Assembly: GCA_903887775.1 (NCBI GenBank)
Contig: CAISRB010000008.1
Location: 16,629 to 80,628, forward strand
Direction of reading: 5' to 3'
Source: an uncultured Bacteroidales bacterium
Lineage (GTDB): Bacteria > Bacteroidota > Bacteroidia > Bacteroidales > FEN-979
Length of the DNA: 64,000 nt
Shown: one piece after another, positions 1 through 64,000 of the stretch
Layout: each line of letters begins with the position of its first letter
Position numbering within the stretch: position 1 is the first letter of the stretch
Translations under genes and position numbers: made by a program
Notes under the pieces: model-generated
The model's database searches: none
Seen by the model: only the letters and a program-made list of their open reading frames with translations
What the model was told of the DNA's origin: nothing

Positions 1-497
1 AGGTCAATGGAGGCACGCATTCCTGCAAGTCCCGCACCGATCACGACGACCGCTTTGGTGGCTTTGACTTCAATGTTTGTAAGCGCTTCTGAACTTGAAA
101 CCCTGCGGATGCCCGCGCGTATCAGTCCGGCAGCTTTGTAGGATGCCTGGTCAGGATGATCAGAATGGGCCCATGAACACTGCTCACGTACGTTAACTTG
201 TACGTAATTATAGGGATTCAAACCGGCGCGTTCAGCAACACCACGAAAGGTATGCAGGTGAAGCTTGGGAGAACAGGAAGCTACGACGATACCGTCGAGC
301 TGCTTTTCCTGAATATCCCTGATCATCTCCTTCTGATTCGAATCGGCACAGGCAAACATCACGTTCTTTGAAACTGCGACGTTTTCTTCCTGGCCCACTA
401 TATCGCGAAGCTGCTCCACATCCACGTAGTCGGAGATATTACCCCCGCAATGGCAGATGTACACGCCTATTCTTTGTTTTTTCTTTTTCTCTTCCAT
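1..497 (-). CDS. HdrA-like FAD/Fe-S oxidoreductase, N-terminal part only (gene runs off the left edge of the window)
   Basis: Not in the ORF track because there is no stop in the window. Manual translation from the ATG at 495-497 gives MEEKKKKQRIGVYICHCGGNISDYVDVEQL..ASCSPKLHLHTFRG..NVREQCSWAH..KAVVVIGAGLAGMRAS. This is the Cys-rich N-terminal domain followed by a GxGxxG FAD fold, as in bacterial heterodisulfide reductase subunit A homologues. Confidence 0.7.
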   Translation of the reverse strand, partial: MEEKKKKQRIGVYICHCGGNISDYVDVEQLRDIVGQEENVAVSKNVMFACADSNQKEMIRDIQEKQLDGIVVASCSPKLHLHTFRGVAERAGLNPYNYVQVNVREQCSWAHSDHPDQASYKAAGLIRAGIRRVSSSEALTNIEVKATKAVVVIGAGLAGMRASID

Positions 498-515
498 AAT
501 TCAGATGTTTTTAAA

Positions 516-617
516 GCCATGAGCCATGAGCCATGAGCCATGAGCCATGAGCCATGAGGCATGAGGCAAGAGCCATGAGTACTTCAACATTCAACATTCG
601 TTGTTCAATATTATTCA
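516..617. repeat. Heptanucleotide tandem repeats: (GCCATGA) x9 (6 perfect, 2 degenerate, 1 perfect) at 516-578, then a TTCAACA-type 7-nt periodic tract at 583-617
   Basis: Read directly: gccatga gccatga gccatga gccatga gccatga gccatga ggcatga ggcaaga gccatga, then ttcaaca ttcaaca ttcgttg ttcaata ttattca. Confidence 0.95.
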
Positions 618-681
618 CGTAATTGTCTATTTCAATGGTGTTCATTACGGCTTCGCCGAACGACATTTAATTCATTCATTT

Positions 682-3429
682 TTAATACTGGCTCAGGTAC
701 GACGCAACTTCACATGCTGCTGCACCGGCCGACAGGATCGAATCGGGAATGTCCATAGGGGCTGCTGATGTGCCGGCTACAAAAACACCTTCCACGCTGG
801 TGCGGCTTGGATTCAGCTGAAGGTCGGTCTGTTTGATGAAATTAAACTGGTCAAGAGCAGGGCTGCCATCTTTAAACGATTTGAGTACTGTATTCTCAGG
901 CATCATGCCAACCGAAAGTACCACCAGGTCATGGGTCATTTCTTTTACCTGTCCTGTCTCCACATCCTCAATCCTCAGAACCACATCTCCTTTGCCGTCT
1001 TCCTTGCCTTTGATCCTGGCCACCTTAGCCTTTACCAGGTTTACACCCATCGATTTCGACTGCTGGTAAAATTCTTCGTAACCCTTGCCAAATGCACGTA
1101 TGTCCATATAATAGATCGTGATATCCGCCATCGGCAAGGCTCCCATTAGAAGCTGAGCCTGCTTAAGAGAATACATGCAACAGATCTGGGAACAGATGGG
1201 GTTATTGGTTGCTGCAACCGAACAGGAACGGAAGTTTTCAAGGCTTGAATCCCTGGAACCGGTGCATAATACATAGGCAATGTTACCAGGGGTTTTACCG
1301 TCACCCGGCCTGAGTACATTATTGTAGGGGCGGGTAGGGGCGATGAGCCTGTCCATCTGCATCGAATCGATCACATTCGGAAGCTGGTTGAAAGAATACT
1401 GCGGTTTGAATGCTGCATTGAACAAATTAAAGCCCGATGCGATGATGACTGAACTCGCATAGGCTTTTACAACTTCTTTTTTCTGGGAGAAATCAATGGC
1501 ATAAGCAGGGCAGGCTGTAACGCATTGGTGGCATTCGCGACAGTTGCTGCAATCGAGGCAGCGGTCGGCGCTCTGGTGCACTTCTTCCTCGGTGAAAGTG
1601 AATTCAACTTCATTGAAGTCCCTGATACGTTCGGCAACAGGCCTGACTTTTTCATCAAGCGCAGGTTTAAGTTGAATATCCGGCCTGGCGAGGACTTTCT
1701 TTTTGTCCACTGCAGGAAGTTTATCACCGAACTCGAAATCAGTCAATTCAAGTCCCTGCAGGTATTTATCCATATAAAATGCTGCCCGTTTTCCTTGTCC
1801 TGCTGCTTCAATAATAGTTGAAGAACCGCTTACCGAATCCCCGCCGGCAAATAACCAGGGGGTAGCAGTCTGCAATGTATTTTTATCGGTTTTTATCCTG
1901 CCGTCTTTTTCCAGTTCAAGTTCTTTACTGAAGGCGGATGTGGTAGGTGAGAGCCCTATGGCTTCAATAACGAAACCCACATCCTCGGTATATTCTGAAC
2001 CTTGAACTTCATTTGGTTTCCTGCGGCCGCTTGCATCAGGTTCACCCAGGGCCATCTTTATAAGGACAACCTGGCTGAGCCTGCCATCTGTGCCGGCAAA
2101 TTTTACAGGGTTCCGGAGCAACTCAAAATGTATTCCTTCTTCCTCGGCTTCATGGATTTCGTCTTTCCAGGCCGGCATTTCCTCACGGCTGCGGCGATAT
2201 ATGATGGAGACTTTTGACGCTCCTAAACGCAAGGCTGTGCGGGCTGAATCCATCGCGGTATTTCCGCCGCCGATCACCATCACCTTTTTACCAGTAAGAT
2301 CGGTCTTTAAACCTATCTTCGATTCCCTCAGGAAATCAAGGCAGGAAACGACGCCTTTAAGATCTGAACCGGGAATGTTCATCTTGCTTGTTTTATGTGT
2401 TCCAACTGCGACGAACACGGCATCATAATTTTGTTCTTTGATTTTGTGAAGGCTGCCCACAGGGTGGCTGCATTCTATCTCTACCCCAAGGGAGGTGATG
2501 TTCTCAATGTCCCTGTCCACGACGGTATTCGGGAGCCGGTATTCGGGAAGCGTAAGTTTTAACATCCCGCCTGCCGAAGGAGCGGCTTCAAAGATCTTCA
2601 CCTTATGGCCGGCCAGGGCCAGGTGGTAAGCGGCAGTGAGGCCGGCCGGACCGGAACCCACTATGGCAACTTTCTTCCCGCTGTTCTTTTCGATAAGTCT
2701 TGCAGGCGCTTCAGGGTATTTAATATAGTAGTCTTCTGCAAAAAACCGTTTTATCCTGCGGATGTCGACTGTGGCTTCGAGACTGGCGCGGGTGCATTCC
2801 CCCTGGCAGGGTGAATAGCAGGCACGGCCAAGGCTTCCCGGGATAGGAATGTCCTCCATATGCAGATGCATGGCCTCCTCGTACTGGCCGTTCCTTACGA
2901 GAGAAATGTAACCATAAGGCTTTACTCCTCCGGGACAGGCTGCGATGCAAGGGGCTGAGGTATCCTGTCTCTCGATAACGGCAATCCTCGGATTGGCAAG
3001 GCTAAAAGGAATGTAGGCGACTTTGCGTCCTGCAAGATGGGCGTTGTATTCATCAGATCTTACTTCGGGACAAGCCATTTCACATTCCTGGCAGCCGGTG
3101 CAGGCTTCGGGCTTTACATACCTTGGATTTTTATTGATCTCAAGATGAAAGCCTTTTTCGTTCCGTTTTATGCTGTCAATTTCGGAATTTAATAAAAGTG
3201 TAATGTTTGAGTGCCTGGCTGTCTCCGACATCTTTGGTGTTGTAATACAAGCGGCGCAGTCAAGGGTAGGGAAGACCTTGCTCAGCTGTATCATCTTGCC
3301 GCCAATGGATAAACCTTTCTCGACAAGCAATACCTTATAATCCATGTTAGCAAGGGATAAGGCCGCTTCCTGCCCTGCAATACCGCCCCCGATGACCATT
3401 ACATCGTACTTCTTTTCTTCTGTGTTCAT
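682..3429 (-). CDS. HdrA-like flavoprotein with an inserted GltD/NfnB/SudA-like NAD(P)H:FAD module (915 aa)
   Basis: The N-terminus is YDVMVIGGGIAGQEAA..LDCAACITTPKM (HdrA-type). A ferredoxin motif CTGCQECEMACP follows. An internal module KKVAIVGSGPAGLTAAYHLA..KKVMVIGGGNTAMDSART..FAGGD resembles the glutamate synthase small subunit. A second ferredoxin motif is CLDCSNCRECHQCVTACP, and the C-terminus is HdrA-like. Confidence 0.8.
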   Translation of the reverse strand: MNTEEKKYDVMVIGGGIAGQEAALSLANMDYKVLLVEKGLSIGGKMIQLSKVFPTLDCAACITTPKMSETARHSNITLLLNSEIDSIKRNEKGFHLEINKNPRYVKPEACTGCQECEMACPEVRSDEYNAHLAGRKVAYIPFSLANPRIAVIERQDTSAPCIAACPGGVKPYGYISLVRNGQYEEAMHLHMEDIPIPGSLGRACYSPCQGECTRASLEATVDIRRIKRFFAEDYYIKYPEAPARLIEKNSGKKVAIVGSGPAGLTAAYHLALAGHKVKIFEAAPSAGGMLKLTLPEYRLPNTVVDRDIENITSLGVEIECSHPVGSLHKIKEQNYDAVFVAVGTHKTSKMNIPGSDLKGVVSCLDFLRESKIGLKTDLTGKKVMVIGGGNTAMDSARTALRLGASKVSIIYRRSREEMPAWKDEIHEAEEEGIHFELLRNPVKFAGTDGRLSQVVLIKMALGEPDASGRRKPNEVQGSEYTEDVGFVIEAIGLSPTTSAFSKELELEKDGRIKTDKNTLQTATPWLFAGGDSVSGSSTIIEAAGQGKRAAFYMDKYLQGLELTDFEFGDKLPAVDKKKVLARPDIQLKPALDEKVRPVAERIRDFNEVEFTFTEEEVHQSADRCLDCSNCRECHQCVTACPAYAIDFSQKKEVVKAYASSVIIASGFNLFNAAFKPQYSFNQLPNVIDSMQMDRLIAPTRPYNNVLRPGDGKTPGNIAYVLCTGSRDSSLENFRSCSVAATNNPICSQICCMYSLKQAQLLMGALPMADITIYYMDIRAFGKGYEEFYQQSKSMGVNLVKAKVARIKGKEDGKGDVVLRIEDVETGQVKEMTHDLVVLSVGMMPENTVLKSFKDGSPALDQFNFIKQTDLQLNPSRTSVEGVFVAGTSAAPMDIPDSILSAGAAACEVASYLSQY

Positions 3430-3513
3430 CTGTTAATAATTTGATTTCAGTGGTCAGATGGAATGCCCAAAACTATCGTTCCAGTTTAGGATTAACTTTT
3501 TCCATTGGGCATT

Positions 3514-3909
3514 TCATGAAAGTTCAGCTAAGATTTTTGTGAAATTGGCCATATGGCTGGCAAAGGGTTCGGCGCATACAGAACAAATTGCTGCCATCCT
3601 TATCCGCTTGGGGCTTATTCCTTTTGCAGTCATCTGCTTCTGGCATTCTTCGATGATCTTATTGGTAAACTCAGGGCAGCGTGAGCTGTATGAGCATTCA
3701 TGCCCGTCGGCAGCGATGAACACACCGTCGAAGCCCTGTTCGAAAGCACGCATGATCCAGCGGGGCTTGATGCCCGATGAACATGGCAGGCTTATCGTAT
3801 ATACCGTAGGCGAATAGTGGATCTTTCGTAAGCCTGCCTGGTCAATTCCGGGATCAGAGATCTTGTCGGTCGAAAACACCAGTATCCTTGGCGATTTTTT
3901 TGTTTCCAT
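3514..3909 (-). CDS. MvhD/FlpD-like hydrogenase iron-sulfur subunit (electron-transfer partner of HdrA)
   Basis: 131 aa. RILVFSTDKIS..SLPCSSGIKPRWIMRAFEQGFDGVFIAADGHEC and the C-terminal CSVC pattern are typical of methyl-viologen-reducing hydrogenase delta-subunit family proteins. Confidence 0.75.
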   Translation of the reverse strand: METKKSPRILVFSTDKISDPGIDQAGLRKIHYSPTVYTISLPCSSGIKPRWIMRAFEQGFDGVFIAADGHECSYSSRCPEFTNKIIEECQKQMTAKGISPKRIRMAAICSVCAEPFASHMANFTKILAELS

Positions 3910-4137
3910 ATGGTAATCTTTTTTATTCCTTTCGGACCATTATCCGCTGAATGCAGAGGATCCGGAGGCCGGGATTTGCCCCGGAGTTCATGCCGTTAAT
4001 TTATTCAGGTTCATTTATTTCTTAATGTGGTAAAACCGTGAACAGGTAAACCACTCCCCGGAAGACCTTTCACGGGTCTTCAAATCAGCTTGTTGAATCA
4101 GTAGTTTTATTTGGAACAGATCTTCCGGGGCTGAGAT

Positions 4138-4389
4138 TTATGCTTTCTTTAGAAATAATCTTGAATAGCTGTCTTCTTCAACGATCCCTAAAAATTCATG
4201 GGTCATTTTATTACACCATTTGGGAATGTCATTCTTGGTTCCTTCATCCGAAGAGTAGATCTCCATGATCTCTCCTGATTCAATCTCCCCGATGGCTTTC
4301 TTTGCGGCCAATAATGGGCCCGGACAAGCGGTTCCGCGTGCATCAACGATGGTGTTCGATTTGAGGTTTTTTAATTCTTCTGTGCTCAT
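4138..4389 (-). CDS. tusA: TusA/SirA-family sulfur carrier protein
   Basis: 83 aa with the DARGTACPGPLL (CPxP) active-site motif. Confidence 0.85.
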   Translation of the reverse strand: MSTEELKNLKSNTIVDARGTACPGPLLAAKKAIGEIESGEIMEIYSSDEGTKNDIPKWCNKMTHEFLGIVEEDSYSRLFLKKA

Positions 4390-4477
4390 TGTGTTTTCTC
4401 CTATTTTAATTTTCCGGGAATGTTCCGGGACGATCCGCCCGAAACCCGGAGCAGGTTGCCCTGCAGTTTATAATTGA

Positions 4478-5023
4478 TTATATGAATAATTGAATTTTAC
4501 TTTCTGCTGCATCTGTAAGGAAAGTGGCCACTCCGCAAATGGTCATATGCGGATAATCTATCATCTCTTCCTTTTTAAACCCCATCAGGTTCATCGACAT
4601 TTCGCAAATATTGATCTCGACACCCAGTTCACCTGCTGTCTTCAGCATTTCTTCAATGGAAGCGACCTTGTGTTTCTTCATGATCCCTTTCATCATGGCT
4701 GTACCCATTCCACCCATGTTCATATTGGAAAGTTTCAGTTTCGGGCTCCCTTTCGGAAGCATCATGCCAAACATTTTCTCAATGAAGTTCTTGCCTTTGC
4801 CGTTTTTTGCAGGATCACGCAATGCGGAAATCGCCCAGAAAGTAAAGAAGAGTTTAACTTTCATGTCGAAAGCGGCTGCGCCTGTTGCAATGATCAAAGC
4901 AGCAAGGATCTTATCCAAGTCGCCTGAAAAAACCACCATCGAAAGCTGGTCCTTTGTGCCTTCCTTAAGCTGGTTTAATTGTTCTTTTAAATCAGCAATC
5001 TGATTCTCGAGTTCTGTGCCCAT
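4478..5023 (-). CDS. DsrE/DsrF/DsrH-like (DsrE2-type) sulfur-relay family protein
   Basis: 181 aa. SMVVFSGDLDKILAALIIATGAAAFDMKVKLFFTFWAI plus the conserved ICEMSMNLMGFKKEEM Cys region. It is a paralog of 9242-9742. Confidence 0.7.
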   Translation of the reverse strand: MGTELENQIADLKEQLNQLKEGTKDQLSMVVFSGDLDKILAALIIATGAAAFDMKVKLFFTFWAISALRDPAKNGKGKNFIEKMFGMMLPKGSPKLKLSNMNMGGMGTAMMKGIMKKHKVASIEEMLKTAGELGVEINICEMSMNLMGFKKEEMIDYPHMTICGVATFLTDAAESKIQLFI

Positions 5024-5066
5024 AGAAATATTATTAAATGTAAAGATGTAGATAAATAGATGTGTA

Positions 5067-5074
5067 CAAAGGTA
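5067..5074 (-). promoter_or_regulatory. Candidate Bacteroidota -7 promoter box (TACCTTTG on the minus strand) upstream of the dsrE2-tusA genes
   Basis: Matches the TAnnTTTG consensus. It lies 44 nt upstream of the ATG at 5023 and about 65 nt downstream of the palindrome at 5129-5144. Confidence 0.3.
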
Positions 5075-5128
5075 AAAGTCAGCCTAACATTAAAGCGCTT
5101 TAGTATCAGGAAATAAATCTCAGTAAGA

Positions 5129-5144
5129 TGTGATAATTATCACA
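5129..5144. promoter_or_regulatory. Perfect 16-bp Crp/Fnr-type palindrome TGTGATAATTATCACA
   Basis: Read directly. It lies in the 129-bp spacer between the cysteine desulfurase-like gene and dsrE2. It fits TGTGA-N6-TCACA and also GTGAT-N4-ATCAC. Confidence 0.6.
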
Positions 5145-5152
5145 AAAGATTG

Positions 5153-6673
5153 TCAGGAAAGTGTAAGCCACTGATTCACATCCGGGGCAGCGGGATGCTG
5201 AAGGTTGTGCCGGAATTCATTGGTATGCTTATTATAAGAGTAATCCCTGCTCCATTCTTTATGGTTTCTGCTTATCCGGCGCAATGCGTCGGCAATGTAG
5301 ACCACATCTGTATCGGTCATAGTCGGATGAAGTGAGAGCCTTACCCAGCCTGGTTTTGCGGAAAGATCACCATTGGAGATGCTGTCGGTTATCCTTTTTG
5401 ACTTTTCAAAGCTCACATCCAGCAGGTAGTGCCCGTAAGTACCGGCACAGGCACATCCGCCCCTTACCTGTATGCCAAACCTGTCGCTCAGGAGTGAAAC
5501 TACCAGGTTATAATGTATGGAATCGATATAAAATGAAATTACTCCCAGCCTTTCTGTGGCATTATCGGCGAGGACATGCAAACCCGGGATTGAAGAAAAC
5601 TCGCTGAACGCCAGCTTCAACAGCTGATCTTCACGCTTATGGATCTTTGCAACATCCATCTGATCTTTTAAATCCATACTGAGCGCGGCACGCATCGCCT
5701 GGAGAAAGCCGGGAGTTCCACCGTCTTCCCGGCCCTCGATATCGTCAATGAATTTATACTCTCCCCAGGGATTGGTCCAGTCGACCGTCCCTCCCCCGGG
5801 CTGATCGGGAACCCGGTTATGATAAAGTTCCGAATTGAATACAAGAACCCCTGAGGACCCGGGTCCTCCCAGAAATTTGTGTGGGGAAAAATATACAGCA
5901 TCCAGGTCCTGCAAAGGATTACCGGGATGCATATTGATATCATCGTAGGGAGCCGACGCTGCGTAATCCACGAATACTTTTCCTCCGTATTGATGCATCA
6001 GCGCCGCCATTTCATGAATGGGGGTCCTTACTCCGGTAACATTGGAACAAGCCGTGAAAGATCCGATCAGCGGTTTTTCCTTGCTGTATAACTTCAGTGC
6101 ATCTTCAAGGTGATTCAGATCAAAGCGCAGATCCTTGCCTGGCTTTACCACTACTACATCAGCTACCGTCTCATACCATGAAGTATGATTCGAGTGATGT
6201 TCCATATGCGTGATGAAAACCACAGGTTTGTCTTTATCTTTCATGCATTTCCCGTCCGAAAGTATGCCGCATTGTTTCAATCCCAGTAACCTTTGGAACT
6301 TTACAACAGCCCCGGTCATCCCGAAGCCGGTCGTCAGGATAACATCCCCTGATCCGGCATTAAGATGTTCCTTTATTTTTCGATGTGACTGCTGATAGGC
6401 CCGGGTCATAAGCCTGCCGTTCTCGCTGGTTTCAGTATGAGTGTTCCCGACAAATGGCCCGATCTCCTCAATGATCTTCTTTTCTATCGGCCGGTATAAG
6501 CGCCCGCTTGCGATCCAGTCGGCATAGAGCATCCTTTGCCTTCCGTAAGGAGTCAGATAGGTCTGGTCATGACCTATGGTATCCCTGCGGAACGTCTCGA
6601 ACCAGGATTCCAGCTTGTCGGTTTCACGGAGCTCATGGACAGCAGCAATAGTCTGCGGCTCGGCTGACTTCAT
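5153..6673 (-). CDS. Class-V aminotransferase-fold PLP enzyme, cysteine desulfurase / selenocysteine lyase-like
   Basis: 506 aa. SPHKFLGGPGSSGVLVF contains the PLP lysine and VRGGCACAGTYG is a group-II-like active-site Cys loop. Confidence 0.7.
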   Translation of the reverse strand: MKSAEPQTIAAVHELRETDKLESWFETFRRDTIGHDQTYLTPYGRQRMLYADWIASGRLYRPIEKKIIEEIGPFVGNTHTETSENGRLMTRAYQQSHRKIKEHLNAGSGDVILTTGFGMTGAVVKFQRLLGLKQCGILSDGKCMKDKDKPVVFITHMEHHSNHTSWYETVADVVVVKPGKDLRFDLNHLEDALKLYSKEKPLIGSFTACSNVTGVRTPIHEMAALMHQYGGKVFVDYAASAPYDDINMHPGNPLQDLDAVYFSPHKFLGGPGSSGVLVFNSELYHNRVPDQPGGGTVDWTNPWGEYKFIDDIEGREDGGTPGFLQAMRAALSMDLKDQMDVAKIHKREDQLLKLAFSEFSSIPGLHVLADNATERLGVISFYIDSIHYNLVVSLLSDRFGIQVRGGCACAGTYGHYLLDVSFEKSKRITDSISNGDLSAKPGWVRLSLHPTMTDTDVVYIADALRRISRNHKEWSRDYSYNKHTNEFRHNLQHPAAPDVNQWLTLS

Positions 6674-6974
6674 TTTCGAGGTAGTTTACAATTGCATTAT
6701 GGATGATCCGTTCATTACTTGAGATCATTGAAATGCCCTGACTGAGCATAGTGGTTTTCAGATCCCCGTTGACAGGTAAGGATAATACTGCAGAACAATC
6801 TTTCAGGGCGGAAAGGTATACCTGGGGAGCCTTCTTATCATAAGCAACCTGGTTCCAGACCAGTTCCTCCCCGGTTACTTTACCCATTTCAATATTCAGG
6901 ATAAGGAAACCTTTGGCCTCCTCAAATGATGAGGCTATCATCAATCCGTCGTTCGTTGGAACAGCTGCTTTCAT
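6633..6974 (-). CDS. NifX/NifB-like (dinitrogenase FeMo-cofactor-binding fold) small protein with a C-terminal CCCP tail
   Basis: 113 aa. MKAAVPTNDGLMIASSFEEAKGFLILNIEMGKV..LKDCSAVLSL..QGISMI matches the family pattern. It ends in ..ADYCCCP. Confidence 0.55.
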   Translation of the reverse strand: MKAAVPTNDGLMIASSFEEAKGFLILNIEMGKVTGEELVWNQVAYDKKAPQVYLSALKDCSAVLSLPVNGDLKTTMLSQGISMISSNERIIHNAIVNYLENEVSRAADYCCCP

Positions 6975-7167
6975 AGGCCTTTTCTTTTATTCAGGCTCCG
7001 TAATCGATTCAAATGAACGGAAGTCTGAAATCATGAGGGCAAAATTACCAAGACCGTGTGCAGTTTGGGAAGGTTTGGGCGTGATACTCGATCCACGAAA
7101 ATGTGAAAATGGCAACGAACAAATATTGCCACTTACACATAAAAATGTGTCGAAAAACATCAGTAAA

Positions 7168-7183
7168 TGTGATATAGATCACA
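7168..7183. promoter_or_regulatory. Crp/Fnr-type palindrome TGTGATATAGATCACA (perfect 6+6 arms)
   Basis: Read directly. It lies in the divergent 266-bp spacer, 58 nt upstream of the Crp/Fnr gene ATG (7241). Confidence 0.6.
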
Positions 7184-7240
7184 TGAAGTCAGTGAAATTT
7201 TGCGCATCTTTGTGGGCAAAATTCTAAGTTTCGAAGACGA

Positions 7241-7942
7241 ATGTTCCCGGATCCCCTCCCTCTGAAAACCCACTGCCGCGAATGCAAGGTGAAATCCTGC
7301 GCTGCAGCTGTGCTTAATGCAGTCGAGCTTGACAAAGTTAATGAAAACAGCAGGGAAGCCGAATTCAAAAAAGGAGATATCATCATTCATGAAGGTTCTT
7401 TGAATTCCAATATCATTTACCTTAAGTCGGGACTGGTCAAAGAATACGTCAGGACATCCAGCCAGAAAGAACAGATCCTTCAGATCGTAAAGAAATTCAG
7501 CTACCTCGGATTGCCTTCACTCTTTGGTGACAGGGTGAATCATTATTCTTATGCAGCCCTGGAAGACATCAGGGTCTGTTATATAGACATCAGCATTTTC
7601 AATAAACTGATCAGGGAGAATGGCGAATTCGCATACCAGATCCTGGTTTCGGTATCGCGCGACAGCCTCAATAATTTTCACAGGTTTATGAGCCAGTCTC
7701 AGAAAAAGACCTATGGCAAGGTGGCCGATGCCCTGTTATATTTCTCAAGGATTATTTATGAGGACCGGGAGTTCGACATTCCTTTCACACGACAGGAACT
7801 GGCCGACCTGATAGGGATCTCCAGGGAAAGTGCAACCAGGGTATTGCTGAAGTTAAAAGATGACGGGATCCTTTCGGTAGATGAGCGTCACGTCCAGATC
7901 AACGACCTCGATCTTCTGCATCAGATAAGCAGGAACGGATAA
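7241..7942 (+). CDS. Crp/Fnr-family transcriptional regulator with an FNR-like Cys pattern
   Basis: 233 aa with a cNMP-binding-like beta-roll and a C-terminal HTH (RQELADLIGISRESATRVL). Cysteines are at 12, 15, 20 and 113. Confidence 0.85.
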   Translation: MFPDPLPLKTHCRECKVKSCAAAVLNAVELDKVNENSREAEFKKGDIIIHEGSLNSNIIYLKSGLVKEYVRTSSQKEQILQIVKKFSYLGLPSLFGDRVNHYSYAALEDIRVCYIDISIFNKLIRENGEFAYQILVSVSRDSLNNFHRFMSQSQKKTYGKVADALLYFSRIIYEDREFDIPFTRQELADLIGISRESATRVLLKLKDDGILSVDERHVQINDLDLLHQISRNG

Positions 7943-9196
7943 TCAGGAACCTGACAGAAGAAACTTACCCACCTTTTCAAAGATCATTTCAAAGTTCCTG
8001 TCGATCAGACCGGCTTCTGAAACATTCAGGGGAAATGGATTTTCGTGGGTATATTTGTGTTCAAAGTCGAATTCCTCAACAGGGACAGGGATATCGCGGA
8101 AAGCTCCCTGCAGGGTGTTGATGATCTCAAATGAAGAGATCACAGTGTCTTTTTTCAGGCTTATGGCATAAAAGTCTTTTGCATACCTGCGGAAGAGTCC
8201 TTCCCTGAAATCCCTCATCTTCGCATAGTCGAGCATAGCTCTGAAGGTCCTGCCTTCAGGATGGTCTCCTTCAATAAAATGCTTCAGCAGGGGATCCTTT
8301 TTCAGGAAGCTGTCGAAATGTTCAACGAGATACGAATACAATGCCACGTTGGCTTCACTGTCGAGGATGTATTTGCTTACAGGTGATAGCCTGTTAAAGA
8401 CCGCCCCGCTGCAGAACAGGCAGACTTTAGTCCGCCCGAAATAATCTTTATAATTGGTGAGTTTAAGGATCTCTGCAAGCAATCCGCCTATCGAATACGC
8501 AAAAATATTGAACGAGAAGCCGGGATCTATTTGTTCGTGTTTCCCTTCCCGGCATTCCTCAATGAACTGTATCACGTCGTAATATGTCTGCAGTCCCGAC
8601 CAGATAAACCTTTGCGGCATCGAATGCAACCTCATGCTTATGGCCACATTGGTAAGGGTTGAATGGATGATATTCGGGAACCTTTGTTTCCGGGCTTCGC
8701 TGCTGGCGAACATCTTTCGTTTCTCGCTCCATTGGGAAGGACCTCGCTGCATATGGAAGGCAATCGGGTACATGACGACCATGCTGTTTGTATGAAGGCA
8801 GATGGCTCTCGCCCAGGGAAGATACTTGCTCCAGTTCTTCTCATTAAAGCCATGAAACAGCAGCGTGAAGTTCTTAGCCTTCCCGCTTCCCGCAGGCCTC
8901 ATCAGATGTATCGTGAAATGCCTGTTTTCTTTGACGAAAGCATCCGTGATATGGATGTCGTCGTGCAATACTCCTATGTCATTATAATATGAAACAGGAT
9001 AGGAGATATCCTTGTCGTGCTTTTTGCAGTGGTAGTGCTGGTTGCCCGGAAGCAATCCGTGCGACATGGAACTGAATTCAGTGCGGCTGATCACCATCCC
9101 GTCGAATTCCACTTCAGGCCGGCCGGCCAAAAGCGCCTCCTGCAGGCCATGGTAGCTGTTGAAATAATCCATCAAACAAAGGTACAAAAAGGTCAA
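7943..9196 (-). CDS. Hypothetical protein, possible alpha/beta-hydrolase fold
   Basis: 417 aa. The only recognisable motif is a nucleophile-elbow-like FAYSIGGLLAE (A-x-S-x-G). I cannot assign a family from memory. The start could instead be the second Met, at 9172. Confidence 0.35.
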   Translation of the reverse strand: MTFLYLCLMDYFNSYHGLQEALLAGRPEVEFDGMVISRTEFSSMSHGLLPGNQHYHCKKHDKDISYPVSYYNDIGVLHDDIHITDAFVKENRHFTIHLMRPAGSGKAKNFTLLFHGFNEKNWSKYLPWARAICLHTNSMVVMYPIAFHMQRGPSQWSEKRKMFASSEARKQRFPNIIHSTLTNVAISMRLHSMPQRFIWSGLQTYYDVIQFIEECREGKHEQIDPGFSFNIFAYSIGGLLAEILKLTNYKDYFGRTKVCLFCSGAVFNRLSPVSKYILDSEANVALYSYLVEHFDSFLKKDPLLKHFIEGDHPEGRTFRAMLDYAKMRDFREGLFRRYAKDFYAISLKKDTVISSFEIINTLQGAFRDIPVPVEEFDFEHKYTHENPFPLNVSEAGLIDRNFEMIFEKVGKFLLSGS

Positions 9197-9241
9197 ACAT
9201 TATAGACCATGAAGAAGGCTATGATTTATTTACCCTGTACC

Positions 9242-9742
9242 TTACGTAAAGATGATCTGGGTTTGGATCCCGCCGCACTTTTCATAGAAGTCGCCTACGG
9301 TGAGCACGTCCTTTACTCCTTCCCAAAGATCTTCCTTCTTAAGTTTGAACATGTCCATTGCCAGTTTGCAGGCGTATATTTCACCACCGCCGGCTTCTAT
9401 CATTTCAAGGAATTCTTTTACGGGAGGGATGTCAAGCGCTTCCATCTGGCTTTTCATCATCAACGACACACCGGCTTCTACTCCGGGAAGCATGCCAAGA
9501 AGAGTCGGGAACGGCAGCCCGCCGGGCATACGCATTGCAGGATTGCCAACGGTGCCTGTATGAAGGCTGTTCATTTGTTTTTTAGTAATGGCATCCAGTC
9601 CGAAGAAGGTAAAAAAGATCTTCGTCTCAATACCTTCCATCACGGCTCCGTTGCTCATTACCAGGGTTGCATATACGTCTTCAATCGTTCCTTTAGCGCA
9701 TATGATGCAGACTTTTTTCAGGGGAAATTCTTCTTTTGCCAT
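9242..9742 (-). CDS. DsrE/DsrF/DsrH-like (DsrE2-type) sulfur-relay family protein
   Basis: 166 aa. KKVCIICAKGTIEDVYATLVMSNGAVMEGIETKIFFTFFGL plus IYACKLAMDMFKLKKEDL. It is a paralog of 4478-5023. Confidence 0.7.
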   Translation of the reverse strand: MAKEEFPLKKVCIICAKGTIEDVYATLVMSNGAVMEGIETKIFFTFFGLDAITKKQMNSLHTGTVGNPAMRMPGGLPFPTLLGMLPGVEAGVSLMMKSQMEALDIPPVKEFLEMIEAGGGEIYACKLAMDMFKLKKEDLWEGVKDVLTVGDFYEKCGGIQTQIIFT

Positions 9743-9769
9743 TGTTTGTGTTTTTTAGTGCTGTGAATA

Positions 9770-10081
9770 TTACACGCATGAAGCGGGTTTTGGAATACCG
9801 GATATTTTAGCTGCTTTTTTCATGGGAGCTCCGGGAAAAAGCTGGTAGAATCCTTTTATATCAATAAAACCACTGGTCCCCACTGACCTGATAGTGAGGC
9901 TTTCACCTTTTGCCTGCCTTTCACGGAGGTATTCAATTACCTGATAGTGTTTCTCGGTAAGCTCAATACCTTCTTCTTTTGCAATCTCCTTTGCGATGTC
10001 TTTAGTCCATTGTGAACGATCGGTCATGTACCCGTCATCGTTTACATCCACGCTGATTCCAGCAAAAACTTTCTGTGCCAT
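9770..10081 (-). CDS. TusE/DsrC-family sulfur-relay protein (single C-terminal Cys)
   Basis: 103 aa. DDGYMTDRSQWTKDIA..LTEKHYQVIEYLR..GIPKPASCV is the characteristic C-terminal arm ending in CV. Confidence 0.8.
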   Translation of the reverse strand: MAQKVFAGISVDVNDDGYMTDRSQWTKDIAKEIAKEEGIELTEKHYQVIEYLRERQAKGESLTIRSVGTSGFIDIKGFYQLFPGAPMKKAAKISGIPKPASCV

Positions 10082-10132
10082 AATGTTGTGATTAATTTTT
10101 GTTATTACTAATGCTAAATTACAATTTATTAA

Positions 10133-10192
10133 AAGCGAAATGGCGAAAGGCGAAATGGTGAAATTTCGCTTTTCACTTTGAGCTTTTCGCTA
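10133..10192. repeat. GCGAAA-unit imperfect palindrome (member of a dispersed intergenic repeat family)
   Basis: Sequence is aagcgaaatggcgaaaggcgaaatggtgaaa|tttcgcttttcactttgagcttttcgc. The right arm overlaps the last codons and stop of the 10173-10844 gene. Confidence 0.8.
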
Positions 10193-10844
10193 TTTGTTGT
10201 ACAAGCCTGAGCGAGTATGATAAGGACTGCCTCACTTCCGGCGAGTTTAGTTGTTTAAACAATCCGAAAAGTGATTTATTGTCAAGTTTTTCATCGGGTT
10301 TTACTTCGGCAAGTGCAAGAGTCATATTATTCAGGCCTTTCATAAGTGCAGGGTCTGAAAGATTACGTACGATACCTGCAATATTCTCAAGGTTGTTCTG
10401 AAGCCTGATCAGATCTTCCCTTGTGAACAACTGTATCCATTTGTCGACAAAGTTACCGAGTTCACTTATATATTCAAAGTACCCTTTCCTGTCGAGCTCG
10501 TTCATTTTATTCACCGCATCAAGGCCGACCTGGTGCAGTATGGGAGTGACATCCTTCATGAAATCCTTGGCACTTTCCATCATCTCGAACATTTCGTGGA
10601 AGGTGCCGAGGTTCTGAAGTACTTTGATCATAAGTCCCGGCAGGTCCACATGATCGAGTTCAACCTGAGCATTTTCAAGCATTCCGGAGGTATGACGCAC
10701 AACATCTTTAATAACAATGCCCGCATCCTCGACAAAATCGTCGATTTCTTCCCTTTTCTGGTTCTGTAGTGAAACGTATTCCAGGACCATGTCCATTTTC
10801 TGATGGAGCTCATCCAATTGCTCCTGTAATTCTTTTTCAGCCAT
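10173..10844 (-). CDS. DUF1641-like protein (usual partner of SQR-like flavoproteins)
   Basis: 223 aa, helical and acidic. Its position immediately downstream of an SQR-like oxidoreductase matches the common DUF1641 neighbourhood. The family assignment is from memory only. Confidence 0.5.
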   Translation of the reverse strand: MAEKELQEQLDELHQKMDMVLEYVSLQNQKREEIDDFVEDAGIVIKDVVRHTSGMLENAQVELDHVDLPGLMIKVLQNLGTFHEMFEMMESAKDFMKDVTPILHQVGLDAVNKMNELDRKGYFEYISELGNFVDKWIQLFTREDLIRLQNNLENIAGIVRNLSDPALMKGLNNMTLALAEVKPDEKLDNKSLFGLFKQLNSPEVRQSLSYSLRLVQQIAKSSK

Positions 10845-10854
10845 AATCCTGGGT

Positions 10855-12084
10855 TTACATTTTTTTACCTGCCATTGTCATCTTCGAATCGATAGGCATT
10901 TCTTTTCCTTTTAAAAGGATATGCCAGTAGATCCATCGGAACATCAGTTTGCCGTAATGGTTCGTCCGGCTTTCTTTCAGAAGTCCGAAAGGGCCTATTC
11001 CCGGGAATGGGAATGAGCCCGGGAGGGGTTCAGTGTCGTAATTGAAATCAATCAGAGCGCCTTTGCCGAATCCTGTTTCGATGTAACAGTTTGAATGGCC
11101 GTCAAATTTATCGGTTAGCGGCCTGTTTTCGATGGCACACATAAGGTTCTCGGTTAACACATCAGCCTGGAAATGAACCACTGAGCCGGCTTTCGAAGTC
11201 GGAAAATTACCGGCATCACCGATCACGAAGACGTTCGGGAACTGAACCTGCTGAAGAGTATATTTATCGGCTTTTACAAAGTCCATTTCATCACCGAGCC
11301 CGCTGCGCCCGATCACAGGATCTCCTTTGTGTACGGGGATCGTGATCAAACAGTCAAAAGGAATTTCCCTTTCATCGTACGATACAATGGCTTTCTTTTC
11401 ATTGTCGACCCTCTCCATGTAAAAGTCAGGGACAATGTTAATGTTTTTCTGGACCAGCAGTTCTCCCAGGACCTTCGAAGCCCTTGGCTTTGTGAAGGCT
11501 CCGGAAAGAGGGGTCACATAAGTAATGTTGATATCATTCCTGAGACCGCGTTCAACAAAGAACGCGTCGGCGAACATAACGAATTCCAAAGGAGCTACCG
11601 GGCATTTGATCGGCATATCAGCAATGTTCAGAACAAGCTCTTTGCCTTTCCAGGTTTTAAAGAAGCCGGCCAGGGCCGTGGCTCCTTCGTAAGTGTAGAA
11701 GTCAAAGATCTGTTTATGCCATAGCGGCCCTTTCAAACCGGGAGTCTCTTCAGGAGCAGTGCGTGTACCGGTGGCAATGATCAGAAAATCGTACCGCAGA
11801 TTCGTGCCGTCTTTCAGATGGACCGAATTATTTGGTGCATCAATTCGCTCGATCTCCTGAAAGATCATATTGACCCCGAATGGGAGGAAGTTTGTTTTTG
11901 GTTTCACAACATCATGCTTTGTGTAATAACCAAAGGGCATAAAGAGAAAACCCGGTTGATAATAATGGGTTTTACATTGGTCGACGATGGTGATATCCCA
12001 TTCATCGCGCTCAAGAAGGTTACGCATTTTGTTAGCCATAATGGTACCGCCGGTACCAGCGCCAAGGATCAGTAGTTTTTTCAT
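10855..12084 (-). CDS. NAD(P)/FAD-dependent oxidoreductase, sulfide:quinone oxidoreductase-like
   Basis: 409 aa. KKLLILGAGTGGTIMANKM is the FAD fold. MPIKCPVAPLEF and GHSNCYIETG are candidate redox Cys motifs. FVIGDAG is also present. Confidence 0.75.
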   Translation of the reverse strand: MKKLLILGAGTGGTIMANKMRNLLERDEWDITIVDQCKTHYYQPGFLFMPFGYYTKHDVVKPKTNFLPFGVNMIFQEIERIDAPNNSVHLKDGTNLRYDFLIIATGTRTAPEETPGLKGPLWHKQIFDFYTYEGATALAGFFKTWKGKELVLNIADMPIKCPVAPLEFVMFADAFFVERGLRNDINITYVTPLSGAFTKPRASKVLGELLVQKNINIVPDFYMERVDNEKKAIVSYDEREIPFDCLITIPVHKGDPVIGRSGLGDEMDFVKADKYTLQQVQFPNVFVIGDAGNFPTSKAGSVVHFQADVLTENLMCAIENRPLTDKFDGHSNCYIETGFGKGALIDFNYDTEPLPGSFPFPGIGPFGLLKESRTNHYGKLMFRWIYWHILLKGKEMPIDSKMTMAGKKM

Positions 12085-12203
12085 TATCTAAGTAAATATA
12101 GGGGTTCTGTGCAAATATCGACAAAGGTATATATATTTATTTGGTGATACCAAAGCGATTTATAATTTTTTTATAAATTTATATTCAGACTATTTCCAAA
12201 TAC

Positions 12204-12219
12204 TGTTAATGGATTCACA
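12204..12219. promoter_or_regulatory. Weaker Crp/Fnr-like site TGTTAATGGATTCACA upstream of the SQR-like gene
   Basis: One mismatch to TGTGA-N6-TCACA. It lies about 120 nt upstream of the ATG at 12084. Confidence 0.3.
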
Positions 12220-12310
12220 ATGAAAAATAAGTATGAAAATTCGGGTAAGCCCAAGCCCTTGGTTCCGCAGCAAGCTGGGGGGAATTTACATGGAGGGATA
12301 AAACGGATGT

Positions 12311-12360
12311 AAATAAAAATGGCATCGGGGGCATGCATAATAGCTGCACAATGATGCCAT
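12311..12360 (-). terminator. Putative intrinsic terminator downstream of tatA
   Basis: On the minus strand, ATGGCATC..(26 nt)..GATGCCAT is followed by TTTTTATTT. Confidence 0.4.
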
Positions 12361-12381
12361 ATTAAAGAGGGGGGCGGGAAA

Positions 12382-12606
12382 TTATTTTTTCTCTTCCGGC
12401 TTGCTTGTGGTTTCGTCTTTTTTGACGTCGGATTTCAGCTCATCTTCAATGCCGGCCATGCCGTCTTTAAAGCTTTTTACTCCTTTACCGATACCTTTCA
12501 TAAGTTCAGGGATCTTCGATCCGCCGAAAAGCAGCAAAATAATCAGGGCAATGAAGATGATTTCCTGAGTGCCCAAACCGAATATCAATAAAATACCTAA
12601 GGTCAT
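12382..12606 (-). CDS. tatA: Sec-independent translocase protein TatA/E
   Basis: [50 protein letters not shown] chose the internal Met (ATG at 12604-12606) over the 91-aa track ORF because it gives the canonical TatA N-terminus. Confidence 0.8.
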
Positions 12607-12660
12607 GATTTCCTGGATTTGAAAGACAAAAGTAAGCAAAGGACCGGATAAATACACATT

Positions 12661-13866
12661 TTATTTTTGTAAAAACATGCAGGCGTCACCATAACTGAGA
12701 AAACGGTAGCCTTTTGCCAACGCATGGGAATAGGCATTCTTCCACTGATCCCCCACGAAGGCAGCGATCAGCAACAGCAGCGTGCTTTTTGGCATATGGA
12801 AGTTGGTTATCAAAGCATTCGTAAACCTGAACGTATAGCCTGGAACGATGATAAGGCTTGTGCTTCCGTCAAATTCATTCAACCCCAGCTTTTCGAGGTA
12901 AGAGATGAGGGCATCCAGCGATTCCTTCGCAGGCGGAAGACTGGAAGAATCTGTTTCATAAGGATCCCATTGGTTCACTTTATTTATTTCAGACCCTGGA
13001 TTTCTGATGGCCTTTACACCCAGCCAGTAGAGGCTTTCAAGTGTCCTTGCAGAGGTTGTGCCTACGGCGATCACAAGACCTTCGAGTGAATCTCTTAAAT
13101 TCCGGAGGGTGGAAAGTTTAACAGTAATGCTTTCACTATGCATGACATGCTCGCGGATGTCGTCAACACTTAAAGGTTTGAATGTTCCCAGGCCCACATG
13201 CAGGGTGACTTTTTCCTCCCTGCAATGCCGGGACCTGAGGCGTTCAAGAAGATCCTTTGTAAAGTGCAGTCCTGCAGTGGGGGCAGCAACCGAACCTTCA
13301 TGCTGGGCATAAACGGTCTGGTAACGCCTGACGTCTTCATCATCAGAATCCCTTATAATATAAGGCGGCAGCGGAACCTGTCCGGCAACGGTAAGGATTT
13401 CTGAAAAGGAAAAGGAAGAAGGTGTCCAGCTGAACTCAATTTCAAAACAACCGTCGCCGAGACTTGCCTTTCTCTCTGCCTTCAGCAAACCACCCTTTTC
13501 ATCCAGGGATTTGATAAGGGCTCCGTTTTTCCATTTTTTTGAATTGCCCACGAGGCAGATCCACCTGCATTCCGACTGCTGCTGAAAAGCAAGCTGAAGA
13601 TCCCGGGAAGGGGATGCCGGTTCAAGGCAAAAGATCTCGATGCTGACGCCATTGGGTTTTGCAAACATCAGCCTGGCTCTGACCACCCTGGTATCGTTAA
13701 AAACCAGAAGGCTTCCTTCCGGGATCAGCTTGTCAAGATCAGAAAAAATGTGATCGGTGATCAGGTCATCCCGTAACAACAGCAGCCGTGATGCATCCCT
13801 GACGCCAAGGGGTCTTTGGGCGATGCGGTCCGCAGGAAGTTCATAAGTATAATCTGCAATATTCAC
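12661..13866 (-). CDS. queA: S-adenosylmethionine:tRNA ribosyltransferase-isomerase
   Basis: MNIADYTYELPADRIAQRPL..RLLLL..HFTKDLL..HVGLGTF..AVGTTS. The start is GTG and overlaps the upstream stop by 1 nt. Confidence 0.9.
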   Translation of the reverse strand: MNIADYTYELPADRIAQRPLGVRDASRLLLLRDDLITDHIFSDLDKLIPEGSLLVFNDTRVVRARLMFAKPNGVSIEIFCLEPASPSRDLQLAFQQQSECRWICLVGNSKKWKNGALIKSLDEKGGLLKAERKASLGDGCFEIEFSWTPSSFSFSEILTVAGQVPLPPYIIRDSDDEDVRRYQTVYAQHEGSVAAPTAGLHFTKDLLERLRSRHCREEKVTLHVGLGTFKPLSVDDIREHVMHSESITVKLSTLRNLRDSLEGLVIAVGTTSARTLESLYWLGVKAIRNPGSEINKVNQWDPYETDSSSLPPAKESLDALISYLEKLGLNEFDGSTSLIIVPGYTFRFTNALITNFHMPKSTLLLLIAAFVGDQWKNAYSHALAKGYRFLSYGDACMFLQK

Positions 13867-15275
13867 TATTTCTTTTCGGTAGTAAAGAACTTCGGTTTAT
13901 AGGTGATCATCAGGTAAGCATACTGGGATCCCTTAACCGAACTTTTCAAACCGTTAAATAATTCCATCGTTGAAGTAGGAAAAAAATAACAATAGGCTGC
14001 ATTAAGTTCTACATTCGGCAGCGGCTTGTAAAGGAACATAAAATCAAGTTCCGAACCAAGGTTTTTATTGACTTTCGTGCCATCGGTAAGGTATTCCTTG
14101 CCAAAGCTGAAATACCTCCAGGTAGCCTCAAGTGAAGTGACTTTGCTGAAATTCACAGTGCCGCGTGCATAGATCTGGTTGAGACCGGGATAATTGGGCG
14201 TTGTCGTAAGCATGCTGTTGAACAGGTCCATATAGCCGTATAACTGATGATTGGTCCCGTAAAGTACATTGAAACTTGTAACTTTCTTTGCAACATCGCT
14301 CTTTTTATCCGGATTATTATCTGTACCGCTCAGGTGCTCATAACCAGCCATTAGCCTGAAGGGCTTCACAATCTGATAAGACGCATTGATGCCGTACATG
14401 TTGGCCGATACCTGTCGCCCGTCCTGGATATGTCCACCCTGGTAGTATCCCCCTGCCCAGATGCCGAGGTTTTTCCAGTTAAACCACACATTACCGCCAA
14501 GTGTAAACCTTGCATAGAGCTGGTTCGGACCTGTAACAGGGACTTGCGATTTCGTGGTGAGCGTTGTATGCCCGACCGTATCCTTTCCGTTGATCACCCA
14601 AAGAGTCTGGGAAGACGTAACTGTCTGGTACTGTGTTGGCAGCTGGTAGGCATCGATGATTCCCATCACTGATATTTTTAACATCTCCTTAAAAAACGTC
14701 TTCTGGTTCCATAAATACGACATGTATTTATAGTTCTTCATGTTATAGTTTGACAGAAATGCCCCTGCCGGGTCGGCATTGTTTATGGCAAAACCGAAAT
14801 CTCCCTGGTATGCGGCTTTGACGACACCCCACTGAAATCCAACCATATCATGCGCAGATCCCTGGGGTCTCCAGTTATTGTAACCGATCACTCTCTGGTC
14901 ATCGTACGAAAGTGTAATACGGCCAACGCGAACAGAGAAGCTGCTGAGGAAATTGTACTTAAACCAGGCTTCAAAAATGTTCACCGTGTTATTCCTTATG
15001 GTGTCGCTGTTATAGAAATTATTTTCCCCGAAAACAAACGCATGCTGCAGTGAAAAACGGGTCGTGAATTTCTCATTATTATAATCGAAAATAATACGTT
15101 CCCGGCCCAGGATATCGCCATAACCGGTCTGGGTCGAATCGCGGAGTTTAGTATACCCGTCCCGGTATTCGGCCCTGGGTCTGAACTCACCTGAAACTGT
15201 AAACTGGGCCATCGAGGATGTGCCCAGAAGCATCAGAAATGCTGTAAGAAAAATTAGTTTATAAAGACTTTGCAT
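13866..15275 (-). CDS. Outer-membrane beta-barrel porin, alginate-export-family-like
   Basis: 469 aa with a signal peptide. The QFTVSGEFRPRAEYRDGY start, alternating aromatic pattern and terminal aromatic-rich strands fit a beta-barrel porin. Confidence 0.5.
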   Translation of the reverse strand: MQSLYKLIFLTAFLMLLGTSSMAQFTVSGEFRPRAEYRDGYTKLRDSTQTGYGDILGRERIIFDYNNEKFTTRFSLQHAFVFGENNFYNSDTIRNNTVNIFEAWFKYNFLSSFSVRVGRITLSYDDQRVIGYNNWRPQGSAHDMVGFQWGVVKAAYQGDFGFAINNADPAGAFLSNYNMKNYKYMSYLWNQKTFFKEMLKISVMGIIDAYQLPTQYQTVTSSQTLWVINGKDTVGHTTLTTKSQVPVTGPNQLYARFTLGGNVWFNWKNLGIWAGGYYQGGHIQDGRQVSANMYGINASYQIVKPFRLMAGYEHLSGTDNNPDKKSDVAKKVTSFNVLYGTNHQLYGYMDLFNSMLTTTPNYPGLNQIYARGTVNFSKVTSLEATWRYFSFGKEYLTDGTKVNKNLGSELDFMFLYKPLPNVELNAAYCYFFPTSTMELFNGLKSSVKGSQYAYLMITYKPKFFTTEKK

Positions 15276-15365
15276 TGTACCTTTGGTTTAAAATTAAGGC
15301 GCAAAAGTAGAAAAAAATCATAAGCGAACGGCACAAACGTGCACATCGAATGCCGTTAAAAAGTG

Positions 15366-15373
15366 TATTTTTG
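15366..15373 (+). promoter_or_regulatory. Candidate -7 promoter box TATTTTTG upstream of pssA
   Basis: Matches TAnnTTTG. It would place the transcription start at about the 5' end of the hairpin element 15379-15447. Confidence 0.3.
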
Positions 15374-15378
15374 TTATT

Positions 15379-15447
15379 ATGAAATACCCATAAAGACTAC
15401 GTTCATACAAAACGCCAATGATAATAATGGGTATTCCATTTGACCAC
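15379..15447 (+). repeat. Conserved 68-nt hairpin element, copy A (possible structured RNA)
   Basis: ATGAAATACCCAT..(42 nt)..ATGGGTATTCCAT gives a 13-bp stem with one A.C mismatch. It is about 81% identical (my hand count, 55 of 68 positions) to 28079-28146, including loop blocks GTTCATAC and AATG. Confidence 0.7.
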
Positions 15448-15467
15448 TAAAAAACAAATTATTAAAA

Positions 15468-16205
15468 ATGAAATTCAAATATTATATCCCCAATTCTGTT
15501 ACCCTGCTCAACCTTGCCAGTGGCGTACTTTCCATTACCTCAATGATGTCGGGCCAGGTAGTGTGGGCCGCTGCTTTTATTTTCTTTGCGGCTTTGTTTG
15601 ATTTCCTCGACGGCATGCTCGCAAGGCTTCTGGATGCGCGTTCGGAACTTGGGAAACAGTTGGATTCACTGGCCGATATGGTCTCTTTCGGAGTGGCCCC
15701 GGGGATTATCGTGTTCAACCTGCTTTCAGCAAATTGCGCCGCCAGTTGCAACGCGCTTGACCGTATGCATATTACGCCTTATTTTGCTTTACTGATCCCG
15801 ATCTGTTCAGCAATAAGGCTGGGTAAGTTCAACATCGACCTGAGGCAGGAGGTGAATTTCATTGGTTTGCCAACTCCGGCAAATGCCTTATTTTTTGCTT
15901 CAATCCCACTTGTGATTTTTCTTCAGCCTCATCTTTATTCGGTGATAAGACTGGATTTCATGGCCGATTTCTTCTCAAATTCAAGGGTAATTGCATTGCT
16001 TACGGTATTCTTTTCCTATCTTTTGATATCTGATTTTAAGATCTTTTCAATCAAATTCAAGACAACTGGCTGGACCGAAAACAAGAAGAGTTATATTTTA
16101 CTGATCTCTTCGATCATACTTCTCCTGTTATTTTCCCTGAATGCGTTACCGGTAATTATCCTCCTTTACCTTATGCTGTCGCTGGGGTTTCAGAGGCAGA
16201 TATAA
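15468..16205 (+). CDS. pssA: CDP-diacylglycerol--serine O-phosphatidyltransferase (CDP-alcohol phosphatidyltransferase family)
   Basis: DFLDGMLARLLDARSELGKQLDSLADMVSFGVAP matches the D-G-x2-A-R-x8-G-x3-D-x3-D motif. The protein is multi-TM. Confidence 0.85.
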   Translation: MKFKYYIPNSVTLLNLASGVLSITSMMSGQVVWAAAFIFFAALFDFLDGMLARLLDARSELGKQLDSLADMVSFGVAPGIIVFNLLSANCAASCNALDRMHITPYFALLIPICSAIRLGKFNIDLRQEVNFIGLPTPANALFFASIPLVIFLQPHLYSVIRLDFMADFFSNSRVIALLTVFFSYLLISDFKIFSIKFKTTGWTENKKSYILLISSIILLLLFSLNALPVIILLYLMLSLGFQRQI

Positions 16206-16208
16206 AAG

Positions 16209-16278
16209 GCGAAAAGCAAGAAGCGAAAAGCGAAATCGTTCGCCAGAAATAATTTCGCTTTTCGCTTCTTGCTTTTCG
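16209..16278. terminator. Perfect 27-bp inverted repeat built from GCGAAAA heptamers; bidirectional terminator candidate between the convergent pssA and lptB genes
   Basis: CGAAAAGCAAGAAGCGAAAAGCGAAAT (16210-16236), a 15-nt loop, then ATTTCGCTTTTCGCTTCTTGCTTTTCG (16252-16278). The exact reverse complement was verified by hand. Confidence 0.75.
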
Positions 16279-16282
16279 AAAC

Positions 16283-17005
16283 TTACCTCAGCTCGAAATT
16301 CTCTCCTAAATAAACTTTACGCACATGCGGATCGTCGGCAAGCTCCCGTGAAGTGCCTGCACGCAGTATGGAGCCTTCAAAGAGTAAATAGGCGCGGTCG
16401 GTAATTGTGAGGGTTTCATGCACATTATGGTCGGTGATAAGAACGCCGATATTTTTTTCCTTCAGACGGTAAACGATGTTCTGAATGTCTTCCACGGCGA
16501 TAGGGTCGATACCTGCAAAAGGTTCGTCAAGCAGGATGAACTTCGGGTCAACGGCCAGGCAGCGGGCAATCTCGCATCTTCGCCTTTCTCCTCCCGAAAG
16601 AGTTATACCCTGGCTTTTGCGTACCTGCTGGAGCCCGAATTCATCGAGCAGTGTTTCAAGCCGCTCTTTCTGCTGATCCTTCGTAAGCATCGTGAATTCA
16701 AGAATTGCCCTGATATTGTCTTCAACACTTAATTTACGGAAAACCGAAGCCTCCTGGGGAAGGTAGCTGATGCCCCTCTGGGCCCTCCTGTACATGGGTT
16801 CGTTTGTGATATTCAGATCATCAAGGAACACATCTCCTGCAAAAGGCTTTATCAGTCCGACAATAATATAAAACGAAGTGGTTTTACCTGCTCCGTTGGG
16901 ACCCAGCAAACCAACGATCTCCCCCTGCTTCAGGTCGACGGAAACCTCATTTACCACGGTTCTTTTGCGGTATTTCTTCACTATTTTCTCAGTACGCAGT
17001 ATCAT
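16283..17005 (-). CDS. lptB: LPS export ABC transporter ATP-binding protein
   Basis: 240 aa with Walker [10 protein letters not shown], signature LSGGERRR and Walker B ILLDEPF. The size and sequence are typical of LptB. Confidence 0.9.
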
Positions 17006-17049
17006 AAGGATTAGGTTTGTCTAAGCGTATCCAAAAGTAAAAAAAATCA

Positions 17050-19551
17050 TCAGAAAGTAAAGTTCATTGAAACGAAAAGGCCAAATTTATTGACATTCGG
17101 ATTTTGAATGTCATTCAGGTGGCTCATTCTCCAAACGGCATCGATCCTGAAAATTCTGAAAATATTTTCAATACCGGCGCCTGCTTCCCAGTATGGCTGG
17201 CTGCCGAAGGACCGCATCTGGTCTGGAAAAAGTGAATATTCCTCATTTTTAGACTGAAGAGTGCCATAAACACAACGAAGATGCACTACTTCTCTCCATT
17301 TTAATTTCCTGATAAGCGGTATATGATTGAAGAGGAGTCCGTTAAAATGATGGGTGAAATAGACGCTGATCCACAGGTCGCTTACAAACTCATAATAATT
17401 CATTAAGTTGGAAGCGTCTTCATCAAACAGGAATGTCTGATTTCCGTCGTGGTTCCTCAGGAGGGGGTAGGGCAGGGTTCCCCAGATCTTCCCGGCTTCG
17501 ATCTTGTATTTCGAATAGCCGATGGTTGAAAAGTTAAACCATTGCTGGATGTTAAGCTGCAGGCGCTGGTATTCATAATCGCTTTTAAAAACATTGGGGA
17601 TGCCGTAAGCAAAACTGATGAGAATGATGGGATAACTTGAACTTAAGGTAAACCTGTAGAATTCCGAGTTGACGAATTTTTCACGCCACGAAAGGCGTGT
17701 GTCAAGCCGGATCTCCGAGGTATAGATTGAGTTCATGAAGACAGGCGCTGAAAGTCCGTTTGGAAACACCACAAAAGAGGTCATGCCCAATGGGAATAAC
17801 TCCCTGTGGGTCAGGGTCAGGGTGTTTGAAAGCCCGTTGAACCATTCGTGTTCATAAGCCAGTTTGTATTCCCTGACCATCGTAAGTTTATTATTCGGAC
17901 CGCGATGGAACAGGGATGAAAGGATATTATCCGTTGCAAAAGCATTGGGACTGAGGCCGATCTGTTCCACATCCCATTTGTATGAGGCTGCGAAGTCCCT
18001 CCTGGGATTTTTACTGAACATATACAGTAAATCGCCTCCACCCTTGAATTCACCATCGAGGGTCCCGTATGCAACATAGCCTTCGAGCTGTATCTTTTTA
18101 CTGAAGCTGTTTGCAGTTCTTCCACCAAACCTGAACCTGGCCCCTTCAACACCGTTATAGCTGAACAACTTAAAATAAGGTCCCAGCTCGACTTTGCCCC
18201 AGCATAAGTAGCCTGTTGTTATTCCGTAAATCACATCCACATAAGTCCTGAAAATTGGCATGTTCTTCACGGAATCCACCATATTATAAATTCCCTGTTC
18301 TGTTTTGTTCAGCTTGTCAGGCCGGCTGACATCCCAAAATGCCTCATCTTTTTTATCCGATCCGGGTTCGATCAGCACATTTGTGGGCATCGAGAAAAAT
18401 TTCGCAGACTCAGGAATGTCAAATTGAAAATCGGAATACTGCATTGTTCGGTGAGCAAAAAATCCGATGAGTTTATGTGCGTTTGCAATAACATTGAAAT
18501 CCACTGAAAATTTATCCTTTGTAAGCAGCCAGTAACTCCTGTCAGACCATTCATATTCCTGGGCTATTGCGAGATCGTTGACAAAATTGATATTGGCGTC
18601 GTCTGCAATGCGCATATCTACCCGCCTTATGGCAAAAGTGGTATCGGTGACCCAGATATTGCCGGTAAACGTCAGTTCCTGTTTCCGTTTTGGTTTAAAC
18701 ATCAGGTGGTAGCACCAGTTATTACCTATATAGGATGAATCAACAAGAAAATATTTGTAGGTGTCGAGGCCAAAGTCGGCGATCGGGCTTACAAAATTCT
18801 TGTCAAAAATGAGTACATAATCTTTATAAATGTCCACTTCCTGAGAGAGATTTCCAAGAAATTGGGATACGCTTGCATTTTCGAGGCCTGAAAGGCGGCT
18901 TGCCTTGATGATCTCTTTTTTCGACTTTGGCGATTTCCTGTAGTATACTTCCGACATGGTTTCAGTGATAAAGACAGGGAGAAAAGATTTCCCGTTGATA
19001 GTCGAAGTGTCAACATAGTTCCAGACGAAGTTAAAAGGTTGTAAAATCTTCCGTTTTTTCAGCTTGTCACTGATATTATTCGCATCGACTTCGATCTTCG
19101 TGTAAGCTTTATACTGGTATGTGCTGAACGACTGCAGCATGTTCGATTTCTTATGCTGAATCACTTTTTTCAGTATTTCATCCGCCGGATTTCCTTTATA
19201 ACGAACTACGACTTCCTGAAGGTTATACTGCTGGGGTTCAAGTTCAAAGTCAATCGTCTGGAACTGGTGCAGGCTGATTTTCCGGGTCATGTTAAAATAC
19301 CCCAGCAAGGAAGCCCTGAGACTGTCGGCCTTCACCTTGAATTCGAGTGCATAGTTCCCGTTAAAGTCAGTAAGGGTTCCCAATGTCGTTCCTTTAATAA
19401 CAATATTTACAAAGGGGATGGGTTCTCCTGTTTTAGCGTCTTTAACGTGGCCCATGATCTTCGTCGCCTGTGAGAGCGAATCCATCGAAAAGAATGCATT
19501 AAAAAAGAAACAAAGAAGCACGAATTTTAATGCCCCTGATATATCCGGCAT
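17050..19551 (-). CDS. CarboxypepD_reg-like domain plus DUF5686-like large outer-membrane-associated protein
   Basis: 833 aa with a signal peptide. The N-terminus IMGHVKDAKTGEPIPFVNIVIKGTTLGTLTDFNGNYAL is a carboxypeptidase-regulatory-like domain. The remainder is assigned from memory. Confidence 0.55.
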   Translation of the reverse strand: MPDISGALKFVLLCFFFNAFFSMDSLSQATKIMGHVKDAKTGEPIPFVNIVIKGTTLGTLTDFNGNYALEFKVKADSLRASLLGYFNMTRKISLHQFQTIDFELEPQQYNLQEVVVRYKGNPADEILKKVIQHKKSNMLQSFSTYQYKAYTKIEVDANNISDKLKKRKILQPFNFVWNYVDTSTINGKSFLPVFITETMSEVYYRKSPKSKKEIIKASRLSGLENASVSQFLGNLSQEVDIYKDYVLIFDKNFVSPIADFGLDTYKYFLVDSSYIGNNWCYHLMFKPKRKQELTFTGNIWVTDTTFAIRRVDMRIADDANINFVNDLAIAQEYEWSDRSYWLLTKDKFSVDFNVIANAHKLIGFFAHRTMQYSDFQFDIPESAKFFSMPTNVLIEPGSDKKDEAFWDVSRPDKLNKTEQGIYNMVDSVKNMPIFRTYVDVIYGITTGYLCWGKVELGPYFKLFSYNGVEGARFRFGGRTANSFSKKIQLEGYVAYGTLDGEFKGGGDLLYMFSKNPRRDFAASYKWDVEQIGLSPNAFATDNILSSLFHRGPNNKLTMVREYKLAYEHEWFNGLSNTLTLTHRELFPLGMTSFVVFPNGLSAPVFMNSIYTSEIRLDTRLSWREKFVNSEFYRFTLSSSYPIILISFAYGIPNVFKSDYEYQRLQLNIQQWFNFSTIGYSKYKIEAGKIWGTLPYPLLRNHDGNQTFLFDEDASNLMNYYEFVSDLWISVYFTHHFNGLLFNHIPLIRKLKWREVVHLRCVYGTLQSKNEEYSLFPDQMRSFGSQPYWEAGAGIENIFRIFRIDAVWRMSHLNDIQNPNVNKFGLFVSMNFTF

Positions 19552-19601
19552 CTCATATTTAAGTTAAATGGAGATTAATTCTTCCTTCTATCCTGGTTCT
19601 T

Positions 19602-20567
19602 TCAGATTATCCCTTCTTTAAGAATATCGTGAAGATGGATAACTCCTTTATATATTGACTTTTCAAGAACCAGTAACTGCGTAATATTGTTCTTCCTCAT
19701 CAGCGTCAGGGCGTCAATCACGAGGGTGGAGGGTTCAATTGTTTTTGGACGGGGCGACATGATTTCCCTTGCACTTAGTTTCCGCAGATCAGGATTCTTT
19801 TCGAGCATTCGCCGGAGGTCGCCGTCGGTAATTATACCGACTAATTTGCCGCCTTCCAGGACAGCGGTAGCTCCAAGTCTTTTCGAGGATATTTCGAGGA
19901 TTACTTTCTTGATGTCATCGTTCGCTTTGACAAGGGGTTTCTGGTTGTGAATATACAGATCAGAGACCTTTAAGTACATCTTTTTACCCAGGGCTCCGCC
20001 CGGATGAAATTTCGCAAAATCGCCGGCAGTGAAGCCTCTTGCTTCGAGCAGGCATACTACCAGAGCATCGCCCATCACGAGCTGGGCTGTCGTGCTGGAT
20101 GTGGGGGCAAGATTATTCGGGCAGGCTTCCTTGCTTACCGTAGTGTCTATCACATAATCCGACTGAAGAGCAAGATAGGAACCCGTATTTCCGACCAATG
20201 AGATCAGCAGGCTGCCCTGCTGTTTCAATAAAGGAACTAAAACCCTGATCTCGGCGGTTTCCCCGCTTTTCGAAAGGCAGATGACGATATCGTCCTTCTG
20301 AACTATACCCAGGTCCCCGTGAATGGCATCGGCTGCATGCATAAAGGTCGCCGGAGTTCCGGTGGAATTAAGAGAAGCAACCAGTTTTTGCCCTATGATC
20401 GCACTTTTGCCTATACCGGTTACGACTACTCTGCCTTTCGACCTGATAATATGCTGAACACATTTCAGGAAATCTTTATTTATCGATTTTGACAGGTTCT
20501 TTATTGCTGCCGCTTCATCCTCAATTGTGCGGATAGCAACCTTTTTCAACGCATCAGGTGTTTTCAA
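19602..20567 (-). CDS. kdsD: Arabinose-5-phosphate isomerase (KpsF/GutQ family; SIS plus tandem CBS domains)
   Basis: GRVVVTGIGKSAIIGQKLVASLNSTGTPATFMHAADAIHGDLG is the SIS domain. The C-terminus has a CBS pair. Confidence 0.9.
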   Translation of the reverse strand: MKTPDALKKVAIRTIEDEAAAIKNLSKSINKDFLKCVQHIIRSKGRVVVTGIGKSAIIGQKLVASLNSTGTPATFMHAADAIHGDLGIVQKDDIVICLSKSGETAEIRVLVPLLKQQGSLLISLVGNTGSYLALQSDYVIDTTVSKEACPNNLAPTSSTTAQLVMGDALVVCLLEARGFTAGDFAKFHPGGALGKKMYLKVSDLYIHNQKPLVKANDDIKKVILEISSKRLGATAVLEGGKLVGIITDGDLRRMLEKNPDLRKLSAREIMSPRPKTIEPSTLVIDALTLMRKNNITQLLVLEKSIYKGVIHLHDILKEGII

Positions 20568-20614
20568 TGCACAATTTTTTTATTTTTTTTTGGTTATTTG
20601 GAGATGTTTATCGT

Positions 20615-20622
20615 TATATTTG
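20615..20622 (+). promoter_or_regulatory. Candidate -7 promoter box TATATTTG upstream of recQ
   Basis: Matches TAnnTTTG, 68 nt upstream of the recQ ATG. Confidence 0.3.
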
Positions 20623-20689
20623 TATATACGTGCTAAAAAATTAGTAATCAGGGTTGGTCTGACAAAAGTACGAAATTAATCAATTTGAA

Positions 20690-22891
20690 ATGGCAGTAGG
20701 CAAAGACGAATACAAGCTGCACGAAGTATTGAAGAAGGTTTTTGGTTTTGATGGCTTTAAAGGAAGCCAGGAAGCCATCATACGAAATGTACTGGCTAAA
20801 AAAGATACATTCGTTATCATGCCAACAGGGGGCGGCAAATCATTGTGTTATCAGATGCCTGCTTTGGTGCAGCCTGGTACCGCAATAATTGTTTCGCCCC
20901 TGATCGCCCTGATGAAAAACCAGGTAGATTCGATGAGGAGTTTCGGCGCCGAGGAAGAAGTCGCACATTTTATGAATTCCTCCCTTACGAAGCAGGAGAT
21001 CGCGCAAGTTAAGAAAGATGTTACCAGGGGCAAAACGAAACTTTTATATGTTGCACCTGAAACTATAACAAAAGAAGAGAACATCGACTTCCTGAAGAAA
21101 ATAAAAATATCTTTCTATGCAATTGATGAGGCGCATTGTATATCGGAATGGGGTCATGATTTCAGGCCCGAATACAGGCGTTTAAGGCCTATTATAAGCG
21201 CTATCGGTCAGGATGTCCCTGTAATAGCGCTCACAGCGACTGCAACCCCAAAGGTACAGCAGGACATACAGAAGAACCTGAACATGATGGATGCAACCGT
21301 GTTCAAAGCATCCTTCAACAGACCTAATCTTTTTTATGAAGTCAGGGCCAAAACGAAAAATTCATCGAGGGATATTATCAAATATATAAAGGGTCATTTA
21401 GGTAAATCAGGAATTGTATACTGTCTCAGCCGCAAGAAGGTTGATGAACTGGCCGAAACACTGGTCGTGAACGGGATCAAAGCCCTGCCTTACCACGCAG
21501 GCCTTGATGCTTCCACCCGACGGTCAAACCAGGATAAATTCCTGATGGAGGAGGCGGATGTGATCGTCGCCACGATTGCTTTTGGTATGGGCATCGACAA
21601 ACCCGATGTGAGATATGTCATTCATAACGACATGCCCAAAAGCCTCGAGGGATATTACCAGGAGACAGGCCGTGCCGGCAGGGATGACGGGGAAGGCAAC
21701 TGTATTGCGTTTTATGCTTATGACGATATTCAGAAACTTGAGAAATTCCTGAAAGGTAAATCAGTTGCAGAACAGGAGATCTCGAAACAGTTGCTGCTTG
21801 AAACCGTTGCCTACAGTGAATCATCGGTATGCCGCCGCAAGCAGCTTCTGCATTATTTCGGGGAGATCTTCAAGGAAGAGAACTGCCAGAACTGTGACAA
21901 CTGTCTGCATCCCAGGAAAAAATTTGAAGGAAAGCAATATATCCAGCTCGTACTTGAAACTGTGCTTGCTGTCAAACAGCAGTTCAAGAATAAACATGTC
22001 ATCAACATTATTATCGGCAAGAACCTGGCCACTATCAAGTCATACAAGCATAACAAACTGCCCCAGTTCGGCAAAGGCGCGGCCAAAGAAGAAAAATTCT
22101 GGAATGCGGTGATCAGGCAGGCCCTCATTGAACGCCTGCTTACGAAAGATATTGAAAACTATGGTTTGCTGAAGGTCAGCCCTGAGGGATTGGAATTTCT
22201 GAAGAATCCGTATTCCATGATGCTTATGGATGACAGGGATTATGACAATCCTGAGGAAGAGGATCTGATGGAAGTCATGGGATCGAAGAGCAGTACAACC
22301 GATAAAACCTTGTTTGCTTTACTGAAAGACCTGAGGAAAGAAATAGCCCGCAGGGAAAAACTTCCTCCCTTTGTGATCTTCCAGGATCCTTCTCTCGAGG
22401 ATATGGCGATACAGTATCCCATCAATTCCGAGGAGCTTAAGCAGATCACGGGCGTCGGCAGCGGGAAGGCACATAAGTACGGCAAACCTTTCCTTGACCT
22501 CATCAAGGAATATGTTGAAGAGAACGAGATCATCCGGCCGATGGACATGGTCGTGAAATCAGTGGTGAACAAATCGGGGATCAAGGTGTATATCATCCGC
22601 AGTATTGACCGTAAAATTGCACTTGAAGATATTGCACTTGCAAAGAACCTGAGTTTTGGGGAACTGCTTTCGGAAATTGAAAGTATTGTCGGTTCCGGAA
22701 CAAAGATCGATCTCGATTATTATATTGATGAAGTGGTTGATCCTTATCATCAGGAAGAAATTTTCGAGTACTTTCGCAAAGCGGAATCGGATTCCATTAA
22801 TGATGCTCTTCGTGAACTTGGCGAAGATGAGTTCACCGAAGAAGAGATCCGGCTTATGCGCATCAAATTCATGTCAGAATTAGGAAATTAA
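20690..22891 (+). CDS. recQ: ATP-dependent DNA helicase RecQ
   Basis: 733 aa. FGFDGFKGSQEAII, PTGGGKSLCYQ, DEAHCISEWGHDFRP, the Zn-binding Cys cluster CRRK..C..CDNC and a C-terminal HRDC region. Confidence 0.95.
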   Translation: MAVGKDEYKLHEVLKKVFGFDGFKGSQEAIIRNVLAKKDTFVIMPTGGGKSLCYQMPALVQPGTAIIVSPLIALMKNQVDSMRSFGAEEEVAHFMNSSLTKQEIAQVKKDVTRGKTKLLYVAPETITKEENIDFLKKIKISFYAIDEAHCISEWGHDFRPEYRRLRPIISAIGQDVPVIALTATATPKVQQDIQKNLNMMDATVFKASFNRPNLFYEVRAKTKNSSRDIIKYIKGHLGKSGIVYCLSRKKVDELAETLVVNGIKALPYHAGLDASTRRSNQDKFLMEEADVIVATIAFGMGIDKPDVRYVIHNDMPKSLEGYYQETGRAGRDDGEGNCIAFYAYDDIQKLEKFLKGKSVAEQEISKQLLLETVAYSESSVCRRKQLLHYFGEIFKEENCQNCDNCLHPRKKFEGKQYIQLVLETVLAVKQQFKNKHVINIIIGKNLATIKSYKHNKLPQFGKGAAKEEKFWNAVIRQALIERLLTKDIENYGLLKVSPEGLEFLKNPYSMMLMDDRDYDNPEEEDLMEVMGSKSSTTDKTLFALLKDLRKEIARREKLPPFVIFQDPSLEDMAIQYPINSEELKQITGVGSGKAHKYGKPFLDLIKEYVEENEIIRPMDMVVKSVVNKSGIKVYIIRSIDRKIALEDIALAKNLSFGELLSEIESIVGSGTKIDLDYYIDEVVDPYHQEEIFEYFRKAESDSINDALRELGEDEFTEEEIRLMRIKFMSELGN

Positions 22892-22902
22892 AACTTTAAA
22901 TC

Positions 22903-23610
22903 ATGCAGGAAGAAATTGTTAACAAACCTGAAGAGATTCAGGAAAATTCAGCTATTGAGCTTCCGAAAACCACGGAAGAAAAAGAGGCAAGTCCGAAGCA
23001 TCCGTTCTTTGTTTTCACGGTCAATACAGTGCTCGGGCTTGTACTTCTGGTTGGCCTGGTCATATTGTACATTCTGGTGCTTTCAAAAAAAGAAGCCCCG
23101 GTGCAGCTGCCTGTGGCCTTACAAAACTCAAAAGGAAAAGCCCTGAGTGTTGTCTATCTCAATCTCGATACCCTGAATATGAAATACGAGTTGATCAGGA
23201 ACCTTAGAAAAGACCTTGAAGCAACAGTGAACAGCCTGCAGGGAGAACTGAAAAAAGACGAAGCCAGTCTTCAAAAGGACGGGGCTGATTTTCAGCAGAA
23301 GGTTCAGGCCAATGCAATTTCGGAAGAGAAAGGAAAACAAATTTATGAGATACTGATGCAAAGGCAGCAGGCGCTGGTTGAGAAAAAAGACAGGTATACC
23401 CAGATGATGGCCCAGCAGCAGCTCGCAATGAACCAGAAGCTGACCGACAGCCTCACAAATTTTCTGAAACGCTTCAACAAAACCTATAAGTTTGATTATA
23501 TCATGGGATTTAAGAATGACGGAGAGATCCTGATTGCAAATGATACACTTGATATTACCCGTACTATTCTCGACGCTATCAATAAGGAATATCAGGAAAG
23601 AAAGAAATAA
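22903..23610 (+). CDS. OmpH/Skp-family periplasmic chaperone-like protein with an N-terminal membrane anchor
   Basis: 235 aa. One TM helix is followed by a long Gln/Lys/Glu-rich coiled-coil typical of OmpH. Confidence 0.6.
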   Translation: MQEEIVNKPEEIQENSAIELPKTTEEKEASPKHPFFVFTVNTVLGLVLLVGLVILYILVLSKKEAPVQLPVALQNSKGKALSVVYLNLDTLNMKYELIRNLRKDLEATVNSLQGELKKDEASLQKDGADFQQKVQANAISEEKGKQIYEILMQRQQALVEKKDRYTQMMAQQQLAMNQKLTDSLTNFLKRFNKTYKFDYIMGFKNDGEILIANDTLDITRTILDAINKEYQERKK

Positions 23611-23984
23611 TGAAGCATTTTACTGCTTTCATAATTCCCGGTTTGCTGTTAACACTGCTATCATGCAGTTCACCTGAACCTTCGAAAAAGGGCGACAGGC
23701 TGCCTTCTGATTCCATTATCCCCGAGAAAAAAATGATGTCAATCCTTGTTGATGTTCATTTGCTTGAGGGAGGGCTGATGATGCAAAGGAACAAGGGGGA
23801 GCAGGACAGGAAATGGAGCGAAGAAGCATACAAAAAACTTTTTCTGAAATACCATGTCAGGCAATCCCAGTTTGTCAGGAACCTCACTTATTACCAGAGA
23901 GACCCGGTGAGTTTTACAAGGATCTACGATACGGTACTTCACAGGATAGACAGGCTCAAAACGCAACCCAAAGAAAAAAAGTAA
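23610..23984 (+). CDS. Small lipoprotein (DUF4296-like)
   Basis: 124 aa with lipobox LLSCSS. The family call is from memory of MSILVDVHLLEG-type sequences. Confidence 0.4.
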   Translation: MKHFTAFIIPGLLLTLLSCSSPEPSKKGDRLPSDSIIPEKKMMSILVDVHLLEGGLMMQRNKGEQDRKWSEEAYKKLFLKYHVRQSQFVRNLTYYQRDPVSFTRIYDTVLHRIDRLKTQPKEKK

Positions 23985-24018
23985 TATTTTGATCAGGCTG
24001 AAGAAACATGCCCGGGCA

Positions 24019-26337
24019 TCAGAAGGTTACACTGATGCCGAGGCTTGGCATTATCGGAAGCTGATCAACCTGGGTATAGGAAATACGGTCAAAATAGAAA
24101 ATGTTTTGCTGGTTCAGTGCATTGGTTAAACTGAAGGTTGCGTCAAGTTTCGTATATTTTCCGAGGAAAAAGGTTTTTTTAATGCTAAGGTCAAGCCGGC
24201 TGTAACCCGGAAGTCTTCCCTTGTTATAATCAGCATACAGTATCCCCATATCACCGTTGGTGGTTGTATAATTGCCGCCCATATCACTGAATGTCAGTTT
24301 TTCATAAAAACCCTGAGTCTGGGTAAACGGGAAACCTGATCCGTAATTATATCTTGCGTCAAGTTCCCATGTTCCTTTTTTTCCAAAAAGATAAGTGGCG
24401 ACGAGGTTCAGATTATGCCTTCTGTCCCAGATAGGCACATAATGCATGACCCCGTCATAGAGATGAACATAACAAAGTGAATAGGTGAGCCAAAGGCTGA
24501 GTTTCGAAAGCTGGTATTTAAGCGAGACATCAAGACCTTCTGCATCCCCGGTTTCAAGGATAAAATCCTTTTTAAAATAATCAGGTTTACTCGCGTTTTC
24601 AGGCGTATCGTCATAGAGCTTATTCCTGTTCATTGTCGTAAGCTGGGGATAATACTTATAATATCCTTCAACATTGAGGAAAAGGTTTTTCAGCAAATCC
24701 CATTCAAACCCTAATATAACCTGGTCGCAAAGCTGCAGTCGGGTGTTAACGGATCTCCCCATGAACTCCTTCTGAAGGTTCTGAGGTGCGGCAAGGTAAC
24801 CGGTGAAAAGGCTGACCACGTCCTGGCTGTATGTTGTACTGATCAGGTCCTGGGAATACATGCCTGCAGCCATTTTAAGCCTGAATGCCCGTAGGACGTT
24901 ATATTTTACTGAAAGCCTGGGTTCAAGCCGGATATTTGCGAGTGTTGCATAATATTGCAGTCTCAGACCAGGTTCGATCACAAATTTTCCTACGATCCAC
25001 TTGTATTTTGCATAGGCGGATGCTTCCGTTGTATTCTGGTCATAATTGATGTTCCTGTTGATACTGTTGTAGAAACTCAGAACGGTATGATACCCGGAAC
25101 CCTCAAGCCCGTAACGCAATGAACTTTTCCCGAAGAAATAGGTGAAGTCGAGGCCCACATTGAACCCGCCGATAGAGCTTGAGCGGGGTGACATGTCGAC
25201 TTCTTCCATAGCCACTTTGTAATATGAATAAGCCATATGGCCTTCAAGCAGAACCGGGCTTTTACCCGGTATGGCGACAAAGTTCAATCCGCCACCATAA
25301 GACTTCCAGTTATAATTCTGCAATACCTGGTACTGCACCTTATCGTTAAAATCAAAGCCATACAGGTTTACTTTACTGCCATTGGGCGCATTGATCGAGA
25401 TCTTCCCGTATATATCAAGATAGTTGTAAGGCAATCCGTTTTCGTTGATATAAGTATAAAGAATTTTACTGCTTTGTTCAAGGTATGAGCCTTTAACCGA
25501 GAGAACCAGTGAAGCGGAGGCGTCATTTTCGGTTTTTGCCTTTGCGATAGGTCCTTCAAACAGGCCTTTGGCGCCGAATGTACTGACATCTATTTTTCCC
25601 CCGAAACGATTCTTGTTCCCATCCCTCGTTGTGATATCCATCACGGATGAGATCCTGCCCCCGTATTCAGCATTAAAGCCCCCGGTGTAGACGTCTACAT
25701 TTTTAAGAATGTCAACATCGAATACCGAAAAAAGCCCGATGGAGTGAAAAGGGTTATAAATGATCATACCATCGAGTAATACCTTGTTCTGGATGGGAGG
25801 ACCGCCACGGATATACAATTGTCCGCCCTGGTCACCCGAAAAAATAACCCCGGGCAGTACCTGCAGGTACTGGGCCAGGTCAGGCTGGCCTCCAATGGTC
25901 GGGATCTGCATGATCTCCTTCGGTGTGATCTTGATAATAGACGTCTGGGTCTCTGTTGTTTTTTCCTGTTTTGAAGCGGAAACACTCACCTCCATCAGTT
26001 CAAATGTAGATTTATTAAGATAAAGCTTCTTCGTAAAAAGATCATTCTTATTAACCCTGATCGGGATCCTCAGGGTATCAAAACCGATATAAGTAACCAT
26101 CAGAGTATAATCCCCCGCAGGGATTTTTGAGATCGTGAAAAACCCGTTCTGGTCGGTCGTAGCGCCGAGAGTCGTTTTATACAGGTAAACATTAGTAAAA
26201 AGAACGGGTTCACCGTTTTCTTTCTCATAAACAAACCCTCGGATTATACCATTATTTTGAGCCGATGCTGTGAAATGAGCTGTGATCAGAAGAATCACAA
26301 TGAAAATAGAAGAGGAGAGTAAATTCCGGAAGGTCAT
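24019..26337 (-). CDS. TonB-dependent receptor with an N-terminal CarboxypepD_reg-like domain
   Basis: 772 aa. GIIRGFVYEKENGEPVLFTNVYL..., a plug region (QVLPGV..GGQLYIRGG) and a C-terminal beta-barrel ending in ..SLGISVTF. Confidence 0.85.
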   Translation of the reverse strand: MTFRNLLSSSIFIVILLITAHFTASAQNNGIIRGFVYEKENGEPVLFTNVYLYKTTLGATTDQNGFFTISKIPAGDYTLMVTYIGFDTLRIPIRVNKNDLFTKKLYLNKSTFELMEVSVSASKQEKTTETQTSIIKITPKEIMQIPTIGGQPDLAQYLQVLPGVIFSGDQGGQLYIRGGPPIQNKVLLDGMIIYNPFHSIGLFSVFDVDILKNVDVYTGGFNAEYGGRISSVMDITTRDGNKNRFGGKIDVSTFGAKGLFEGPIAKAKTENDASASLVLSVKGSYLEQSSKILYTYINENGLPYNYLDIYGKISINAPNGSKVNLYGFDFNDKVQYQVLQNYNWKSYGGGLNFVAIPGKSPVLLEGHMAYSYYKVAMEEVDMSPRSSSIGGFNVGLDFTYFFGKSSLRYGLEGSGYHTVLSFYNSINRNINYDQNTTEASAYAKYKWIVGKFVIEPGLRLQYYATLANIRLEPRLSVKYNVLRAFRLKMAAGMYSQDLISTTYSQDVVSLFTGYLAAPQNLQKEFMGRSVNTRLQLCDQVILGFEWDLLKNLFLNVEGYYKYYPQLTTMNRNKLYDDTPENASKPDYFKKDFILETGDAEGLDVSLKYQLSKLSLWLTYSLCYVHLYDGVMHYVPIWDRRHNLNLVATYLFGKKGTWELDARYNYGSGFPFTQTQGFYEKLTFSDMGGNYTTTNGDMGILYADYNKGRLPGYSRLDLSIKKTFFLGKYTKLDATFSLTNALNQQNIFYFDRISYTQVDQLPIMPSLGISVTF

Positions 26338-26457
26338 AGGGTCATTCTTAGTAAGAAAAATAAGATGGCCTCAAAAGTAGCTAAAATGTACGATTTAAAA
26401 AAGAAACGCTTTATGAAAAAATTCTTATTTTTGCTCAGACACATTCATTATACTATC

Positions 26458-28068
26458 ATGGCAAACAAGCTTTTATTATTAGGCGACGAAGCTATCGCCC
26501 TGGGTGCGCTGGATGCCGGTTTATCGGGGATCTATGCCTATCCCGGAACTCCTTCGACTGAAATTACAGAATACGTGCAGCATTCAAAAACTGCAAAAGA
26601 AAATAACATTCATTGTACCTGGTCCGCCAACGAAAAAACAGCCATGGAAGCGGCTTTAGGCATGTCATATGCCGGCAAACGGGCTATGGTGTGTATGAAG
26701 CACGTCGGTCTTAATGTCGCAGCAGACCCCTTCATCAACTCAGCGATAACAGGCGCGAACGGCGGGCTTATCGTTGTCTCAGCCGATGACCCTTCGATGC
26801 ATTCATCGCAGAACGAACAGGATTCAAGGTTTTATGGTAAGTTCGCAATGGTCCCGATTCTCGAGCCATCGAGCCAGCAGGAAGCCTATGATATGGTTCA
26901 TTATGGCTTTGACTTCTCTGAAAAATACCAGGTTCCAGTTTTAATCCGCATCACCACCCGCATGGCACATTCCCGTTCCGGTGTTGTTCGCAGTGATTGC
27001 CGGGAACAGAACACATTGCATCTGCCTTCCGACCTGAGGCAGTTTGTTCTTCTGCCGGCTATTGCAAAAAAACGATATAATAAACTGCTGGAGACACATC
27101 GGTTTTTTATTGAAGAATCTGAGAATTCGCCGTTTAATGCTTATCATGACGGGCCTGATAAATCGCTGGGTATCCTGGTCGCGGGTATTGCATTGAACTA
27201 CCTGATGGAGAATTTCCCCGACCGCAAAATACCATATCCGTTACTGAAAATCGGCCAGTATCCTATGCCCCGCAAGCTGGTTGAGAAGCTGGTCGGCGAA
27301 AGCCGCGAGGTTCTGATAGTCGAAGACGGTTATCCCATGATTGAAGAACTTATCCGCGGATACATTCCCGGGCAAAAAAAGATCAGGGGCAGGTTCGACG
27401 GAAGCATTCCCCGTACCGGTGAGTTAAACCCTAACATTCTCGCGGTGGCACTTGGTTTGCCTGATACCCAGGGGTTGCCGGTTCCGGACCTGATGGTGGG
27501 ACGTCCCCCTCAGCTATGTGCAGGTTGCCCGCATATTGATTCCTATAAAGCGTTGAATGAAGTGCTTGAAGCTCTTCCAAAGGGAAGGGTTTTTTCCGAT
27601 ATCGGTTGTTATACGCTGGGGGCATTAAAGCCCTATGAAGCCATCAACAGCTGTGTCGACATGGGCGCTTCGATTACGATGGCCAAAGGGGCTGCCGATG
27701 CAGGTTTTGTACCATCTGTGGCAGTGATAGGCGATTCCACGTTTACACACAGTGGAATTACAGGGCTGCTGGATGCGGTGAATGATAAATCACCGGTCAC
27801 GGTGATCATCCTTGACAATGCAACCACCGCTATGACTGGAGGGCAGGATTCGGCCGGTACGGGACGCATCGAAGATATCTGCAAAGGGGTTGGCGTTGAA
27901 GAAGCACATATCCGTGTGATCAGGCCTCTCAGGAAATATCACGAAGAAAATGTGACAATAATCCGGGAGGAGCTTAATTATAACGGCGTTTCGGTTATTA
28001 TCCCGAGAAGGGAATGTATCGTAACCGTGGATAAAAGAATGAGAGAGAAATTCAGGCAAAAACAATAA
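26458..28068 (+). CDS. iorA: Indolepyruvate:ferredoxin oxidoreductase subunit alpha
   Basis: MANKLLLLGDEAIALGALDAGLSGIYAYPGTPSTEI..., with the TPP-binding GDSTF..H motif. The start was moved to the ATG at 26458; the upstream 31 codons of the track ORF look like a spurious extension. Confidence 0.85.
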   Translation: MANKLLLLGDEAIALGALDAGLSGIYAYPGTPSTEITEYVQHSKTAKENNIHCTWSANEKTAMEAALGMSYAGKRAMVCMKHVGLNVAADPFINSAITGANGGLIVVSADDPSMHSSQNEQDSRFYGKFAMVPILEPSSQQEAYDMVHYGFDFSEKYQVPVLIRITTRMAHSRSGVVRSDCREQNTLHLPSDLRQFVLLPAIAKKRYNKLLETHRFFIEESENSPFNAYHDGPDKSLGILVAGIALNYLMENFPDRKIPYPLLKIGQYPMPRKLVEKLVGESREVLIVEDGYPMIEELIRGYIPGQKKIRGRFDGSIPRTGELNPNILAVALGLPDTQGLPVPDLMVGRPPQLCAGCPHIDSYKALNEVLEALPKGRVFSDIGCYTLGALKPYEAINSCVDMGASITMAKGAADAGFVPSVAVIGDSTFTHSGITGLLDAVNDKSPVTVIILDNATTAMTGGQDSAGTGRIEDICKGVGVEEAHIRVIRPLRKYHEENVTIIREELNYNGVSVIIPRRECIVTVDKRMREKFRQKQ

Positions 28069-28078
28069 TATTTTCAAA

Positions 28079-28146
28079 ATGAAATACCCATACTAACAAT
28101 GTTCATACCAACCGTGAATGTTAATTATGGGTATTCCATGTGACCG
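28079..28146 (+). repeat. Conserved 68-nt hairpin element, copy B, in the iorA-iorB spacer
   Basis: Same ATGAAATACCCAT / ATGGGTATTCCAT stem, and the same A.C mismatch, as copy A at 15379-15447. Confidence 0.7.
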
Positions 28147-28173
28147 ATTTGTTAAAAAATAAATTATTTACAC

Positions 28174-28758
28174 ATGAAAAAAGATATCATCTTGGCAGGA
28201 GTGGGAGGCCAGGGAATCATTTCCATTGCTTCTGTGATCGGCTATGCCGCTCTTCAGGAAAAGATGTTTCTTAAGCAGTCAGAGGTTCATGGAATGAGCC
28301 AGAGGGGAGGAGACGTCATGTCGAACCTGAGGATCTCCCATGATGAAATCGCATCGGACCTTATTCCTTTCGGACAGGCCGATCTCATTATTTCAGTAGA
28401 ACCTCTCGAGTCACTCAGGTATCTCAGCTACCTCTCTCCCACTGAAGGCTGGCTTGTAACCAATATTACACCTTTCAATAATATTCCCAATTATCCGGAT
28501 ATTGAGGAAGTAATAGCCGGGATCAATAAAATTCCCCGTCATATCGCCCTCGACGCTGACAAACTGGCAAAAGAAGCGGGATCAGCGAAATCGGCTAATA
28601 TCGTTATCCTGGGGGCTGCTTCACCTTTCCTGGGGCTGGCTTTTGAAAAATTTCAGGATGCGATCCGCTTTATTTTCAGGTCAAAGGAAGAATCTGTGAT
28701 AGAAAAAAACCTGGAAGCTCTGAAACTGGGCAGGGATTTTACTGATCAGAATATTTGA
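28174..28758 (+). CDS. iorB: Indolepyruvate:ferredoxin oxidoreductase subunit beta
   Basis: 194 aa. KDIILAGVGGQGIISIASVIG..EVHGMSQRGG. Confidence 0.85.
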   Translation: MKKDIILAGVGGQGIISIASVIGYAALQEKMFLKQSEVHGMSQRGGDVMSNLRISHDEIASDLIPFGQADLIISVEPLESLRYLSYLSPTEGWLVTNITPFNNIPNYPDIEEVIAGINKIPRHIALDADKLAKEAGSAKSANIVILGAASPFLGLAFEKFQDAIRFIFRSKEESVIEKNLEALKLGRDFTDQNI

Positions 28759-28802
28759 AATATTATCTATCTTTACATGTTGTATTAATCAAAACTATAG
28801 AT

Positions 28803-29990
28803 ATGAGGATCCTTCAAAGGAAATTTGCTCATTATACTGATCCGCAAAAAGTGGAAAGGCTGGGGATCTATCCTTTCTTCAGGATGATAGAATCGGAACA
28901 GGATACTGTGGTAACCATTGGTGGGAAAAAAGTGCTGATGTTTGGTTCAAACAGTTATCTGGGGCTCACCAATCATCCTGCGATCAAGGAAGCTGCAATA
29001 AAGGCCACCGAAAAATACGGGACAGGATGTGCAGGATCAAGGTTTCTGAACGGCACCCTCGATTTGCATGTTGAGCTTGAGAAGAAACTTGCCGAATTTG
29101 TTCACAAGGATGCAGCCTTGGTTTTCAGCACAGGTTTCCAGGTTAATATAGGAGTCATACCAACGGTTACGGGACGTAACGATTATCTTCTTATTGATGA
29201 GCTTGATCATGCCTCCATAATTGAAGCAACCCGGCTTTCCTTCGCGAAGGTCGTAAAATACCGTCATAACGACATGCAATCCCTCGAGAGGATCCTGAAA
29301 AGATGTGAACCGAACAGGGTTAAACTGATTGTCGTGGATGGCATTTTCAGTATGGACGGGGATATTGTAAAACTTCCTGAAATAGTAAAACTTGCCGATA
29401 AATATGATGCTTCCGTGATGGTTGATGATGCCCATGCTATTGGTGTCATCGGGGAAAACGGATCAGGCACTGCATCCCATTTCGGTCTGACGAAGAAGGT
29501 TGACCTTATTATGGGCACCTTTTCGAAATCCCTGGCAGCGCTGGGAGGTTTCATTGCCAGCGATTTCGAAACTATCAATTACATAAAACACCACTCCCGC
29601 TCACTCATTTTCAGCGCGAGTATGACACCGGCTTCTGCAGCTACTGTACTTGCTGCACTCGAATTGCTGAAAAGCGAACCCCAACGTATAAAACATCTCT
29701 GGGATCTGACATGGTATGCCCTGGAAAACTTCAAACGGCTAGGATTCGACACAGGGCTTTCTCATACACCGATTATTCCTCTTTATATCCGGGACAATAT
29801 TAAAACCCTTACCCTGACGAAGATGTTACTGGATGAGGGTGTCTTTATTAACCCGGTAGTTTCTCCGGCAGTCAGTAAAGACAATACCCTGATCCGTTTT
29901 TCACTCATGGCAACTCATACCAAAGAGCAGATCGATACCGCACTTGAGAAATTTGAAAGGGTTGGGAAAAAGCTACGCATCATCAAATGA
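28803..29990 (+). CDS. spt: Alpha-oxoamine synthase, serine palmitoyltransferase-like
   Basis: RLGIYPFFRMIESEQDTVVTIGGKKVLMFGSNSYLGLTNHP..KYGTGCAGSRFLNGTLDLHVELE..GTFSKSLAALGGF. This closely resembles my recollection of Bacteroides and Porphyromonas Spt. The start is set at the ATG at 28803. Confidence 0.75.
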   Translation: MRILQRKFAHYTDPQKVERLGIYPFFRMIESEQDTVVTIGGKKVLMFGSNSYLGLTNHPAIKEAAIKATEKYGTGCAGSRFLNGTLDLHVELEKKLAEFVHKDAALVFSTGFQVNIGVIPTVTGRNDYLLIDELDHASIIEATRLSFAKVVKYRHNDMQSLERILKRCEPNRVKLIVVDGIFSMDGDIVKLPEIVKLADKYDASVMVDDAHAIGVIGENGSGTASHFGLTKKVDLIMGTFSKSLAALGGFIASDFETINYIKHHSRSLIFSASMTPASAATVLAALELLKSEPQRIKHLWDLTWYALENFKRLGFDTGLSHTPIIPLYIRDNIKTLTLTKMLLDEGVFINPVVSPAVSKDNTLIRFSLMATHTKEQIDTALEKFERVGKKLRIIK

Positions 29991-30008
29991 TGCAATAAAC
30001 CAACAACC

Positions 30009-31139
30009 ATGGCCATTCAAATTAAACCGGTCAAGACGAGAACTGATCTGAGCCGTTTTATCAAATTTCCTTACAGCCTGTACAAGGGTAATAAATACTG
30101 GTGCCCTCCCATGCGAATGGATGAACGGAATACCTTAAGCCCTAAAAAGAATCCGGCATTCGATTTCTGTGAAGCTCAGTATTTTCTTGCGTATAAAGGG
30201 AAAGAGCTGGTTGGGAGAGTTGCCGGCATTATAAACCACGCATCAAATACCCGCTGGAACGAAAAGCTTGTGAGATTTGGGTGGATTGATTTTACCGATG
30301 ATCCTGAAGTATCAGGGGCCCTGATTGATGCCGTGACTGCATGGGGAAAGGAAAATGGCATGATAGGGATTCACGGTCCGCTTGGCTTTTCGGATATGGA
30401 TAATGAAGGTATGTTGATTGAAGGGTTCGAAGAACTGGCTACCATGGCATCGATATACAACTATCCGTATTATATGGAACATATGCAGAAGATGGGTTTT
30501 GAGAGGGCTGCCGATTGGGTCCAGTATGAATTTGAGATGCCGCCTATTCCTGAAAAAATCCACAGAGCTGCCGGCTTGATCGCCAGAAAATACAATCTTA
30601 GAGTACTGCAGGCAAAAAAGGCGAAAGATTTTCTAGCCTATGCCCCTAAAATGTGGGCTACCCTGAATGAAGCATTCGATAATCTGTACGGTTATACGAA
30701 ACTTACGCAAAAGCAGACAGTTCTTTATACAAAGCAATATTTCCCGTTCATCAACCCTGATTATGTTTGTATGGTGCTGAATGAGCATGACGATGTAGCA
30801 GGGTTTGGGATCTGCCTTCCTTCGCTTACACGCGCCCTTCAGAAATGCAACGGCAGGTTGTTCCCTTTTGGCTGGTATCATATCATGAGAGCGCTTAAAT
30901 CAAATGAGATCATCGACATGTACCTTAACGGGGTCAAACCGGAATATCAGAACAAGGGAGTCGTTTCAATCTATCATCTTGAGTTACATAAAGGATTTTT
31001 GAAGAACAACGTAAAATATGTCGTCACGAACCCACAGCTTGAAGACAATAAATCGGCGGTTTTGATGTGGAAGAGTTATGAGACAGCCCGTCAGCATCTC
31101 AAACGTCGCTGCTGGATAAAACATTTTAATGAGCATTGA
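30009..31139 (+). CDS. GNAT-like acyltransferase-family protein (376 aa), paralog 1
   Basis: The C-terminal motif-A-like sequence is GVKPEYQNKGVVS. The conserved N-terminal region is FPYSLYKGNKYWCPP..VGRVAGIIN..VRFGWIDF..GPLGFSDMDNEGML. It is clearly paralogous to 32159-33277 and more distantly to 53413-54609. Confidence 0.5.
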   Translation: MAIQIKPVKTRTDLSRFIKFPYSLYKGNKYWCPPMRMDERNTLSPKKNPAFDFCEAQYFLAYKGKELVGRVAGIINHASNTRWNEKLVRFGWIDFTDDPEVSGALIDAVTAWGKENGMIGIHGPLGFSDMDNEGMLIEGFEELATMASIYNYPYYMEHMQKMGFERAADWVQYEFEMPPIPEKIHRAAGLIARKYNLRVLQAKKAKDFLAYAPKMWATLNEAFDNLYGYTKLTQKQTVLYTKQYFPFINPDYVCMVLNEHDDVAGFGICLPSLTRALQKCNGRLFPFGWYHIMRALKSNEIIDMYLNGVKPEYQNKGVVSIYHLELHKGFLKNNVKYVVTNPQLEDNKSAVLMWKSYETARQHLKRRCWIKHFNEH

Positions 31140-32143
31140 TGGGTAATATCCTGATCACTGGTGCAAGCGGGTTCATTGGCAGTTTTCTTGCGGAAGAAGC
31201 ATTGAAAAGGGACCTCGATGTTTTTGCCGGCCTCAGGAAATCAAGCTCCCGCCGATATCTGCAGGATTCCCGTATACGGTTCGTTGAACTGGATTTTACC
31301 GATAAAACTCGGCTAAAAGAAACCCTTCTTGAGCAGAAGCAGAAAGGCATTCATTTCGATACAATCATCCACAATGCAGGGCTTACGAAAGCCCGGAAAA
31401 AGGAAGATTTTTACAGGGTTAATTACAGGTTCACAAAAAATTTTATTGAGGCATTGACAGAAACCGGAACTGTCCCCCTGAAGTTCATTTACATAAGCAG
31501 CCTTGCGGCATATGGACCGGGTAATGAGCTCAGCATGAAACCTGTGATGCTCGATGATATCCCAAAACCGGTCGACGAATACGGAAAAAGTAAACTTGAA
31601 TCTGAAAAATACATCAGGTCACTGAATGGATTTCCCTGGCTTATCATTCGTCCTTCGGGTGTATACGGTCCAAGGGAAAAAGATTATTTTGTTTACTTCC
31701 AGACCATCAGCAGGGGGATGGAACCATATATCGGTTTCAAACCGCAGATACTGACCTTTATATATGTTAAGGACCTTGTCAGGCTGATCCTTGATGCAGC
31801 ATTCTCGGGCATTACAGGGAAATCATATTTTGTGACCGATGGGAAGCAATATGATTCGAGGGAATTTGCAGCAATAACAAAAAAACACCTGCAGAAGAAA
31901 ACCCTCAGGATCACTCTTCCGCTGAAACTTGTCGGGGGAATCGCTTTGGCGATGGAAAAAATTTTCAGCCTTGCAGGCAGCATGCCCACGCTGAACACCG
32001 ATAAATTCAAGATAATGAAAAGTACGAACTGGACCTGCCAGGTGGATGTTCTTGAGAAAGATTTCAACTTCCAGGCAGAATATGACCTCGACAGAGGTGT
32101 GAAAGAGGTTCTCGAATGGTACAAAAACGAAGGCTGGTTATAA
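31139..32143 (+). CDS. Extended short-chain dehydrogenase/reductase (NAD-dependent epimerase/dehydratase family)
   Basis: ILITGASGFIGSFL is the Rossmann motif and YGKSK is the YxxxK catalytic motif. The ATG overlaps the upstream TGA by 1 nt. Confidence 0.8.
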   Translation: MGNILITGASGFIGSFLAEEALKRDLDVFAGLRKSSSRRYLQDSRIRFVELDFTDKTRLKETLLEQKQKGIHFDTIIHNAGLTKARKKEDFYRVNYRFTKNFIEALTETGTVPLKFIYISSLAAYGPGNELSMKPVMLDDIPKPVDEYGKSKLESEKYIRSLNGFPWLIIRPSGVYGPREKDYFVYFQTISRGMEPYIGFKPQILTFIYVKDLVRLILDAAFSGITGKSYFVTDGKQYDSREFAAITKKHLQKKTLRITLPLKLVGGIALAMEKIFSLAGSMPTLNTDKFKIMKSTNWTCQVDVLEKDFNFQAEYDLDRGVKEVLEWYKNEGWL

Positions 32144-32158
32144 TTAATCCCTCCCCTG

Positions 32159-33277
32159 ATGATAGAGATCAGAAAAGTCACGACATCCGCAGAATTAAAA
32201 AAATTTATTACATTCCCTCACCATCTTTATAAAGGCAATCTGTATTGGTGCCCCCCTATCATAATGGATGAGAAAGTCACGCTTTCATCTAAGAAGAATC
32301 ATGCTTTTGAATATTGCAAGGCCGAATACTGGCTGGCATATAAAGATGGTAAGCTGGCAGGCAGAGTGGCAGGGATTATAAACCCCAAAGCCAATAAACG
32401 CTGGTCGGAGGACCTGGTTAGGTTTGGATGGATAGATTTCATTGACGACTCTGAGGTTTCGGAAAAACTTATAGCTACGGTTGAGGCATGGGGTATATCA
32501 CAGGGAATGAAAGGTATTCAGGGCCCTCTCGGTTTTACCGATATGGACAATGAAGGAATGATGGTTGAAGGTTTTGACCAGCACTGCACTCTTTCTTCAA
32601 TCTACAATTATCCTTACTATGTTGACCATATGGTGCGGATGGGATTCGTGAAGGCAGCCGACTGGGTCCAGTATGAGTTTGAAATACCAGAAGAATTACC
32701 GGAAAAGTTTGTTCGTACGGCGAAACTGGTTGAAAATAAATTTCATCTCAGGGTGCTGAAGGCAAGGCGACGGAAAGACCTTTTAGTGTATGCAAAAAAA
32801 ATGTTTGCCATGCTGAATAAGGCATTTGACGAATTGTATGGCTTTGCTGCCCTGAATGAAGAGCAAATGGAGGACTATGTGAAGCAATATTTCGGTTTTA
32901 TCAGGCCTGAATTTGTTGCTTTTGTTTTGGATTCTGAAGATGATATTGTTGGATTTGGTGTCACTATGCCATCGGTCACCAGGGCTTTACAAATATCGAA
33001 CGGTAAGTTCTTCCCTTTTGGCTGGATCAATCTGCTTAAATCTGTGTACTATAATGACACCATCGATATGTACCTGGTGGGAGTCCATCCTGATTATCAT
33101 GGGAAAGGCGCTGCAGCATTGGTTTGGAAGTACCTTCATGAAGCATACCGTAAATATGGGATAACCAAGGCCTATTCGAATCCACAGCTGGAGGATAATG
33201 CCAGGGCCCTGTCGATCTGGAAGAGTTTTGAGGGGAGGCAGATCATCAGGCGAAGGTGCTGGGTAAAGCATTTCTGA
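32159..33277 (+). CDS. GNAT-like acyltransferase-family protein (372 aa), paralog 2
   Basis: FPHHLYKGNLYWCPP..AGRVAGIIN..VRFGWIDF..GPLGFTDMDNEGMM..GVHPDYHGKGAAA. Confidence 0.5.
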   Translation: MIEIRKVTTSAELKKFITFPHHLYKGNLYWCPPIIMDEKVTLSSKKNHAFEYCKAEYWLAYKDGKLAGRVAGIINPKANKRWSEDLVRFGWIDFIDDSEVSEKLIATVEAWGISQGMKGIQGPLGFTDMDNEGMMVEGFDQHCTLSSIYNYPYYVDHMVRMGFVKAADWVQYEFEIPEELPEKFVRTAKLVENKFHLRVLKARRRKDLLVYAKKMFAMLNKAFDELYGFAALNEEQMEDYVKQYFGFIRPEFVAFVLDSEDDIVGFGVTMPSVTRALQISNGKFFPFGWINLLKSVYYNDTIDMYLVGVHPDYHGKGAAALVWKYLHEAYRKYGITKAYSNPQLEDNARALSIWKSFEGRQIIRRRCWVKHF

Positions 33278-33280
33278 AAT

Positions 33281-33310
33281 AAAAAAGGCGACCATCGGCC
33301 GCCTTTTTTA
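33281..33310. terminator. Bidirectional intrinsic terminator between the convergent GNAT-like and susD-like genes
   Basis: AAAAAAGGCGACC-ATC-GGCCGCCTTTTTT. Confidence 0.6.
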
Positions 33311-33326
33311 TTCAAGTCACAGATTA

Positions 33327-34739
33327 TTATTTTGTAGGCATAGTATCCCACCACACTGTAGACCACAGACCATCGGAAAGGACCGGAGTGTTCGGGTTAT
33401 AGTTTACCTCACTTTGAGCTTGTGGAAAATGTCTTGGAATTACATTCCTTTGAGCTGATTGTAAGGGATTGGCCTGGAGGCCGATTACGTTGTCGGTCCT
33501 TCTCCAGTCGGCAAAAGCCTCAGACTGGTTATACAGGGCGATCCACTTCTGGGTCATGATCTCCTTGAAAAGAGGCGCACCTGAAGAGAAGTTAATATAC
33601 TGGGTATAAACCGTCATCCATGCAGTATAATCAGCTCCCCATTTTTGCATTGAAGCCGTGACAGCATCAAGGAGGGCGGTTCTCACCTGTACAACCGAAG
33701 CATTGGTCTTATAAAGACATTCTGCCTTGATAAAGAGGGATTCAACATAGGTGACAAACGGGACTACTGAAGAGGCAGCTGCAACTGCATCGCCTGGCAT
33801 AGAAACATCTGCGCTCACTTCACCCCATCCATTACCAATATAAGTGTTTTCGGCTGTGGCCGTTGCAAACATCGGGAGCCTGGGGTCATGACGAACCAGA
33901 TTCAGTGTATCGATGAATACCTTCGCCATCGTAATATCTCCGCGCTGCTGCATAAACTGGTACAATGGATTCTGTGCACCTGCAGCATCAAAAAACGAAA
34001 ATTGCAGGTCATTGTCATTGCTGCTGATCCCGCCTGCAAGTGCGGCCAGTGCGTTAGCCCATGAAGTGGCATCAAGCTTTGACAAATGCAGAATATAGCG
34101 TGCTTTAAGTGTATGAGCTGCCTGCAGCCATAAAGCCGGGTCTCCTCCATACATCACGTCACCTGTAATGGTTGGTGCATCGGCCATGCCTAATTGTGTA
34201 ATGGCATCGTCAAGCAGGCCGAGAATAGCAGTGTAAATCGATTGCTGTGAATCAAATGCCGGGGTCAGATTAGCTACTCCCTGGAAAGCTGCGGAATAAG
34301 GGATATCACCCCAGACATCTGTTGTAACACCAAGTGTATTAGCCATAAGTACATCTGCAATACCCTTGTATGTCGGGTTGGCTGCACTTACAGCCTTTGC
34401 ACTGATGATCTCAAGGTTCATCATCGTATTTGTATAATTGGTCACCCACAGGTTGTTTACATCTGATTCAAGCAGAGTGTAATTTGTAGTAGCCTGCGAC
34501 TGACGGGCAACTCCCTGGAAATACTGCATCCAGATAGAGGTCACCCTGCAAAGGTCATTCCCACCTATGGTGTTGTAAGCCATGTTGGCCTGAACACCTG
34601 TCAAAATGGAACTCATCGGGACATCAGCGGGTTGATCCGGGTTTATGTTGAGGTCGGTGTTGATCCATTTTTTGCACGAACCAAGCGCCAAAACCGTCAG
34701 GAAAACCAGCCCTATGAGTTTTATGTTAATGTTTTTCAT
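33327..34739 (-). CDS. SusD/RagB-family nutrient-binding outer-membrane lipoprotein
   Basis: 470 aa with lipobox LGSCKKW. It lies immediately downstream of a SusC-like gene. Confidence 0.85.
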   Translation of the reverse strand: MKNINIKLIGLVFLTVLALGSCKKWINTDLNINPDQPADVPMSSILTGVQANMAYNTIGGNDLCRVTSIWMQYFQGVARQSQATTNYTLLESDVNNLWVTNYTNTMMNLEIISAKAVSAANPTYKGIADVLMANTLGVTTDVWGDIPYSAAFQGVANLTPAFDSQQSIYTAILGLLDDAITQLGMADAPTITGDVMYGGDPALWLQAAHTLKARYILHLSKLDATSWANALAALAGGISSNDNDLQFSFFDAAGAQNPLYQFMQQRGDITMAKVFIDTLNLVRHDPRLPMFATATAENTYIGNGWGEVSADVSMPGDAVAAASSVVPFVTYVESLFIKAECLYKTNASVVQVRTALLDAVTASMQKWGADYTAWMTVYTQYINFSSGAPLFKEIMTQKWIALYNQSEAFADWRRTDNVIGLQANPLQSAQRNVIPRHFPQAQSEVNYNPNTPVLSDGLWSTVWWDTMPTK

Positions 34740-34783
34740 ATCTGTTTTGTTTTAAATTTTTATATCTGATATTCGGAAAGGGC

Positions 34784-37700
34784 TTAGAACGACAAGTTCA
34801 GACCAACGGTATAGCTCTTTGTGCCAGGCATATTGAAATAGTCGATACCTTGTGCATTTGAAGCGCCCAGTAAGTTGGTTTCAGGGTCAATCCCCTGGTA
34901 TTTTGTACTGATCCAGAGGTTCGTTCCTGTGAAATAAACACTGAGGCCCTTGATGAAGGTCTTCTTCAGCAGACTTGTAAAGCTGTAAGATAATGACAGT
35001 GTACGTAAACGGACCCAGCCTGAATTCTCAACATAATCAACCATTGGACCTGTGAATCCGCTTCCTACGTTTTGTGTCATCCAGAAATAGTCACGCTTTA
35101 CAGGAATGGTATTGGTTTGTCCCTGGGAATTTACACCCGGGAATACATACCATTCATCACGATTCAGGGTTCCTGCTGAAGTTCCGAAATAATCGATGGC
35201 GCCACGTGTACCGTTCCACATTTTTCCGCCGTACTTGATATCAAACAATAGGTACAGGCTTAAATCCTTCCAGCGAAGGTTGGTCCCGATACCGGCAGTC
35301 CATTTTGGGTCAACGTTACCTAAAGCAGTCATGTTATTGCTCATGACCGGATAGCCGTCATCGCCAATCCTCAAATTACCCTGGGCATCTCTTACCCAGT
35401 CGTAACCGTAAATAGTACGGTAAGGCTGGCCTACAAAAGCGTCGATTTCAGATCCTTCAAAACCACCGAGGAATAACTGGTTGATACCTGCAGCAAGTGC
35501 GTCTACATTATTCTTGATGCATGACCAGTTTACAATAATGTCCCAATACCAGCTTTTCGACTTGATAGGAACGATATCGAGGGTAACTTCATGCCCGTAT
35601 GTGGTCATGGATGCTGCGTTCAGGGTTGTTGTCGAATAACCTGTTGTAGCTGCGATAGGAACAGAAAGGATAAGATCCTGCCCTTTGTTGTGGAAGAAAG
35701 TATAAGAGAATCCAAAACGGTTCTGCCAGAACTTAAGGTCGGCTCCAACTTCCCAGGTTGTCGTTTTTTCAGGTTTCAACTGGTTGTTCCCAAGGTTATT
35801 GCTGATAGCAAATGCGTTATTACCGCTCCAGGGGAAAACAAGACCTGTCGTCCATCCGTCCAGTACAGCCGGGGTGTTATAATAGGTCATAGTGTTATAG
35901 GGTGAAGCGTCTTTTGCAACGATTGCATAAGACATTCTGAGTTTACCATAAGGCAGCACCTTGTTGTCCTTCAGGCCGGGTAATTCGGTGAAGATCCAGC
36001 CCAGACCAACCGAGGGATAAAAGAAAGAGTTTTTGCCCTGGGCTAAAGTTGTGGTCCAGTCGTTGCGTCCGGTAATATTCAGGTACAGCATATTTTTCCA
36101 TGATAACTGAACGTCACCATACAGAGCAGCCCTTCTGACTTCAGAGGTTGTTGTAGCGGCGCTCACGGTGGTTCCGTTGTTCAGGTTGTAATATTCGGGT
36201 ATGACGAGGCCATTTGCAGTGGCATTTAAACCTTTATAATACTGCTGTGTCATGTTCTGACCGAGCAGAACCTTCAGGTTGAAATCCTTTGCAAAGTCCT
36301 TGTCGATATTGATCATAAAATCGGAGTTCATGTCCTTGCTCATTTCCTGTCCTTCCCTGTTATAACCATCAGGATAATAAGAAGAGGAATAAATGTTCAT
36401 ATAGTCGTTCCATTTGCGGCCCCACCAGTCAATACCGAGGCGGTAAGTGATCGACAGCCATTTTGTGGTGAAGTAATCAATCTGGACATTTCCGATCAAA
36501 CGGTTAACCTGGTCAGAATATTTATTCTCGTTGGCGGTAAAGTATGGGTTGTCATAACCGCGGCCATGACGATAACTTCTCTGCATCGTTCCGTTTTCCA
36601 TATCCGGTAAAAGATATCCTGCAGAATTGTCAAAAGTCGAAGGGGTCCTGAGAAGGCCGAGCATCAAACCAGAAGTGTTTGAACCCTGCTGAATACGGTC
36701 ACCGCCTGTGATCATATAATTTGCCGACCCGCTGAGTTTGACTTTCTGACCGAGTTTGGTGTCTCCCGTGAGTTTGAAAGTATTCCTGCGGAATTTATTG
36801 TTCGGGACAACCCCTTTTGACTGGTTGTCGGAGAAGCTGAAGTAGAAGGTAGAAACATCGGTGCCACCCATCAGAGAAAGAGAATTATTTGTCGTAACAC
36901 CGGTCTGGAAGAATTTATAAGGATCGTATGTTTGGGCAGGGCCTGTTTTGGATACCGCACTGTTATTTGACACCAGGCTGCCGTCAGTATCGAAATTCTT
37001 CCATGTATTCCATACAGAAGGGTCTTTTGATAAGGACATAGTGTCGTTTTTGGCACCCCAGGCAAGCCTGTCACCTGAATACCATTTTCCGTCATGACCC
37101 TGTGAATATTCAGTTTGCATCTTCGGCAACATGCTCACTTTGTCAAACTGCACATAAGTGTTGAAGTTAACGCTGATCTTTTTCCCGGGGGTTGCCTTGC
37201 CTTTCTTTGTTGTAATGACAATGGCGCCTGAAGCAGCGCGCAGGCCGTAAAGAGCCGTCGCGGCACCGCCTTTAAGAACGTTCATCGATTCGATATCGTC
37301 GGGGTTGATATCAATATTTCGGTTAGAGGTTGCCACACCGTCGACCCCGTAAACACCGCCGCTTTCACTACCTGATATAGGAACACCGTCGATGACATAC
37401 AAAGGCTGGTTATTTTGTGTAATGGACTGAACACCACGGATCTGTACATAAGTAGCTCCACCGGCGACACCTGCTGAATTGATAACCTGAACGTCGGAAA
37501 CTTTCCCCTGCAGGGAATTGACCGCATCAGTGCGGGCCGATTTCATGATATCATCTGATCCTACTTCCTGCACAGAATATGACAGAGCTTTTGTTTCCCT
37601 CGCAATACCGATAGCGGTAACAACAACCTCGTCCATATTCATGACGTCGTTATCCATAACAACATCCAGAGTGGTTGCAGTTCCCAGGGCCACTTGTTTG

Positions 37701-37942
37701 GTCTTCATACCTACATAGGAAAAGGTAAGACTGGTATACTTGGTCGGAACAGCAAGTACATACTTGCCATCTGACCCAGTATTGGTACCAATAGTTGTAC
37801 CAGGCACCACAACAGTCACTCCAGGTATCGGCTGTTTATCATCGGAGGATGTAACCGTACCGGAAATGACGCGTGTTTGAGCAAATACTCCCTGCAAGCC
37901 TACAAGTAGCAGTAATGCAAGGACAAGCGTAAATTTTCTCAT
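34784..37942 (-). CDS. SusC/RagA-family TonB-linked outer-membrane transporter
   Basis: 1052 aa. VISGTVTSSDDKQPIPGVTVVVPGTTIGTNTGSDGKY is the CarboxypepD_reg domain. A plug (LQGKVSDVQV..IRG) and a C-terminal ..VGLNLSF follow. Confidence 0.9.
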   Translation of the reverse strand: MRKFTLVLALLLLVGLQGVFAQTRVISGTVTSSDDKQPIPGVTVVVPGTTIGTNTGSDGKYVLAVPTKYTSLTFSYVGMKTKQVALGTATTLDVVMDNDVMNMDEVVVTAIGIARETKALSYSVQEVGSDDIMKSARTDAVNSLQGKVSDVQVINSAGVAGGATYVQIRGVQSITQNNQPLYVIDGVPISGSESGGVYGVDGVATSNRNIDINPDDIESMNVLKGGAATALYGLRAASGAIVITTKKGKATPGKKISVNFNTYVQFDKVSMLPKMQTEYSQGHDGKWYSGDRLAWGAKNDTMSLSKDPSVWNTWKNFDTDGSLVSNNSAVSKTGPAQTYDPYKFFQTGVTTNNSLSLMGGTDVSTFYFSFSDNQSKGVVPNNKFRRNTFKLTGDTKLGQKVKLSGSANYMITGGDRIQQGSNTSGLMLGLLRTPSTFDNSAGYLLPDMENGTMQRSYRHGRGYDNPYFTANENKYSDQVNRLIGNVQIDYFTTKWLSITYRLGIDWWGRKWNDYMNIYSSSYYPDGYNREGQEMSKDMNSDFMINIDKDFAKDFNLKVLLGQNMTQQYYKGLNATANGLVIPEYYNLNNGTTVSAATTTSEVRRAALYGDVQLSWKNMLYLNITGRNDWTTTLAQGKNSFFYPSVGLGWIFTELPGLKDNKVLPYGKLRMSYAIVAKDASPYNTMTYYNTPAVLDGWTTGLVFPWSGNNAFAISNNLGNNQLKPEKTTTWEVGADLKFWQNRFGFSYTFFHNKGQDLILSVPIAATTGYSTTTLNAASMTTYGHEVTLDIVPIKSKSWYWDIIVNWSCIKNNVDALAAGINQLFLGGFEGSEIDAFVGQPYRTIYGYDWVRDAQGNLRIGDDGYPVMSNNMTALGNVDPKWTAGIGTNLRWKDLSLYLLFDIKYGGKMWNGTRGAIDYFGTSAGTLNRDEWYVFPGVNSQGQTNTIPVKRDYFWMTQNVGSGFTGPMVDYVENSGWVRLRTLSLSYSFTSLLKKTFIKGLSVYFTGTNLWISTKYQGIDPETNLLGASNAQGIDYFNMPGTKSYTVGLNLSF

Positions 37943-38123
37943 AACCGTTGATTTTCGTTAGTAATTGTGTTAATAATCAGTGACTTTAATGGTTTGGGAT
38001 TATATTATGATGTGTTTAATTGCCACTAATGAGTGAGCAAGTTTACTACTTTGTTAGGTGAACAACAAAGAAAATGAAAAAAAAATTTAAAAAATTATTA
38101 CCGGCCAGATGAAAAATCTGAAA

Positions 38124-38161
38124 TAAAAAAGAGACTGTTCGAAAAGAGCAGTCTCTTTTTC
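38124..38161 (-). terminator. Intrinsic terminator after the upstream susD-like gene (separates the two susCD units)
   Basis: The stem is AGAGACTG/CAGTCTCT with an 11-nt loop. It is flanked by an A-run and a T-run. Confidence 0.65.
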
Positions 38162-38180
38162 CAGATTAATGCAAGAAGTT

Positions 38181-39635
38181 TTAATTTTTATCCCAGAACA
38201 GTTTTGTGCTCACAGCATCTCCTCCGATAGCTGTAGATGCAGCGGCCCAGTTAGCCCCGTTCAAGGTTTGTTCCGTTGTAGGATAAGTAAGACGCAAGGG
38301 AATTACCGATAATGCTTCAGGTGGTGCAACAAGAAGAGGATAATCGAACCGTCTCCATTCGGTCCAGGATTCGAATCCCCGGTTATACAAAGCAAACCAT
38401 AGTTGCATACCGATTTTCTCCCTGAATGTTCCCGCTGCAGTTGCATAGGCAACCCTTGGATTTGACAGGTAAGCAGCTGCATCAGCTTCTGTACCGCCCC
38501 AATAAGCAATAGAGGCTTTTATGGCAGTATTATAATGATCAGCGGCTGTGCCTCCAACTGAAAAACCTCTTTCAACAGCTTCGGCTAAAAGAAACTCAGT
38601 TTCAGCGTAGTCGAAAATCATGGCTTCAAATGTGGGCGCTTCAATTTGATCAGCCACATGGGAATAGCTGAAGAAATTGTTCGATTCTCCGTAGATTCCG
38701 CCAACATAGGCAAGCTTCGGTGTTCCGCTTGTAGAAGTATCAACCTGGGTAAAGTAAAACTGGCGTCTTGGATCAGCCAGGTTGTTCATCGAATCAACCA
38801 ATGTATTTGCAGCAACAAAGTCATTACGGCCGCTGGCAACGAGATTATCGTAAACCGGATTGGTATTGGGTTGAGCGCCTAGATAAACCAGTTTTGCAAT
38901 ATCCGCATTCGAAGAAATCACACCAGGAGCAGCTGATTCAACGGTTGTCTTCACAAAGGAAGCTTCACTTGGAATGTCAGCGAGAAGCAAACCCATTCTT
39001 AATTTCAATGAATTCGCAAATTTCAGCCAGTTTGTAACGTCACCCTGGTACATGTTATCGGCAGTGCCAAGACTGCCCCAGGCAGGATTCAATTTTCCTA
39101 TAGCAGCGTTAAGCCTGTTAATGAGATCTTTGTAAACCGTCAAACCATCATCATATACAGGGTTAACATTATTTACGTTTAATGCCTGGGTATAAGGTAT
39201 GTTCCCAAATGTTTCTACGAGTACACTCCAGGTATAAACTGTCATGATTTCGACAACAGCAAGCTTGTTGACTTTAATGGCAGGGTCGGGATCAAGATAG
39301 GATGTCGATGAGATTATTGTTGCAGATTGGCTCAGATCTTTAAGGACGTCCCTGTACAGAACATTCCAGTGGTTAAGAGGGATAGGCCGGTTATCTATAT
39401 TATAGTTTGCCTCATCAAGGTATGTGGTTTCCGTCCATTGCTGTGTAAACATCCTCCAGATATTGAAGTTTACATTTGGAGTTGTCATTTGGTCAAAGAG
39501 GTTTTTCTGAGCGCCTGTGAACAAAGATTCCCCGGTAACATTGGTCGGGTCTTTTGTGTTTTCATTCAGCAACTCAAGTTTCTTACATGCAGAAAATATC
39601 AGTAAGATGGTTAAAAATGCCAGTATTTTTTTCAT
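38181..39635 (-). CDS. SusD/RagB-family nutrient-binding outer-membrane lipoprotein
   Basis: 484 aa with lipobox FSACKK, downstream of a SusC-like gene. Confidence 0.85.
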   Translation of the reverse strand: MKKILAFLTILLIFSACKKLELLNENTKDPTNVTGESLFTGAQKNLFDQMTTPNVNFNIWRMFTQQWTETTYLDEANYNIDNRPIPLNHWNVLYRDVLKDLSQSATIISSTSYLDPDPAIKVNKLAVVEIMTVYTWSVLVETFGNIPYTQALNVNNVNPVYDDGLTVYKDLINRLNAAIGKLNPAWGSLGTADNMYQGDVTNWLKFANSLKLRMGLLLADIPSEASFVKTTVESAAPGVISSNADIAKLVYLGAQPNTNPVYDNLVASGRNDFVAANTLVDSMNNLADPRRQFYFTQVDTSTSGTPKLAYVGGIYGESNNFFSYSHVADQIEAPTFEAMIFDYAETEFLLAEAVERGFSVGGTAADHYNTAIKASIAYWGGTEADAAAYLSNPRVAYATAAGTFREKIGMQLWFALYNRGFESWTEWRRFDYPLLVAPPEALSVIPLRLTYPTTEQTLNGANWAAASTAIGGDAVSTKLFWDKN

Positions 39636-39646
39636 AGCTATATGTA

Positions 39647-42600
39647 TTAGAAGGAAAATTTAAGATTAAACCCAAAATTACGTGTCGAAGGTAAAGAGCC
39701 TGTTGTATAACCTTGCAGGTTTCCGGCACTCAAACCAGATTCAGGATCTGTGTAAGGGATTTTCTTATAAATGATCCATGGATTAGATGCGACAGCAGTG
39801 ACTGTTATGCCGGTGATAAAGACTTTCTTTAACAAAGAGGCAGGCACAGAATACGATATGCTTATTTCTCTGAGCTTAACATATGTTGCGTCGTAAACAA
39901 AAGCGCTGTTTGGTAATACTTTGTAACCAAATCCGCTGTATGTGGAAGCATTGACCCTTACCCAGTTTGTTTGTCCGTTAGGCAATACACCTTCATTGAT
40001 ATAACCGCCGCTCGTTGATGCATAACCTTTCGAATGATCATTGGGATCTTTCCAGACAATCGGATTCCTGACGGGATTGCCCAAATCATTGGTATATGCA
40101 GTTTCAGGATAGAGCCCGCTTGACAGTCCATAATACATATCGAGTGAAAAAACACTTCCGCCTTTTTGAATATCGATCAGGAAGCTCAACGCCCAGTTTT
40201 TATACTTAAAACTGTTAGTCATCCCTCCTGTCCAAAGAGGATTGACATTCCCGATAATGTTATTTGAAGTGGTTGTTATCTGGTACTTGCCGTTAGCCGG
40301 ATTGATGAGTTTATTTCCATTTGCATCATACACGTAGTCTGAACCGTACAACACTCCATAGGGCTGACCTACCATGGCATTCAGGGTGACGCCACCCTGG
40401 AAAGCTCCCAGCTGCAGGTTGTTGACACCATCGAGTAAGGAAACAACCTTGCTGTAGTTCTTAGACCAGTTAATCACGATGTCCCATGCGAAATTCTTGT
40501 TTTTGCAGGGTGTTGCTTTTAATGTAAGCTCGATGCCCTTGTTCTGAATTTCGCCGGCGTTGATGATTTTGGATTGATAACCGGTTGCAGTGGTCAGTAC
40601 CAAAGGCAGGATCTGATTAGTTGTAAAAGTATTATATAAAGCAAAGTCAAATCCAAGCCTGTTCTTCAGGAAACTCATTTCCAGCCCGCCTTCCAAACTG
40701 TTCGTTTTTTCCGGCTTCAGATCTGAATTTTTCTTACTACCTGCCACAGAAGTTATGGGGCTGTTCATAGGTGTTATAATGTTGTAATTATCAACCAACT
40801 GGTCAAACTGAGCGGGTGAACCGACCTGTGCATAGTTCAGACGGAGTTTCCCGAAAGAAAGCCATTTTGCTTCCTGGAGAAGCTGGGAGAAAATAAATCC
40901 TGCTGAAACAGACGGATAATAATAGACGCTATTATTCGGTGGGAGAGTTGATGAATGGTCGCGTCTGATCGTAGCATCGAGGTAAACCATATTCTTGAAT
41001 CCGACCGAAACACTTGCATAAATACCATCGACACCGACTTTTGAAACCAGTTCCTTCGACAAAGGCAATGGACCGATACTGTTCTGTAAAGAATATAATC
41101 CCGGCACTGCCAAACCGCCATTGGTGGATGAAATCAACCGGCTGAAGTTCGTCCTTCTTATATTTAATCCCAGAATACCTTTGAGATTAAATGATTTTGA
41201 AAGATTCTTATTGAAATTTGCCATCAGGTCATAGTTGTATTCACTAAACGTAAAATCCCTGCGCAAATATCCCGATTGCTGGTCACTCCTCGTTAAGCTG
41301 CCGTCAGACCCTGAGCCGATTCCAAATGGAGTGGCAATACTTCCAACAGCCCTTCTTTCTTCCTGAATTTCATAGTAGGTATCGACCGACATACGTCCAT
41401 AAATATCCAGCCATTTTGTAACTTTATAATCAAGGGCAACATTTCCAAAGAAACGGTTTCTCTGATCCGTTTCATAGTTCTGATAACGGGTCCAGTAATA
41501 ATTATCCCAATAGATCGGGCTGTAATCCGTTGTGGCAGGATCAGGATCGGCATAATTCCATGTTAAGTTTCTTGCAGTCTGGTTATAAAGGTTCCACTGC
41601 TCTTTAATATCAACATTTGTTTCCATCCACTGACGGAAAGAAGTTACAATATTGTCATTATAACCAGTTGAATTCCTTCCTTTTCCCTTGACTATTGAAT
41701 AGCTGCCCGATGCAGAAGCAGTAAACTTATCGGTAACATTCCAGGTCCCATTCATCGAAACAATGTTCTTAGTAAGGCTGCTGTTGGGCATAAGGCCTTT
41801 CTGGTCGAAGTTGGTGTAGGCTAACCTGTAATTGCCTTTATTAAAAGTGTTGTCAATAGACAATGTTGTATTCCAGGTAACGGGTTTTTCAAAAAAGGTT
41901 ATAGGACCGTTTGCTGCAGCTACCCACGGAGTTGCTTTCTGGTAGTTTGGTGATGCCGGATCCACGGCATCCCACTGGTACACCATCAGGTTTGCGTCAA
42001 AAGGAGCTCCGAAGGAAGCATCTTCCGTCGTGGGAACCCATGTCTCATTAACGCCATTTACCTTTATTATATTGAAATAAGCATCTCCATCGGGGCCGTA
42101 ATATTTCCCGTAACCTGCGCCATATTGTTGCTGGTAAGTGGGGAATGTGGTTTTATCAACAAAGCCAACGTCAACCCCTGTGCTTAATGTAACACCTATC
42201 CCTTTTTTATAACCGCTGTCACCGGCTCCGGCACCTTTTTTTGTCGTTATCATGATCACACCTGCGGCAGCTCTCGATCCATAGAGGGCTGTTGCAGCCG
42301 CTCCTTTAAGGACATTGATATTAGCAATATCATCCGAATTTATATCAGATGCAGCATTGCCATAGTCGTAGCCGACTCCTGCCTGTGTCTGAGAGGAAGT
42401 GTTTGTGATCTGATTATTAACAGGTACGCCATCAATAACGAATAAAACCTGATTATCACCCGTCAGCGATTTATTACCACGAAGGATAATATTGGATGAT
42501 CCTCCCATGTTGGTATTCGATTGTACCTGAATCCCGGAGACTTTCCCGGAGAGGTTGTTGATGAAGTTCGAAGTTTTAATAGTCGACAAATTGTCGCCCT

Positions 42601-42979
42601 GAACTTCCTGTGTAGCATATCCGAGTGATTTTTTTTCACGTGGAATACCGAGGGCCGTTACAACAACCCCCTCCAACTGCTGAACGCTGGGCTCAAGCAC
42701 GACATTTACAACGTTGTCGGTTCCCAGGGCGATTTCCTTCGTTTTCATACCTACAAAGGATACCAGGAGAGTTTCCTTATCCTTCGGGACCAGAAGGGTG
42801 AATGCCCCATTCGCGTCGGTGATCGTACCGACGGTGGTACCCTTAACCAGAACGGTGGCTCCTGGAAGACCAGCGCCATCTTCAGAGCTGGTTACCTTGC
42901 CCGTAATGGATCTTTGGGCATAAGCAACCTGCAACCCTATGAATAGCATAAGGAATAATGAAATAGTAAATTTTCTCAT
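39647..42979 (-). CDS. SusC/RagA-family TonB-linked outer-membrane transporter
   Basis: 1110 aa. The N-terminus is paralogous to 34784-37942 (ITGKVTSSEDGAGLPGATVLVKGTTVGTITDANGAF). The C-terminus is ..FGFNLKFSF. Confidence 0.9.
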   Translation of the reverse strand: MRKFTISLFLMLFIGLQVAYAQRSITGKVTSSEDGAGLPGATVLVKGTTVGTITDANGAFTLLVPKDKETLLVSFVGMKTKEIALGTDNVVNVVLEPSVQQLEGVVVTALGIPREKKSLGYATQEVQGDNLSTIKTSNFINNLSGKVSGIQVQSNTNMGGSSNIILRGNKSLTGDNQVLFVIDGVPVNNQITNTSSQTQAGVGYDYGNAASDINSDDIANINVLKGAAATALYGSRAAAGVIMITTKKGAGAGDSGYKKGIGVTLSTGVDVGFVDKTTFPTYQQQYGAGYGKYYGPDGDAYFNIIKVNGVNETWVPTTEDASFGAPFDANLMVYQWDAVDPASPNYQKATPWVAAANGPITFFEKPVTWNTTLSIDNTFNKGNYRLAYTNFDQKGLMPNSSLTKNIVSMNGTWNVTDKFTASASGSYSIVKGKGRNSTGYNDNIVTSFRQWMETNVDIKEQWNLYNQTARNLTWNYADPDPATTDYSPIYWDNYYWTRYQNYETDQRNRFFGNVALDYKVTKWLDIYGRMSVDTYYEIQEERRAVGSIATPFGIGSGSDGSLTRSDQQSGYLRRDFTFSEYNYDLMANFNKNLSKSFNLKGILGLNIRRTNFSRLISSTNGGLAVPGLYSLQNSIGPLPLSKELVSKVGVDGIYASVSVGFKNMVYLDATIRRDHSSTLPPNNSVYYYPSVSAGFIFSQLLQEAKWLSFGKLRLNYAQVGSPAQFDQLVDNYNIITPMNSPITSVAGSKKNSDLKPEKTNSLEGGLEMSFLKNRLGFDFALYNTFTTNQILPLVLTTATGYQSKIINAGEIQNKGIELTLKATPCKNKNFAWDIVINWSKNYSKVVSLLDGVNNLQLGAFQGGVTLNAMVGQPYGVLYGSDYVYDANGNKLINPANGKYQITTTSNNIIGNVNPLWTGGMTNSFKYKNWALSFLIDIQKGGSVFSLDMYYGLSSGLYPETAYTNDLGNPVRNPIVWKDPNDHSKGYASTSGGYINEGVLPNGQTNWVRVNASTYSGFGYKVLPNSAFVYDATYVKLREISISYSVPASLLKKVFITGITVTAVASNPWIIYKKIPYTDPESGLSAGNLQGYTTGSLPSTRNFGFNLKFSF

Positions 42980-43137
42980 TGCTTTGGTTTTTGTTAGTAA
43001 AAGTGTTAATAATCAATGAACTAAAATTCGTGGGAATTCTAATGCTGATGGGATTTACCGTAATACCGCATAGCAATGTTATAAAAATATTATATCATTA
43101 GCAAAAAAAAATAAATGTTTTTAAAAAAATTCGGCTG

Positions 43138-43563
43138 TTATGTGAATCGCCTGAAATAAAATCCGAATAATATCAGAAGGGGTATAAGAACAAGGGCTCC
43201 CGAAAAGGATATCCTGTGCACTAAAAACTGAGAAGAAGCAAGGATCAGGGAGGAGATTCCGAAAAGATAGTACCCTGTCTTCCGCAAGTTCCACATGATA
43301 ATTATACCTGACAACCCCAGGATAAACAGGGCAGCAAATACTCCCAGGACCAGCCTGACAGCAGTGAGGGAATATTGATCGATCGGCGCATAAAGGTTTA
43401 TAGCATCCGTAACCCATCCTGAGTAGAAAAACCCTGATAAAAACAGTATTGTAAATAAGAAAAAGTATACGCCGGAGAAAAGACACAGGATTGTCAGGAA
43501 AAACGGACGTTTATTCCCGGGCAATGGGTGTGGCGAATCCATCTCGCTGTTTTTTATATTCAC
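43138..43563 (-). CDS. Small polytopic membrane protein (about 4 TM), unknown family, paralog of 43560-44012
   Basis: 141 aa. Shared motifs with its neighbour are LTILC and IIMWNLRKTGYYLF versus FIMWNLKKNGFHVY. The start overlaps the upstream stop by 4 nt. Confidence 0.5.
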   Translation of the reverse strand: MNIKNSEMDSPHPLPGNKRPFFLTILCLFSGVYFFLFTILFLSGFFYSGWVTDAINLYAPIDQYSLTAVRLVLGVFAALFILGLSGIIIMWNLRKTGYYLFGISSLILASSQFLVHRISFSGALVLIPLLILFGFYFRRFT

Positions 43564-44012
43564 GTCATTAATTTAAGATGTGTCGAATATAAAACGACAA
43601 ATGTTCCCGAAAGGATGATGTCAAAAACAGAAGGGCCGGGAAGGTTGAAAAAATACATGGGAGCAAGGATCAGTAGAATCTGGGCGATAGTGTAAACGTG
43701 AAATCCGTTTTTTTTCAGGTTCCACATTATAAAGGCGCCTGAGCCTGACACAGCATATAAGACTGCATTCACAAAGAAAAACGCAGGTTTGCCTTCAGTG
43801 ATCATCTCAAGCCCTGGTATTTTGTATAAATTGGCAAGATCAGTTGCAATCACTGTAAACTGATCAAAGAAAACGCCGATAAAGATGCTTGAAATGAATG
43901 TCAGGCCACTGTTGATAAAAGTAAGAATGCATAATATAGTTAACAGGTTTGGTCTGGTCAAAGGCGGTGGCCCTGTATCGGATCCGGGTGTTCTGAGTTC
44001 TTCCTCTGTCAT
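43560..44012 (-). CDS. Small polytopic membrane protein (about 4 TM), unknown family
   Basis: 150 aa and hydrophobic. It lies directly downstream of hutH on the same strand. Confidence 0.5.
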   Translation of the reverse strand: MTEEELRTPGSDTGPPPLTRPNLLTILCILTFINSGLTFISSIFIGVFFDQFTVIATDLANLYKIPGLEMITEGKPAFFFVNAVLYAVSGSGAFIMWNLKKNGFHVYTIAQILLILAPMYFFNLPGPSVFDIILSGTFVVLYSTHLKLMT

Positions 44013-44040
44013 GTAAGTTCAATAAATTTGTATTGAAGGA

Positions 44041-45564
44041 TTATTCCAGGCTACCCGTTACCTTCTCCACTTCATTCAGTATCTCACAGGATTTTACGAG
44101 CTCCTTCATTTTGTTGTGGTCGGGGTAAAGCGGTCTGTCAATTTCGAGGAATTTAACGTACTTGCGGATCACTTCCTTCGCTTTCGTGGTCCCCACGCCG
44201 AATTTATATTCACGGAAGTCGAGCGCCTGGGCTGCAGCCATCAGTTCGATACCAAGTATACCATACGCATTGTCGAGGATCTGGAAGTTTTTCAGGGCTG
44301 TGTTCATCCCCATGGAAACAAAATCTTCCTGGTCGGCGGCGGCTGGAATGGACTGGATCGAAGCCGGCATCGAGAGTATGCGTTGTTCAACGATCTGCAT
44401 ATCGGCTGTATACTGGCTGAGCATCATACCTGAGAACATTCCTGCCCCTTTCGTCAGAAATGCAGGAAGCCCGACGCTCAGGGCAGGATGGTTCAAACGG
44501 TTCATGCGGCGTTCGCTCATTACCGAAACCATCGTTATAACGTACCCGGCCATATCCATTGGAACAGAAACCGGGGAACCCTGGAAGTTTGCGCCCGACA
44601 GCTGCAGGTTTTCATCAGGGAAGAAGATGGGGTTATCACCCACGCCGTTGAGTTCTATTTCCACTTGGGAACGCGCGTAAGCCAATGCATCATGGGCAGC
44701 GCCTATCACCTGAGGGGTTGAACGCATCGAATAGGCATCCTGAACCTTGCATTTAACTTTCATCTCAGCGAGGTCGCCTCCTGTTACGCATTTTAAAATT
44801 GATGCAGCGCTGCGGACGGCGCCTTTGAAACCACGTATCTCGTGAAGTTTAGGGCTATAAGGACGCATATTCGCTTTCATGGCTTCGAGCGACATCGAAG
44901 CTGCGATCTCGGCCTGCTTGAGCCAGTTGTTCGCATCGAACAGGAACAAAGCACTCATGGCTGTAAGCACATTGGACCCATTGATGGTGGCCAGGCCGTC
45001 ACGGGCTTTCAAACCCGGAACCGGGATCCCTGCGAGATTAAGCGCCTCTTTGCCCTCATAGAGTTTTCCTTCAAAATAGGCATGGCCTTCGCCCATCATG
45101 AGCAAAGCGATCTGCGACATGGGGGCCAGGTCGCCGCATGCGCCAACCGAACCTTTCTGGCATACCATAGGGGTAACTCCCTTGTTCAGCATATCGACCA
45201 GGGTCTGAGTTATCTCAATCCTGGATCCGCTGTTGCCATGGGCATGCACATTGATACGGCCAAGCATGGCGCCTCGCACCCAGTCAAGCGGCATTGGATC
45301 GCCAATGCCCGCCGCGTGATTGTAAATAAGGTATTTCTGGAAATCTTGTACCTGGTTATCATCCAGCACGACTTCAGAAAATTCCCCTATACCCGTATTA
45401 ACGCCGTACATGATCTCATGTGCCTCGATCTTTCTCTCGAGCATGGCCCTGCATTTATTGATGCGCTCAATGGCTTTTGGGTCAAGCTGTACTTTTTCTC
45501 CATGCCGGGCAACACGCACAACATCCTCGATTGTAAGCCCGGAACCTTTTATTATCAGTGTCAT
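44041..45564 (-). CDS. hutH: Histidine ammonia-lyase family (MIO-dependent aromatic amino acid lyase) with an Ala-Cys-Gly triad
   Basis: 507 aa. YGVNTGIGEFS, NHAAGIG, GSVGACGDLAPMSQ, NGSN..., QEDFVSMG. Confidence 0.8.
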   Translation of the reverse strand: MTLIIKGSGLTIEDVVRVARHGEKVQLDPKAIERINKCRAMLERKIEAHEIMYGVNTGIGEFSEVVLDDNQVQDFQKYLIYNHAAGIGDPMPLDWVRGAMLGRINVHAHGNSGSRIEITQTLVDMLNKGVTPMVCQKGSVGACGDLAPMSQIALLMMGEGHAYFEGKLYEGKEALNLAGIPVPGLKARDGLATINGSNVLTAMSALFLFDANNWLKQAEIAASMSLEAMKANMRPYSPKLHEIRGFKGAVRSAASILKCVTGGDLAEMKVKCKVQDAYSMRSTPQVIGAAHDALAYARSQVEIELNGVGDNPIFFPDENLQLSGANFQGSPVSVPMDMAGYVITMVSVMSERRMNRLNHPALSVGLPAFLTKGAGMFSGMMLSQYTADMQIVEQRILSMPASIQSIPAAADQEDFVSMGMNTALKNFQILDNAYGILGIELMAAAQALDFREYKFGVGTTKAKEVIRKYVKFLEIDRPLYPDHNKMKELVKSCEILNEVEKVTGSLE

Positions 45565-45582
45565 TTGTCAGTTTTTTATGTC

Positions 45583-46965
45583 TTATGATTTATTTTTCAG
45601 TCGGCTGATGAATTCTTCCCTTCCCATCAGGCTTTGCCCGCCAGTGTTCATATCCTTTACTGCGACCATACCGCTTTCAATTTCATCTTTGCCGATCAGG
45701 GCTACAAAGGGAATTTGTTTACGGCTGGCATACTCGAGTTGCTTCTTCAGTTTTGATGCATCCGGGTATATTTCTGATGGAATACCTTCCTTCCTGACCT
45801 CGGCCAGCACCTGCAGTGCGAACCTTTCTTCTTCGGGGCCGAAATTAGCAAATAAAACAGTTGTAGGTTGCTGGATGGTTTCGGGGAACCTGTTTAATTC
45901 GGCCATCACATCATAAATACGGTCGGCTCCAAATGAAATGCCCACACCTGAAACACCCGGCAGGCCAAAGATTCCTGTAAGGTCATCATAGCGCCCCCCC
46001 CCGCATATGCTTCCCATGGCAATATCATTTGCTTTGACCTCGATGATGGTTCCTGTATAATAATTAAGCCCGCGGGCAAGGCGAACATCAAAATTCCATT
46101 TATTGCGGAGCTTCATTTCTTTAAGCAAACTGCAGAGATGCTTCAATTCCTCAATTCCTTTTTTTCCTGTTTCAGAATTCTTAAGCAGACCCTCGAGCGT
46201 TTCGATTTTATCACTGATAGTTCCTTCCATCAGTAAAACCGGCTGTAATGCCCGGATAGCAAGATCGTTTAACCCTCTTTCTTTAAGTTCCTGACACACT
46301 TTCTCCAGGCCGACTTTATCCAGTTTGTCGATAGCAACCGTAATATCGGTAAGACTTTGAGGTGATCCTATAGCTTCGGCTATCCCGGCAAGAATTTTGC
46401 GGTTGTTAAAGAGAGTTGTGGTTTCAATGCCGAAGCGTGAAAATACCTCGTCGATGATCTGTATCAGCTCCACCTCATACAGCAACGATGCACTTCCAAC
46501 GACATCCACATCGCACTGAAAAAATTCCCTGTAACGTCCTTTCTGGGGCCTGTCGGCACGCCAAACAGGTTGAATCTGGTAACGTTTGAAAGGGAATATC
46601 AGCTCGTTTTGATGCTGGACCACGAATCGTGCAAAAGGCACGGTGAGGTCATAACGCAGGCCTTTTTCGGAGATCAGGGGGGTAAGCTCCCTGTAGCCGG
46701 GGATTGGGAGTTGGGGATCGGCGACAGGGGAGATGCCATCCAGGAAGTTTCCCGAATTTAAAATTTTAAACAGCAGTTTATCGCCTTCCTCGCCGTACTT
46801 GCCCGTCAGTGTTGTAAGGTTCTCGATGGCAGGAGTTTCGATCGGAAGATATCCAAAGACCTCAAAAACAGAACGTATGGTATTAAAGATATAGTTACGG
46901 CCGGCCATTTCGGTTGGCTTGAAATCACGGGTTCCTTTAGGTATGGAAGGTTTCTGGACTGCCAT
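45583..46965 (-). CDS. hisS: Histidine--tRNA ligase
   Basis: [20 protein letters not shown].., [44 protein letters not shown]. The start was moved to the ATG at 46963-46965; the longer track ORF overlaps the neighbouring gene. Confidence 0.92.
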
Positions 46966-47002
46966 TATAAAGTATTTGTGCAAAGATAAAAAAAGAGAAG
47001 AA

Positions 47003-47473
47003 TCAAACCCCAAGTTTATTGAGAAGTTCCCCGATGTATTCACGGGTTCCGGTGCTTCCTTCCTTAGGGGCCCATGGAGCAAAGTTCTTATCGTCAATGG
47101 GATTATAAGGGCCGTCCTTTACTTCGTAGGCAACGGTCCCGCTTTCGAGGGAGAGGACAGTATGAAATATCTTTTCGGGGATTTCAACTCCGTAAACACC
47201 CTTAAGGGGGTCCAGTATGATATGCTCCCTGATATTCCCGTGTTCATCAAATTCCACTACAAGGATACGTCCCCTCAGTGCAAAAAAAACCTCCCGCTTG
47301 TCGGGATCCTCATGTTTATGGGGCTGGATATAACTCAATGGTTCCATCGCATTGAGCATTCTCTGGAGAGTGTCGGAATACTGCCTGTGGAAGTTGTAGT
47401 TCTTACGCCGCCTTGGAATGGACTTCGCCCCGGAAGTCACCGAATCCAGAAGGTTCTTTTCTATACGAATCAT
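47003..47473 (-). CDS. WbuC-like cupin-fold protein
   Basis: [37 protein letters not shown] matches my recollection of the WbuC cupin family. The start is set at Met15 of the track ORF. Confidence 0.55.
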
Positions 47474-47510
47474 GTGACCAGTCGTAACGTTATTTGAGCG
47501 AAGCATTTCA

Positions 47511-47630
47511 CACAAGCCGCATCAGGTGGAGCGAGCGAGCAATTTGCACAAGCCGCATCAGGTGGAACGCAGTGACACCGTAGCGGCGGTGCAAGATTGC
47601 AAGCGATAAGCGACACCGTAGCAGTGGTGT
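47511..47630. repeat. GC-rich intergenic block with two duplicated words
   Basis: CACAAGCCGCATCAGGTGGA occurs at 47511-47530 and 47547-47566. GACACCGTAGC(G/A)G(C/T)GGTG occurs at 47574-47591 and 47612-47629. Each copy of the second word can form a 5-bp mini-hairpin. Confidence 0.85.
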
Positions 47631-47646
47631 GAAGATGCGAGCGACA

Positions 47647-49323
47647 TCATGCTTTTAACTTCTTGTACTTGATCCGTTTCGGGCCCTCATCCCCAAGCCG
47701 TTTCTTTTTGTTTTCTTCATAATCAGAATATGAACCTTCAAAGAAATACACCTGGGAATCACCTTCAAATGCAAGGATATGTGTGGCCACCCTGTCGAGG
47801 AACCAACGGTCGTGCGAGATGATCACCGCACAGCCGGCAAAATTCTCCAGGCCTTCCTCGAGGGCACGGAGGGTATTTACATCGATATCGTTTGTCGGTT
47901 CGTCAAGCAACAGCACATTCGCCTCTTCCTTGAGAGTGAGTGCAAGGTGCAGGCGGTTTCTCTCACCCCCTGAAAGCACCCCGCATTTCTTTTCCTGGTC
48001 GGCCCCGGTAAAATTAAATCTTGCCACATATGCCCTTGCATTCATCAATCTCCCTCCTAACTGAATCGTTTCGCTGTCATTTGATATGACCTGGTAAACG
48101 GTTTTTTCGGGGTCGATGGCGGTATGGGCCTGGTCGACATAGGCAAGTTTCACTGTATCTCCGATACGAAAATCACCTTTCCCGGGTGTTTCGCTGCCCA
48201 TAATAAGCCTGAAAAGAGTGGTTTTCCCTGCTCCGTTAGGCCCGATGATCCCGACAATTCCAGCAGGGGGCAATGCAAAGCTAAGGTTTTCATAAAGAAG
48301 CTTGTCTCCGAAGGACTTCGAAACCCCGTTAGCCTCGATCACCAGGTTGCCAAGCCTCGGGCCGTTGGGAATGTATAATTCCAGACGTTCTTCTTTTTCC
48401 CTGACATCCTCATTAAGGAGTTTCTCATAGGAGCTGAGGCGGGCTTTACCCTTGGCCTGGCGGGCTTTTGGCGACATCCGCACCCAGTCCAGCTCCCGCT
48501 CGAGGATCTTCCTGCGCCGGCTTTCCTGCTTCTCTTCCATAGCGAGGCGCTTCGACTTCTGGTCAAGCCAAGAGGAATAATTTCCCTGCCATGGGATGCC
48601 TTCTCCACGGTCAAGTTCGAGAATCCACCCTGCGACATTATCCAGGAAATAGCGGTCGTGGGTGATGGCAATCACTGTTCCCTTATATTGCTGCAAATGC
48701 TGTTCCAGCCACTGTATCGATTCAGCATCCAGATGATTGGTAGGCTCGTCGAGAAGAAGAATATCGGGCTCCTGCAGCAGCAGCCGGCATAAAGCAACCC
48801 TGCGGCGTTCTCCGCCTGAAAGCACGTTTACAGGCATATTCTCATCGGGACAGCGAAGGGCATCCATAGCTCTTTGCAGCTTGCTGTCAAGTTCCCATGC
48901 ATTATGATGGTCAAGGAGTTCGGTAAGTTCTCCCTGACGGGTAATGAGTTTATTCATCTCGTCATCGCTCATGGGCTCCGCGAACTTCATGTTCACCTCT
49001 TCATATTCCTTCAGCATGCTCACAACTTCGTGAACGCCTTCTTCCACGACCTGGCGGACGGTCTTTGTTTCATCGATCAGTGGTTCCTGTTCAAGAAAAC
49101 CGACTGAATACCCCGGGGAAAAAACAACCTGGCCCTGGAATGACTTTTCAATCCCTGCAATGACTTTAAGAAGTGTGGATTTCCCGGAACCGTTCAAACC
49201 AATGATACCGATCTTCGCACCATAAAAAAACGACAGGTAAATGTTTTTAAGGACCTGTTTATGTGGTGGAAATATCTTGCTGACCCCCACCATCGAGAAA
49301 ATTATTTTTTTATCGTCAGACAT
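47647..49323 (-). CDS. ettA: Energy-dependent translational throttle protein EttA (ABC-F ATPase)
   Basis: 558 aa with two ABC cassettes (GLNGSGKST / LSGGERRR; GPNGAGKTT / LSGGERNR). The N-terminus IFSMVGVSKIFPPHKQVLKNI is typical of EttA. Confidence 0.9.
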   Translation of the reverse strand: MSDDKKIIFSMVGVSKIFPPHKQVLKNIYLSFFYGAKIGIIGLNGSGKSTLLKVIAGIEKSFQGQVVFSPGYSVGFLEQEPLIDETKTVRQVVEEGVHEVVSMLKEYEEVNMKFAEPMSDDEMNKLITRQGELTELLDHHNAWELDSKLQRAMDALRCPDENMPVNVLSGGERRRVALCRLLLQEPDILLLDEPTNHLDAESIQWLEQHLQQYKGTVIAITHDRYFLDNVAGWILELDRGEGIPWQGNYSSWLDQKSKRLAMEEKQESRRRKILERELDWVRMSPKARQAKGKARLSSYEKLLNEDVREKEERLELYIPNGPRLGNLVIEANGVSKSFGDKLLYENLSFALPPAGIVGIIGPNGAGKTTLFRLIMGSETPGKGDFRIGDTVKLAYVDQAHTAIDPEKTVYQVISNDSETIQLGGRLMNARAYVARFNFTGADQEKKCGVLSGGERNRLHLALTLKEEANVLLLDEPTNDIDVNTLRALEEGLENFAGCAVIISHDRWFLDRVATHILAFEGDSQVYFFEGSYSDYEENKKKRLGDEGPKRIKYKKLKA

Positions 49324-49333
49324 AGGATGATGT

Positions 49334-49354
49334 ACGATTTACGATTTACGATTT
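49334..49354. repeat. (ACGATTT)x3 heptanucleotide tandem repeat
   Basis: Read directly. It starts 11 nt upstream of the ettA start codon (counted on the minus strand). Confidence 0.9.
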
Positions 49355-49395
49355 ATGTTAAACGAATTCTATGATAATTGTTATTTCGCTTCTAG

Positions 49396-50559
49396 CTACT
49401 TTTTTTCAATCAACGCTTCAATCTTCGCTGTTTCCCTCTCCCAGCTGAAATTATCATGAACAAAACGGCAGCCGTTAAGGCCTATTTCCCTGGCTTTCAC
49501 GGGATTGTTCAGCAGGAAGAGTATATGTTTAACATATTCTTCAGGTGTAGCTGCAACCAGTATATCTTCACCGGATCTGGCTTTCAGGGCCTGGAAGGCA
49601 AGAGGTGAGGTAATGCAGGGAATCTGCATCGCCATGGCCTCCAGAAGTTTGTTCTGAAGGCCCGTACCGATCTGCATCGGGGCGATAAACACTTTAGCGC
49701 TGGCATAGCATTCGCGCATATCGGGCACCCAGCCGCTGACTTCCACGTTATTCGACTTCAGGATCATCACCCGGATGTTGGGATTGGCTCCTGCCAGAAG
49801 CAGATGCAGATCATGCTTTTGCAGAAACAACCTTGGAAGTATCTGGTTGACAAGAAATTCGGCGCTGTTGATGTTAGGCGGATAACCCATATTACCTGTA
49901 AAAACGAGGTCGTATTTTTTCTTTCTTTCGAGGGGTTGGAAGAAATCGGTATCCACTCCATTGGCCACAACAACAATCTTGTTGCGGTCGGGGTGAGGGA
50001 TAAGGTCTCTGTCGGGTTCCGAAATAATGATCTTGTTATCGAAGCAGTCAAACACCATCCGCTCGTAATTCTGAAGCCTCCGGTGTTCAATTTTCAGGAA
50101 CGGTTTCAGATAAAACGCGGAAAGGGCGATTCTCCGGTCAATACCCTTTGAAAAAACATCCTGGTAGTCAATGGTCTTTGGGATAGGAAGATCCTTGACA
50201 TATTCTGCAACCCGGATAAGCTGACAAAAAATATGATCTGGTTTATAGGTGTCGATCAGTTTAAGTATTTGTTTTTTCGCCGACGGACTGTAAAAATAGC
50301 CAACCTGCAACGGCAGTCCGCTGAAAAAAGCTTTTATGATATTCAGAAGGACACTGAACTTGTTAAGTGAAATCACATGCACGGCTTTCACATATTTATT
50401 CAGTACATGCAATGCGTCTTTATGAAGCGCGCTGTCGTTCAGGGAGCAAAGAATTATCTCGTGGTGCCGTGAAAGCTGTTTGATCTGGTGGAATGCCCGG
50501 AGTTTATCGCCTTTTTCTGTCGGATAAGGTACGCGGGGAAGAAGAAAAAATATTCTCAT
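49396..50559 (-). CDS. Glycosyltransferase, GT4-like (GT-B fold)
   Basis: 387 aa. MRIFFLLPRVPYPTEKGDKLR at the N-terminus, with C-terminal GTGLQNKLLEAMAM (E-x7-E-like region). Confidence 0.8.
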   Translation of the reverse strand: MRIFFLLPRVPYPTEKGDKLRAFHQIKQLSRHHEIILCSLNDSALHKDALHVLNKYVKAVHVISLNKFSVLLNIIKAFFSGLPLQVGYFYSPSAKKQILKLIDTYKPDHIFCQLIRVAEYVKDLPIPKTIDYQDVFSKGIDRRIALSAFYLKPFLKIEHRRLQNYERMVFDCFDNKIIISEPDRDLIPHPDRNKIVVVANGVDTDFFQPLERKKKYDLVFTGNMGYPPNINSAEFLVNQILPRLFLQKHDLHLLLAGANPNIRVMILKSNNVEVSGWVPDMRECYASAKVFIAPMQIGTGLQNKLLEAMAMQIPCITSPLAFQALKARSGEDILVAATPEEYVKHILFLLNNPVKAREIGLNGCRFVHDNFSWERETAKIEALIEKK

Positions 50560-50597
50560 GAGTCAATCTGTGGAAAGCAAAAGTAGGAAAATCCTGA

Positions 50598-51794
50598 TTA
50601 AGCAATCAGTTTCATGTAAAAAGCTTCCAGGTTTTCAATGATTTTTTTCCGGTCATATGTCGACTCTGCGAGCTTTCTTGCATTTAATCCTGTTTTCTGA
50701 AGGATCTCAGGATATTCAATGCAAACAGAAATCATCTCGAAGAATTCGCAGGCCAGGTCTGCAACAAGAAGATTCTCTCCCCGTGTATACTCAATGCCTT
50801 CGGCTCCAAGGGAAGTTGAAACAACGGTTTTGCCGTAAGCCATTGCCTCGATGATTTTAATCCGTATTCCGCTGCCCGAGAACAGGGGAACGATCATAAT
50901 ATCATTGGCAGCAAAGAACGATGACGCATCCCTGACCTCACCTTCAACAACCACATTCTTCAGTGAAAGATTTTTCATCCATACAGGCATTTCCCTGCCC
51001 GCAATATGAAATTCAAGCGAGGGATACCGCTTATGGAGGTCGAACCATACATTCTCAATAAACCAGCGTACGCCTTCCTGGTTCGGGATCCAGTTCATAG
51101 CGCCGATAATGAATATCGTAGGATTTTTGTTTACTTTTTCTGATACTCTGTAATCGACCGGATTTATACCAAAAGGTATTGCAATAACCGGGTTTTCGGT
51201 ATGGGCTCTGAAAAAATCAGCATCGTTTCCGGTGATGGCGGCCACCCCGTCAACGAGGTCGGGAATGGTTATTTCGAACAGTTTCAGTGTCCTTGCAAGG
51301 TGGTCAATATACAACCTTTTAAAAGGATTGGACGAATTTGCAGCTACTCTTTCCCAGATAAGGTGTTCGATGTTATGGGCCCTGAGAATGATCCTGGCTT
51401 TTGAATACCTGCGGATGACATTGATGTAAGAAGCCATCACAAGGGTTTCAAGCTGAACTATTTCGTATTCTGATTCCTGCAATACTTCCTTAATCCGTTC
51501 TGAGAATGAAGCCGAAATGAAACGTTCAACATGATATGAACGGCTGGTGAAGAAATTTGTAAAAGCCGGGAGCAACTTCACCCTCAGGTCGACATCGATC
51601 AGCTCGATCCCGGTTTTGTCCTTGTAATCAGGAGGAATATCGGCCGGATTAATATTATATTTAAAGGAATTGACAGCTAATACTTTTACAGAATGACCGG
51701 CATCCAACATCCCTTCAATGAGCATATTCATTGCTATCGGCCCCCCTTCCTTTGGTGGCCAGGGCGATTTATTGCAAAGGAATAATATCCTCAT
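50598..51794 (-). CDS. Glycosyltransferase, GT4-like (GT-B fold)
   Basis: 398 aa. MRILFLCNKSPWPPKEGGPIAM at the N-terminus, with C-terminal GSGIRIKIIEAMAYG. The start overlaps the upstream stop by 4 nt. Confidence 0.8.
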   Translation of the reverse strand: MRILFLCNKSPWPPKEGGPIAMNMLIEGMLDAGHSVKVLAVNSFKYNINPADIPPDYKDKTGIELIDVDLRVKLLPAFTNFFTSRSYHVERFISASFSERIKEVLQESEYEIVQLETLVMASYINVIRRYSKARIILRAHNIEHLIWERVAANSSNPFKRLYIDHLARTLKLFEITIPDLVDGVAAITGNDADFFRAHTENPVIAIPFGINPVDYRVSEKVNKNPTIFIIGAMNWIPNQEGVRWFIENVWFDLHKRYPSLEFHIAGREMPVWMKNLSLKNVVVEGEVRDASSFFAANDIMIVPLFSGSGIRIKIIEAMAYGKTVVSTSLGAEGIEYTRGENLLVADLACEFFEMISVCIEYPEILQKTGLNARKLAESTYDRKKIIENLEAFYMKLIA

Positions 51795-53257
51795 AGGCCC
51801 TGCTCGTTTTGAATTCGGAATATTTTCTGGAAGAACTTAATCCAGCTGTCGACATCTAGTAATGAAGCGTCATTTGTGGCTTTACGGGTCAGAAAAGCGC
51901 CGATCGGCAAAAGGACGGCCGAAGCCAGCCACATGCCCTGCCATACAGCTACCTGCCCGTCAGCGGCATACTTTTCGCCGGTAAAGGATATGATCCAGTA
52001 AAGAATAAAAAAAATGGTTGAAATAACCGCAGGCATTCCGAGGCCGCCTTTGCGGATTATAGCACCCAGGGGGGCGCCTATGAAAAATAACAGGAAGCAT
52101 GCAATTGAGAACGTGAACTTTTTATGAAACACAATCAGGTGCTTGTATACAAGTTTCTCCTTGATGTCAAAATTGTCACTTGAAACACTCACGTTTTCTT
52201 TCACTGAGTTGGCCGTATTATAAGCTGCGTTGATAATATTGAACCTGTCTGAAGGTTCAAAACTGGCCAGAATGTTGCTGGCAAAAAAGGCTTTGCTCTT
52301 TTTACTTCCGGGTTTGTCCGGAACATTTCGTTTAAAAGGTGTAAACGCTGTGTCACGGCCGGTAAGCACGGTAAAATTATTGAACATATTATCAGACGAT
52401 GTTTTTCTTTCTTTAAGAATTTCCTGACGGATGGAATCGATTGAAAAACGGAGCTGGCTGATGTTCAGCATCTCGTAATTCTTTTTGAACAGATTTTCAT
52501 CGGTGCGGGTCAGTTGTAAGCCTGAAAGATCAAACATCTGGTACTGTTCACTGAATTTTGTCCTCTGGAATGGCCTTGTCATCTCATTCCTCCGCAAATC
52601 GATGCGTTCTTCGTAGTTATACCCGTTATACAGCCTGAAGACCAGAAATCGTTTATCGGCGCTGAGTTCCATTTTGCCCCATTCTGCAACGGTCATTGAA
52701 ACATTTCCCATATGCTTTGTATGGTCATAGACCATGACGTCGCGGATGGTGTTGCCATCTGCGTCCTTTTTTCCCACCCTGATCACAAATCCATCAATGC
52801 CATTATAAAAAACACCTTCCCTGAGATTAAATGAAAGTTTCTTTTCCCTCACGTCATACAGTAAAGAAAGAAATTTAAGATTAGCTTTCGGAAGCACGAT
52901 ATTGGCAAAATAAAAAGCAAGCACGGAAATCAGTATGGATACGACGATCAGCGCCCGCATGATACGGAACAGGCTGATCCCGGCAGCTTTCATAGTCACC
53001 AGTTCATAATGTTCCCCCAGGTTCCCGAAGGTCATCAGGGAGGATAAGAGGATGGCCAGAGGAAGGGCCATGGGAACGAAAGTAGACGATGCGAAGAATA
53101 GCAGCTTAAGAATAATATACCATTCGAGCCCCTTGCCGACAAGGTCATCGATATACTTCCATAAAAACTGCATGAGCAAAATGAACAGGGCAATGAAGAA
53201 TGTCATAACGAGCGGCCCCAGGTATGATTTTAAAATGAACCAGTCGAGTTTCTTCAT
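51791..53257 (-). CDS. LptF/LptG-family LPS export permease
   Basis: 488 aa. LDWFILKSYLGPLVMTFFIALFILLMQFLW, a large periplasmic loop and C-terminal TM helices. Confidence 0.8.
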   Translation of the reverse strand: MKKLDWFILKSYLGPLVMTFFIALFILLMQFLWKYIDDLVGKGLEWYIILKLLFFASSTFVPMALPLAILLSSLMTFGNLGEHYELVTMKAAGISLFRIMRALIVVSILISVLAFYFANIVLPKANLKFLSLLYDVREKKLSFNLREGVFYNGIDGFVIRVGKKDADGNTIRDVMVYDHTKHMGNVSMTVAEWGKMELSADKRFLVFRLYNGYNYEERIDLRRNEMTRPFQRTKFSEQYQMFDLSGLQLTRTDENLFKKNYEMLNISQLRFSIDSIRQEILKERKTSSDNMFNNFTVLTGRDTAFTPFKRNVPDKPGSKKSKAFFASNILASFEPSDRFNIINAAYNTANSVKENVSVSSDNFDIKEKLVYKHLIVFHKKFTFSIACFLLFFIGAPLGAIIRKGGLGMPAVISTIFFILYWIISFTGEKYAADGQVAVWQGMWLASAVLLPIGAFLTRKATNDASLLDVDSWIKFFQKIFRIQNEQGL

Positions 53258-53319
53258 GATGCGAATCTTAAAGCAAAGATAACTATTTGTTCAATTTAAG
53301 TTACATTTGCATACTAAAT

Positions 53320-53400
53320 AGCGAAGTAGCGAAATGGCGAGGTAGCGAAATTAAGTTTCGAAACATTCAGATAAACATTTTCGCTATCTCGCTACTTCAC
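53320..53400. repeat. GCGAA-unit inverted-repeat element flanked by an 8-nt direct repeat (MITE-like signature)
   Basis: The left end is AGCGAAGTAGCGAAAT. The right end reverse-complemented is GTGAAGTAGCGAGAT (13 of 15 match). TACTAAAT occurs at 53312-53319 and 53401-53408. Confidence 0.7.
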
Positions 53401-53412
53401 TACTAAATTATT

Positions 53413-54609
53413 ATGAAAATCATCGAAGTAACCGACAAAAAGTCCCGTCTTGCCTTTCTTGACATGGTGGAAACTGTTTACCGGGGTGATACGAATTTTG
53501 TTAGAACACTTGACCAGGAAATTGAGCTGGTTTTTAATCCTTCCACAAACAGCTTTTTTACCCATGGAGAAGCCACCCGATGGATACTGGAGGATGAAAA
53601 CGGCAAGGTAATCGGCAGGGTTGCTGCCTTTATTAATAAGCGAAAAGCTTTTTCTTTCCAGCAGCCGACCGGGGGCATGGGCTTTTTCGAAGTGGTAAAT
53701 AATAAGGAAGCTGCTTTTCTGCTGTTCGATACCTGCAGGGAATGGCTTACAGCCAGAAAAATGCAGGCTATGGACGGGCCTATCAACTTCGGTGAAAATG
53801 ATGTGAACTGGGGACTACTGGTTGAGGGGTTCATGCCACCGGGTATTGGGATGAATTACAATCCTCCGTATTATAAAGAGTTCTTTGAATCTTATGGGTT
53901 TAAATTTTATTTCGAGCAGATTTCTAACCACCTCGACCTGACGAAGAAATTTCCTGAACGATTCTGGAAAATTGCCGACTGGGCTATGAAGAAACCTGAG
54001 TTGACGTTCAGGCATTTTGAACCCTTGATGAGAGATAAGTTTATCAGGGATTTGAAAGAAGTTTATGATGATGCCTGGAAATTCCATGAGAATTATACAC
54101 CCATGGATGAGGCTACTCTTATTAAAGGGCTCGAAAAAGCAAAATCATTTCTTGACCCGGAACTCATCTGGTTTGCTTATTATGAAGATGAACCGGTTGC
54201 ATTTCTGGTACAATTCCCCGACGTGAACCAGATCATCAAACATCTTCACGGCAAGCTCCATTTTTTCAATAAGTTGAAATTTTTATGGCTGAAATACCGT
54301 AAAACCATCACCCGCACGAGAATTGTCATTATGGGAGTAAAGCCCAAATATCAAAGATTCGGGGTCGAATCGGGAATCTTTTATCATCTTAATGAAAAGA
54401 TGAAGAAGAAACCGCATATCACCGAACTGGAGCTGGGCTGGGTAGGAGACTTTAACCCGAAGATGAGAGCCCTGCATGAGTCGGTGGGAGCAGTCTTTGC
54501 GAAGAGGCATGTGACTTACCGCAAAATATTCAATGAGAACATTGATTTTCAACGTTCCACGATTATCCCTGTCGACACGAAGGAAAGGGTGGTTAAGGGC
54601 GGGCTGTAA
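53413..54609 (+). CDS. GNAT-like acyltransferase-family protein (398 aa), diverged third paralog
   Basis: IGRVAAFIN..GGMGFFE..MDGPINFGENDVNWGLLVEGF..NPPYY..GVKPKYQRFGVES shows the same architecture as 30009-31139 and 32159-33277. Confidence 0.45.
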   Translation: MKIIEVTDKKSRLAFLDMVETVYRGDTNFVRTLDQEIELVFNPSTNSFFTHGEATRWILEDENGKVIGRVAAFINKRKAFSFQQPTGGMGFFEVVNNKEAAFLLFDTCREWLTARKMQAMDGPINFGENDVNWGLLVEGFMPPGIGMNYNPPYYKEFFESYGFKFYFEQISNHLDLTKKFPERFWKIADWAMKKPELTFRHFEPLMRDKFIRDLKEVYDDAWKFHENYTPMDEATLIKGLEKAKSFLDPELIWFAYYEDEPVAFLVQFPDVNQIIKHLHGKLHFFNKLKFLWLKYRKTITRTRIVIMGVKPKYQRFGVESGIFYHLNEKMKKKPHITELELGWVGDFNPKMRALHESVGAVFAKRHVTYRKIFNENIDFQRSTIIPVDTKERVVKGGL

Positions 54610-54659
54610 GAAATTCATTAAATATTTTTAAAAAAATTGCAGATTTAATTGATTTAGTT

Positions 54660-54667
54660 TATTTTTG
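54660..54667 (+). promoter_or_regulatory. Candidate -7 promoter box TATTTTTG upstream of the T9SS cargo gene
   Basis: Matches TAnnTTTG, 62 nt upstream of the ATG at 54730. Confidence 0.3.
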
Positions 54668-54729
54668 TTATCCCAAAACGAAAAAAAATATAGTAACAAT
54701 CCTGAAATGTTAAACCTAAAATTCGAACA

Positions 54730-56802
54730 ATGAAGAAAGTTTTACTCTTAGGCGTGGCCCTCATCATAGGGCTGGCCGTAGTATCACAGGCTCAGATCAA
54801 AGGTAAGCATACCTGTGTCAAGGCCGTGAATAAAAGCAGCCTTACAATTGAGCCTGTTCCGAGCTTACAGGCATCACCTGTAATTTCTCCTCTTCCCAAT
54901 CACACAAAATCAACCAACATTGTAACAGTTCTTTCACTCGGCACTTCGGCCAACGGCCTTGGCTGGGGTTATGCAGGAGGCCAGAGAAAACACCTCTGGG
55001 CCGACAATGACCTGAAAGCAGTCGCTTTGACTCATCGCATGGGACCTGTAACCGCCACATCTCCTCCGAGTTTTACCGGATACCTGGCTATTGATCATGC
55101 TGCCAATTACGGAGCAACCGTGGCAGACTGGCGTACCAATTACCAGGTTTATGCAGCAACCCTGAATTTAACAGGTACTTATTATCTTGATGCAGCCCGT
55201 TATCCCCAGGGAGGTTTTTACAATCCTGCAGGAAACACTGATACCCTTAATACACACTTTGTTTACTTTGCAGCAAGTTTCTGCGATATTAATAATGTTG
55301 GTTCCAGCGCTCCCACCTGGGGCGGTTATGTTTATGGTACTTCACCCTGGGCCAGCCAGACCGACACCGTTGGGCATAAACATCTCAACTGGTACAGCCC
55401 TCCTCCGAAACGTGATATCCCTGCAGGATTCACCGTTTCACCATTGGGAAAAGTTTTTGCACTTGACCTTAATTATTCATATGGCAATGGCTATGATGGC
55501 AATCTTTATTTATCAACAGGTATCTGGAATGAGACGACTAAAGATTTCGAATATACCTTCAGCCTCCTTGAATGTCCTGATCCTTTTGGCGCCCAGCCTG
55601 CCGAAGAAAAAATTGCAGTTGACCCGACCGGAAACCATGTTTGGATTGGTGTCATAGGCAATAACGCAGGAGCAGTTCCCGTTTTTGACTCTGTCTATTA
55701 CCCGATATTCTACCATTCAGCTGATGGCGGAACCACATGGAGCGCCGGAATGCCTGTAACCCTTGATGGACCCGGCGGTATACCTGCTATCAAGAATTAT
55801 GTTTCCGATACAAGGCTTGCAACTGTTTATTCCCCTGATTCTCCTCCTTCAAGGGATGAGATCCCTTACACCTGTGCATTTGAAGGTGACCTCACTGTTG
55901 ATAAGTGGGGCAACCCACATATGGGTGTTGTTATTTGCATGCCAGGCAGCGGTTTTACGATCATCAATCCTGATGGCAGCAACTCGCCCAAATTCGACAG
56001 CACAGCCGCAGTATTTGATATTTTCTCAACCGACCAGGGCAATACATGGTGCGGACGTCTGATGGGTGTTGTGAAACATATGGTTGGAGGTTTCCCGGTC
56101 GGCACATATACTGAATACAACCGTTGCAATATGTCAAGGAATGCCACAGGAACCAAGGTATTTGTCACCTACAATGACACCTGGGTACCGGGAGCAACAG
56201 ATAACAGTTCCCCCGATATTTTTGCCCGTGGATGGGATCTGGTTTCCAATAAACTGACAAACTTCAACGGACATGATGCAGCTACAAATGTTACTGCCTT
56301 ATCAGATGTTAACTATTCTGCAGTTTGTGGTGACCAGGCAAACATTGCTTTCACAAAACCTGACGGCTCATCTCTCCTCGCGCTGGCTTGCGAAGGCTTA
56401 ACCGGTGGTACCCTTGACAACGCAGTGACTTATAAATACATCTCTGACTTCAGTTATCCGCAGAGCGCCTTTACTATTGATGCAAGCGGTCCGGCATGGG
56501 GCACTGATTGTGTTTCCCTCCCAACTGCTATCAATGACCCGGTTGCAGCTTCATCATTGACTGCTGTCATATATCCGAACCCGGTTAAGGGGATCACTTC
56601 TGTAAAAATTACTGTTCCTCAGAAAGGTTTGGTCACTATCCAGCTTACAAACCTCGTTGGCCAGACTGTGATGACAGTGACCAGGAACATTGAGAATACT
56701 GATACTTTTACCCTGGATGCATCTCAGCTTACTTCTGGTGTATATTTCTACACAGTAAAACAGGGCAGCCAGAAAGTTTCCGGAAAGATTATTGTTGAAT
56801 AA
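54730..56802 (+). CDS. Secreted BNR/Asp-box repeat protein with a T9SS type-A C-terminal sorting domain
   Basis: 690 aa with a signal peptide. Asp-boxes are SADGGTTW and STDQGNTW. The C-terminus IYPNPVKGITSVKITVP..GVYFYTVKQGSQKVSGKIIVE is the sorting domain. Confidence 0.75.
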   Translation: MKKVLLLGVALIIGLAVVSQAQIKGKHTCVKAVNKSSLTIEPVPSLQASPVISPLPNHTKSTNIVTVLSLGTSANGLGWGYAGGQRKHLWADNDLKAVALTHRMGPVTATSPPSFTGYLAIDHAANYGATVADWRTNYQVYAATLNLTGTYYLDAARYPQGGFYNPAGNTDTLNTHFVYFAASFCDINNVGSSAPTWGGYVYGTSPWASQTDTVGHKHLNWYSPPPKRDIPAGFTVSPLGKVFALDLNYSYGNGYDGNLYLSTGIWNETTKDFEYTFSLLECPDPFGAQPAEEKIAVDPTGNHVWIGVIGNNAGAVPVFDSVYYPIFYHSADGGTTWSAGMPVTLDGPGGIPAIKNYVSDTRLATVYSPDSPPSRDEIPYTCAFEGDLTVDKWGNPHMGVVICMPGSGFTIINPDGSNSPKFDSTAAVFDIFSTDQGNTWCGRLMGVVKHMVGGFPVGTYTEYNRCNMSRNATGTKVFVTYNDTWVPGATDNSSPDIFARGWDLVSNKLTNFNGHDAATNVTALSDVNYSAVCGDQANIAFTKPDGSSLLALACEGLTGGTLDNAVTYKYISDFSYPQSAFTIDASGPAWGTDCVSLPTAINDPVAASSLTAVIYPNPVKGITSVKITVPQKGLVTIQLTNLVGQTVMTVTRNIENTDTFTLDASQLTSGVYFYTVKQGSQKVSGKIIVE

Positions 56803-56820
56803 TTCTTACCTGATAAATCA

Positions 56821-56857
56821 AAAAAGAGGTTGCCCCCTTGGGCAGCCTCTTTTTTTA
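56821..56857 (+). terminator. Intrinsic terminator after the T9SS cargo gene
   Basis: An 11-bp stem AGAGGTTGCCC/GGGCAGCCTCT (one G.U pair) with loop CCTT, followed by TTTTTTT. Confidence 0.8.
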
Positions 56858-56868
56858 ATATCCAAACC

Positions 56869-57531
56869 ATGCTGCTCAAAAGGGAACTAACCCACCTTTT
56901 ACTCAAGGAAATCAGGCTGGAACTGAAACAAAGATACGTCCTGAATGGTATCCTGCTTTATCTTGTATCAACTGTTTTTGTTACCTATCTTGCTTTTACT
57001 GGGACCATTACAGCTGAAACCTGGAATTCCCTTTTCTGGATCATTCTGCTGTTTGTCGCTGTAAATGGGATATCAAAAAGTTTTGTACAGGAAAACCCGG
57101 CCCGACACCTTTATTATTATACCATTACAAGCCCGGAAGCTATCGTCCTCTCAAAAATCATCTATAATCTTTTACTGATGATGATATTATCCGTGCTTGC
57201 ACTTCTGTTCTTTGTTTTGTTCATGGGTAATATGATCATGAACCCCGGCTTGTTTGTCACGGCACTGATCCTGGGAAGCCTCGGACTCTCATCCGTACTT
57301 ACGATGATTGCTGCAATAGCTTCCCGTGCATCGAATAATTTTTCCCTGATGGCAATCCTTAGTTTCCCAATCGTATTACCGCTTTTAATGACGCTGATGA
57401 AGGTCTCGGGATCAGCCTTAACGACTTATTCATGGAGCGGCAATATCGCTTTGATTGTCATTCTGTTAATAATTAATGTGGCTGTAATTCTCCTCGCATT
57501 TCTCTTATTTCCGTACCTTTGGAGGGATTAA
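56869..57531 (+). CDS. ccmB: Heme exporter protein CcmB-like
   Basis: 220 aa with 6 predicted TM helices, located directly upstream of ccmC. The start is set at the ATG at 56869; the track ORF begins at a TTG inside the terminator. Confidence 0.65.
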   Translation: MLLKRELTHLLLKEIRLELKQRYVLNGILLYLVSTVFVTYLAFTGTITAETWNSLFWIILLFVAVNGISKSFVQENPARHLYYYTITSPEAIVLSKIIYNLLLMMILSVLALLFFVLFMGNMIMNPGLFVTALILGSLGLSSVLTMIAAIASRASNNFSLMAILSFPIVLPLLMTLMKVSGSALTTYSWSGNIALIVILLIINVAVILLAFLLFPYLWRD

Positions 57532-57539
57532 TAAAGAAA

Positions 57540-57590
57540 GCGAAAGGCGAGTAGCGAAAAGCGAAATGGCGCCATTTCGCTTTTTATTCT
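57540..57590 (+). terminator. GCGAAA heptamer array (x4) ending in a 13-bp perfect palindrome plus a T-tract
   Basis: gcgaaag gcgagta gcgaaaa gcgaaat. AAAGCGAAATGGC|GCCATTTCGCTTT spans 57558-57583 and is followed by TTTTATT. Confidence 0.6.
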
Positions 57591-57607
57591 TTAAATAAAA
57601 TCATAAA

Positions 57608-58276
57608 ATGCTCAAACAGTATTGGTGGAAACTCCTCAGCTTTTTGCTCCTGCTTTACGCGGTGACATACGGGTTTTATGTTTCCATCCCGGAAACCATG
57701 ATATTGCAGACCATGAGGAACCTGTTTTACCATGTCGGTATGTGGTTCGGTATGTTCACTATGCTTACCGTTTCCTTCATCTACAGCCTGAGGTACCTGA
57801 AAGGCTTTAGGGAAGAAAATGACCGGATAGCTATTGAGGCTGTGAATGTAGGACTGATGTTCGGTTTCCTCGGCATTTTTACAGGGATGGTATGGGCAAA
57901 TTTTACCTGGGGGGCTCCATGGGTAAAGGATCCTAAACTCAACGGAGCAGCCGTAGGCCTTGTAGTCTACCTGGCCTATATCATATTAAGGAGTTCTGTT
58001 GAAGACAGGCATAAACGGGCCAAGGTATCGGCCGTGTACAATATTTTCGCATTCGTGCTCTGGATTATATTCGTGATGATACTGCCCCGCCTGGCTGGCG
58101 ACAGCCTTCATCCTGCCACAGGCAATAATTCAAGCCCGGTTTTACCTATGCAGCTCGATCCTTCAATGCGTACCGTTTTTTACCCGGCCATGATAGGATG
58201 GATACTCCTCGGGACCTGGATTCTCCAGGTTCGTATCAGGGTGTCAAAACTGAAACAGAAACTTGAAGAATACTGA
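57608..58276 (+). CDS. ccmC: Heme exporter / cytochrome c assembly protein CcmC
   Basis: 222 aa. The Trp-rich motif is WANFTWGAPWVKDPKLNG (a WWD-like variant). The protein is multi-TM. Confidence 0.8.
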   Translation: MLKQYWWKLLSFLLLLYAVTYGFYVSIPETMILQTMRNLFYHVGMWFGMFTMLTVSFIYSLRYLKGFREENDRIAIEAVNVGLMFGFLGIFTGMVWANFTWGAPWVKDPKLNGAAVGLVVYLAYIILRSSVEDRHKRAKVSAVYNIFAFVLWIIFVMILPRLAGDSLHPATGNNSSPVLPMQLDPSMRTVFYPAMIGWILLGTWILQVRIRVSKLKQKLEEY

Positions 58277-58288
58277 TCGAAAAAAAAA

Positions 58289-58316
58289 GCGAGAAGCGAA
58301 AAGCGAAAAGCGAAAT
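58289..58316. repeat. (GCGAAAA)-type heptamer tandem array x4 without an inverted partner
   Basis: gcgagaa gcgaaaa gcgaaaa gcgaaat. Confidence 0.9.
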
Positions 58317-58357
58317 TATTTTTACCTGAAAAAATAGTACGTCGTACATTCATTATT

Positions 58358-58504
58358 ATGGAAACTTACGGAAAAATATTTGTGGTTGTTACGGTCCTGG
58401 CTGTAATACTTGTTGGGATATTCGTTTACCTGTTCTTTATTGACAGGAAGATCGGGAAACTCGAAAAAGAGATACAGGAGAAAGAAAACCAAATTAAACA
58501 ATGA
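58358..58504 (+). CDS. ccmD: CcmD-like small membrane protein (48 aa; below the ORF-track size cut-off)
   Basis: Manual translation gives METYGKIFVVVTVLAVILVGIFVYLFFIDRKIGKLEKEIQEKENQIKQ. It has a single TM helix. Its stop overlaps the ccmE start (ATGA), and it occupies the ccmD position between ccmC and ccmE. Confidence 0.55.
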   Translation: METYGKIFVVVTVLAVILVGIFVYLFFIDRKIGKLEKEIQEKENQIKQ

Positions 58505-58908
58505 AGACCATTCATATCATTATCATACTTGTTTTGGTGATCGCTATTGCTGTTGTGATCACCACGATCAGTGATTCCAGCACATATTCCGACTTTTCTG
58601 AAGCGGCAAAATCACCAGGCAGAGAGCTGCATATTATAGGGAAACTTGATATGACAAAACCACTGGAGTATGATGCCAGGAAGAATGCCAATCGTTTCAC
58701 ATTTTATATAATCGATGCGAAGGGAGTTGAAAAACAGGTAATTTATAACAATGCGAAGCCCCAGGATTTTGAAAAATCGGAGAAGGTTGTCGTTGTGGGT
58801 TCAATGCAGGGTGATGTTTTCATGGCGAAGTCATTGCTCCTGAAGTGCCCCTCAAAATATAACGATAAGAAAAGCCCCACCAAATTCGGGGAAAAGGCGT
58901 TCAATTAA
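58501..58908 (+). CDS. ccmE: Cytochrome c maturation heme chaperone CcmE, CxxxY variant
   Basis: 135 aa with an N-terminal TM anchor and an OB-fold-like body. The C-terminal LLLKCPSKY replaces the canonical HxxxY. Confidence 0.8.
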   Translation: MKTIHIIIILVLVIAIAVVITTISDSSTYSDFSEAAKSPGRELHIIGKLDMTKPLEYDARKNANRFTFYIIDAKGVEKQVIYNNAKPQDFEKSEKVVVVGSMQGDVFMAKSLLLKCPSKYNDKKSPTKFGEKAFN

Positions 58909-58914
58909 AAGAAT

Positions 58915-60825
58915 ATGCCATACCGGTCCCTCCGCCATTTTATCCAGCTCCTTGAATCCAGGGGTGAACTCATCCGCGTTAAGGAATATGTTTCCCCCCG
59001 GCTGGAAATCACAGAGATAGCCGACCGGGTTGTTAAAAATAACGGCAAAGCTTTATTGTTTGAAAACAACGGGACTGAATTTCCTGTCCTGATACTGGCC
59101 TTTGCCGGGGATGCAAGGATGAACCTGGCCCTGGGTCTTACGAACCTGGATGACGTTCAAACCATGATTGACGGCCTGGTGAATGATTTCATAGGCCCAA
59201 AGGCGAATTTCATGGATAAGCTCCGCCTGCTCCCCGTCTTACAGGAGATCTCGTCCTGGATGCCAAAGACCCTTCATGGCCGCGGTGCCTGCCAGGAGGT
59301 CATTATGGATACTCCCGACCTTACAAAGCTGCCCGTATTAACCTGCTGGCCTCATGATGGAGGGCCTTTCATCACCCTTCCCTGCGTACATACGAGGAAC
59401 CCCGAAAACAGGACCAGAAACCTGGGAATGTACAGGATGCAGGTATTCGGCCCTGATCTTACAGGTATGCATTGGCATATGCATAAAGGCTCTGCATGGC
59501 ATTATCAGCTGTACAAGAAGGCAGGCAAGCGAATGCCGGTCTCGGTAAGCCTTGGAGGAGATCCGGTATATACCTATGCTGCGACGGCGCCTTTGCCGGA
59601 GAACATTGATGAATACATGTTTGCAGGGTTCCTGAGAAAGAAAAAAGTGGAACTTGTAAGATGCCTTACGAATGATCTTGAAGTGCCCTCTGATGCTGAT
59701 TTCGTTATCGAAGGATATATTGATCCCGGGGAAGATCTAATACTGGAAGGCCCTTTCGGGGACCATACCGGATTTTATTCACTGGCTGAAATGTTTCCCC
59801 GTTTTCATGTTACCTGCATTACACACAGGAAGGATGCGGTTTATCCTGCAACTGTCGTAGGCATCCCGCCCCAGGAGGATGCCTGGATAGGGAAGGCGAC
59901 GGAAAAGATCTTCCTGGCACCGATAAAACTGTCGGTTGTGCCGGAACTTTCGAACATGCACATGCCTCCGGAAGGCGTTTTCCATAACATTGTGCTGGCT
60001 TCCATTCAAAAGCATTATCCCGGCCAGGCCATTAAAGTGATGAACTCATTATGGGGAGCCGGGCAGATGATGTTCAACAAAATTATGGCTGTGTTTGATA
60101 CGGATGCGGATCTGATGGATTATTTTCAGCTTACCCGCCTTATCAGTGAACATACAGATCCCCTGCAGGACGTTCATTTTATCCAGGGCCCTGTCGATAT
60201 TCTTGATCATTCAAGCAGGCAATACGGCTTTGGAAGCAAGATCGGTATTGATGCCACATCGAAGACCTCTGCTGAGAAAATTGATAATTCCGCAAGGGGC
60301 ATACCCTATGTTGATGAGAAGGGGATCATGAAGGAATTACCCGCGATCACATCCGCCAATACAGACCTTATTCAACAGGGAATATCCGCGGTGGTCTTTA
60401 TGGTTCATAAGACGAAGCCGGCAGAAATCAGGTCGGTTGCAAAACAGCTTAATGATCTTCAACTGATAAAGAATGTGAGTTTTGTAATTTTTGCGGGTTC
60501 CCTGCCCGATGTTAAAAATCTTTCAACCCTGAGTTGGGTTGTTGCCAATAACCTGGATCCAATGAGGGATTGTTTTTATACTGAGCGCCCCGATGGCAGC
60601 AAATACCCCGTACTGTTTATTGATGGTACGATGAAGAGTTTTGCATTCGATGGCTTTACCCGTGAATGGCCGAATGTGATCGTCATGGACGAGCTTACGA
60701 TCTCTGCAATTGATGATAAATGGGACTCCCTTGGCATCGGAAGTTTCATCCCTTCTCCTTCGATACAATTTAAATCACTGGTTATCAGTGATGGAGCTGT
60801 CGCCAGTGACAACAGGAAGGGATAA
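58915..60825 (+). CDS. UbiD-family (prenyl-FMN-dependent) decarboxylase, long form
   Basis: 636 aa. LRHFIQLLESRGELIRVKEYVSPRLEITEIADR.., GMYRMQV.., GGDP.., GPFGDHTG. Confidence 0.8.
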   Translation: MPYRSLRHFIQLLESRGELIRVKEYVSPRLEITEIADRVVKNNGKALLFENNGTEFPVLILAFAGDARMNLALGLTNLDDVQTMIDGLVNDFIGPKANFMDKLRLLPVLQEISSWMPKTLHGRGACQEVIMDTPDLTKLPVLTCWPHDGGPFITLPCVHTRNPENRTRNLGMYRMQVFGPDLTGMHWHMHKGSAWHYQLYKKAGKRMPVSVSLGGDPVYTYAATAPLPENIDEYMFAGFLRKKKVELVRCLTNDLEVPSDADFVIEGYIDPGEDLILEGPFGDHTGFYSLAEMFPRFHVTCITHRKDAVYPATVVGIPPQEDAWIGKATEKIFLAPIKLSVVPELSNMHMPPEGVFHNIVLASIQKHYPGQAIKVMNSLWGAGQMMFNKIMAVFDTDADLMDYFQLTRLISEHTDPLQDVHFIQGPVDILDHSSRQYGFGSKIGIDATSKTSAEKIDNSARGIPYVDEKGIMKELPAITSANTDLIQQGISAVVFMVHKTKPAEIRSVAKQLNDLQLIKNVSFVIFAGSLPDVKNLSTLSWVVANNLDPMRDCFYTERPDGSKYPVLFIDGTMKSFAFDGFTREWPNVIVMDELTISAIDDKWDSLGIGSFIPSPSIQFKSLVISDGAVASDNRKG

Positions 60826-60868
60826 CACAATTAATTTTAGTAATTTTGCCCTTTAAACCAACAAGTGG

Positions 60869-63277
60869 ATGAAACAATTCCTGTTATTCATACTATTGCT
60901 GATATCCTTTTCCGTATTCCCTTTTTCGGGGCTGCTGTCCCAGACTCATTCTCTTGTCAAGGGAAAGCTTACCGATGCATCGAACTCTGATCCGGTTGCA
61001 TTTGCAAATATTGGTATCAAGGGGAAATCAGGAGGCACTTTTACAGATAATAACGGGTTTTACAAGCTGGAAATTGAAAAGGGAGATCATATTATTGTGT
61101 TTTCCTGCATTGGTTATGAAAAACTTGAGCGTTCCATTAGTATTCTGGGTGATGGCAAACAAATCACACTTGATGTTCTGATCAATCCGACAACCCAGGA
61201 ACTGAATACCGTTATTGTTTCAGGTTCGAAGTATGAACAGAAAGTGGAGGAATCCATTGCCACCATTGACGTTCTCAAAGCTCAGACTATTCAGGCTTCC
61301 AATCCATCGAGCGTGGACCAGGCCATTGACAAGATCCCCGGGATTGCCATTGTTGATAATGAGCCCCAGATCAGGGGTGGAAGCGGTTTCAGCTCAGGGT
61401 TGGGCAGCAGGGTCATGGTGATGGTAGATGAAATTCCTATGATGAGAGGAGATGCAGGCAGGCCTGACTGGGGTTTTCTTCCGGTCGATGACGTGGAGCA
61501 GATCGAGCTGGTCAAAGGCGCTTCCTCAGTTGTATACGGATCTTCAGCTATCACGGGCGCCATTAACATCAGGACAGTGTATCCGAAGTCCATACCCGAA
61601 ACGAAGGTTAATTCCTTTATCGGGATTTACAGTGCTCCTCCGAGAAGCTACACGAAACCCTGGTCTGGTTTTAATCCGCTCCAGTATGGAGTTTCGGTTT
61701 CCCATCTCCAGCAGTTTGACAACATTGATGTAAGCATAGGCGCCAGTTATTTTCAGGACCAGGGTTATATTGGCGGGGTGCCTGAAGCAGCATCTGATAC
61801 TGCCTTTAACAAAGGAGAATTCATTAAACGGGCCAAGGTCTATTTCAATACGAGGGTGAGGAATAAGAAGGTGCCCGGGCTGACCTATGGTTTAAACGGG
61901 AATTTCATGTATAATCAAAGTGCAGATACGTATTTCTGGTATGATGCCGACACCAATATTTATCGTTCTTACCCGGGCGCATTGTCGTATTTTAAAGTGT
62001 TCAGCTTTTATGCCGATCCGTTTATAAAGTATTTTGATAAACTGGGGAACCAATTCAGTTTTAAAAACCGGGTTTACTACGGGAATACCAACGCTACCAA
62101 TAACCAGTCGAACCGGTATACCACCCTTTATGACGAGGTCAAATTCAGCAGAAGATTCAGTAAACTTGGTGATTTTACTGTTGTTGCAGGTATCGTGAAT
62201 ATCTTTTCTCATTCCGAGGGGCAGGTGTTTAGCGGTATTCTTGCACCAGACGGGACAACCTCGGCAAACCAATCGGGCCAATTCAACTCGGAAAACGCTT
62301 CAGTTTATGTCCAGCTATCCAAAAAGTTCTGGAAGCGTCTCACCATTGAAGCGGGAGCGAGGTACGAATATTACAATATTGCCGAACTTGTTGAAAGCAA
62401 GCCGATTTTCAGAGCCGGTCTGAACTTACAGGCTGCAAAGGGAACCTATATCAGGGCATCTGCCGGGCAGGGTTACCGTGCACCAAGCATCGGGGAGCGT
62501 TATATCACAACCAATTCGGGTGGCTTCGGTTTTTACCCGAATCCTACCCTGCAGTCGGAGAACTGTAATTCTTACGAAGTCGGGATCAAACAGGTCTTCA
62601 AGGTCGGAAAATTTGCGTCTATGTTCGACCTCGCAGGGTTTTATGAGGACTATTATAATTATATAGAATTCAACTTCGGGATGTGGGGCCATAGTTCGAA
62701 CTTTCAGAAAAACATGGGTTTCAAGTTCCTGAATACAGGCCCTGCCCGCATCTATGGCTTGGATTTTACATATGCAGGCGAAGGAAAGCTGGCAAAGGAT
62801 CTTGAACTCTCGGTGCTGATAGGATACACGTATACGGTCCCTGAGGCAACAAAACCTAATTACGTTTATTATGTAAACGATGGCCCTCCGAAAGTTTCTT
62901 ATACCTATGCAAATACATCATCTGACACCACCGGGAATATTTTAAAATACAGGATACAGAACCTGGTAAAATCGGATTTCCAGTTTACCTTTAAAAAACG
63001 TTTTTCGGCAGGGATCACTGGAAGATATTACGGTTATATGCAGAATATTGACATCTTTCTTTACAGTCTGGACAAAGCAATGCATTCAGGTATAGTTAAA
63101 TACCGCGAACAGCATCATGACGGCAATTTTATCGTTGATTTCAGGATGGGATATGCGTTTGGGATTTTCAAGGTCTCGGTGATGGTCAATAACGTTATGA
63201 ATACCGAATACTCCCTGAGGCCGGTTACAATTGAGGCTCCAAGGACGACCTCTGTCCAGTTATTGTTAAATATCTGA
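60869..63277 (+). CDS. TonB-dependent receptor with an N-terminal CarboxypepD_reg-like domain
   Basis: 802 aa. LVKGKLTDASNSDPVAFANIGIKGKSGGTFTDNNGFY, a plug (IRGGSGF.. VELVKGASSVVYGS) and a C-terminal beta-barrel. Confidence 0.85.
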   Translation: MKQFLLFILLLISFSVFPFSGLLSQTHSLVKGKLTDASNSDPVAFANIGIKGKSGGTFTDNNGFYKLEIEKGDHIIVFSCIGYEKLERSISILGDGKQITLDVLINPTTQELNTVIVSGSKYEQKVEESIATIDVLKAQTIQASNPSSVDQAIDKIPGIAIVDNEPQIRGGSGFSSGLGSRVMVMVDEIPMMRGDAGRPDWGFLPVDDVEQIELVKGASSVVYGSSAITGAINIRTVYPKSIPETKVNSFIGIYSAPPRSYTKPWSGFNPLQYGVSVSHLQQFDNIDVSIGASYFQDQGYIGGVPEAASDTAFNKGEFIKRAKVYFNTRVRNKKVPGLTYGLNGNFMYNQSADTYFWYDADTNIYRSYPGALSYFKVFSFYADPFIKYFDKLGNQFSFKNRVYYGNTNATNNQSNRYTTLYDEVKFSRRFSKLGDFTVVAGIVNIFSHSEGQVFSGILAPDGTTSANQSGQFNSENASVYVQLSKKFWKRLTIEAGARYEYYNIAELVESKPIFRAGLNLQAAKGTYIRASAGQGYRAPSIGERYITTNSGGFGFYPNPTLQSENCNSYEVGIKQVFKVGKFASMFDLAGFYEDYYNYIEFNFGMWGHSSNFQKNMGFKFLNTGPARIYGLDFTYAGEGKLAKDLELSVLIGYTYTVPEATKPNYVYYVNDGPPKVSYTYANTSSDTTGNILKYRIQNLVKSDFQFTFKKRFSAGITGRYYGYMQNIDIFLYSLDKAMHSGIVKYREQHHDGNFIVDFRMGYAFGIFKVSVMVNNVMNTEYSLRPVTIEAPRTTSVQLLLNI

Positions 63278-63309
63278 TAACAGATTACTAATCAAATAAA
63301 TTTATACAG

Positions 63310-64000
63310 ATGAAAAAATCACTCTTACTTTTTGCTATTCTTTATCTCGGACTGAATGGTTTCAGCCAGCAGTCATCACTCCCCAACGGCAATTTTGAAT
63401 CCTGGTGGCAGAAGCCGAACTGGGGTTATTGGGAACCCAACGGCGGTTTTTTTCATACCCTGAATATCCTGGATACTGTGCCAACTTCAGCAGGTGTTAC
63501 CGTATACCGTAGCAGCGATACTGCACATGGCGGAAATTATTCGGCACGTTGTATCACCAGGCTGATGGTTATTGCTTACCCCCTGGTTGTCACAATCCCG
63601 GGCGTAATAGGAACTTTGAATATCAATTGGGTAAAGTCAGCGGCTGTCCTTGGAGAAAAATTTAACTGGACTACGAAGCCGGAGCGATTCCAGGGCTGGT
63701 ACCAGTCATATCCCCTGAATGGTGATTCAACCGGAGCGATCATCCTTCTGTCAAAATGGAACACCGGAACACATAAAAGGGATACCATAGCATACAACCG
63801 GCTTGTTTTCAAGAGTGTTGTGAATTCATGGACCCAGTTTGATGCCGCAATAACATACCGGAATAATACTACCATGCCTGATTCCATTACTGTTCTCTTA
63901 CTCTCATGCGCAGGTTACGACGCAGCGAATATGATGGGATCGGTAGGGCAGCCGGGCAGCCAGGCTTATTTCGATGATGTCACTATAACGAATGTGGCGG
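63310..64000 (+). CDS. Secreted protein, PCMD-like (putative carbohydrate-metabolism-domain) fragment; runs off the right edge
   Basis: Not in the ORF track. Manual translation gives MKKSLLLFAILYLGLNGFSQQSSLPNGNFESWW..GGNYSARCIT..PERFQGWYQSYP..AYFDDVTITNVA. The family call is from memory and is weak. Confidence 0.4.
   Translation, partial: MKKSLLLFAILYLGLNGFSQQSSLPNGNFESWWQKPNWGYWEPNGGFFHTLNILDTVPTSAGVTVYRSSDTAHGGNYSARCITRLMVIAYPLVVTIPGVIGTLNINWVKSAAVLGEKFNWTTKPERFQGWYQSYPLNGDSTGAIILLSKWNTGTHKRDTIAYNRLVFKSVVNSWTQFDAAITYRNNTTMPDSITVLLLSCAGYDAANMMGSVGQPGSQAYFDDVTITNVA

Follow-up and report, generated by a model that had tools for sequence, protein, structure and literature searches.

Sulfur carriers, a sulfide:quinone oxidoreductase and a predicted Qmo-like complex in two adjacent, separately conserved operons of Bacteroidota

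In the cst operon of Staphylococcus aureus, a sulfide:quinone oxidoreductase (SQR) is encoded together with the multidomain sulfurtransferase CstA, which contains rhodanese, TusA-like and DsrE-like domains, CstB and CstR. Menaquinol is the electron donor of DsrMKJOP. This complex is the terminal reductase of anaerobic sulfate respiration according to a 2024 PNAS paper, as cited in PMC13293266. The genes tusA and dsrE2 are those most often linked to shdr clusters that contain hdrA (PMC11094781), and solved members of the DUF1641 superfamily carry menaquinone to peripheral enzymes (PMC13524794; PMC8808070).

The window analysed here is a stretch of 64,000 nucleotides (16,629 to 80,628 of contig CAISRB010000008.1, assembly GCA_903887775.1) from an uncultured Bacteroidales bacterium (FEN-979). 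An earlier note on this DNA had described thirteen adjacent genes, twelve of them on the minus strand, as one FNR-associated island that combines Hdr-like flavoproteins with a complete set of sulfur-carrier proteins. Its observation of the region is confirmed: the ORFs of positions 1-12084 bear out the gene number and strands, and profile searches recovered every gene family that it named. The gene orders were also found to be conserved, but they belong to two separately conserved Bacteroidota operons, side by side here and usually unlinked, rather than to one island, and "complete set" was an overstatement. Both orders were found again in about 80 independent loci apiece and such recurrence is more than chance. 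Each operon is widely conserved in Bacteroidota yet undescribed; no published description of operon 1, operon 2 or their combination was found, as had been supposed. The earlier note knew of no described system of this kind, least of all in Bacteroidota, of which the system is in fact typical and not exceptional. The best explanation, to which we assign a rough probability of 0.45, is that the adjacent operons together handle protein-bound sulfane sulfur (persulfide) at the cytoplasmic face of the membrane, in a pathway coupled to menaquinone. The earlier interpretation as a whole is only partly supported.

Gene content of the two operons

Operon 1 encodes a type III SQR, a DUF1641 protein, a TusE/DsrC-like protein with one cysteine and DsrE2b (Table 1). 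It is colinear across about 80 Bacteroidota genomes, with the order kept in 68-80 of 80. The N-terminus of the SQR is an FAD Rossmann motif without a signal peptide, and none of the four operon-1 proteins, which are cytoplasmic, was found to have one. The best solved relative of the SQR is human SQOR (8dhk, E 3e-48), where both redox cysteines align; all 85 orthologues retain C161 and C333. In 77 of 80 loci the DUF1641 gene comes directly after that of the SQR, and it is missing in two lineages (L076 and L085), which shows that it is dispensable. The window protein itself has a sub-threshold match to Pfam DUF1641 (E 1.6e-3), PF07849 (DUF1641) was matched by 38 of its 41 orthologues (best E 4e-9), and the orthologue profile matches the ForE1/YjgD structure 8rqz_A (E 9e-6). 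A monomer structure model was of poor quality and gave no fold match. By analogy, this partner probably belongs to the recently described quinone-conduit scaffolds and may play such a role here.

Every operon-1 TusE/DsrC-like orthologue ends in KPxSC[V/I/M] and CysB was observed in none. As it has no second cysteine, the protein cannot be a DsrC-type trisulfide carrier; the earlier note had named it, or DsrE2, as the terminal carrier of its relay. In DsrE2b, C125 is invariant (79 of 79 orthologues), and its gene was found in 68 of 80 loci, a shortfall that is partly due to contig ends. The DUF6051 gene, the thirteenth and the one left unnamed in the earlier note, is confined to the window's own species (loci L001, L002, L088 and L094). 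It is a lineage-specific passenger outside the conserved system.

Operon 2 encodes DsrE2a, TusA, MvhD, an HdrA with an inserted NfnB/GltD module, a second HdrA and a QmoC-like protein. This six-gene core is colinear in all of the about 80 metagenome loci as far as the contigs reach, and a subset has the genes of the NifX-like protein and the SufS-like desulfurase ahead of it. Five cysteines of MvhD are invariant and its gene is colinear in 80 of 85 loci. The insert in the QmoA-like HdrA is an NADPH/FAD/[4Fe-4S] module inside the ferredoxin domain, with StnC 8oh5_C, 9bov_A, NfnA 9n5u and NfnB 4ylf/5jca as best solved relatives (270-380 bits). Its flanks match HdrA 5odc, and it is this methanogen protein to which the HdrA parts are closest (287 and 381 bits). 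The architecture equals that of "type III HdrA" (PMC12054007), and the NAD(P) motif of the insert, GGGNTA, is of the NADPH type by the NAD(P)-motif rule quoted in the same paper.

The second hdrA gene runs off the window. Contigs with identical proteins (L001) show that it encodes 663 aa in full and is followed, just past coordinate 1, by the gene of a QmoC-like Fe-S/membrane protein of 371 aa; no HdrB/C gene, which the earlier note had proposed to look for there, follows on these contigs. The match of the QmoC-like subunit to NF038018 spans the entire protein (E 3e-56; score 191 against an equivalog cutoff of 300). Eight Fe-S cysteines and three histidines are invariant in this subunit, which has some six membrane segments. 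An HdrB/CCG domain was not found in the window, and no operon-2 subunit has a recognisable site for S-S chemistry. From these sequence features, the Hdr part is predicted to be a Qmo-like, menaquinone-linked membrane complex that has an NADPH site of its own. The HdrA and MvhD assignments of the NAD(P)H- and ferredoxin-linked module proposed before were upheld, whereas nothing indicates a ferredoxin link.

Predicted active-site cysteines of the system are invariant over 77-85 orthologues. Those of operon 2 include C140 of DsrE2a (77 of 77 orthologues) and C22 and C59 of TusA, whose genes are colinear in 73 and 74 of 85 loci, respectively. Since the TusA and DsrE2 genes are strictly co-transcribed with the HdrA and MvhD genes at all loci examined, a functional link between carriers and flavoproteins is well founded. 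The SufS-like enzyme aligns with SufS 5j8q (E 4e-26) at the PLP lysine and the catalytic cysteine, and its C209, C407 and C409 are invariant. Its gene overlaps that of the NifX-like protein by 41 nt. The CCCP tail of the latter is kept in five lineages, with LCCP as one variant, and the protein is likely the sulfur acceptor of the desulfurase.

With a desulfurase, TusA, DsrE-family proteins and a TusE-like protein all present, and the NifX-like protein coming from a cluster-binding family, a biosynthetic sulfur mobilisation has to be considered, where an IscS-TusA-TusBCD-TusE-like relay would serve tRNA thiolation, the molybdenum cofactor or special Fe-S/metal clusters. We consider this very improbable. 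MnmA, MoaD/MoeB and other thiolation enzymes occur at no conserved position, the DsrE proteins are of the DrsE_2 type and not TusBCD, and the partners of the TusE-like gene are those of an SQR and a putative quinone scaffold. Furthermore, the desulfurase gene stands at the head of the Hdr operon in just 17 of 85 loci, and such relays have no use for a Qmo-like complex in the membrane. The tRNA-thiolation alternative raised earlier thus lacks contextual support. That the substrate is selenium, for example as selenide or selenopersulfide, is barely conceivable, although the NCBIfam model matched by the SQR is named "selenoprotein subtype", SufS-like enzymes are able to act as selenocysteine lyases and TusA is related to YedF: none of about 165 loci has an in-frame TGA at the conserved cysteines, and selD, selA, selB and yedE were found neither within the window nor at conserved positions of the loci.

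Table 1. Features of the two operons and their candidate operators, in order of window coordinates
Feature	Position	Strand	Evidence or location
Second hdrA gene, 5' 165 codons, QmoB-like without MvhD domain	1..497	-	NF040770 HdrA2 N-terminus, E 5e-55
QmoA-like HdrA flavoprotein, 915 aa, NfnB/GltD-type insert	682..3429	-	Domain searches
MvhD/FlpD-type [2Fe-2S] protein, 131 aa	3514..3909	-	PF02662, E 5e-27
TusA, 83 aa, CPGP active-site cysteine	4138..4389	-	PF01206, E 1e-21
DsrE2a, DsrE2-like sulfur carrier of Hdr/Qmo-like operon, 181 aa	4478..5023	-	DrsE_2, E 5e-51
Perfect palindrome TGTGATAATTATCACA, candidate operator	5129..5144		~106-121 bp upstream of DsrE2a start codon
SufS-like class V PLP enzyme, 506 aa, putative cysteine desulfurase	5153..6673	-	Aminotran_5, E 7e-44
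NifX/NifB-C-like small protein, CCCP end	6633..6974	-	PF02579 Nitro_FeMo-Co, weak, E 5e-4
Perfect palindrome TGTGATATAGATCACA, candidate operator	7168..7183		FNR/NifX-like intergenic region
FNR-type CRP-family regulator	7241..7942	+	cNMP_binding and HTH_Crp_2 domains
DUF6051 protein, 417 aa	7943..9196	-	PF19519, E 2e-106; end of SQR operon
DsrE2b, DsrE2-like sulfur carrier of SQR operon, 166 aa	9242..9742	-	DrsE_2, E 1e-27
TusE/DsrC-family protein, single C-terminal cysteine (...KPASCV)	9770..10081	-	Pfam DsrC, E 8e-26; TIGR03342, 74.7 bits
DUF1641-superfamily partner, 223 aa, all-helical	10173..10844	-	Putative quinone-conduit scaffold for SQR
Type III sulfide:quinone oxidoreductase, 409 aa	10855..12084	-	NCBIfam NF049943, 628.8 bits vs cutoff 525
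TGTTAATGGATTCACA, CRP-type box, one mismatch, candidate operator	12204..12219		~120-135 bp upstream of SQR start codon

Regulation and linkage of the operons

The FNR-type regulator gene is divergent from the NifX-like gene; the window contains no other CRP/FNR gene. A divergent regulator was observed at 58 of 85 Hdr loci, and Cys12, 15, 20 and 113 are conserved within the Hdr-linked clade. The regulator belongs to the Hdr/Qmo-like operon; the earlier note was right about its divergent orientation but not in placing it in the middle of a single unit. The TGTGATATAGATCACA box was found at the equivalent place in L003 and L004. Upstream of DsrE2a, a perfect TGTGA-N6-TCACA is present in 44 of 63 non-redundant loci at a distance of 98-143 bp (171 bp in one), a 300-fold enrichment, while for TGT[GT]A-N6-T[CA]ACA the enrichment is 75-fold in the 300 bp before the SQR gene (78 loci). 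Both operons appear to be driven from these candidate operator boxes of the CRP/FNR type, under a control of the oxygen-sensor type. The FNR control proposed before is supported by the four conserved cysteines of the regulator and by the strong enrichment of the candidate boxes.

Adjacency of the two operons was observed in the window's species and in L090; in L085 a gap of 8 kb separates them. Two orientations occur, and in no fewer than three other cases both operons are found on one contig or in one genome. No Hdr core was found within 10 kb of the SQR gene among loci L003-L082, and an SQR operon is near the Hdr locus in only 4-5 of 85 Hdr loci. In a 5.27-Mb genome, the SQR operon lies in the window's chromosomal context and the Hdr operon elsewhere. 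Moreover, each operon is flanked by its own Cys-rich FNR-type paralogue, with a mutual identity of 30-35%. All this would suit two independent systems that are accidental neighbours. Operon 1 would then be a self-contained sulfide detoxification from SQR to protein acceptors, and operon 2 an NADPH:menaquinone (possibly ferredoxin) oxidoreductase with Qmo/Fix-like logic, in which TusA and DsrE2 have a role unrelated to operon 1. We regard such independence as somewhat unlikely, as the adjacency recurs in at least three lineages in two orientations and both operons contain paralogous DsrE2 carriers. Three features still link the operons: the SufS-like gene can join either of them, being directly behind DsrE2b in L005, L021 and L029, the FNR-type regulators are paralogous, and the box type is common to both.

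Proposed pathway for sulfane sulfur

In the menaquinone-coupled pathway that we favour, SQR would oxidise H2S and reduce menaquinone, with the DUF1641 protein as a quinone-exchange scaffold, a role that ForE, HucM and Ncp have with other peripheral quinone reductases. From SQR, the sulfane sulfur would pass to the two protein carriers of operon 1 and would not be freed as polysulfide. TusA and DsrE2a, the obligate companions of the Qmo-type membrane complex, would bring to it sulfane sulfur, which operon 1 would supply or which the desulfurase would take from cysteine. The net reaction would most likely be an NADPH-dependent reductive release of the carrier sulfur as H2S, assuming this direction of electron flow, with flavin-based bifurcation or confurcation connecting the QmoC arm to the menaquinone pool for electron exchange. 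Under anoxia, the operon pair may in this way serve as a valve for sulfane sulfur and redox. Against this explanation are the separation of the operons in most genomes sampled, the loss of the DUF1641 gene in two lineages and the lack of a recognisable S-S site in operon 2. In addition, if SQR oxidised and NADPH then reduced the same sulfur, the cycle would be futile, which is avoided if the sulfur comes from elsewhere or if the cycle is an electron shuttle.

Related lineages were observed to contain extra modules. In L004, L089, L090 and L105-L107, operon 2 additionally contains genes for a two-Cys DsrC, for a membrane protein and a CCG protein that resemble HmcE/TmcC and TmcB/HmcF/DsrK, respectively, and for a second desulfurase. 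Genes for YeeE halves, rhodanese and PhsA-like proteins adjoin operon 1 in 11-14 loci. The quinol-linked module in operon 2 and YeeE/rhodanese by operon 1 suggest a sulfane-sulfur trafficking that is tied to the quinone pool. The same genes, together with an FNR-type control that suits an anaerobic function, would also agree with a sulfur or cysteine respiration chain with carrier-bound sulfane sulfur as the terminal electron acceptor. Here, the Qmo-like complex would feed NADPH electrons to menaquinone, possibly with bifurcation, and a quinol-oxidising module, which in the relatives would be the DsrC and DsrMK-like pair, would reduce the carrier; the sulfur would be imported as S0, polysulfide or thiosulfate, or released from cysteine by SufS-like enzymes. 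This chain is improbable, as a tblastn search of the whole 64 kb found neither a two-Cys DsrC nor a DsrMK-like module, and SQR is expected to work in the oxidising direction on thermodynamic grounds. YeeE, rhodanese, PhsA, DsrM/K-like and thioredoxin homologues of the kinds in related loci were likewise absent over the 64 kb, which bears out the earlier remark that no rhodanese or YeeE was visible, and DsrAB was found in none of the loci seen.

Comparison with known systems

The Hdr part resembles QmoABC of sulfate reducers and green sulfur bacteria in its two HdrA-like flavoproteins, MvhD-type module and QmoC subunit. QmoC combines an HdrC-like 2x[4Fe-4S] domain with a NarI-like membrane domain, and its counterpart here matches NF038018, although below the equivalog cutoff. 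In contrast to QmoABC, MvhD is a separate protein, the QmoA-like subunit contains the inserted NADPH-binding NfnB/GltD module, no aprBA or sat is alongside, and dsrE2 and tusA are always ahead. Methanogen and archaeal type III HdrA are similar in the HdrA parts (nearest 5odc), the presence of an MvhD protein and the GltD insert at the ferredoxin domain. However, no HdrB/HdrC (CCG) subunit or hydrogenase is found here, the complex would be membrane-anchored via QmoC, and the system is bacterial and widespread whereas type III HdrA comprises nine archaeal sequences. NfnAB and StnABC include the best solved relatives of the inserted module, but here the module is embedded in HdrA and no NfnA-like or StnAB partner is encoded. 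Linkage of tusA and dsrE2 to an hdrA-containing cluster is shared with sHdr; sHdrB1B2C1C2, LbpA and lipoate genes are absent here, however, and the HdrA parts are much less like sHdrA (6tjr) than methanogen HdrA.

As in the cst operon, SQR in operon 1 is encoded with protein persulfide acceptors of the TusA/DsrE type and a dedicated regulator. The differences are that no persulfide dioxygenase is present, that the carriers are separate and include a TusE-like one, that the regulator is of the FNR type and not CstR, and that a DUF1641 partner is encoded. Ndh-Ncp, ForCE (ForE/YjgD) and Huc (HucM) also have a small helical DUF1641 protein encoded right after a peripheral quinone-reducing enzyme, as here with the NDH-2/SQR fold family. 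The partner enzyme here is an SQR, which is not reported as a partner in PMC13524794 and PMC8808070, the hosts are Gram-negative Bacteroidota and not Bacillota/Actinobacteria, two lineages dispense with the gene, and assembly and quinone binding are putative here. A module like DsrC with DsrMK, HmcEF or TmcBC is placed in operon 2 by the related lineages named above and not by the window, with all scores under the equivalog cutoffs. Finally, the IscS-TusA-TusBCD-TusE relay shares a desulfurase, TusA, DsrE-fold proteins and a one-Cys TusE-like protein with this system. Here the DsrE proteins are of the DrsE_2 type and not TusBCD, MnmA is absent and all scores are under the equivalog cutoffs, and the context is redox and quinone-linked.

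Two conserved operons

A total of thirteen open reading frames were found in positions 1-12084 of the window, twelve of them on the minus strand. The earlier note had read them as a single FNR-associated island. Its observation of the genes was confirmed and its family assignments were upheld by profile searches, with the qualification that the DUF1641 and Nitro_FeMo-Co matches are sub-threshold in the window's own proteins and that DUF1641 was recovered at the family level.

Genes in positions 1-12084 of the window, in order from the SQR gene towards coordinate 1
Feature	Position	Strand	Evidence or remark
Type III SQR	10855-12084	-	NCBIfam NF049943, 628.8 bits (cutoff 525)
DUF1641-superfamily protein, 223 aa, helical	10173-10844	-	Pfam E 1.6e-3, sub-threshold; rescued at family level
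TusE/DsrC-family protein	9770-10081	-	Profile match
DsrE2b (DrsE_2)	9242-9742	-	PF13686, E 1e-27
DUF6051 protein, 417 aa	7943-9196	-	Last gene of the SQR run
CRP/FNR-family regulator	7241-7942	+	Tail to tail with DUF6051, divergent from NifX-like gene
NifX-like protein ending CCCP	6633-6974	-	Nitro_FeMo-Co E 5e-4, sub-threshold
SufS-like class V enzyme	5153-6673	-	Second run, after NifX-like
DsrE2a (DrsE_2)	4478-5023	-	PF13686, E 5e-51
TusA	4138-4389	-	PF01206, E 1e-21
MvhD	3514-3909	-	Second run, after TusA
HdrA with inserted GltD module (HdrA::GltD), 915 aa	682-3429	-	Profile matches
Second hdrA, first 165 codons only	1-497	-	Runs off the window edge

The SQR-anchored survey, with one genome per species, gave more than 588 matching stretches. 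The best 80 of these were examined and are nearly all from Bacteroidota, with Draconibacterium, Saccharicrinis, Carboxylicivirga, Lentimicrobiaceae, Rikenellaceae and Flavobacteriaceae among the hosts; the rarity in this phylum that had been supposed did not hold. Colinear in these 80 loci are the SQR gene (80), the DUF1641 gene (77, immediately after the SQR gene), the one-cysteine DsrC gene (73) and a DsrE2 gene (68), and a paralogue of the FNR-type regulator lies divergently upstream of SQR in 54. Hdr genes were observed within 10 kb of SQR in none of the 80. The second survey used HdrA::GltD as anchor in metagenomes and covered 85 loci, where DsrE2a, TusA, MvhD, HdrA::GltD, HdrA and a QmoC-like gene were colinear wherever a locus extends far enough (73-85 of 85). 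Of the 85 loci, 58 have a divergent FNR gene and about 17 the NifX-like and SufS-like pair. This synteny rules out a single 13-gene island; the region consists of two separately conserved operons, termed here the SQR operon and the Hdr operon, and the FNR gene of the window is part of the latter.

The two lie side by side in the window's species (four loci) and in one lineage of about 85% identity (L090), while in L085 they lie 8 kb apart in opposite orientation. A related 5.27-Mb genome (L168) carries both, apart from each other, and its SQR operon keeps the context seen in the window (QueA, TatA and neighbours). The SufS-like gene directly follows DsrE2b in three SQR loci (L005, L021 and L029) and heads the Hdr operon in other lineages. 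Several independent observations say that the operons are connected, namely adjacency, shared genomes, the SufS-like gene, the type of regulator and the type of operator. Two independent systems with accidental adjacency would accord with the absence of Hdr genes near SQR in the best 80 loci; with these connections beside it, we consider this explanation rather unlikely.

The flank of the SQR operon (window 12382-13866 and 13866-20567) encodes TatA, QueA, an alginate-export-like porin, an ABC ATPase, DUF5686, a SIS/CBS protein and a CDP-alcohol phosphatidyltransferase, the last assigned by position from L168. Since the order of the flank is the same in the window and in L168, the SQR operon sits in a conserved chromosomal context. 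The DUF6051 protein carries a serine-hydrolase-like motif (AYSIGG) and occurs only in the window's species; it was ruled out as a member of the system because it is species-specific. Elsewhere in the window, two minus-strand pairs of large reading frames (33327-42979; 1052 and 470 aa, 1110 and 484 aa) have a SusC/SusD-type size pattern. An Rfam scan of 1-13000 gave no RNA family at E <= 0.1, and a generic promoter and terminator scan gave counts no higher than the shuffled expectation.

Relatives were observed to carry further modules. In the nearest lineages (L004, L089, L090 and L105-L107) four genes are inserted between the SufS-like gene and DsrE2a, encoding a two-cysteine DsrC, a 210-aa HmcE/TmcC-like membrane protein, a 428-aa TmcB/HmcF/DsrK-like CCG protein and a second desulfurase. 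Two YeeE/YedE halves and a rhodanese adjoin the FNR-SQR unit in about 11-14 SQR loci (e.g. L016 1130-2896), a Tat-signal PhsA-like molybdopterin oxidoreductase is near it in about 12-13 (e.g. L015 1141-4139) and a small Rieske protein in about 10. The recurring theme in relatives is the joining of sulfane-sulfur carriers to quinone-linked redox modules. The 64-kb window itself holds no two-cysteine DsrC/DsrK-like insert, YeeE/YedE, rhodanese or PhsA-like gene.

SQR, its DUF1641 partner and the sulfur carriers

The SQR protein matches NF049943 over its full length. Its FAD Rossmann motif (GAGTGG) is at residues 8-13, and C161 and C333, which align with both cysteines of human SQOR (8dhk), were found to be invariant in 85 of 85 orthologues. 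These family-level features identify it as a putative type III sulfide:quinone oxidoreductase. The name of the NF049943 model, "selenoprotein subtype", prompted a selenoprotein reading, which was ruled out: the SQR reading frame is unbroken, no stop codon falls within the SQR alignment in 85 loci and no in-frame TGA occurs in about 165 loci. A role of the system in selenium handling, to which that name would point, is extremely improbable, as neither a selenocysteine codon nor any sel gene was found. Automatic annotation would mislabel the SQR gene, which scores above the cutoff of a selenoprotein model and has no selenocysteine. None of the SQR-operon proteins has a signal peptide, so that the SQR active site must lie on the cytoplasmic side, together with its partners.

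The window's DUF1641 protein scores 18.7 bits against a threshold of 21, and 38 of 41 orthologues match PF07849 (best 4e-9). The orthologue profile matches the solved ForE1/YjgD structure 8rqz_A (E 9e-6, 118 positions), and homologues of the 223-aa protein are named "YjgD (DUF1641 family)" by JGI. The AF2 monomer model was observed to be all-helical and of low confidence (pLDDT 56) and Foldseek gave no matches in the PDB, so that membership of the superfamily is assigned on sequence profiles only. The DUF1641 proteins ForE, HucM and Ncp form hydrophobic tubes and carry menaquinone back and forth between the membrane and peripheral quinone-reducing enzymes (PMC13524794; PMC8808070). In L076 and L085 the DsrC-like gene directly follows the SQR gene and the DUF1641 gene is absent, so these two lineages either do without the scaffold or have replaced it. 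An IS element (HTH_Tnp_1 and rve) lies between the DUF1641 and DsrC-like genes of L168 (12002-13365).

The carriers were found to retain their key cysteines, judged in 77-85 orthologues per carrier or enzyme set. The TusE/DsrC-like protein ends in ...KKAAKISGIPKPASCV, with CysA only, as in all orthologues of the SQR operon, and this penultimate cysteine is invariant. The second C-terminal cysteine (CysB, about 11 residues upstream) is never present in the SQR-linked family (about 60 sequence variants), which rules out a dissimilatory-type DsrC; persulfide carriage is possible for this protein and a DsrC-type trisulfide is not. Identity with TusE was also rejected (NF008562, 60.7 bits against a cutoff of 191). 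Biosynthetic thiolation, for which TusA, a TusE-like protein and a desulfurase-like enzyme might speak, is very improbable; neither tusBCD nor mnmA was found at any conserved position of the SQR loci (best 80 of more than 588 matches).

Both DsrE2 proteins have the DrsE_2 domain with an invariant active-site cysteine (C140 in DsrE2a and C125 in DsrE2b), and they score 70.7 and 96.6 bits against the cutoff of 210 of the DsrE2 equivalog NF047629. The function of DsrE2A-type proteins is still described as unclear in the sulfur-oxidiser literature (PMC11094781). TusA has the invariant CPxP cysteine (C22 in ACPGP) and reaches 52 bits against 78 for the equivalog NF001423. Furthermore, five cysteines are invariant in MvhD and three in the desulfurase. 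The SPHK and GGCAC motifs of the SufS-like enzyme align with the PLP lysine and catalytic cysteine motifs of SufS (5j8q), and its TIGR01979 score (132 against a cutoff of 475) makes it a divergent member of the family.

The Hdr operon and its regulation

The sequence past coordinate 1 was read from contigs carrying an identical HdrA::GltD protein, in ENA assemblies and in the NCBI MAG GCA_026391335.1. The second HdrA is 663 aa in full, and it is followed by a 371-aa QmoC-like protein and then by a variable region with an AbiEii/DUF6922 pair. On L001, a contig with proteins identical to the window's, the QmoC-like gene occupies 14926-16041. The extension had been proposed as a way of locating HdrB/HdrC subunits; these were ruled out, since the QmoC-like gene and then the toxin-antitoxin and variable region are found there. 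No CCG-domain reading frame was observed in the window, in the operon core or after the second hdrA.

The QmoC-like protein has two CxxCxxCxxxC motifs with eight invariant cysteines, about six hydrophobic segments, three invariant histidines (H232, H337 and H355) and one invariant methionine. It matches NF038018 (QmoC) end to end (E 3e-56) with 191.5 bits, below the equivalog cutoff of 300. A Fer4_8 match and a weak Nitrate_red_gam match give it the layout of an HdrC-like 2x[4Fe-4S] part joined to a NarI-like membrane part. The 663-aa HdrA has the N-terminal, FAD and C-terminal ferredoxin domains of methanogen HdrA and lacks the inserted ferredoxin domain, as judged by the gap between two matched stretches. 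The 915-aa HdrA begins at the FAD motif, has neither the N- nor the C-terminal domain and carries its insertion within the ferredoxin domain. The best solved relatives of the GltD insert are the NADPH-binding modules StnC, NfnA and NfnB, and NfnB-type modules bind NADPH. By its predicted subunits the set parallels Qmo, with a QmoA-like protein, a split QmoB (HdrA and MvhD) and QmoC, where the QmoA and QmoB counterparts are putative and are drawn from the domain layouts of those two subunits. No apr or sat gene was found among the 85 Hdr loci. The layout of the 915-aa protein, an HdrA into which GltD is inserted, has since 2025 had the name type III HdrA for its archaeal form (PMC12054007).

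A CATGGCT heptanucleotide is tandemly repeated about nine times at window 515-579, within the 184 bp that separate the two hdrA genes. Nine copies are present in the window, L001 and L002 and four in the strain L088, whose HdrA::GltD is about 97% identical; more distant relatives have none. The repeat, which precedes the second hdrA, may be prone to slippage. Downstream of the QmoC-like gene, the toxin-antitoxin-like pair is at L001 16102-16787, and further genes differ between strains with identical Hdr proteins (a methyltransferase, AAA_14/DUF4143, an MmeI-type enzyme and a transposase). In L083 (15894-19611) and L085 (15916-20330) QmoC is followed by a second NifX-like protein, a thioredoxin with an N-terminal extension and an ArsF-family protein, and then by TauE fragments, DUF302, OsmC and a YgaP-like membrane protein, which is a wider sulfur and redox-stress neighbourhood.

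The window's regulator has cNMP_binding and HTH_Crp_2 domains, and the Hdr-linked clade conserves C12, C15, C20 and C113. An N-terminal cysteine cluster and a central cysteine are common to the SQR-linked and Hdr-linked clades. By score the regulator is not a member of the Fnr subfamily (NF008365, 69.6 against 228 bits). The canonical FNR box (TTGAT-N4-ATCAA) occurs 5 times in 64 kb against 5.2 expected and never in the promoters of 1-12084, and it was dropped as operator in favour of a CRP-type box. Perfect TGTGAT-N4-ATCACA palindromes are found at 5129, upstream of DsrE2a, and at 7168, between the FNR and NifX-like genes, and a box with one mismatch is at 12204, upstream of SQR. These three candidate operators are among only five such matches in 64 kb. 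Across 63 non-redundant loci, 44 have a perfect box 98-143 bp (in one case 171 bp) upstream of DsrE2a, a 300-fold enrichment, and within 300 bp upstream of SQR the relaxed form TGT[GT]A-N6-T[CA]ACA is enriched 75-fold.

A proposed menaquinone-coupled persulfide relay and known systems

Taken over both operons, the general model is a menaquinone-coupled persulfide relay, to which we give a probability of about 45%. SQR would oxidise sulfide and, aided by the DUF1641 scaffold, reduce menaquinone; it may also load DsrE2b and the TusE-like protein with sulfane sulfur; the type II SQOR needs a sulfane-sulfur acceptor. TusA and DsrE2a would present sulfane sulfur, supplied by the SQR operon or from cysteine by the SufS-like and NifX-like-CCCP pair, to the Qmo-like complex, which may connect NADPH, carrier sulfur and the menaquinone pool. 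The favoured outcome would be reductive release of H2S with bifurcation or confurcation involving menaquinone, and the direction of electron flow and sulfur conversion is held with less confidence than the general model. The model is weakest in that no S-S-reducing site is recognisable in the Hdr operon of the window, and a simple loop of oxidation and then reduction of sulfur would also be futile. A chain for reductive sulfur or cysteine respiration, in which the SufS-like enzymes could supply sulfur from cysteine, is unlikely in our estimate.

For the relay itself, the earlier idea of sulfur carriers tied to HdrA/MvhD under FNR-type control survives; its single unit, its rarity and its ferredoxin/Hdr framing do not, and it had missed the QmoC subunit and the role of DUF1641. 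The boldest form of this respiration reading, which we likewise regard as unlikely, is that DsrE2-TusA-MvhD-HdrA::NfnB-HdrA-QmoC is a new bifurcating membrane enzyme with protein-bound sulfur as substrate, powering sulfur respiration together with SQR-DUF1641. Its substrate would be a TusA or DsrE2 persulfide or thiosulfonate, carrier sulfur would replace the heterodisulfide of Hdr or the APS of Qmo-Apr, and NADPH oxidation would be coupled to menaquinone reduction. If true, this enzyme and the SQR-DUF1641 quinone conduit would amount to an unrecognised respiration of S0, sulfide or cysteine in supposedly fermentative Bacteroidota.

In sulfidic sediments, anoxic lakes, wetlands and digesters, anaerobic Bacteroidota rank with the most abundant degraders, and they are, to our knowledge, normally treated as fermenters without dissimilatory sulfur metabolism. 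Two operons under FNR-type control which tie sulfur carriers to the menaquinone pool suggest that they actively process sulfide or sulfane sulfur. TusA and DsrE2 gain an assigned partner and a testable role, and the HdrA architecture with a GltD insert gains a bacterial, widespread and membrane-anchored example. On the strength of sequence profiles, the DUF1641 quinone-conduit idea (published 2026) would be extended to SQR and to Gram-negative bacteria. Experiments on the SQR operon are feasible because cultured carriers exist (Draconibacterium and Carboxylicivirga).

No description of either operon was found in the open-access full-text literature. The SQR part has in common with Ndh-Ncp and ForCE the pairing of an enzyme and a DUF1641 scaffold, yet it is neither. 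It also resembles the staphylococcal cst logic of SQR with protein sulfurtransferases, yet is not cst. The Hdr part has the tusA-dsrE2-hdrA linkage in common with sHdr clusters, but HdrB/C and LbpA are missing from it, and its HdrA parts are far nearer to methanogen HdrA than to sHdrA. The CCG-domain HdrB/HdrC of HdrABC and sHdr systems is absent from the window and the operon core, and a DsrK-like CCG protein is confined to some relatives. Compared with Qmo, the Hdr part falls outside the family on score (191.5 against 300 bits) and on apr linkage, whereas in its predicted working it is Qmo-like.

Follow-up and report, generated by a model that had tools for sequence, protein, structure and literature searches.

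Six genes lie in a row at positions 26458-33277 of the window, a 64,000-nucleotide stretch of an uncultured Bacteroidales genome. The original prediction read them as a candidate operon for a sphingolipid or for a novel amino-lipid. Which lipid would such an operon make, and would all six genes take part in making it? The features on which the answer depends are as follows.

26426-26433, plus strand: promoter-like motif of the Bacteroidota -7 type, TATTTTTG, 25 nt 5' of the iorA ATG
26458-28068, plus strand: iorA-like gene, alpha subunit of a 2-oxoacid:ferredoxin oxidoreductase (TIGR03336, below cut-off; Pfam POR_N and TPP_enzyme_C)
28079-28146, plus strand: 68-nt hairpin element occupying the iorA-iorB spacer
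28174-28758, plus strand: iorB, beta subunit of an indolepyruvate-type oxidoreductase (NF005324)
28803-29990, plus strand: predicted serine palmitoyltransferase (Spt) of the CFB type (NF047600; PDB 3A2B/8GUH; UTI89 spt)
30009-31139, plus strand: GNAT-A, predicted bCerS-A, an N-acyltransferase with a tandem-GNAT fold that groups with bacterial ceramide synthases (YghO homology, AF2 fold, tree)
31139-32143, plus strand: predicted CerR-type extended SDR, a ceramide or 3-keto reductase (Pfam Epimerase; reciprocal best hit with the UTI89 reductase)
32159-33277, plus strand: GNAT-B, predicted bCerS-B, a paralogue of bCerS-A specific to the host's family (YghO homology, tree)
33283-33310, no strand assigned: intrinsic terminator hairpin with flanking A-run and U-run, between the operon and a convergent susD
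53413-54609, plus strand: third paralogue, of C type (398 aa), distantly related and not part of the operon; two GT4 genes and an LptF/G-family permease gene are divergent from it

ORF calling confirmed six genes on the plus strand. The iorA ORF opens at 26365, and its start was set at the ATG at 26458 on the basis of orthologues of 535 to 548 aa. Short or overlapping junctions had been predicted, and this was borne out: from iorA to GNAT-B the junctions measure 105, 44, 18, -1, and 15 nt, the -1 junction being the TGATG predicted at 31137-31141, where GNAT-A and the SDR gene overlap. The hairpin downstream of GNAT-B has a folding energy of -16.7 kcal/mol (z = -4.6); none of 200 shuffled sequences folded equally well. 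The next gene past it is susD, on the opposite strand and convergent with the operon. The tight junctions and the single strong terminator thus delimit a six-gene unit. At its 5' end, TATTTTTG is the sole plus-strand match within 26000-30700; because the count of this motif over the whole window is at chance level, only its position is suggestive. The same set of six genes occurs in unchanged order in a different genus of the host's family (genome G113, locus L015). A closer metagenomic relative, with genes called independently, also has it, on a contig of 255 kb. The arrangement is therefore conserved rather than a chance adjacency. We infer that the six genes form one transcription unit, in which iorAB is probably cotranscribed with the downstream lipid genes.

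The oxoamine synthase has 395 aa, a length matching its orthologues, and it scored 677.5 bits against the NCBIfam model NF047600, above the curated equivalog cut-off of 640, whereas its scores against the KBL, BioF, and ALAS models were each under that model's own cut-off. Its closest solved structure is Sphingobacterium SPT (3A2B/8GUH; 507 bits), compared with at most 314 bits for KBL and BioF structures and 248 bits for the cysteate acyltransferase CFAT (28eh). When spt of E. coli UTI89 was used as the query, the window protein was the best match in the genome, and in the loci examined it is 58 to 82% identical to orthologues across the order. The predicted resemblance to Spt therefore held, and these comparisons support the assignment of 28803-29990 as a CFB-type serine palmitoyltransferase. 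A sulfonolipid route had been left open as an alternative for the substrate of this enzyme. That reading is rejected, as the score against CFAT is less than half of that against SPT and a SulA/CFAT orthologue is encoded elsewhere in the genome (C19:60786-62009; 601 bits to PDB 7U7H and 554 bits to 28eh). Two copies of KBL are likewise encoded by separate genes.

GNAT-A and GNAT-B, which flank the SDR gene as paralogues just as the original prediction described, share 56% identity along their entire length. Both are homologous end to end to YghO, the acyltransferase of the sphingolipid locus in UTI89 (E values of 1e-43 for GNAT-A and 2e-45 for GNAT-B), with 27 to 28% identity (27% for GNAT-A) over about 355 of 380 residues. 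The AF2 model of GNAT-A (pLDDT 91.3) has a tandem-GNAT fold, Foldseek analysis recognized two GNAT domains per chain (TM of about 0.6; E value of 5e-14), and Pfam Acetyltransf_1 matches residues 233 to 354 of GNAT-B. A sequence search of the PDB found no relative of these proteins. The structures that share the predicted two-domain fold, those of a glucosamine N-acetyltransferase (5KF1), MAB_4324 (7Q3A), and MshD (1OZP), are only 10 to 14% identical, and those enzymes take acetyl-CoA and small polar acceptors. In the tree, GNAT-A and GNAT-B fall within a 51-row clade that contains YghO and every Spt-linked GNAT except the C type, with support of 100/100; GNAT-B is sister to the A pair and has an orthologue in G113. 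The ceramide synthase duplication is specific to the host's family and arose in the family ancestor. Both copies retain the invariant residues of the GNAT family, and most likely both catalyze N-acylation but prefer different acyl donors or different long-chain bases. Among 121 genomes, a GNAT of the A/B clade is present in all 39 that encode Spt and in 40 of the 82 that lack it (p = 1e-9); its presence in those 40 genomes indicates that the clade is not confined to ceramide synthesis. Full-length homology to YghO and placement in its clade support the assignment of both proteins as bCerS type, with E. coli YghO and synteny providing the link to characterized enzymes.

The SDR and the epimerase-family reductase of the UTI89 sphingolipid locus are reciprocal best hits. 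Searched against the genome, the UTI89 reductase found the window SDR at 2.5e-22 and the runner-up at 1.3e-16; in the opposite direction, the window SDR found the locus reductase at 3.1e-16 and the runner-up at 3.4e-9. The two proteins are 25% identical, and the TGxxGFIG motif, Ser120, and Y148xxxK152 are invariant in eight sequences that include the E. coli protein. This reciprocity sustains the earlier claim and supports 31139-32143 as a predicted CerR-type reductase. Caulobacter CerR has been reported to be periplasmic. In the window protein the Rossmann motif begins at residue 7, and neither an N-terminal extension nor a signal peptide is visible. Further, one genome (G081) has the GNAT and the SDR joined in a single 706-aa ORF immediately after Spt, and this fusion to a GNAT of cytoplasmic type would favor a cytoplasmic location for the window SDR.

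How does this operon compare with known systems? A preprint equates the yghO locus of UTI89, where yghO adjoins genes for a fatty acyl-AMP ligase, an epimerase-family reductase, and an ACP as well as spt, lptG, and lptF, with the sphingolipid locus of Caulobacter (spt, cerR, and bcerS, CCNA_01220, CCNA_01222, and CCNA_01212). The proteobacterial loci and the window operon contain the same three enzyme families. Unlike those loci, the window cluster includes no dedicated ACP, acyl-ACP synthetase, or second LptF/G; it has bCerS within the spt operon and in two copies, and its Spt is of the CFB type. Identity between the two systems is just 25 to 28%. A single GNAT (43 to 49% identity) and a single SDR (34 to 49%) are present in each of Bacteroides, Parabacteroides, and Porphyromonas. 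The homologues in gut Bacteroides, which are single copy, share 49% (GNAT) and 47% (SDR) identity with their window counterparts and form the sister clade. In gut Bacteroides the GNAT and SDR genes are about 50 kb apart (49 to 55 kb in two genomes) and Spt is elsewhere, whereas in the window the genes adjoin one another and there is a second synthase copy. The distance in Bacteroides fits the spacing of 22 locus tags between BF9343_4218 and BF9343_4240, the CerS and CerR genes that have been knocked out in B. fragilis and whose phenotypes set the order of the steps as acylation followed by reduction. The sulfonolipid (capnine) pathway, which uses cysteate synthase, CFAT (SulA/CapB), and ketocapnine reductase, has a parallel chemistry, proceeding from oxoamine synthase to reductase to N-acylation; by comparison, the oxoamine synthase of the window is an Spt, and the SulA gene of this genome stands alone on another contig.

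Published work describes the three ceramide genes as dispersed in sphingolipid-producing Bacteroidota, and one paper states that cerS is always in a different operon from spt. We found Spt-GNAT-SDR operons in at least nine sampled families of the order. Outside the gut lineages, this compact arrangement of Spt, bCerS, and CerR is thus common in the order.

Taken together, gene order, homology, predicted fold, and cluster conservation, all shown by this analysis, make it quite likely that the last four genes of the operon encode the known bacterial dihydroceramide pathway with a duplicated synthase. In this pathway, Spt would form 3-ketosphinganine by condensation of serine and a long-chain acyl thioester, a bCerS-type tandem-GNAT enzyme would N-acylate the keto base in the cytoplasm, and the CerR-type extended SDR would yield dihydroceramide by NAD(P)H-dependent reduction of the 3-keto group. 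The substrates would be those expected for such enzymes, and the order of reactions would follow that suggested by the knockouts in Caulobacter and B. fragilis. Duplication would have left the two diverged synthase copies on either side of the reductase gene. Each assignment in the proposed sphingolipid operon, Spt with bCerS-type GNATs and a CerR-type reductase, thus survived its test. Since the known ceramide pathway accounts for the genes, the novel amino-lipid in the original prediction is not needed. The operon is a new instance of a known pathway in clustered form rather than a new lipid system, and its novelty is modest.

Two other products can be weighed against dihydroceramide. If Spt took another amino acid, or the GNATs another amine, the cluster could make a non-ceramide lipid such as a 1-deoxy or glycine-derived amino lipid. 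A review reports that bacterial Spt enzymes can accept alanine, and GNATs of the A/B clade do exist in genomes that lack Spt. We nevertheless consider this very improbable, given an Spt that scores over its equivalog cut-off and closely resembles its orthologues across the order, KBL and SulA functions assigned to separate genes, and Bacteroides orthologues of the GNAT and the SDR that match by synteny the genes whose knockouts accumulate 3-ketosphinganine and keto-dihydroceramide. The other possibility is that the genome has two long-chain-base pathways, with one paralogue making ceramide from the Spt product and another N-acylating capnine or 3-ketocapnine from a SulA-type enzyme. The genome does carry a SulA orthologue, and the sulfonolipid literature that we searched covers three of four steps with named enzymes; a named enzyme for N-acylation was not found there. 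Of the Spt-positive genomes, 23 also encode SulA, and 12 of these have at least two A/B-clade paralogues; none of the 16 that lack SulA does (p = 4e-4). Because extra paralogues of the bCerS clade are thus restricted to SulA genomes within this set, one of them may serve sulfonolipid synthesis. In one genome (G005) that has two A/B-clade GNATs, the sole oxoamine synthase is SulA-like, and in another (G069) one GNAT gene adjoins Spt while a second is adjacent to and convergent with SulA. However, the SulA-negative set consists mostly of gut lineages, so that the association between SulA and the paralogues is confounded by phylogeny. Among Spt-negative genomes, the A/B clade is represented in 36 of 73 with SulA and 4 of 9 without it (p = 1.0); the A/B clade is missing from 37 SulA-positive genomes, two paralogues are also present in nine Spt-negative genomes, and A and B are close sisters in a clade that is otherwise Spt linked. 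On balance, a division of labor of this kind seems unlikely. GNAT-A, GNAT-B, and the C type are all the YghO homologues in the genome, and the C type is a further candidate. It belongs to its own long-branched clade, set off from the A/B/YghO clade by a branch of 1.7, and YghO is the sole homologue of it that we found in UTI89. Its module with the permease and GT4 genes is conserved in five other genomes, and among the matches listed, the C type is present in at least 50 of 96 SulA-positive genomes versus at least 1 of 25 SulA-negative genomes (p = 6e-6; hand count). That this three-member family supplies the N-acyltransferase for sulfonolipid (N-acyl-capnine), whether as an operon paralogue or as the C type at 53413-54609, is a tentative suggestion that we would not expect to hold.

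Whether dihydroceramide synthesis would also involve iorAB is a separate question. IorA matched Pfam POR_N and TPP_enzyme_C and scored 532.7 bits against TIGR03336 (IOR_alpha), under the equivalog cut-off of 650.9, whereas IorB scored 283.5 bits against NF005324, over its cut-off of 222. As the two subunits do not jointly reach their cut-offs, IorA falling short, we classify the enzyme as an IOR-family 2-oxoacid:ferredoxin oxidoreductase with no substrate assigned. The hairpin-bearing spacer between the two genes is absent from a close relative, in which iorA and iorB overlap. A role in the lipid pathway would be to produce acyl-CoA primers through oxidative decarboxylation of aryl or branched-chain 2-oxoacids, and these primers would give rise to the iso-branched chains of both the N-acyl group and the sphingoid base; iorAB would be at most a source of branched or aryl acyl-CoA. 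Consistent with such a role, the gap of 44 nt between iorB and Spt contains no terminator, the only promoter-like -7 motif lies 5' of iorA, the arrangement is retained in G113 and the closer relative, the genome has no other IOR, and in one gut-type lineage (L067) iorBA lies 3 kb from the CerS orthologue. On the other hand, that case is 1 of 80 named loci, which is what chance would give (about 0.4 expected), and none of the 14 other Spt-linked loci examined has iorAB nearby. A single-copy IOR likely has a general role in amino acid fermentation, and the score of IorA leaves the enzyme without a substrate assignment. Because iorAB precedes Spt in the host's family only, among the loci examined, the metabolic link is weak. 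The proposal that iorAB supplies primers stays speculative, and we regard it as rather doubtful.

Dihydroceramide synthesis from a compact operon would have consequences beyond this locus. In G081 the bCerS-CerR fusion would confine the two activities to a single compartment, a point relevant to the current debate over periplasmic reduction. With its two diverged synthases, the compact operon is also a handy heterologous-expression cassette for learning what governs N-acyl and long-chain-base specificity, and the same cassette could probe whether the GNAT family carries out sulfonolipid N-acylation. If it does, Spt and SulA pathways would run side by side in this genome, with the bCerS fold, and possibly the CerR reductase, common to both.

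The original prediction described six genes on one strand, joined at one junction by a TGATG overlap. Both the listed ORFs and the junction sequences, read directly, confirmed this arrangement.

Genes of the operon, from the ORF listing
26458-28068, + strand, iorA
28174-28758, + strand, iorB
28803-29990, + strand, Spt
30009-31139, + strand, GNAT-A
31139-32143, + strand, SDR
32159-33277, + strand, GNAT-B

The gaps, in gene order from iorA to GNAT-B, are 105, 44, 18, -1, and 15 nt, and the TGATG is the -1-nt junction of GNAT-A and SDR. Between the operon and a convergent susD/susC pair, at 33283-33310, is a hairpin followed by a U-run (-16.7 kcal/mol, z = -4.6; none of 200 shuffled sequences folded as stably). 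Just 5' of the iorA ATG is a Bacteroidota-type -7 motif, TATTTTTG (26426-26433), and the iorB-Spt interval has none on its + strand. Because the motif is no more frequent across the window than expected by chance, we treat its position as a pointer only. A sigma-70 promoter scan was uninformative (13 sites versus 14.7 expected). The same six-gene order is found in G113, a genome from a second genus within the window organism's family (locus L015), and in a closer relative, on a 255-kb contig with independently called genes. The spacer between iorA and iorB (28069-28173, 105 nt) contains a 68-nt hairpin element. The spacer is missing in a close relative, whose iorA and iorB overlap; the element therefore appears to have been inserted recently between the subunit genes.

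The oxoamine synthase of the operon scores 677.5 bits on the NCBIfam model for CFB-type serine palmitoyltransferase (NF047600; cut-off, 640) and falls below the respective cut-offs of the KBL, BioF, and ALAS models. Its nearest solved structures are those of Sphingobacterium multivorum SPT (507 bits), compared with at most 314 bits for KBL and BioF structures and 248 bits for cysteate-C-fatty acyltransferase. These scores uphold the Spt assignment made in the original prediction and rule out a cysteate acyltransferase, KBL, or BioF.

The two operon GNATs are 56% identical to each other. No Pfam or NCBIfam family matched GNAT-A or a distant third paralogue, C, encoded outside the operon, and a PDB sequence search returned no relative of either; the sole family match of GNAT-B was a weak one to Acetyltransf_1 in its C-terminal part. 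An AlphaFold2 model of GNAT-A built from a 25-sequence alignment (mean pLDDT, 91.3) has a tandem-GNAT fold, with 5KF1, 7Q3A, 2WPW, and MshD as best matches (TM about 0.6). The SDR is of the extended (epimerase/dehydratase-family) type, with TGxxGFIG, Ser120, and Y148xxxK152 conserved.

According to a 2026 preprint, Escherichia coli UTI89 has a sphingolipid locus resembling that of Caulobacter. The annotated UTI89 record served as the source of reference proteins and was searched in six frames; paralogue C had exactly one homologue there, yghO (E = 2.9e-34), the acyltransferase gene of that locus. The best UTI89 homologue of Spt lies 3.4 kb from yghO, and the RefSeq gene order in the region is yghO, fatty acyl-AMP ligase, NAD-dependent epimerase/dehydratase, ACP, spt, lptG, and lptF. 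In BLASTP searches, GNAT-A (E = 1e-43), GNAT-B (E = 2e-45), and C (E = 9e-39) all aligned to YghO over nearly their full length. The window SDR aligned over its full length to the reductase of the UTI89 locus (25% identity, E = 4e-27), and reciprocal searches of the two genomes returned each as the best hit of the other. The earlier reading of the GNATs as bacterial ceramide synthase (bCerS)-type enzymes and of the SDR as a ceramide reductase (CerR)-type enzyme is supported by this homology.

In a maximum-likelihood tree of 68 GNAT family members, every Spt-linked GNAT groups with YghO in a single clade (100/100), and the C type (roughly 400 aa) forms a separate clade with a branch length of 1.7. 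Single-copy gut genes form a neighboring clade. The window's GNAT-A and GNAT-B are each sister to a separate G113 orthologue (100/98), which dates the duplication to the window organism's family. Both paralogues are probably active, since neither has lost a residue that is invariant in the family and a separate orthologue of each is present in G113. In Caulobacter an LptF/G gene is located near bCerS, and in the window such a gene is located beside C. C was considered as the "true" bCerS on account of this neighbor and was rejected because YghO groups with GNAT-A and GNAT-B in the tree. Elsewhere in the genome this LptF/G gene has just a single, weak paralogue, so it is probably the housekeeping copy. 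Two MAGs labeled Steroidobacteraceae and Proteobacteria (loci L075 and L088) carry A-type GNATs nested within Bacteroidales clades, which suggests mis-binned contigs or recent transfer.

Our survey covered 121 genomes, with each family of the order represented by one genome, and the paralogue tally was made partly by hand. All 39 genomes with Spt have a GNAT of the A/B clade (one fragmentary), compared with 40 of the 82 Spt-negative genomes (p about 1e-9). The GNAT directly adjoins Spt in about 16 Spt-positive genomes, and nine sampled loci contain an Spt-GNAT-SDR operon with an SDR orthologue that is 40 to 62% identical. Spt-positive genomes in which the genes are dispersed usually have one GNAT (42 to 47%) and one SDR orthologue (41 to 50%). 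In one genome (G081:C15, 8472-10592; locus L026), GNAT and SDR form a single 706-aa ORF as assembled, directly 3' of Spt, with the bCerS-type GNAT at residues 3 to 377 and the CerR-type SDR at residues 383 to 706. This is classic fusion evidence that the GNAT and the SDR are functionally coupled. Published generalizations hold that Bacteroidota do not cluster ceramide genes and that cerS is never within the spt operon; our survey corrects both for the order as a whole.

An alignment-based scan of named genomes for the A type matched Bacteroides, Phocaeicola, Parabacteroides, Porphyromonas, Muribaculaceae, and others. B. bouchesdurhonensis and B. xylanisolvens each have exactly one GNAT family member, 49% identical to GNAT-A, and one strong SDR orthologue (47%), separated by 55 kb and 49 kb, respectively. 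In Bacteroides fragilis, a preprint identified BF9343_4218 (CerS) and BF9343_4240 (CerR) through homology to CCNA_01212 and CCNA_01222; loss of the former leads to accumulation of 3-ketosphinganine and loss of the latter to accumulation of keto-dihydroceramide. The observed spacing is compatible with the 22 locus tags between these two genes, and from copy number and synteny we infer that the Bacteroides homologues correspond to them.

Judged from sequence, the best-supported reading of the operon is the known bacterial ceramide route. With the order of steps borrowed from the work on Caulobacter and B. fragilis, Spt would form 3-ketosphinganine, bCerS would N-acylate it, and CerR would reduce the resulting keto-ceramide. 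For Caulobacter, CerR has been reported as a periplasmic protein. In this order the reductase is more likely to be cytoplasmic, because the window SDR has no N-terminal extension and the reductase is fused to the synthase in one genome.

Co-transcription of iorAB with the lipid genes is plausible. IorB scores above its equivalog cut-off and IorA below its own, and the genome has no second copy of the pair. The proposal that iorAB is dedicated to supplying acyl-CoA primers is speculative and, in our view, rather unlikely: among the loci examined, iorAB precedes Spt only in the window organism's family, and iorBA lies within 8 kb of a CerS orthologue in 1 of 80 named loci, about the chance expectation. 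On these loci, a conserved partnership of iorAB with Spt beyond the family level was rejected.

The genome encodes four oxoamine synthases: Spt, two glycine C-acetyltransferases (KBL), both above their cut-offs, and one protein resembling SulA, the cysteate acyltransferase of sulfonolipid (capnine) synthesis. The KBL paralogues, outside the window (C7:39772-44968), are 2.7 kb apart, with genes for a holo-ACP synthase and an acetyl-CoA-synthetase-like ligase between them. The SulA-like gene, also outside the window (C19:60786-62009), matches Alistipes SulA (PDB 7U7H, 601 bits) and cysteate-C-fatty acyltransferase 28eh (554 bits). Because 96 of the 121 genomes, each representing one family, have an orthologue (57 to 76% identical), the first sulfonolipid step looks near-universal in the order outside gut lineages. 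The C-type gene is divergent from an LptF/G-family permease gene and two GT4 genes.

The module containing paralogue C
53413-54609, divergent from the next three genes, C-type GNAT paralogue
51791-53257, - strand, LptF/G-family permease
50598-51794, - strand, GT4 glycosyltransferase
49396-50559, - strand, GT4 glycosyltransferase

This four-gene module (49396-54609) recurs in G113 and in three other surveyed genomes (G003, G064, and G117); the G108 locus examined (L046) includes one GT4 gene together with C and the LptF/G gene. Among the matches listed, the C type is almost confined to genomes with a SulA-type cysteate acyltransferase.

The sulfonolipid literature, as far as found, names enzymes for only the first three of the four steps, and one member of the GNAT family could be the sulfonolipid N-acyltransferase. 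We consider this unlikely. In its favor, at least two A/B-clade paralogues are present in 12 of 23 Spt-positive genomes with SulA versus 0 of 16 without (p = 4e-4); SulA is the sole oxoamine synthase of G005, which carries two A/B-clade GNATs; in G069 one GNAT adjoins Spt and another adjoins SulA; and the C type was counted by hand, among the matches listed, in at least 50 of 96 SulA-positive versus 1 of 25 SulA-negative genomes. However, many SulA-positive genomes have no GNAT family member, all of the SulA contrasts are confounded by phylogeny, and tracking of SulA by the A/B clade was rejected in Spt-negative genomes, where presence of the two is independent (36/73 versus 4/9, p = 1.0). G003 has no Spt orthologue, and its oxoamine synthases are KBL-like and SulA-like only. 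There, a bCerS-CerR pair heads an operon (G003:C7, locus L050, 1899-8106, - strand) with genes for a myo-inositol-1-phosphate synthase, a PgpA-like phosphatase, a CDP-alcohol phosphatidyltransferase, and a PAP2_3 protein, which resemble inositol-lipid or inositol-phosphoceramide genes. Because the operon is shared with these genes, the pair is ambiguous as a candidate for serving SulA and was not counted.

The evidence supports reading the stretch as a Bacteroidales form of the known Spt-bCerS-CerR ceramide pathway in which the genes are clustered. Peculiar to this version are the family-specific duplication of the synthase and the lineage-specific placement of iorAB 5' of Spt.
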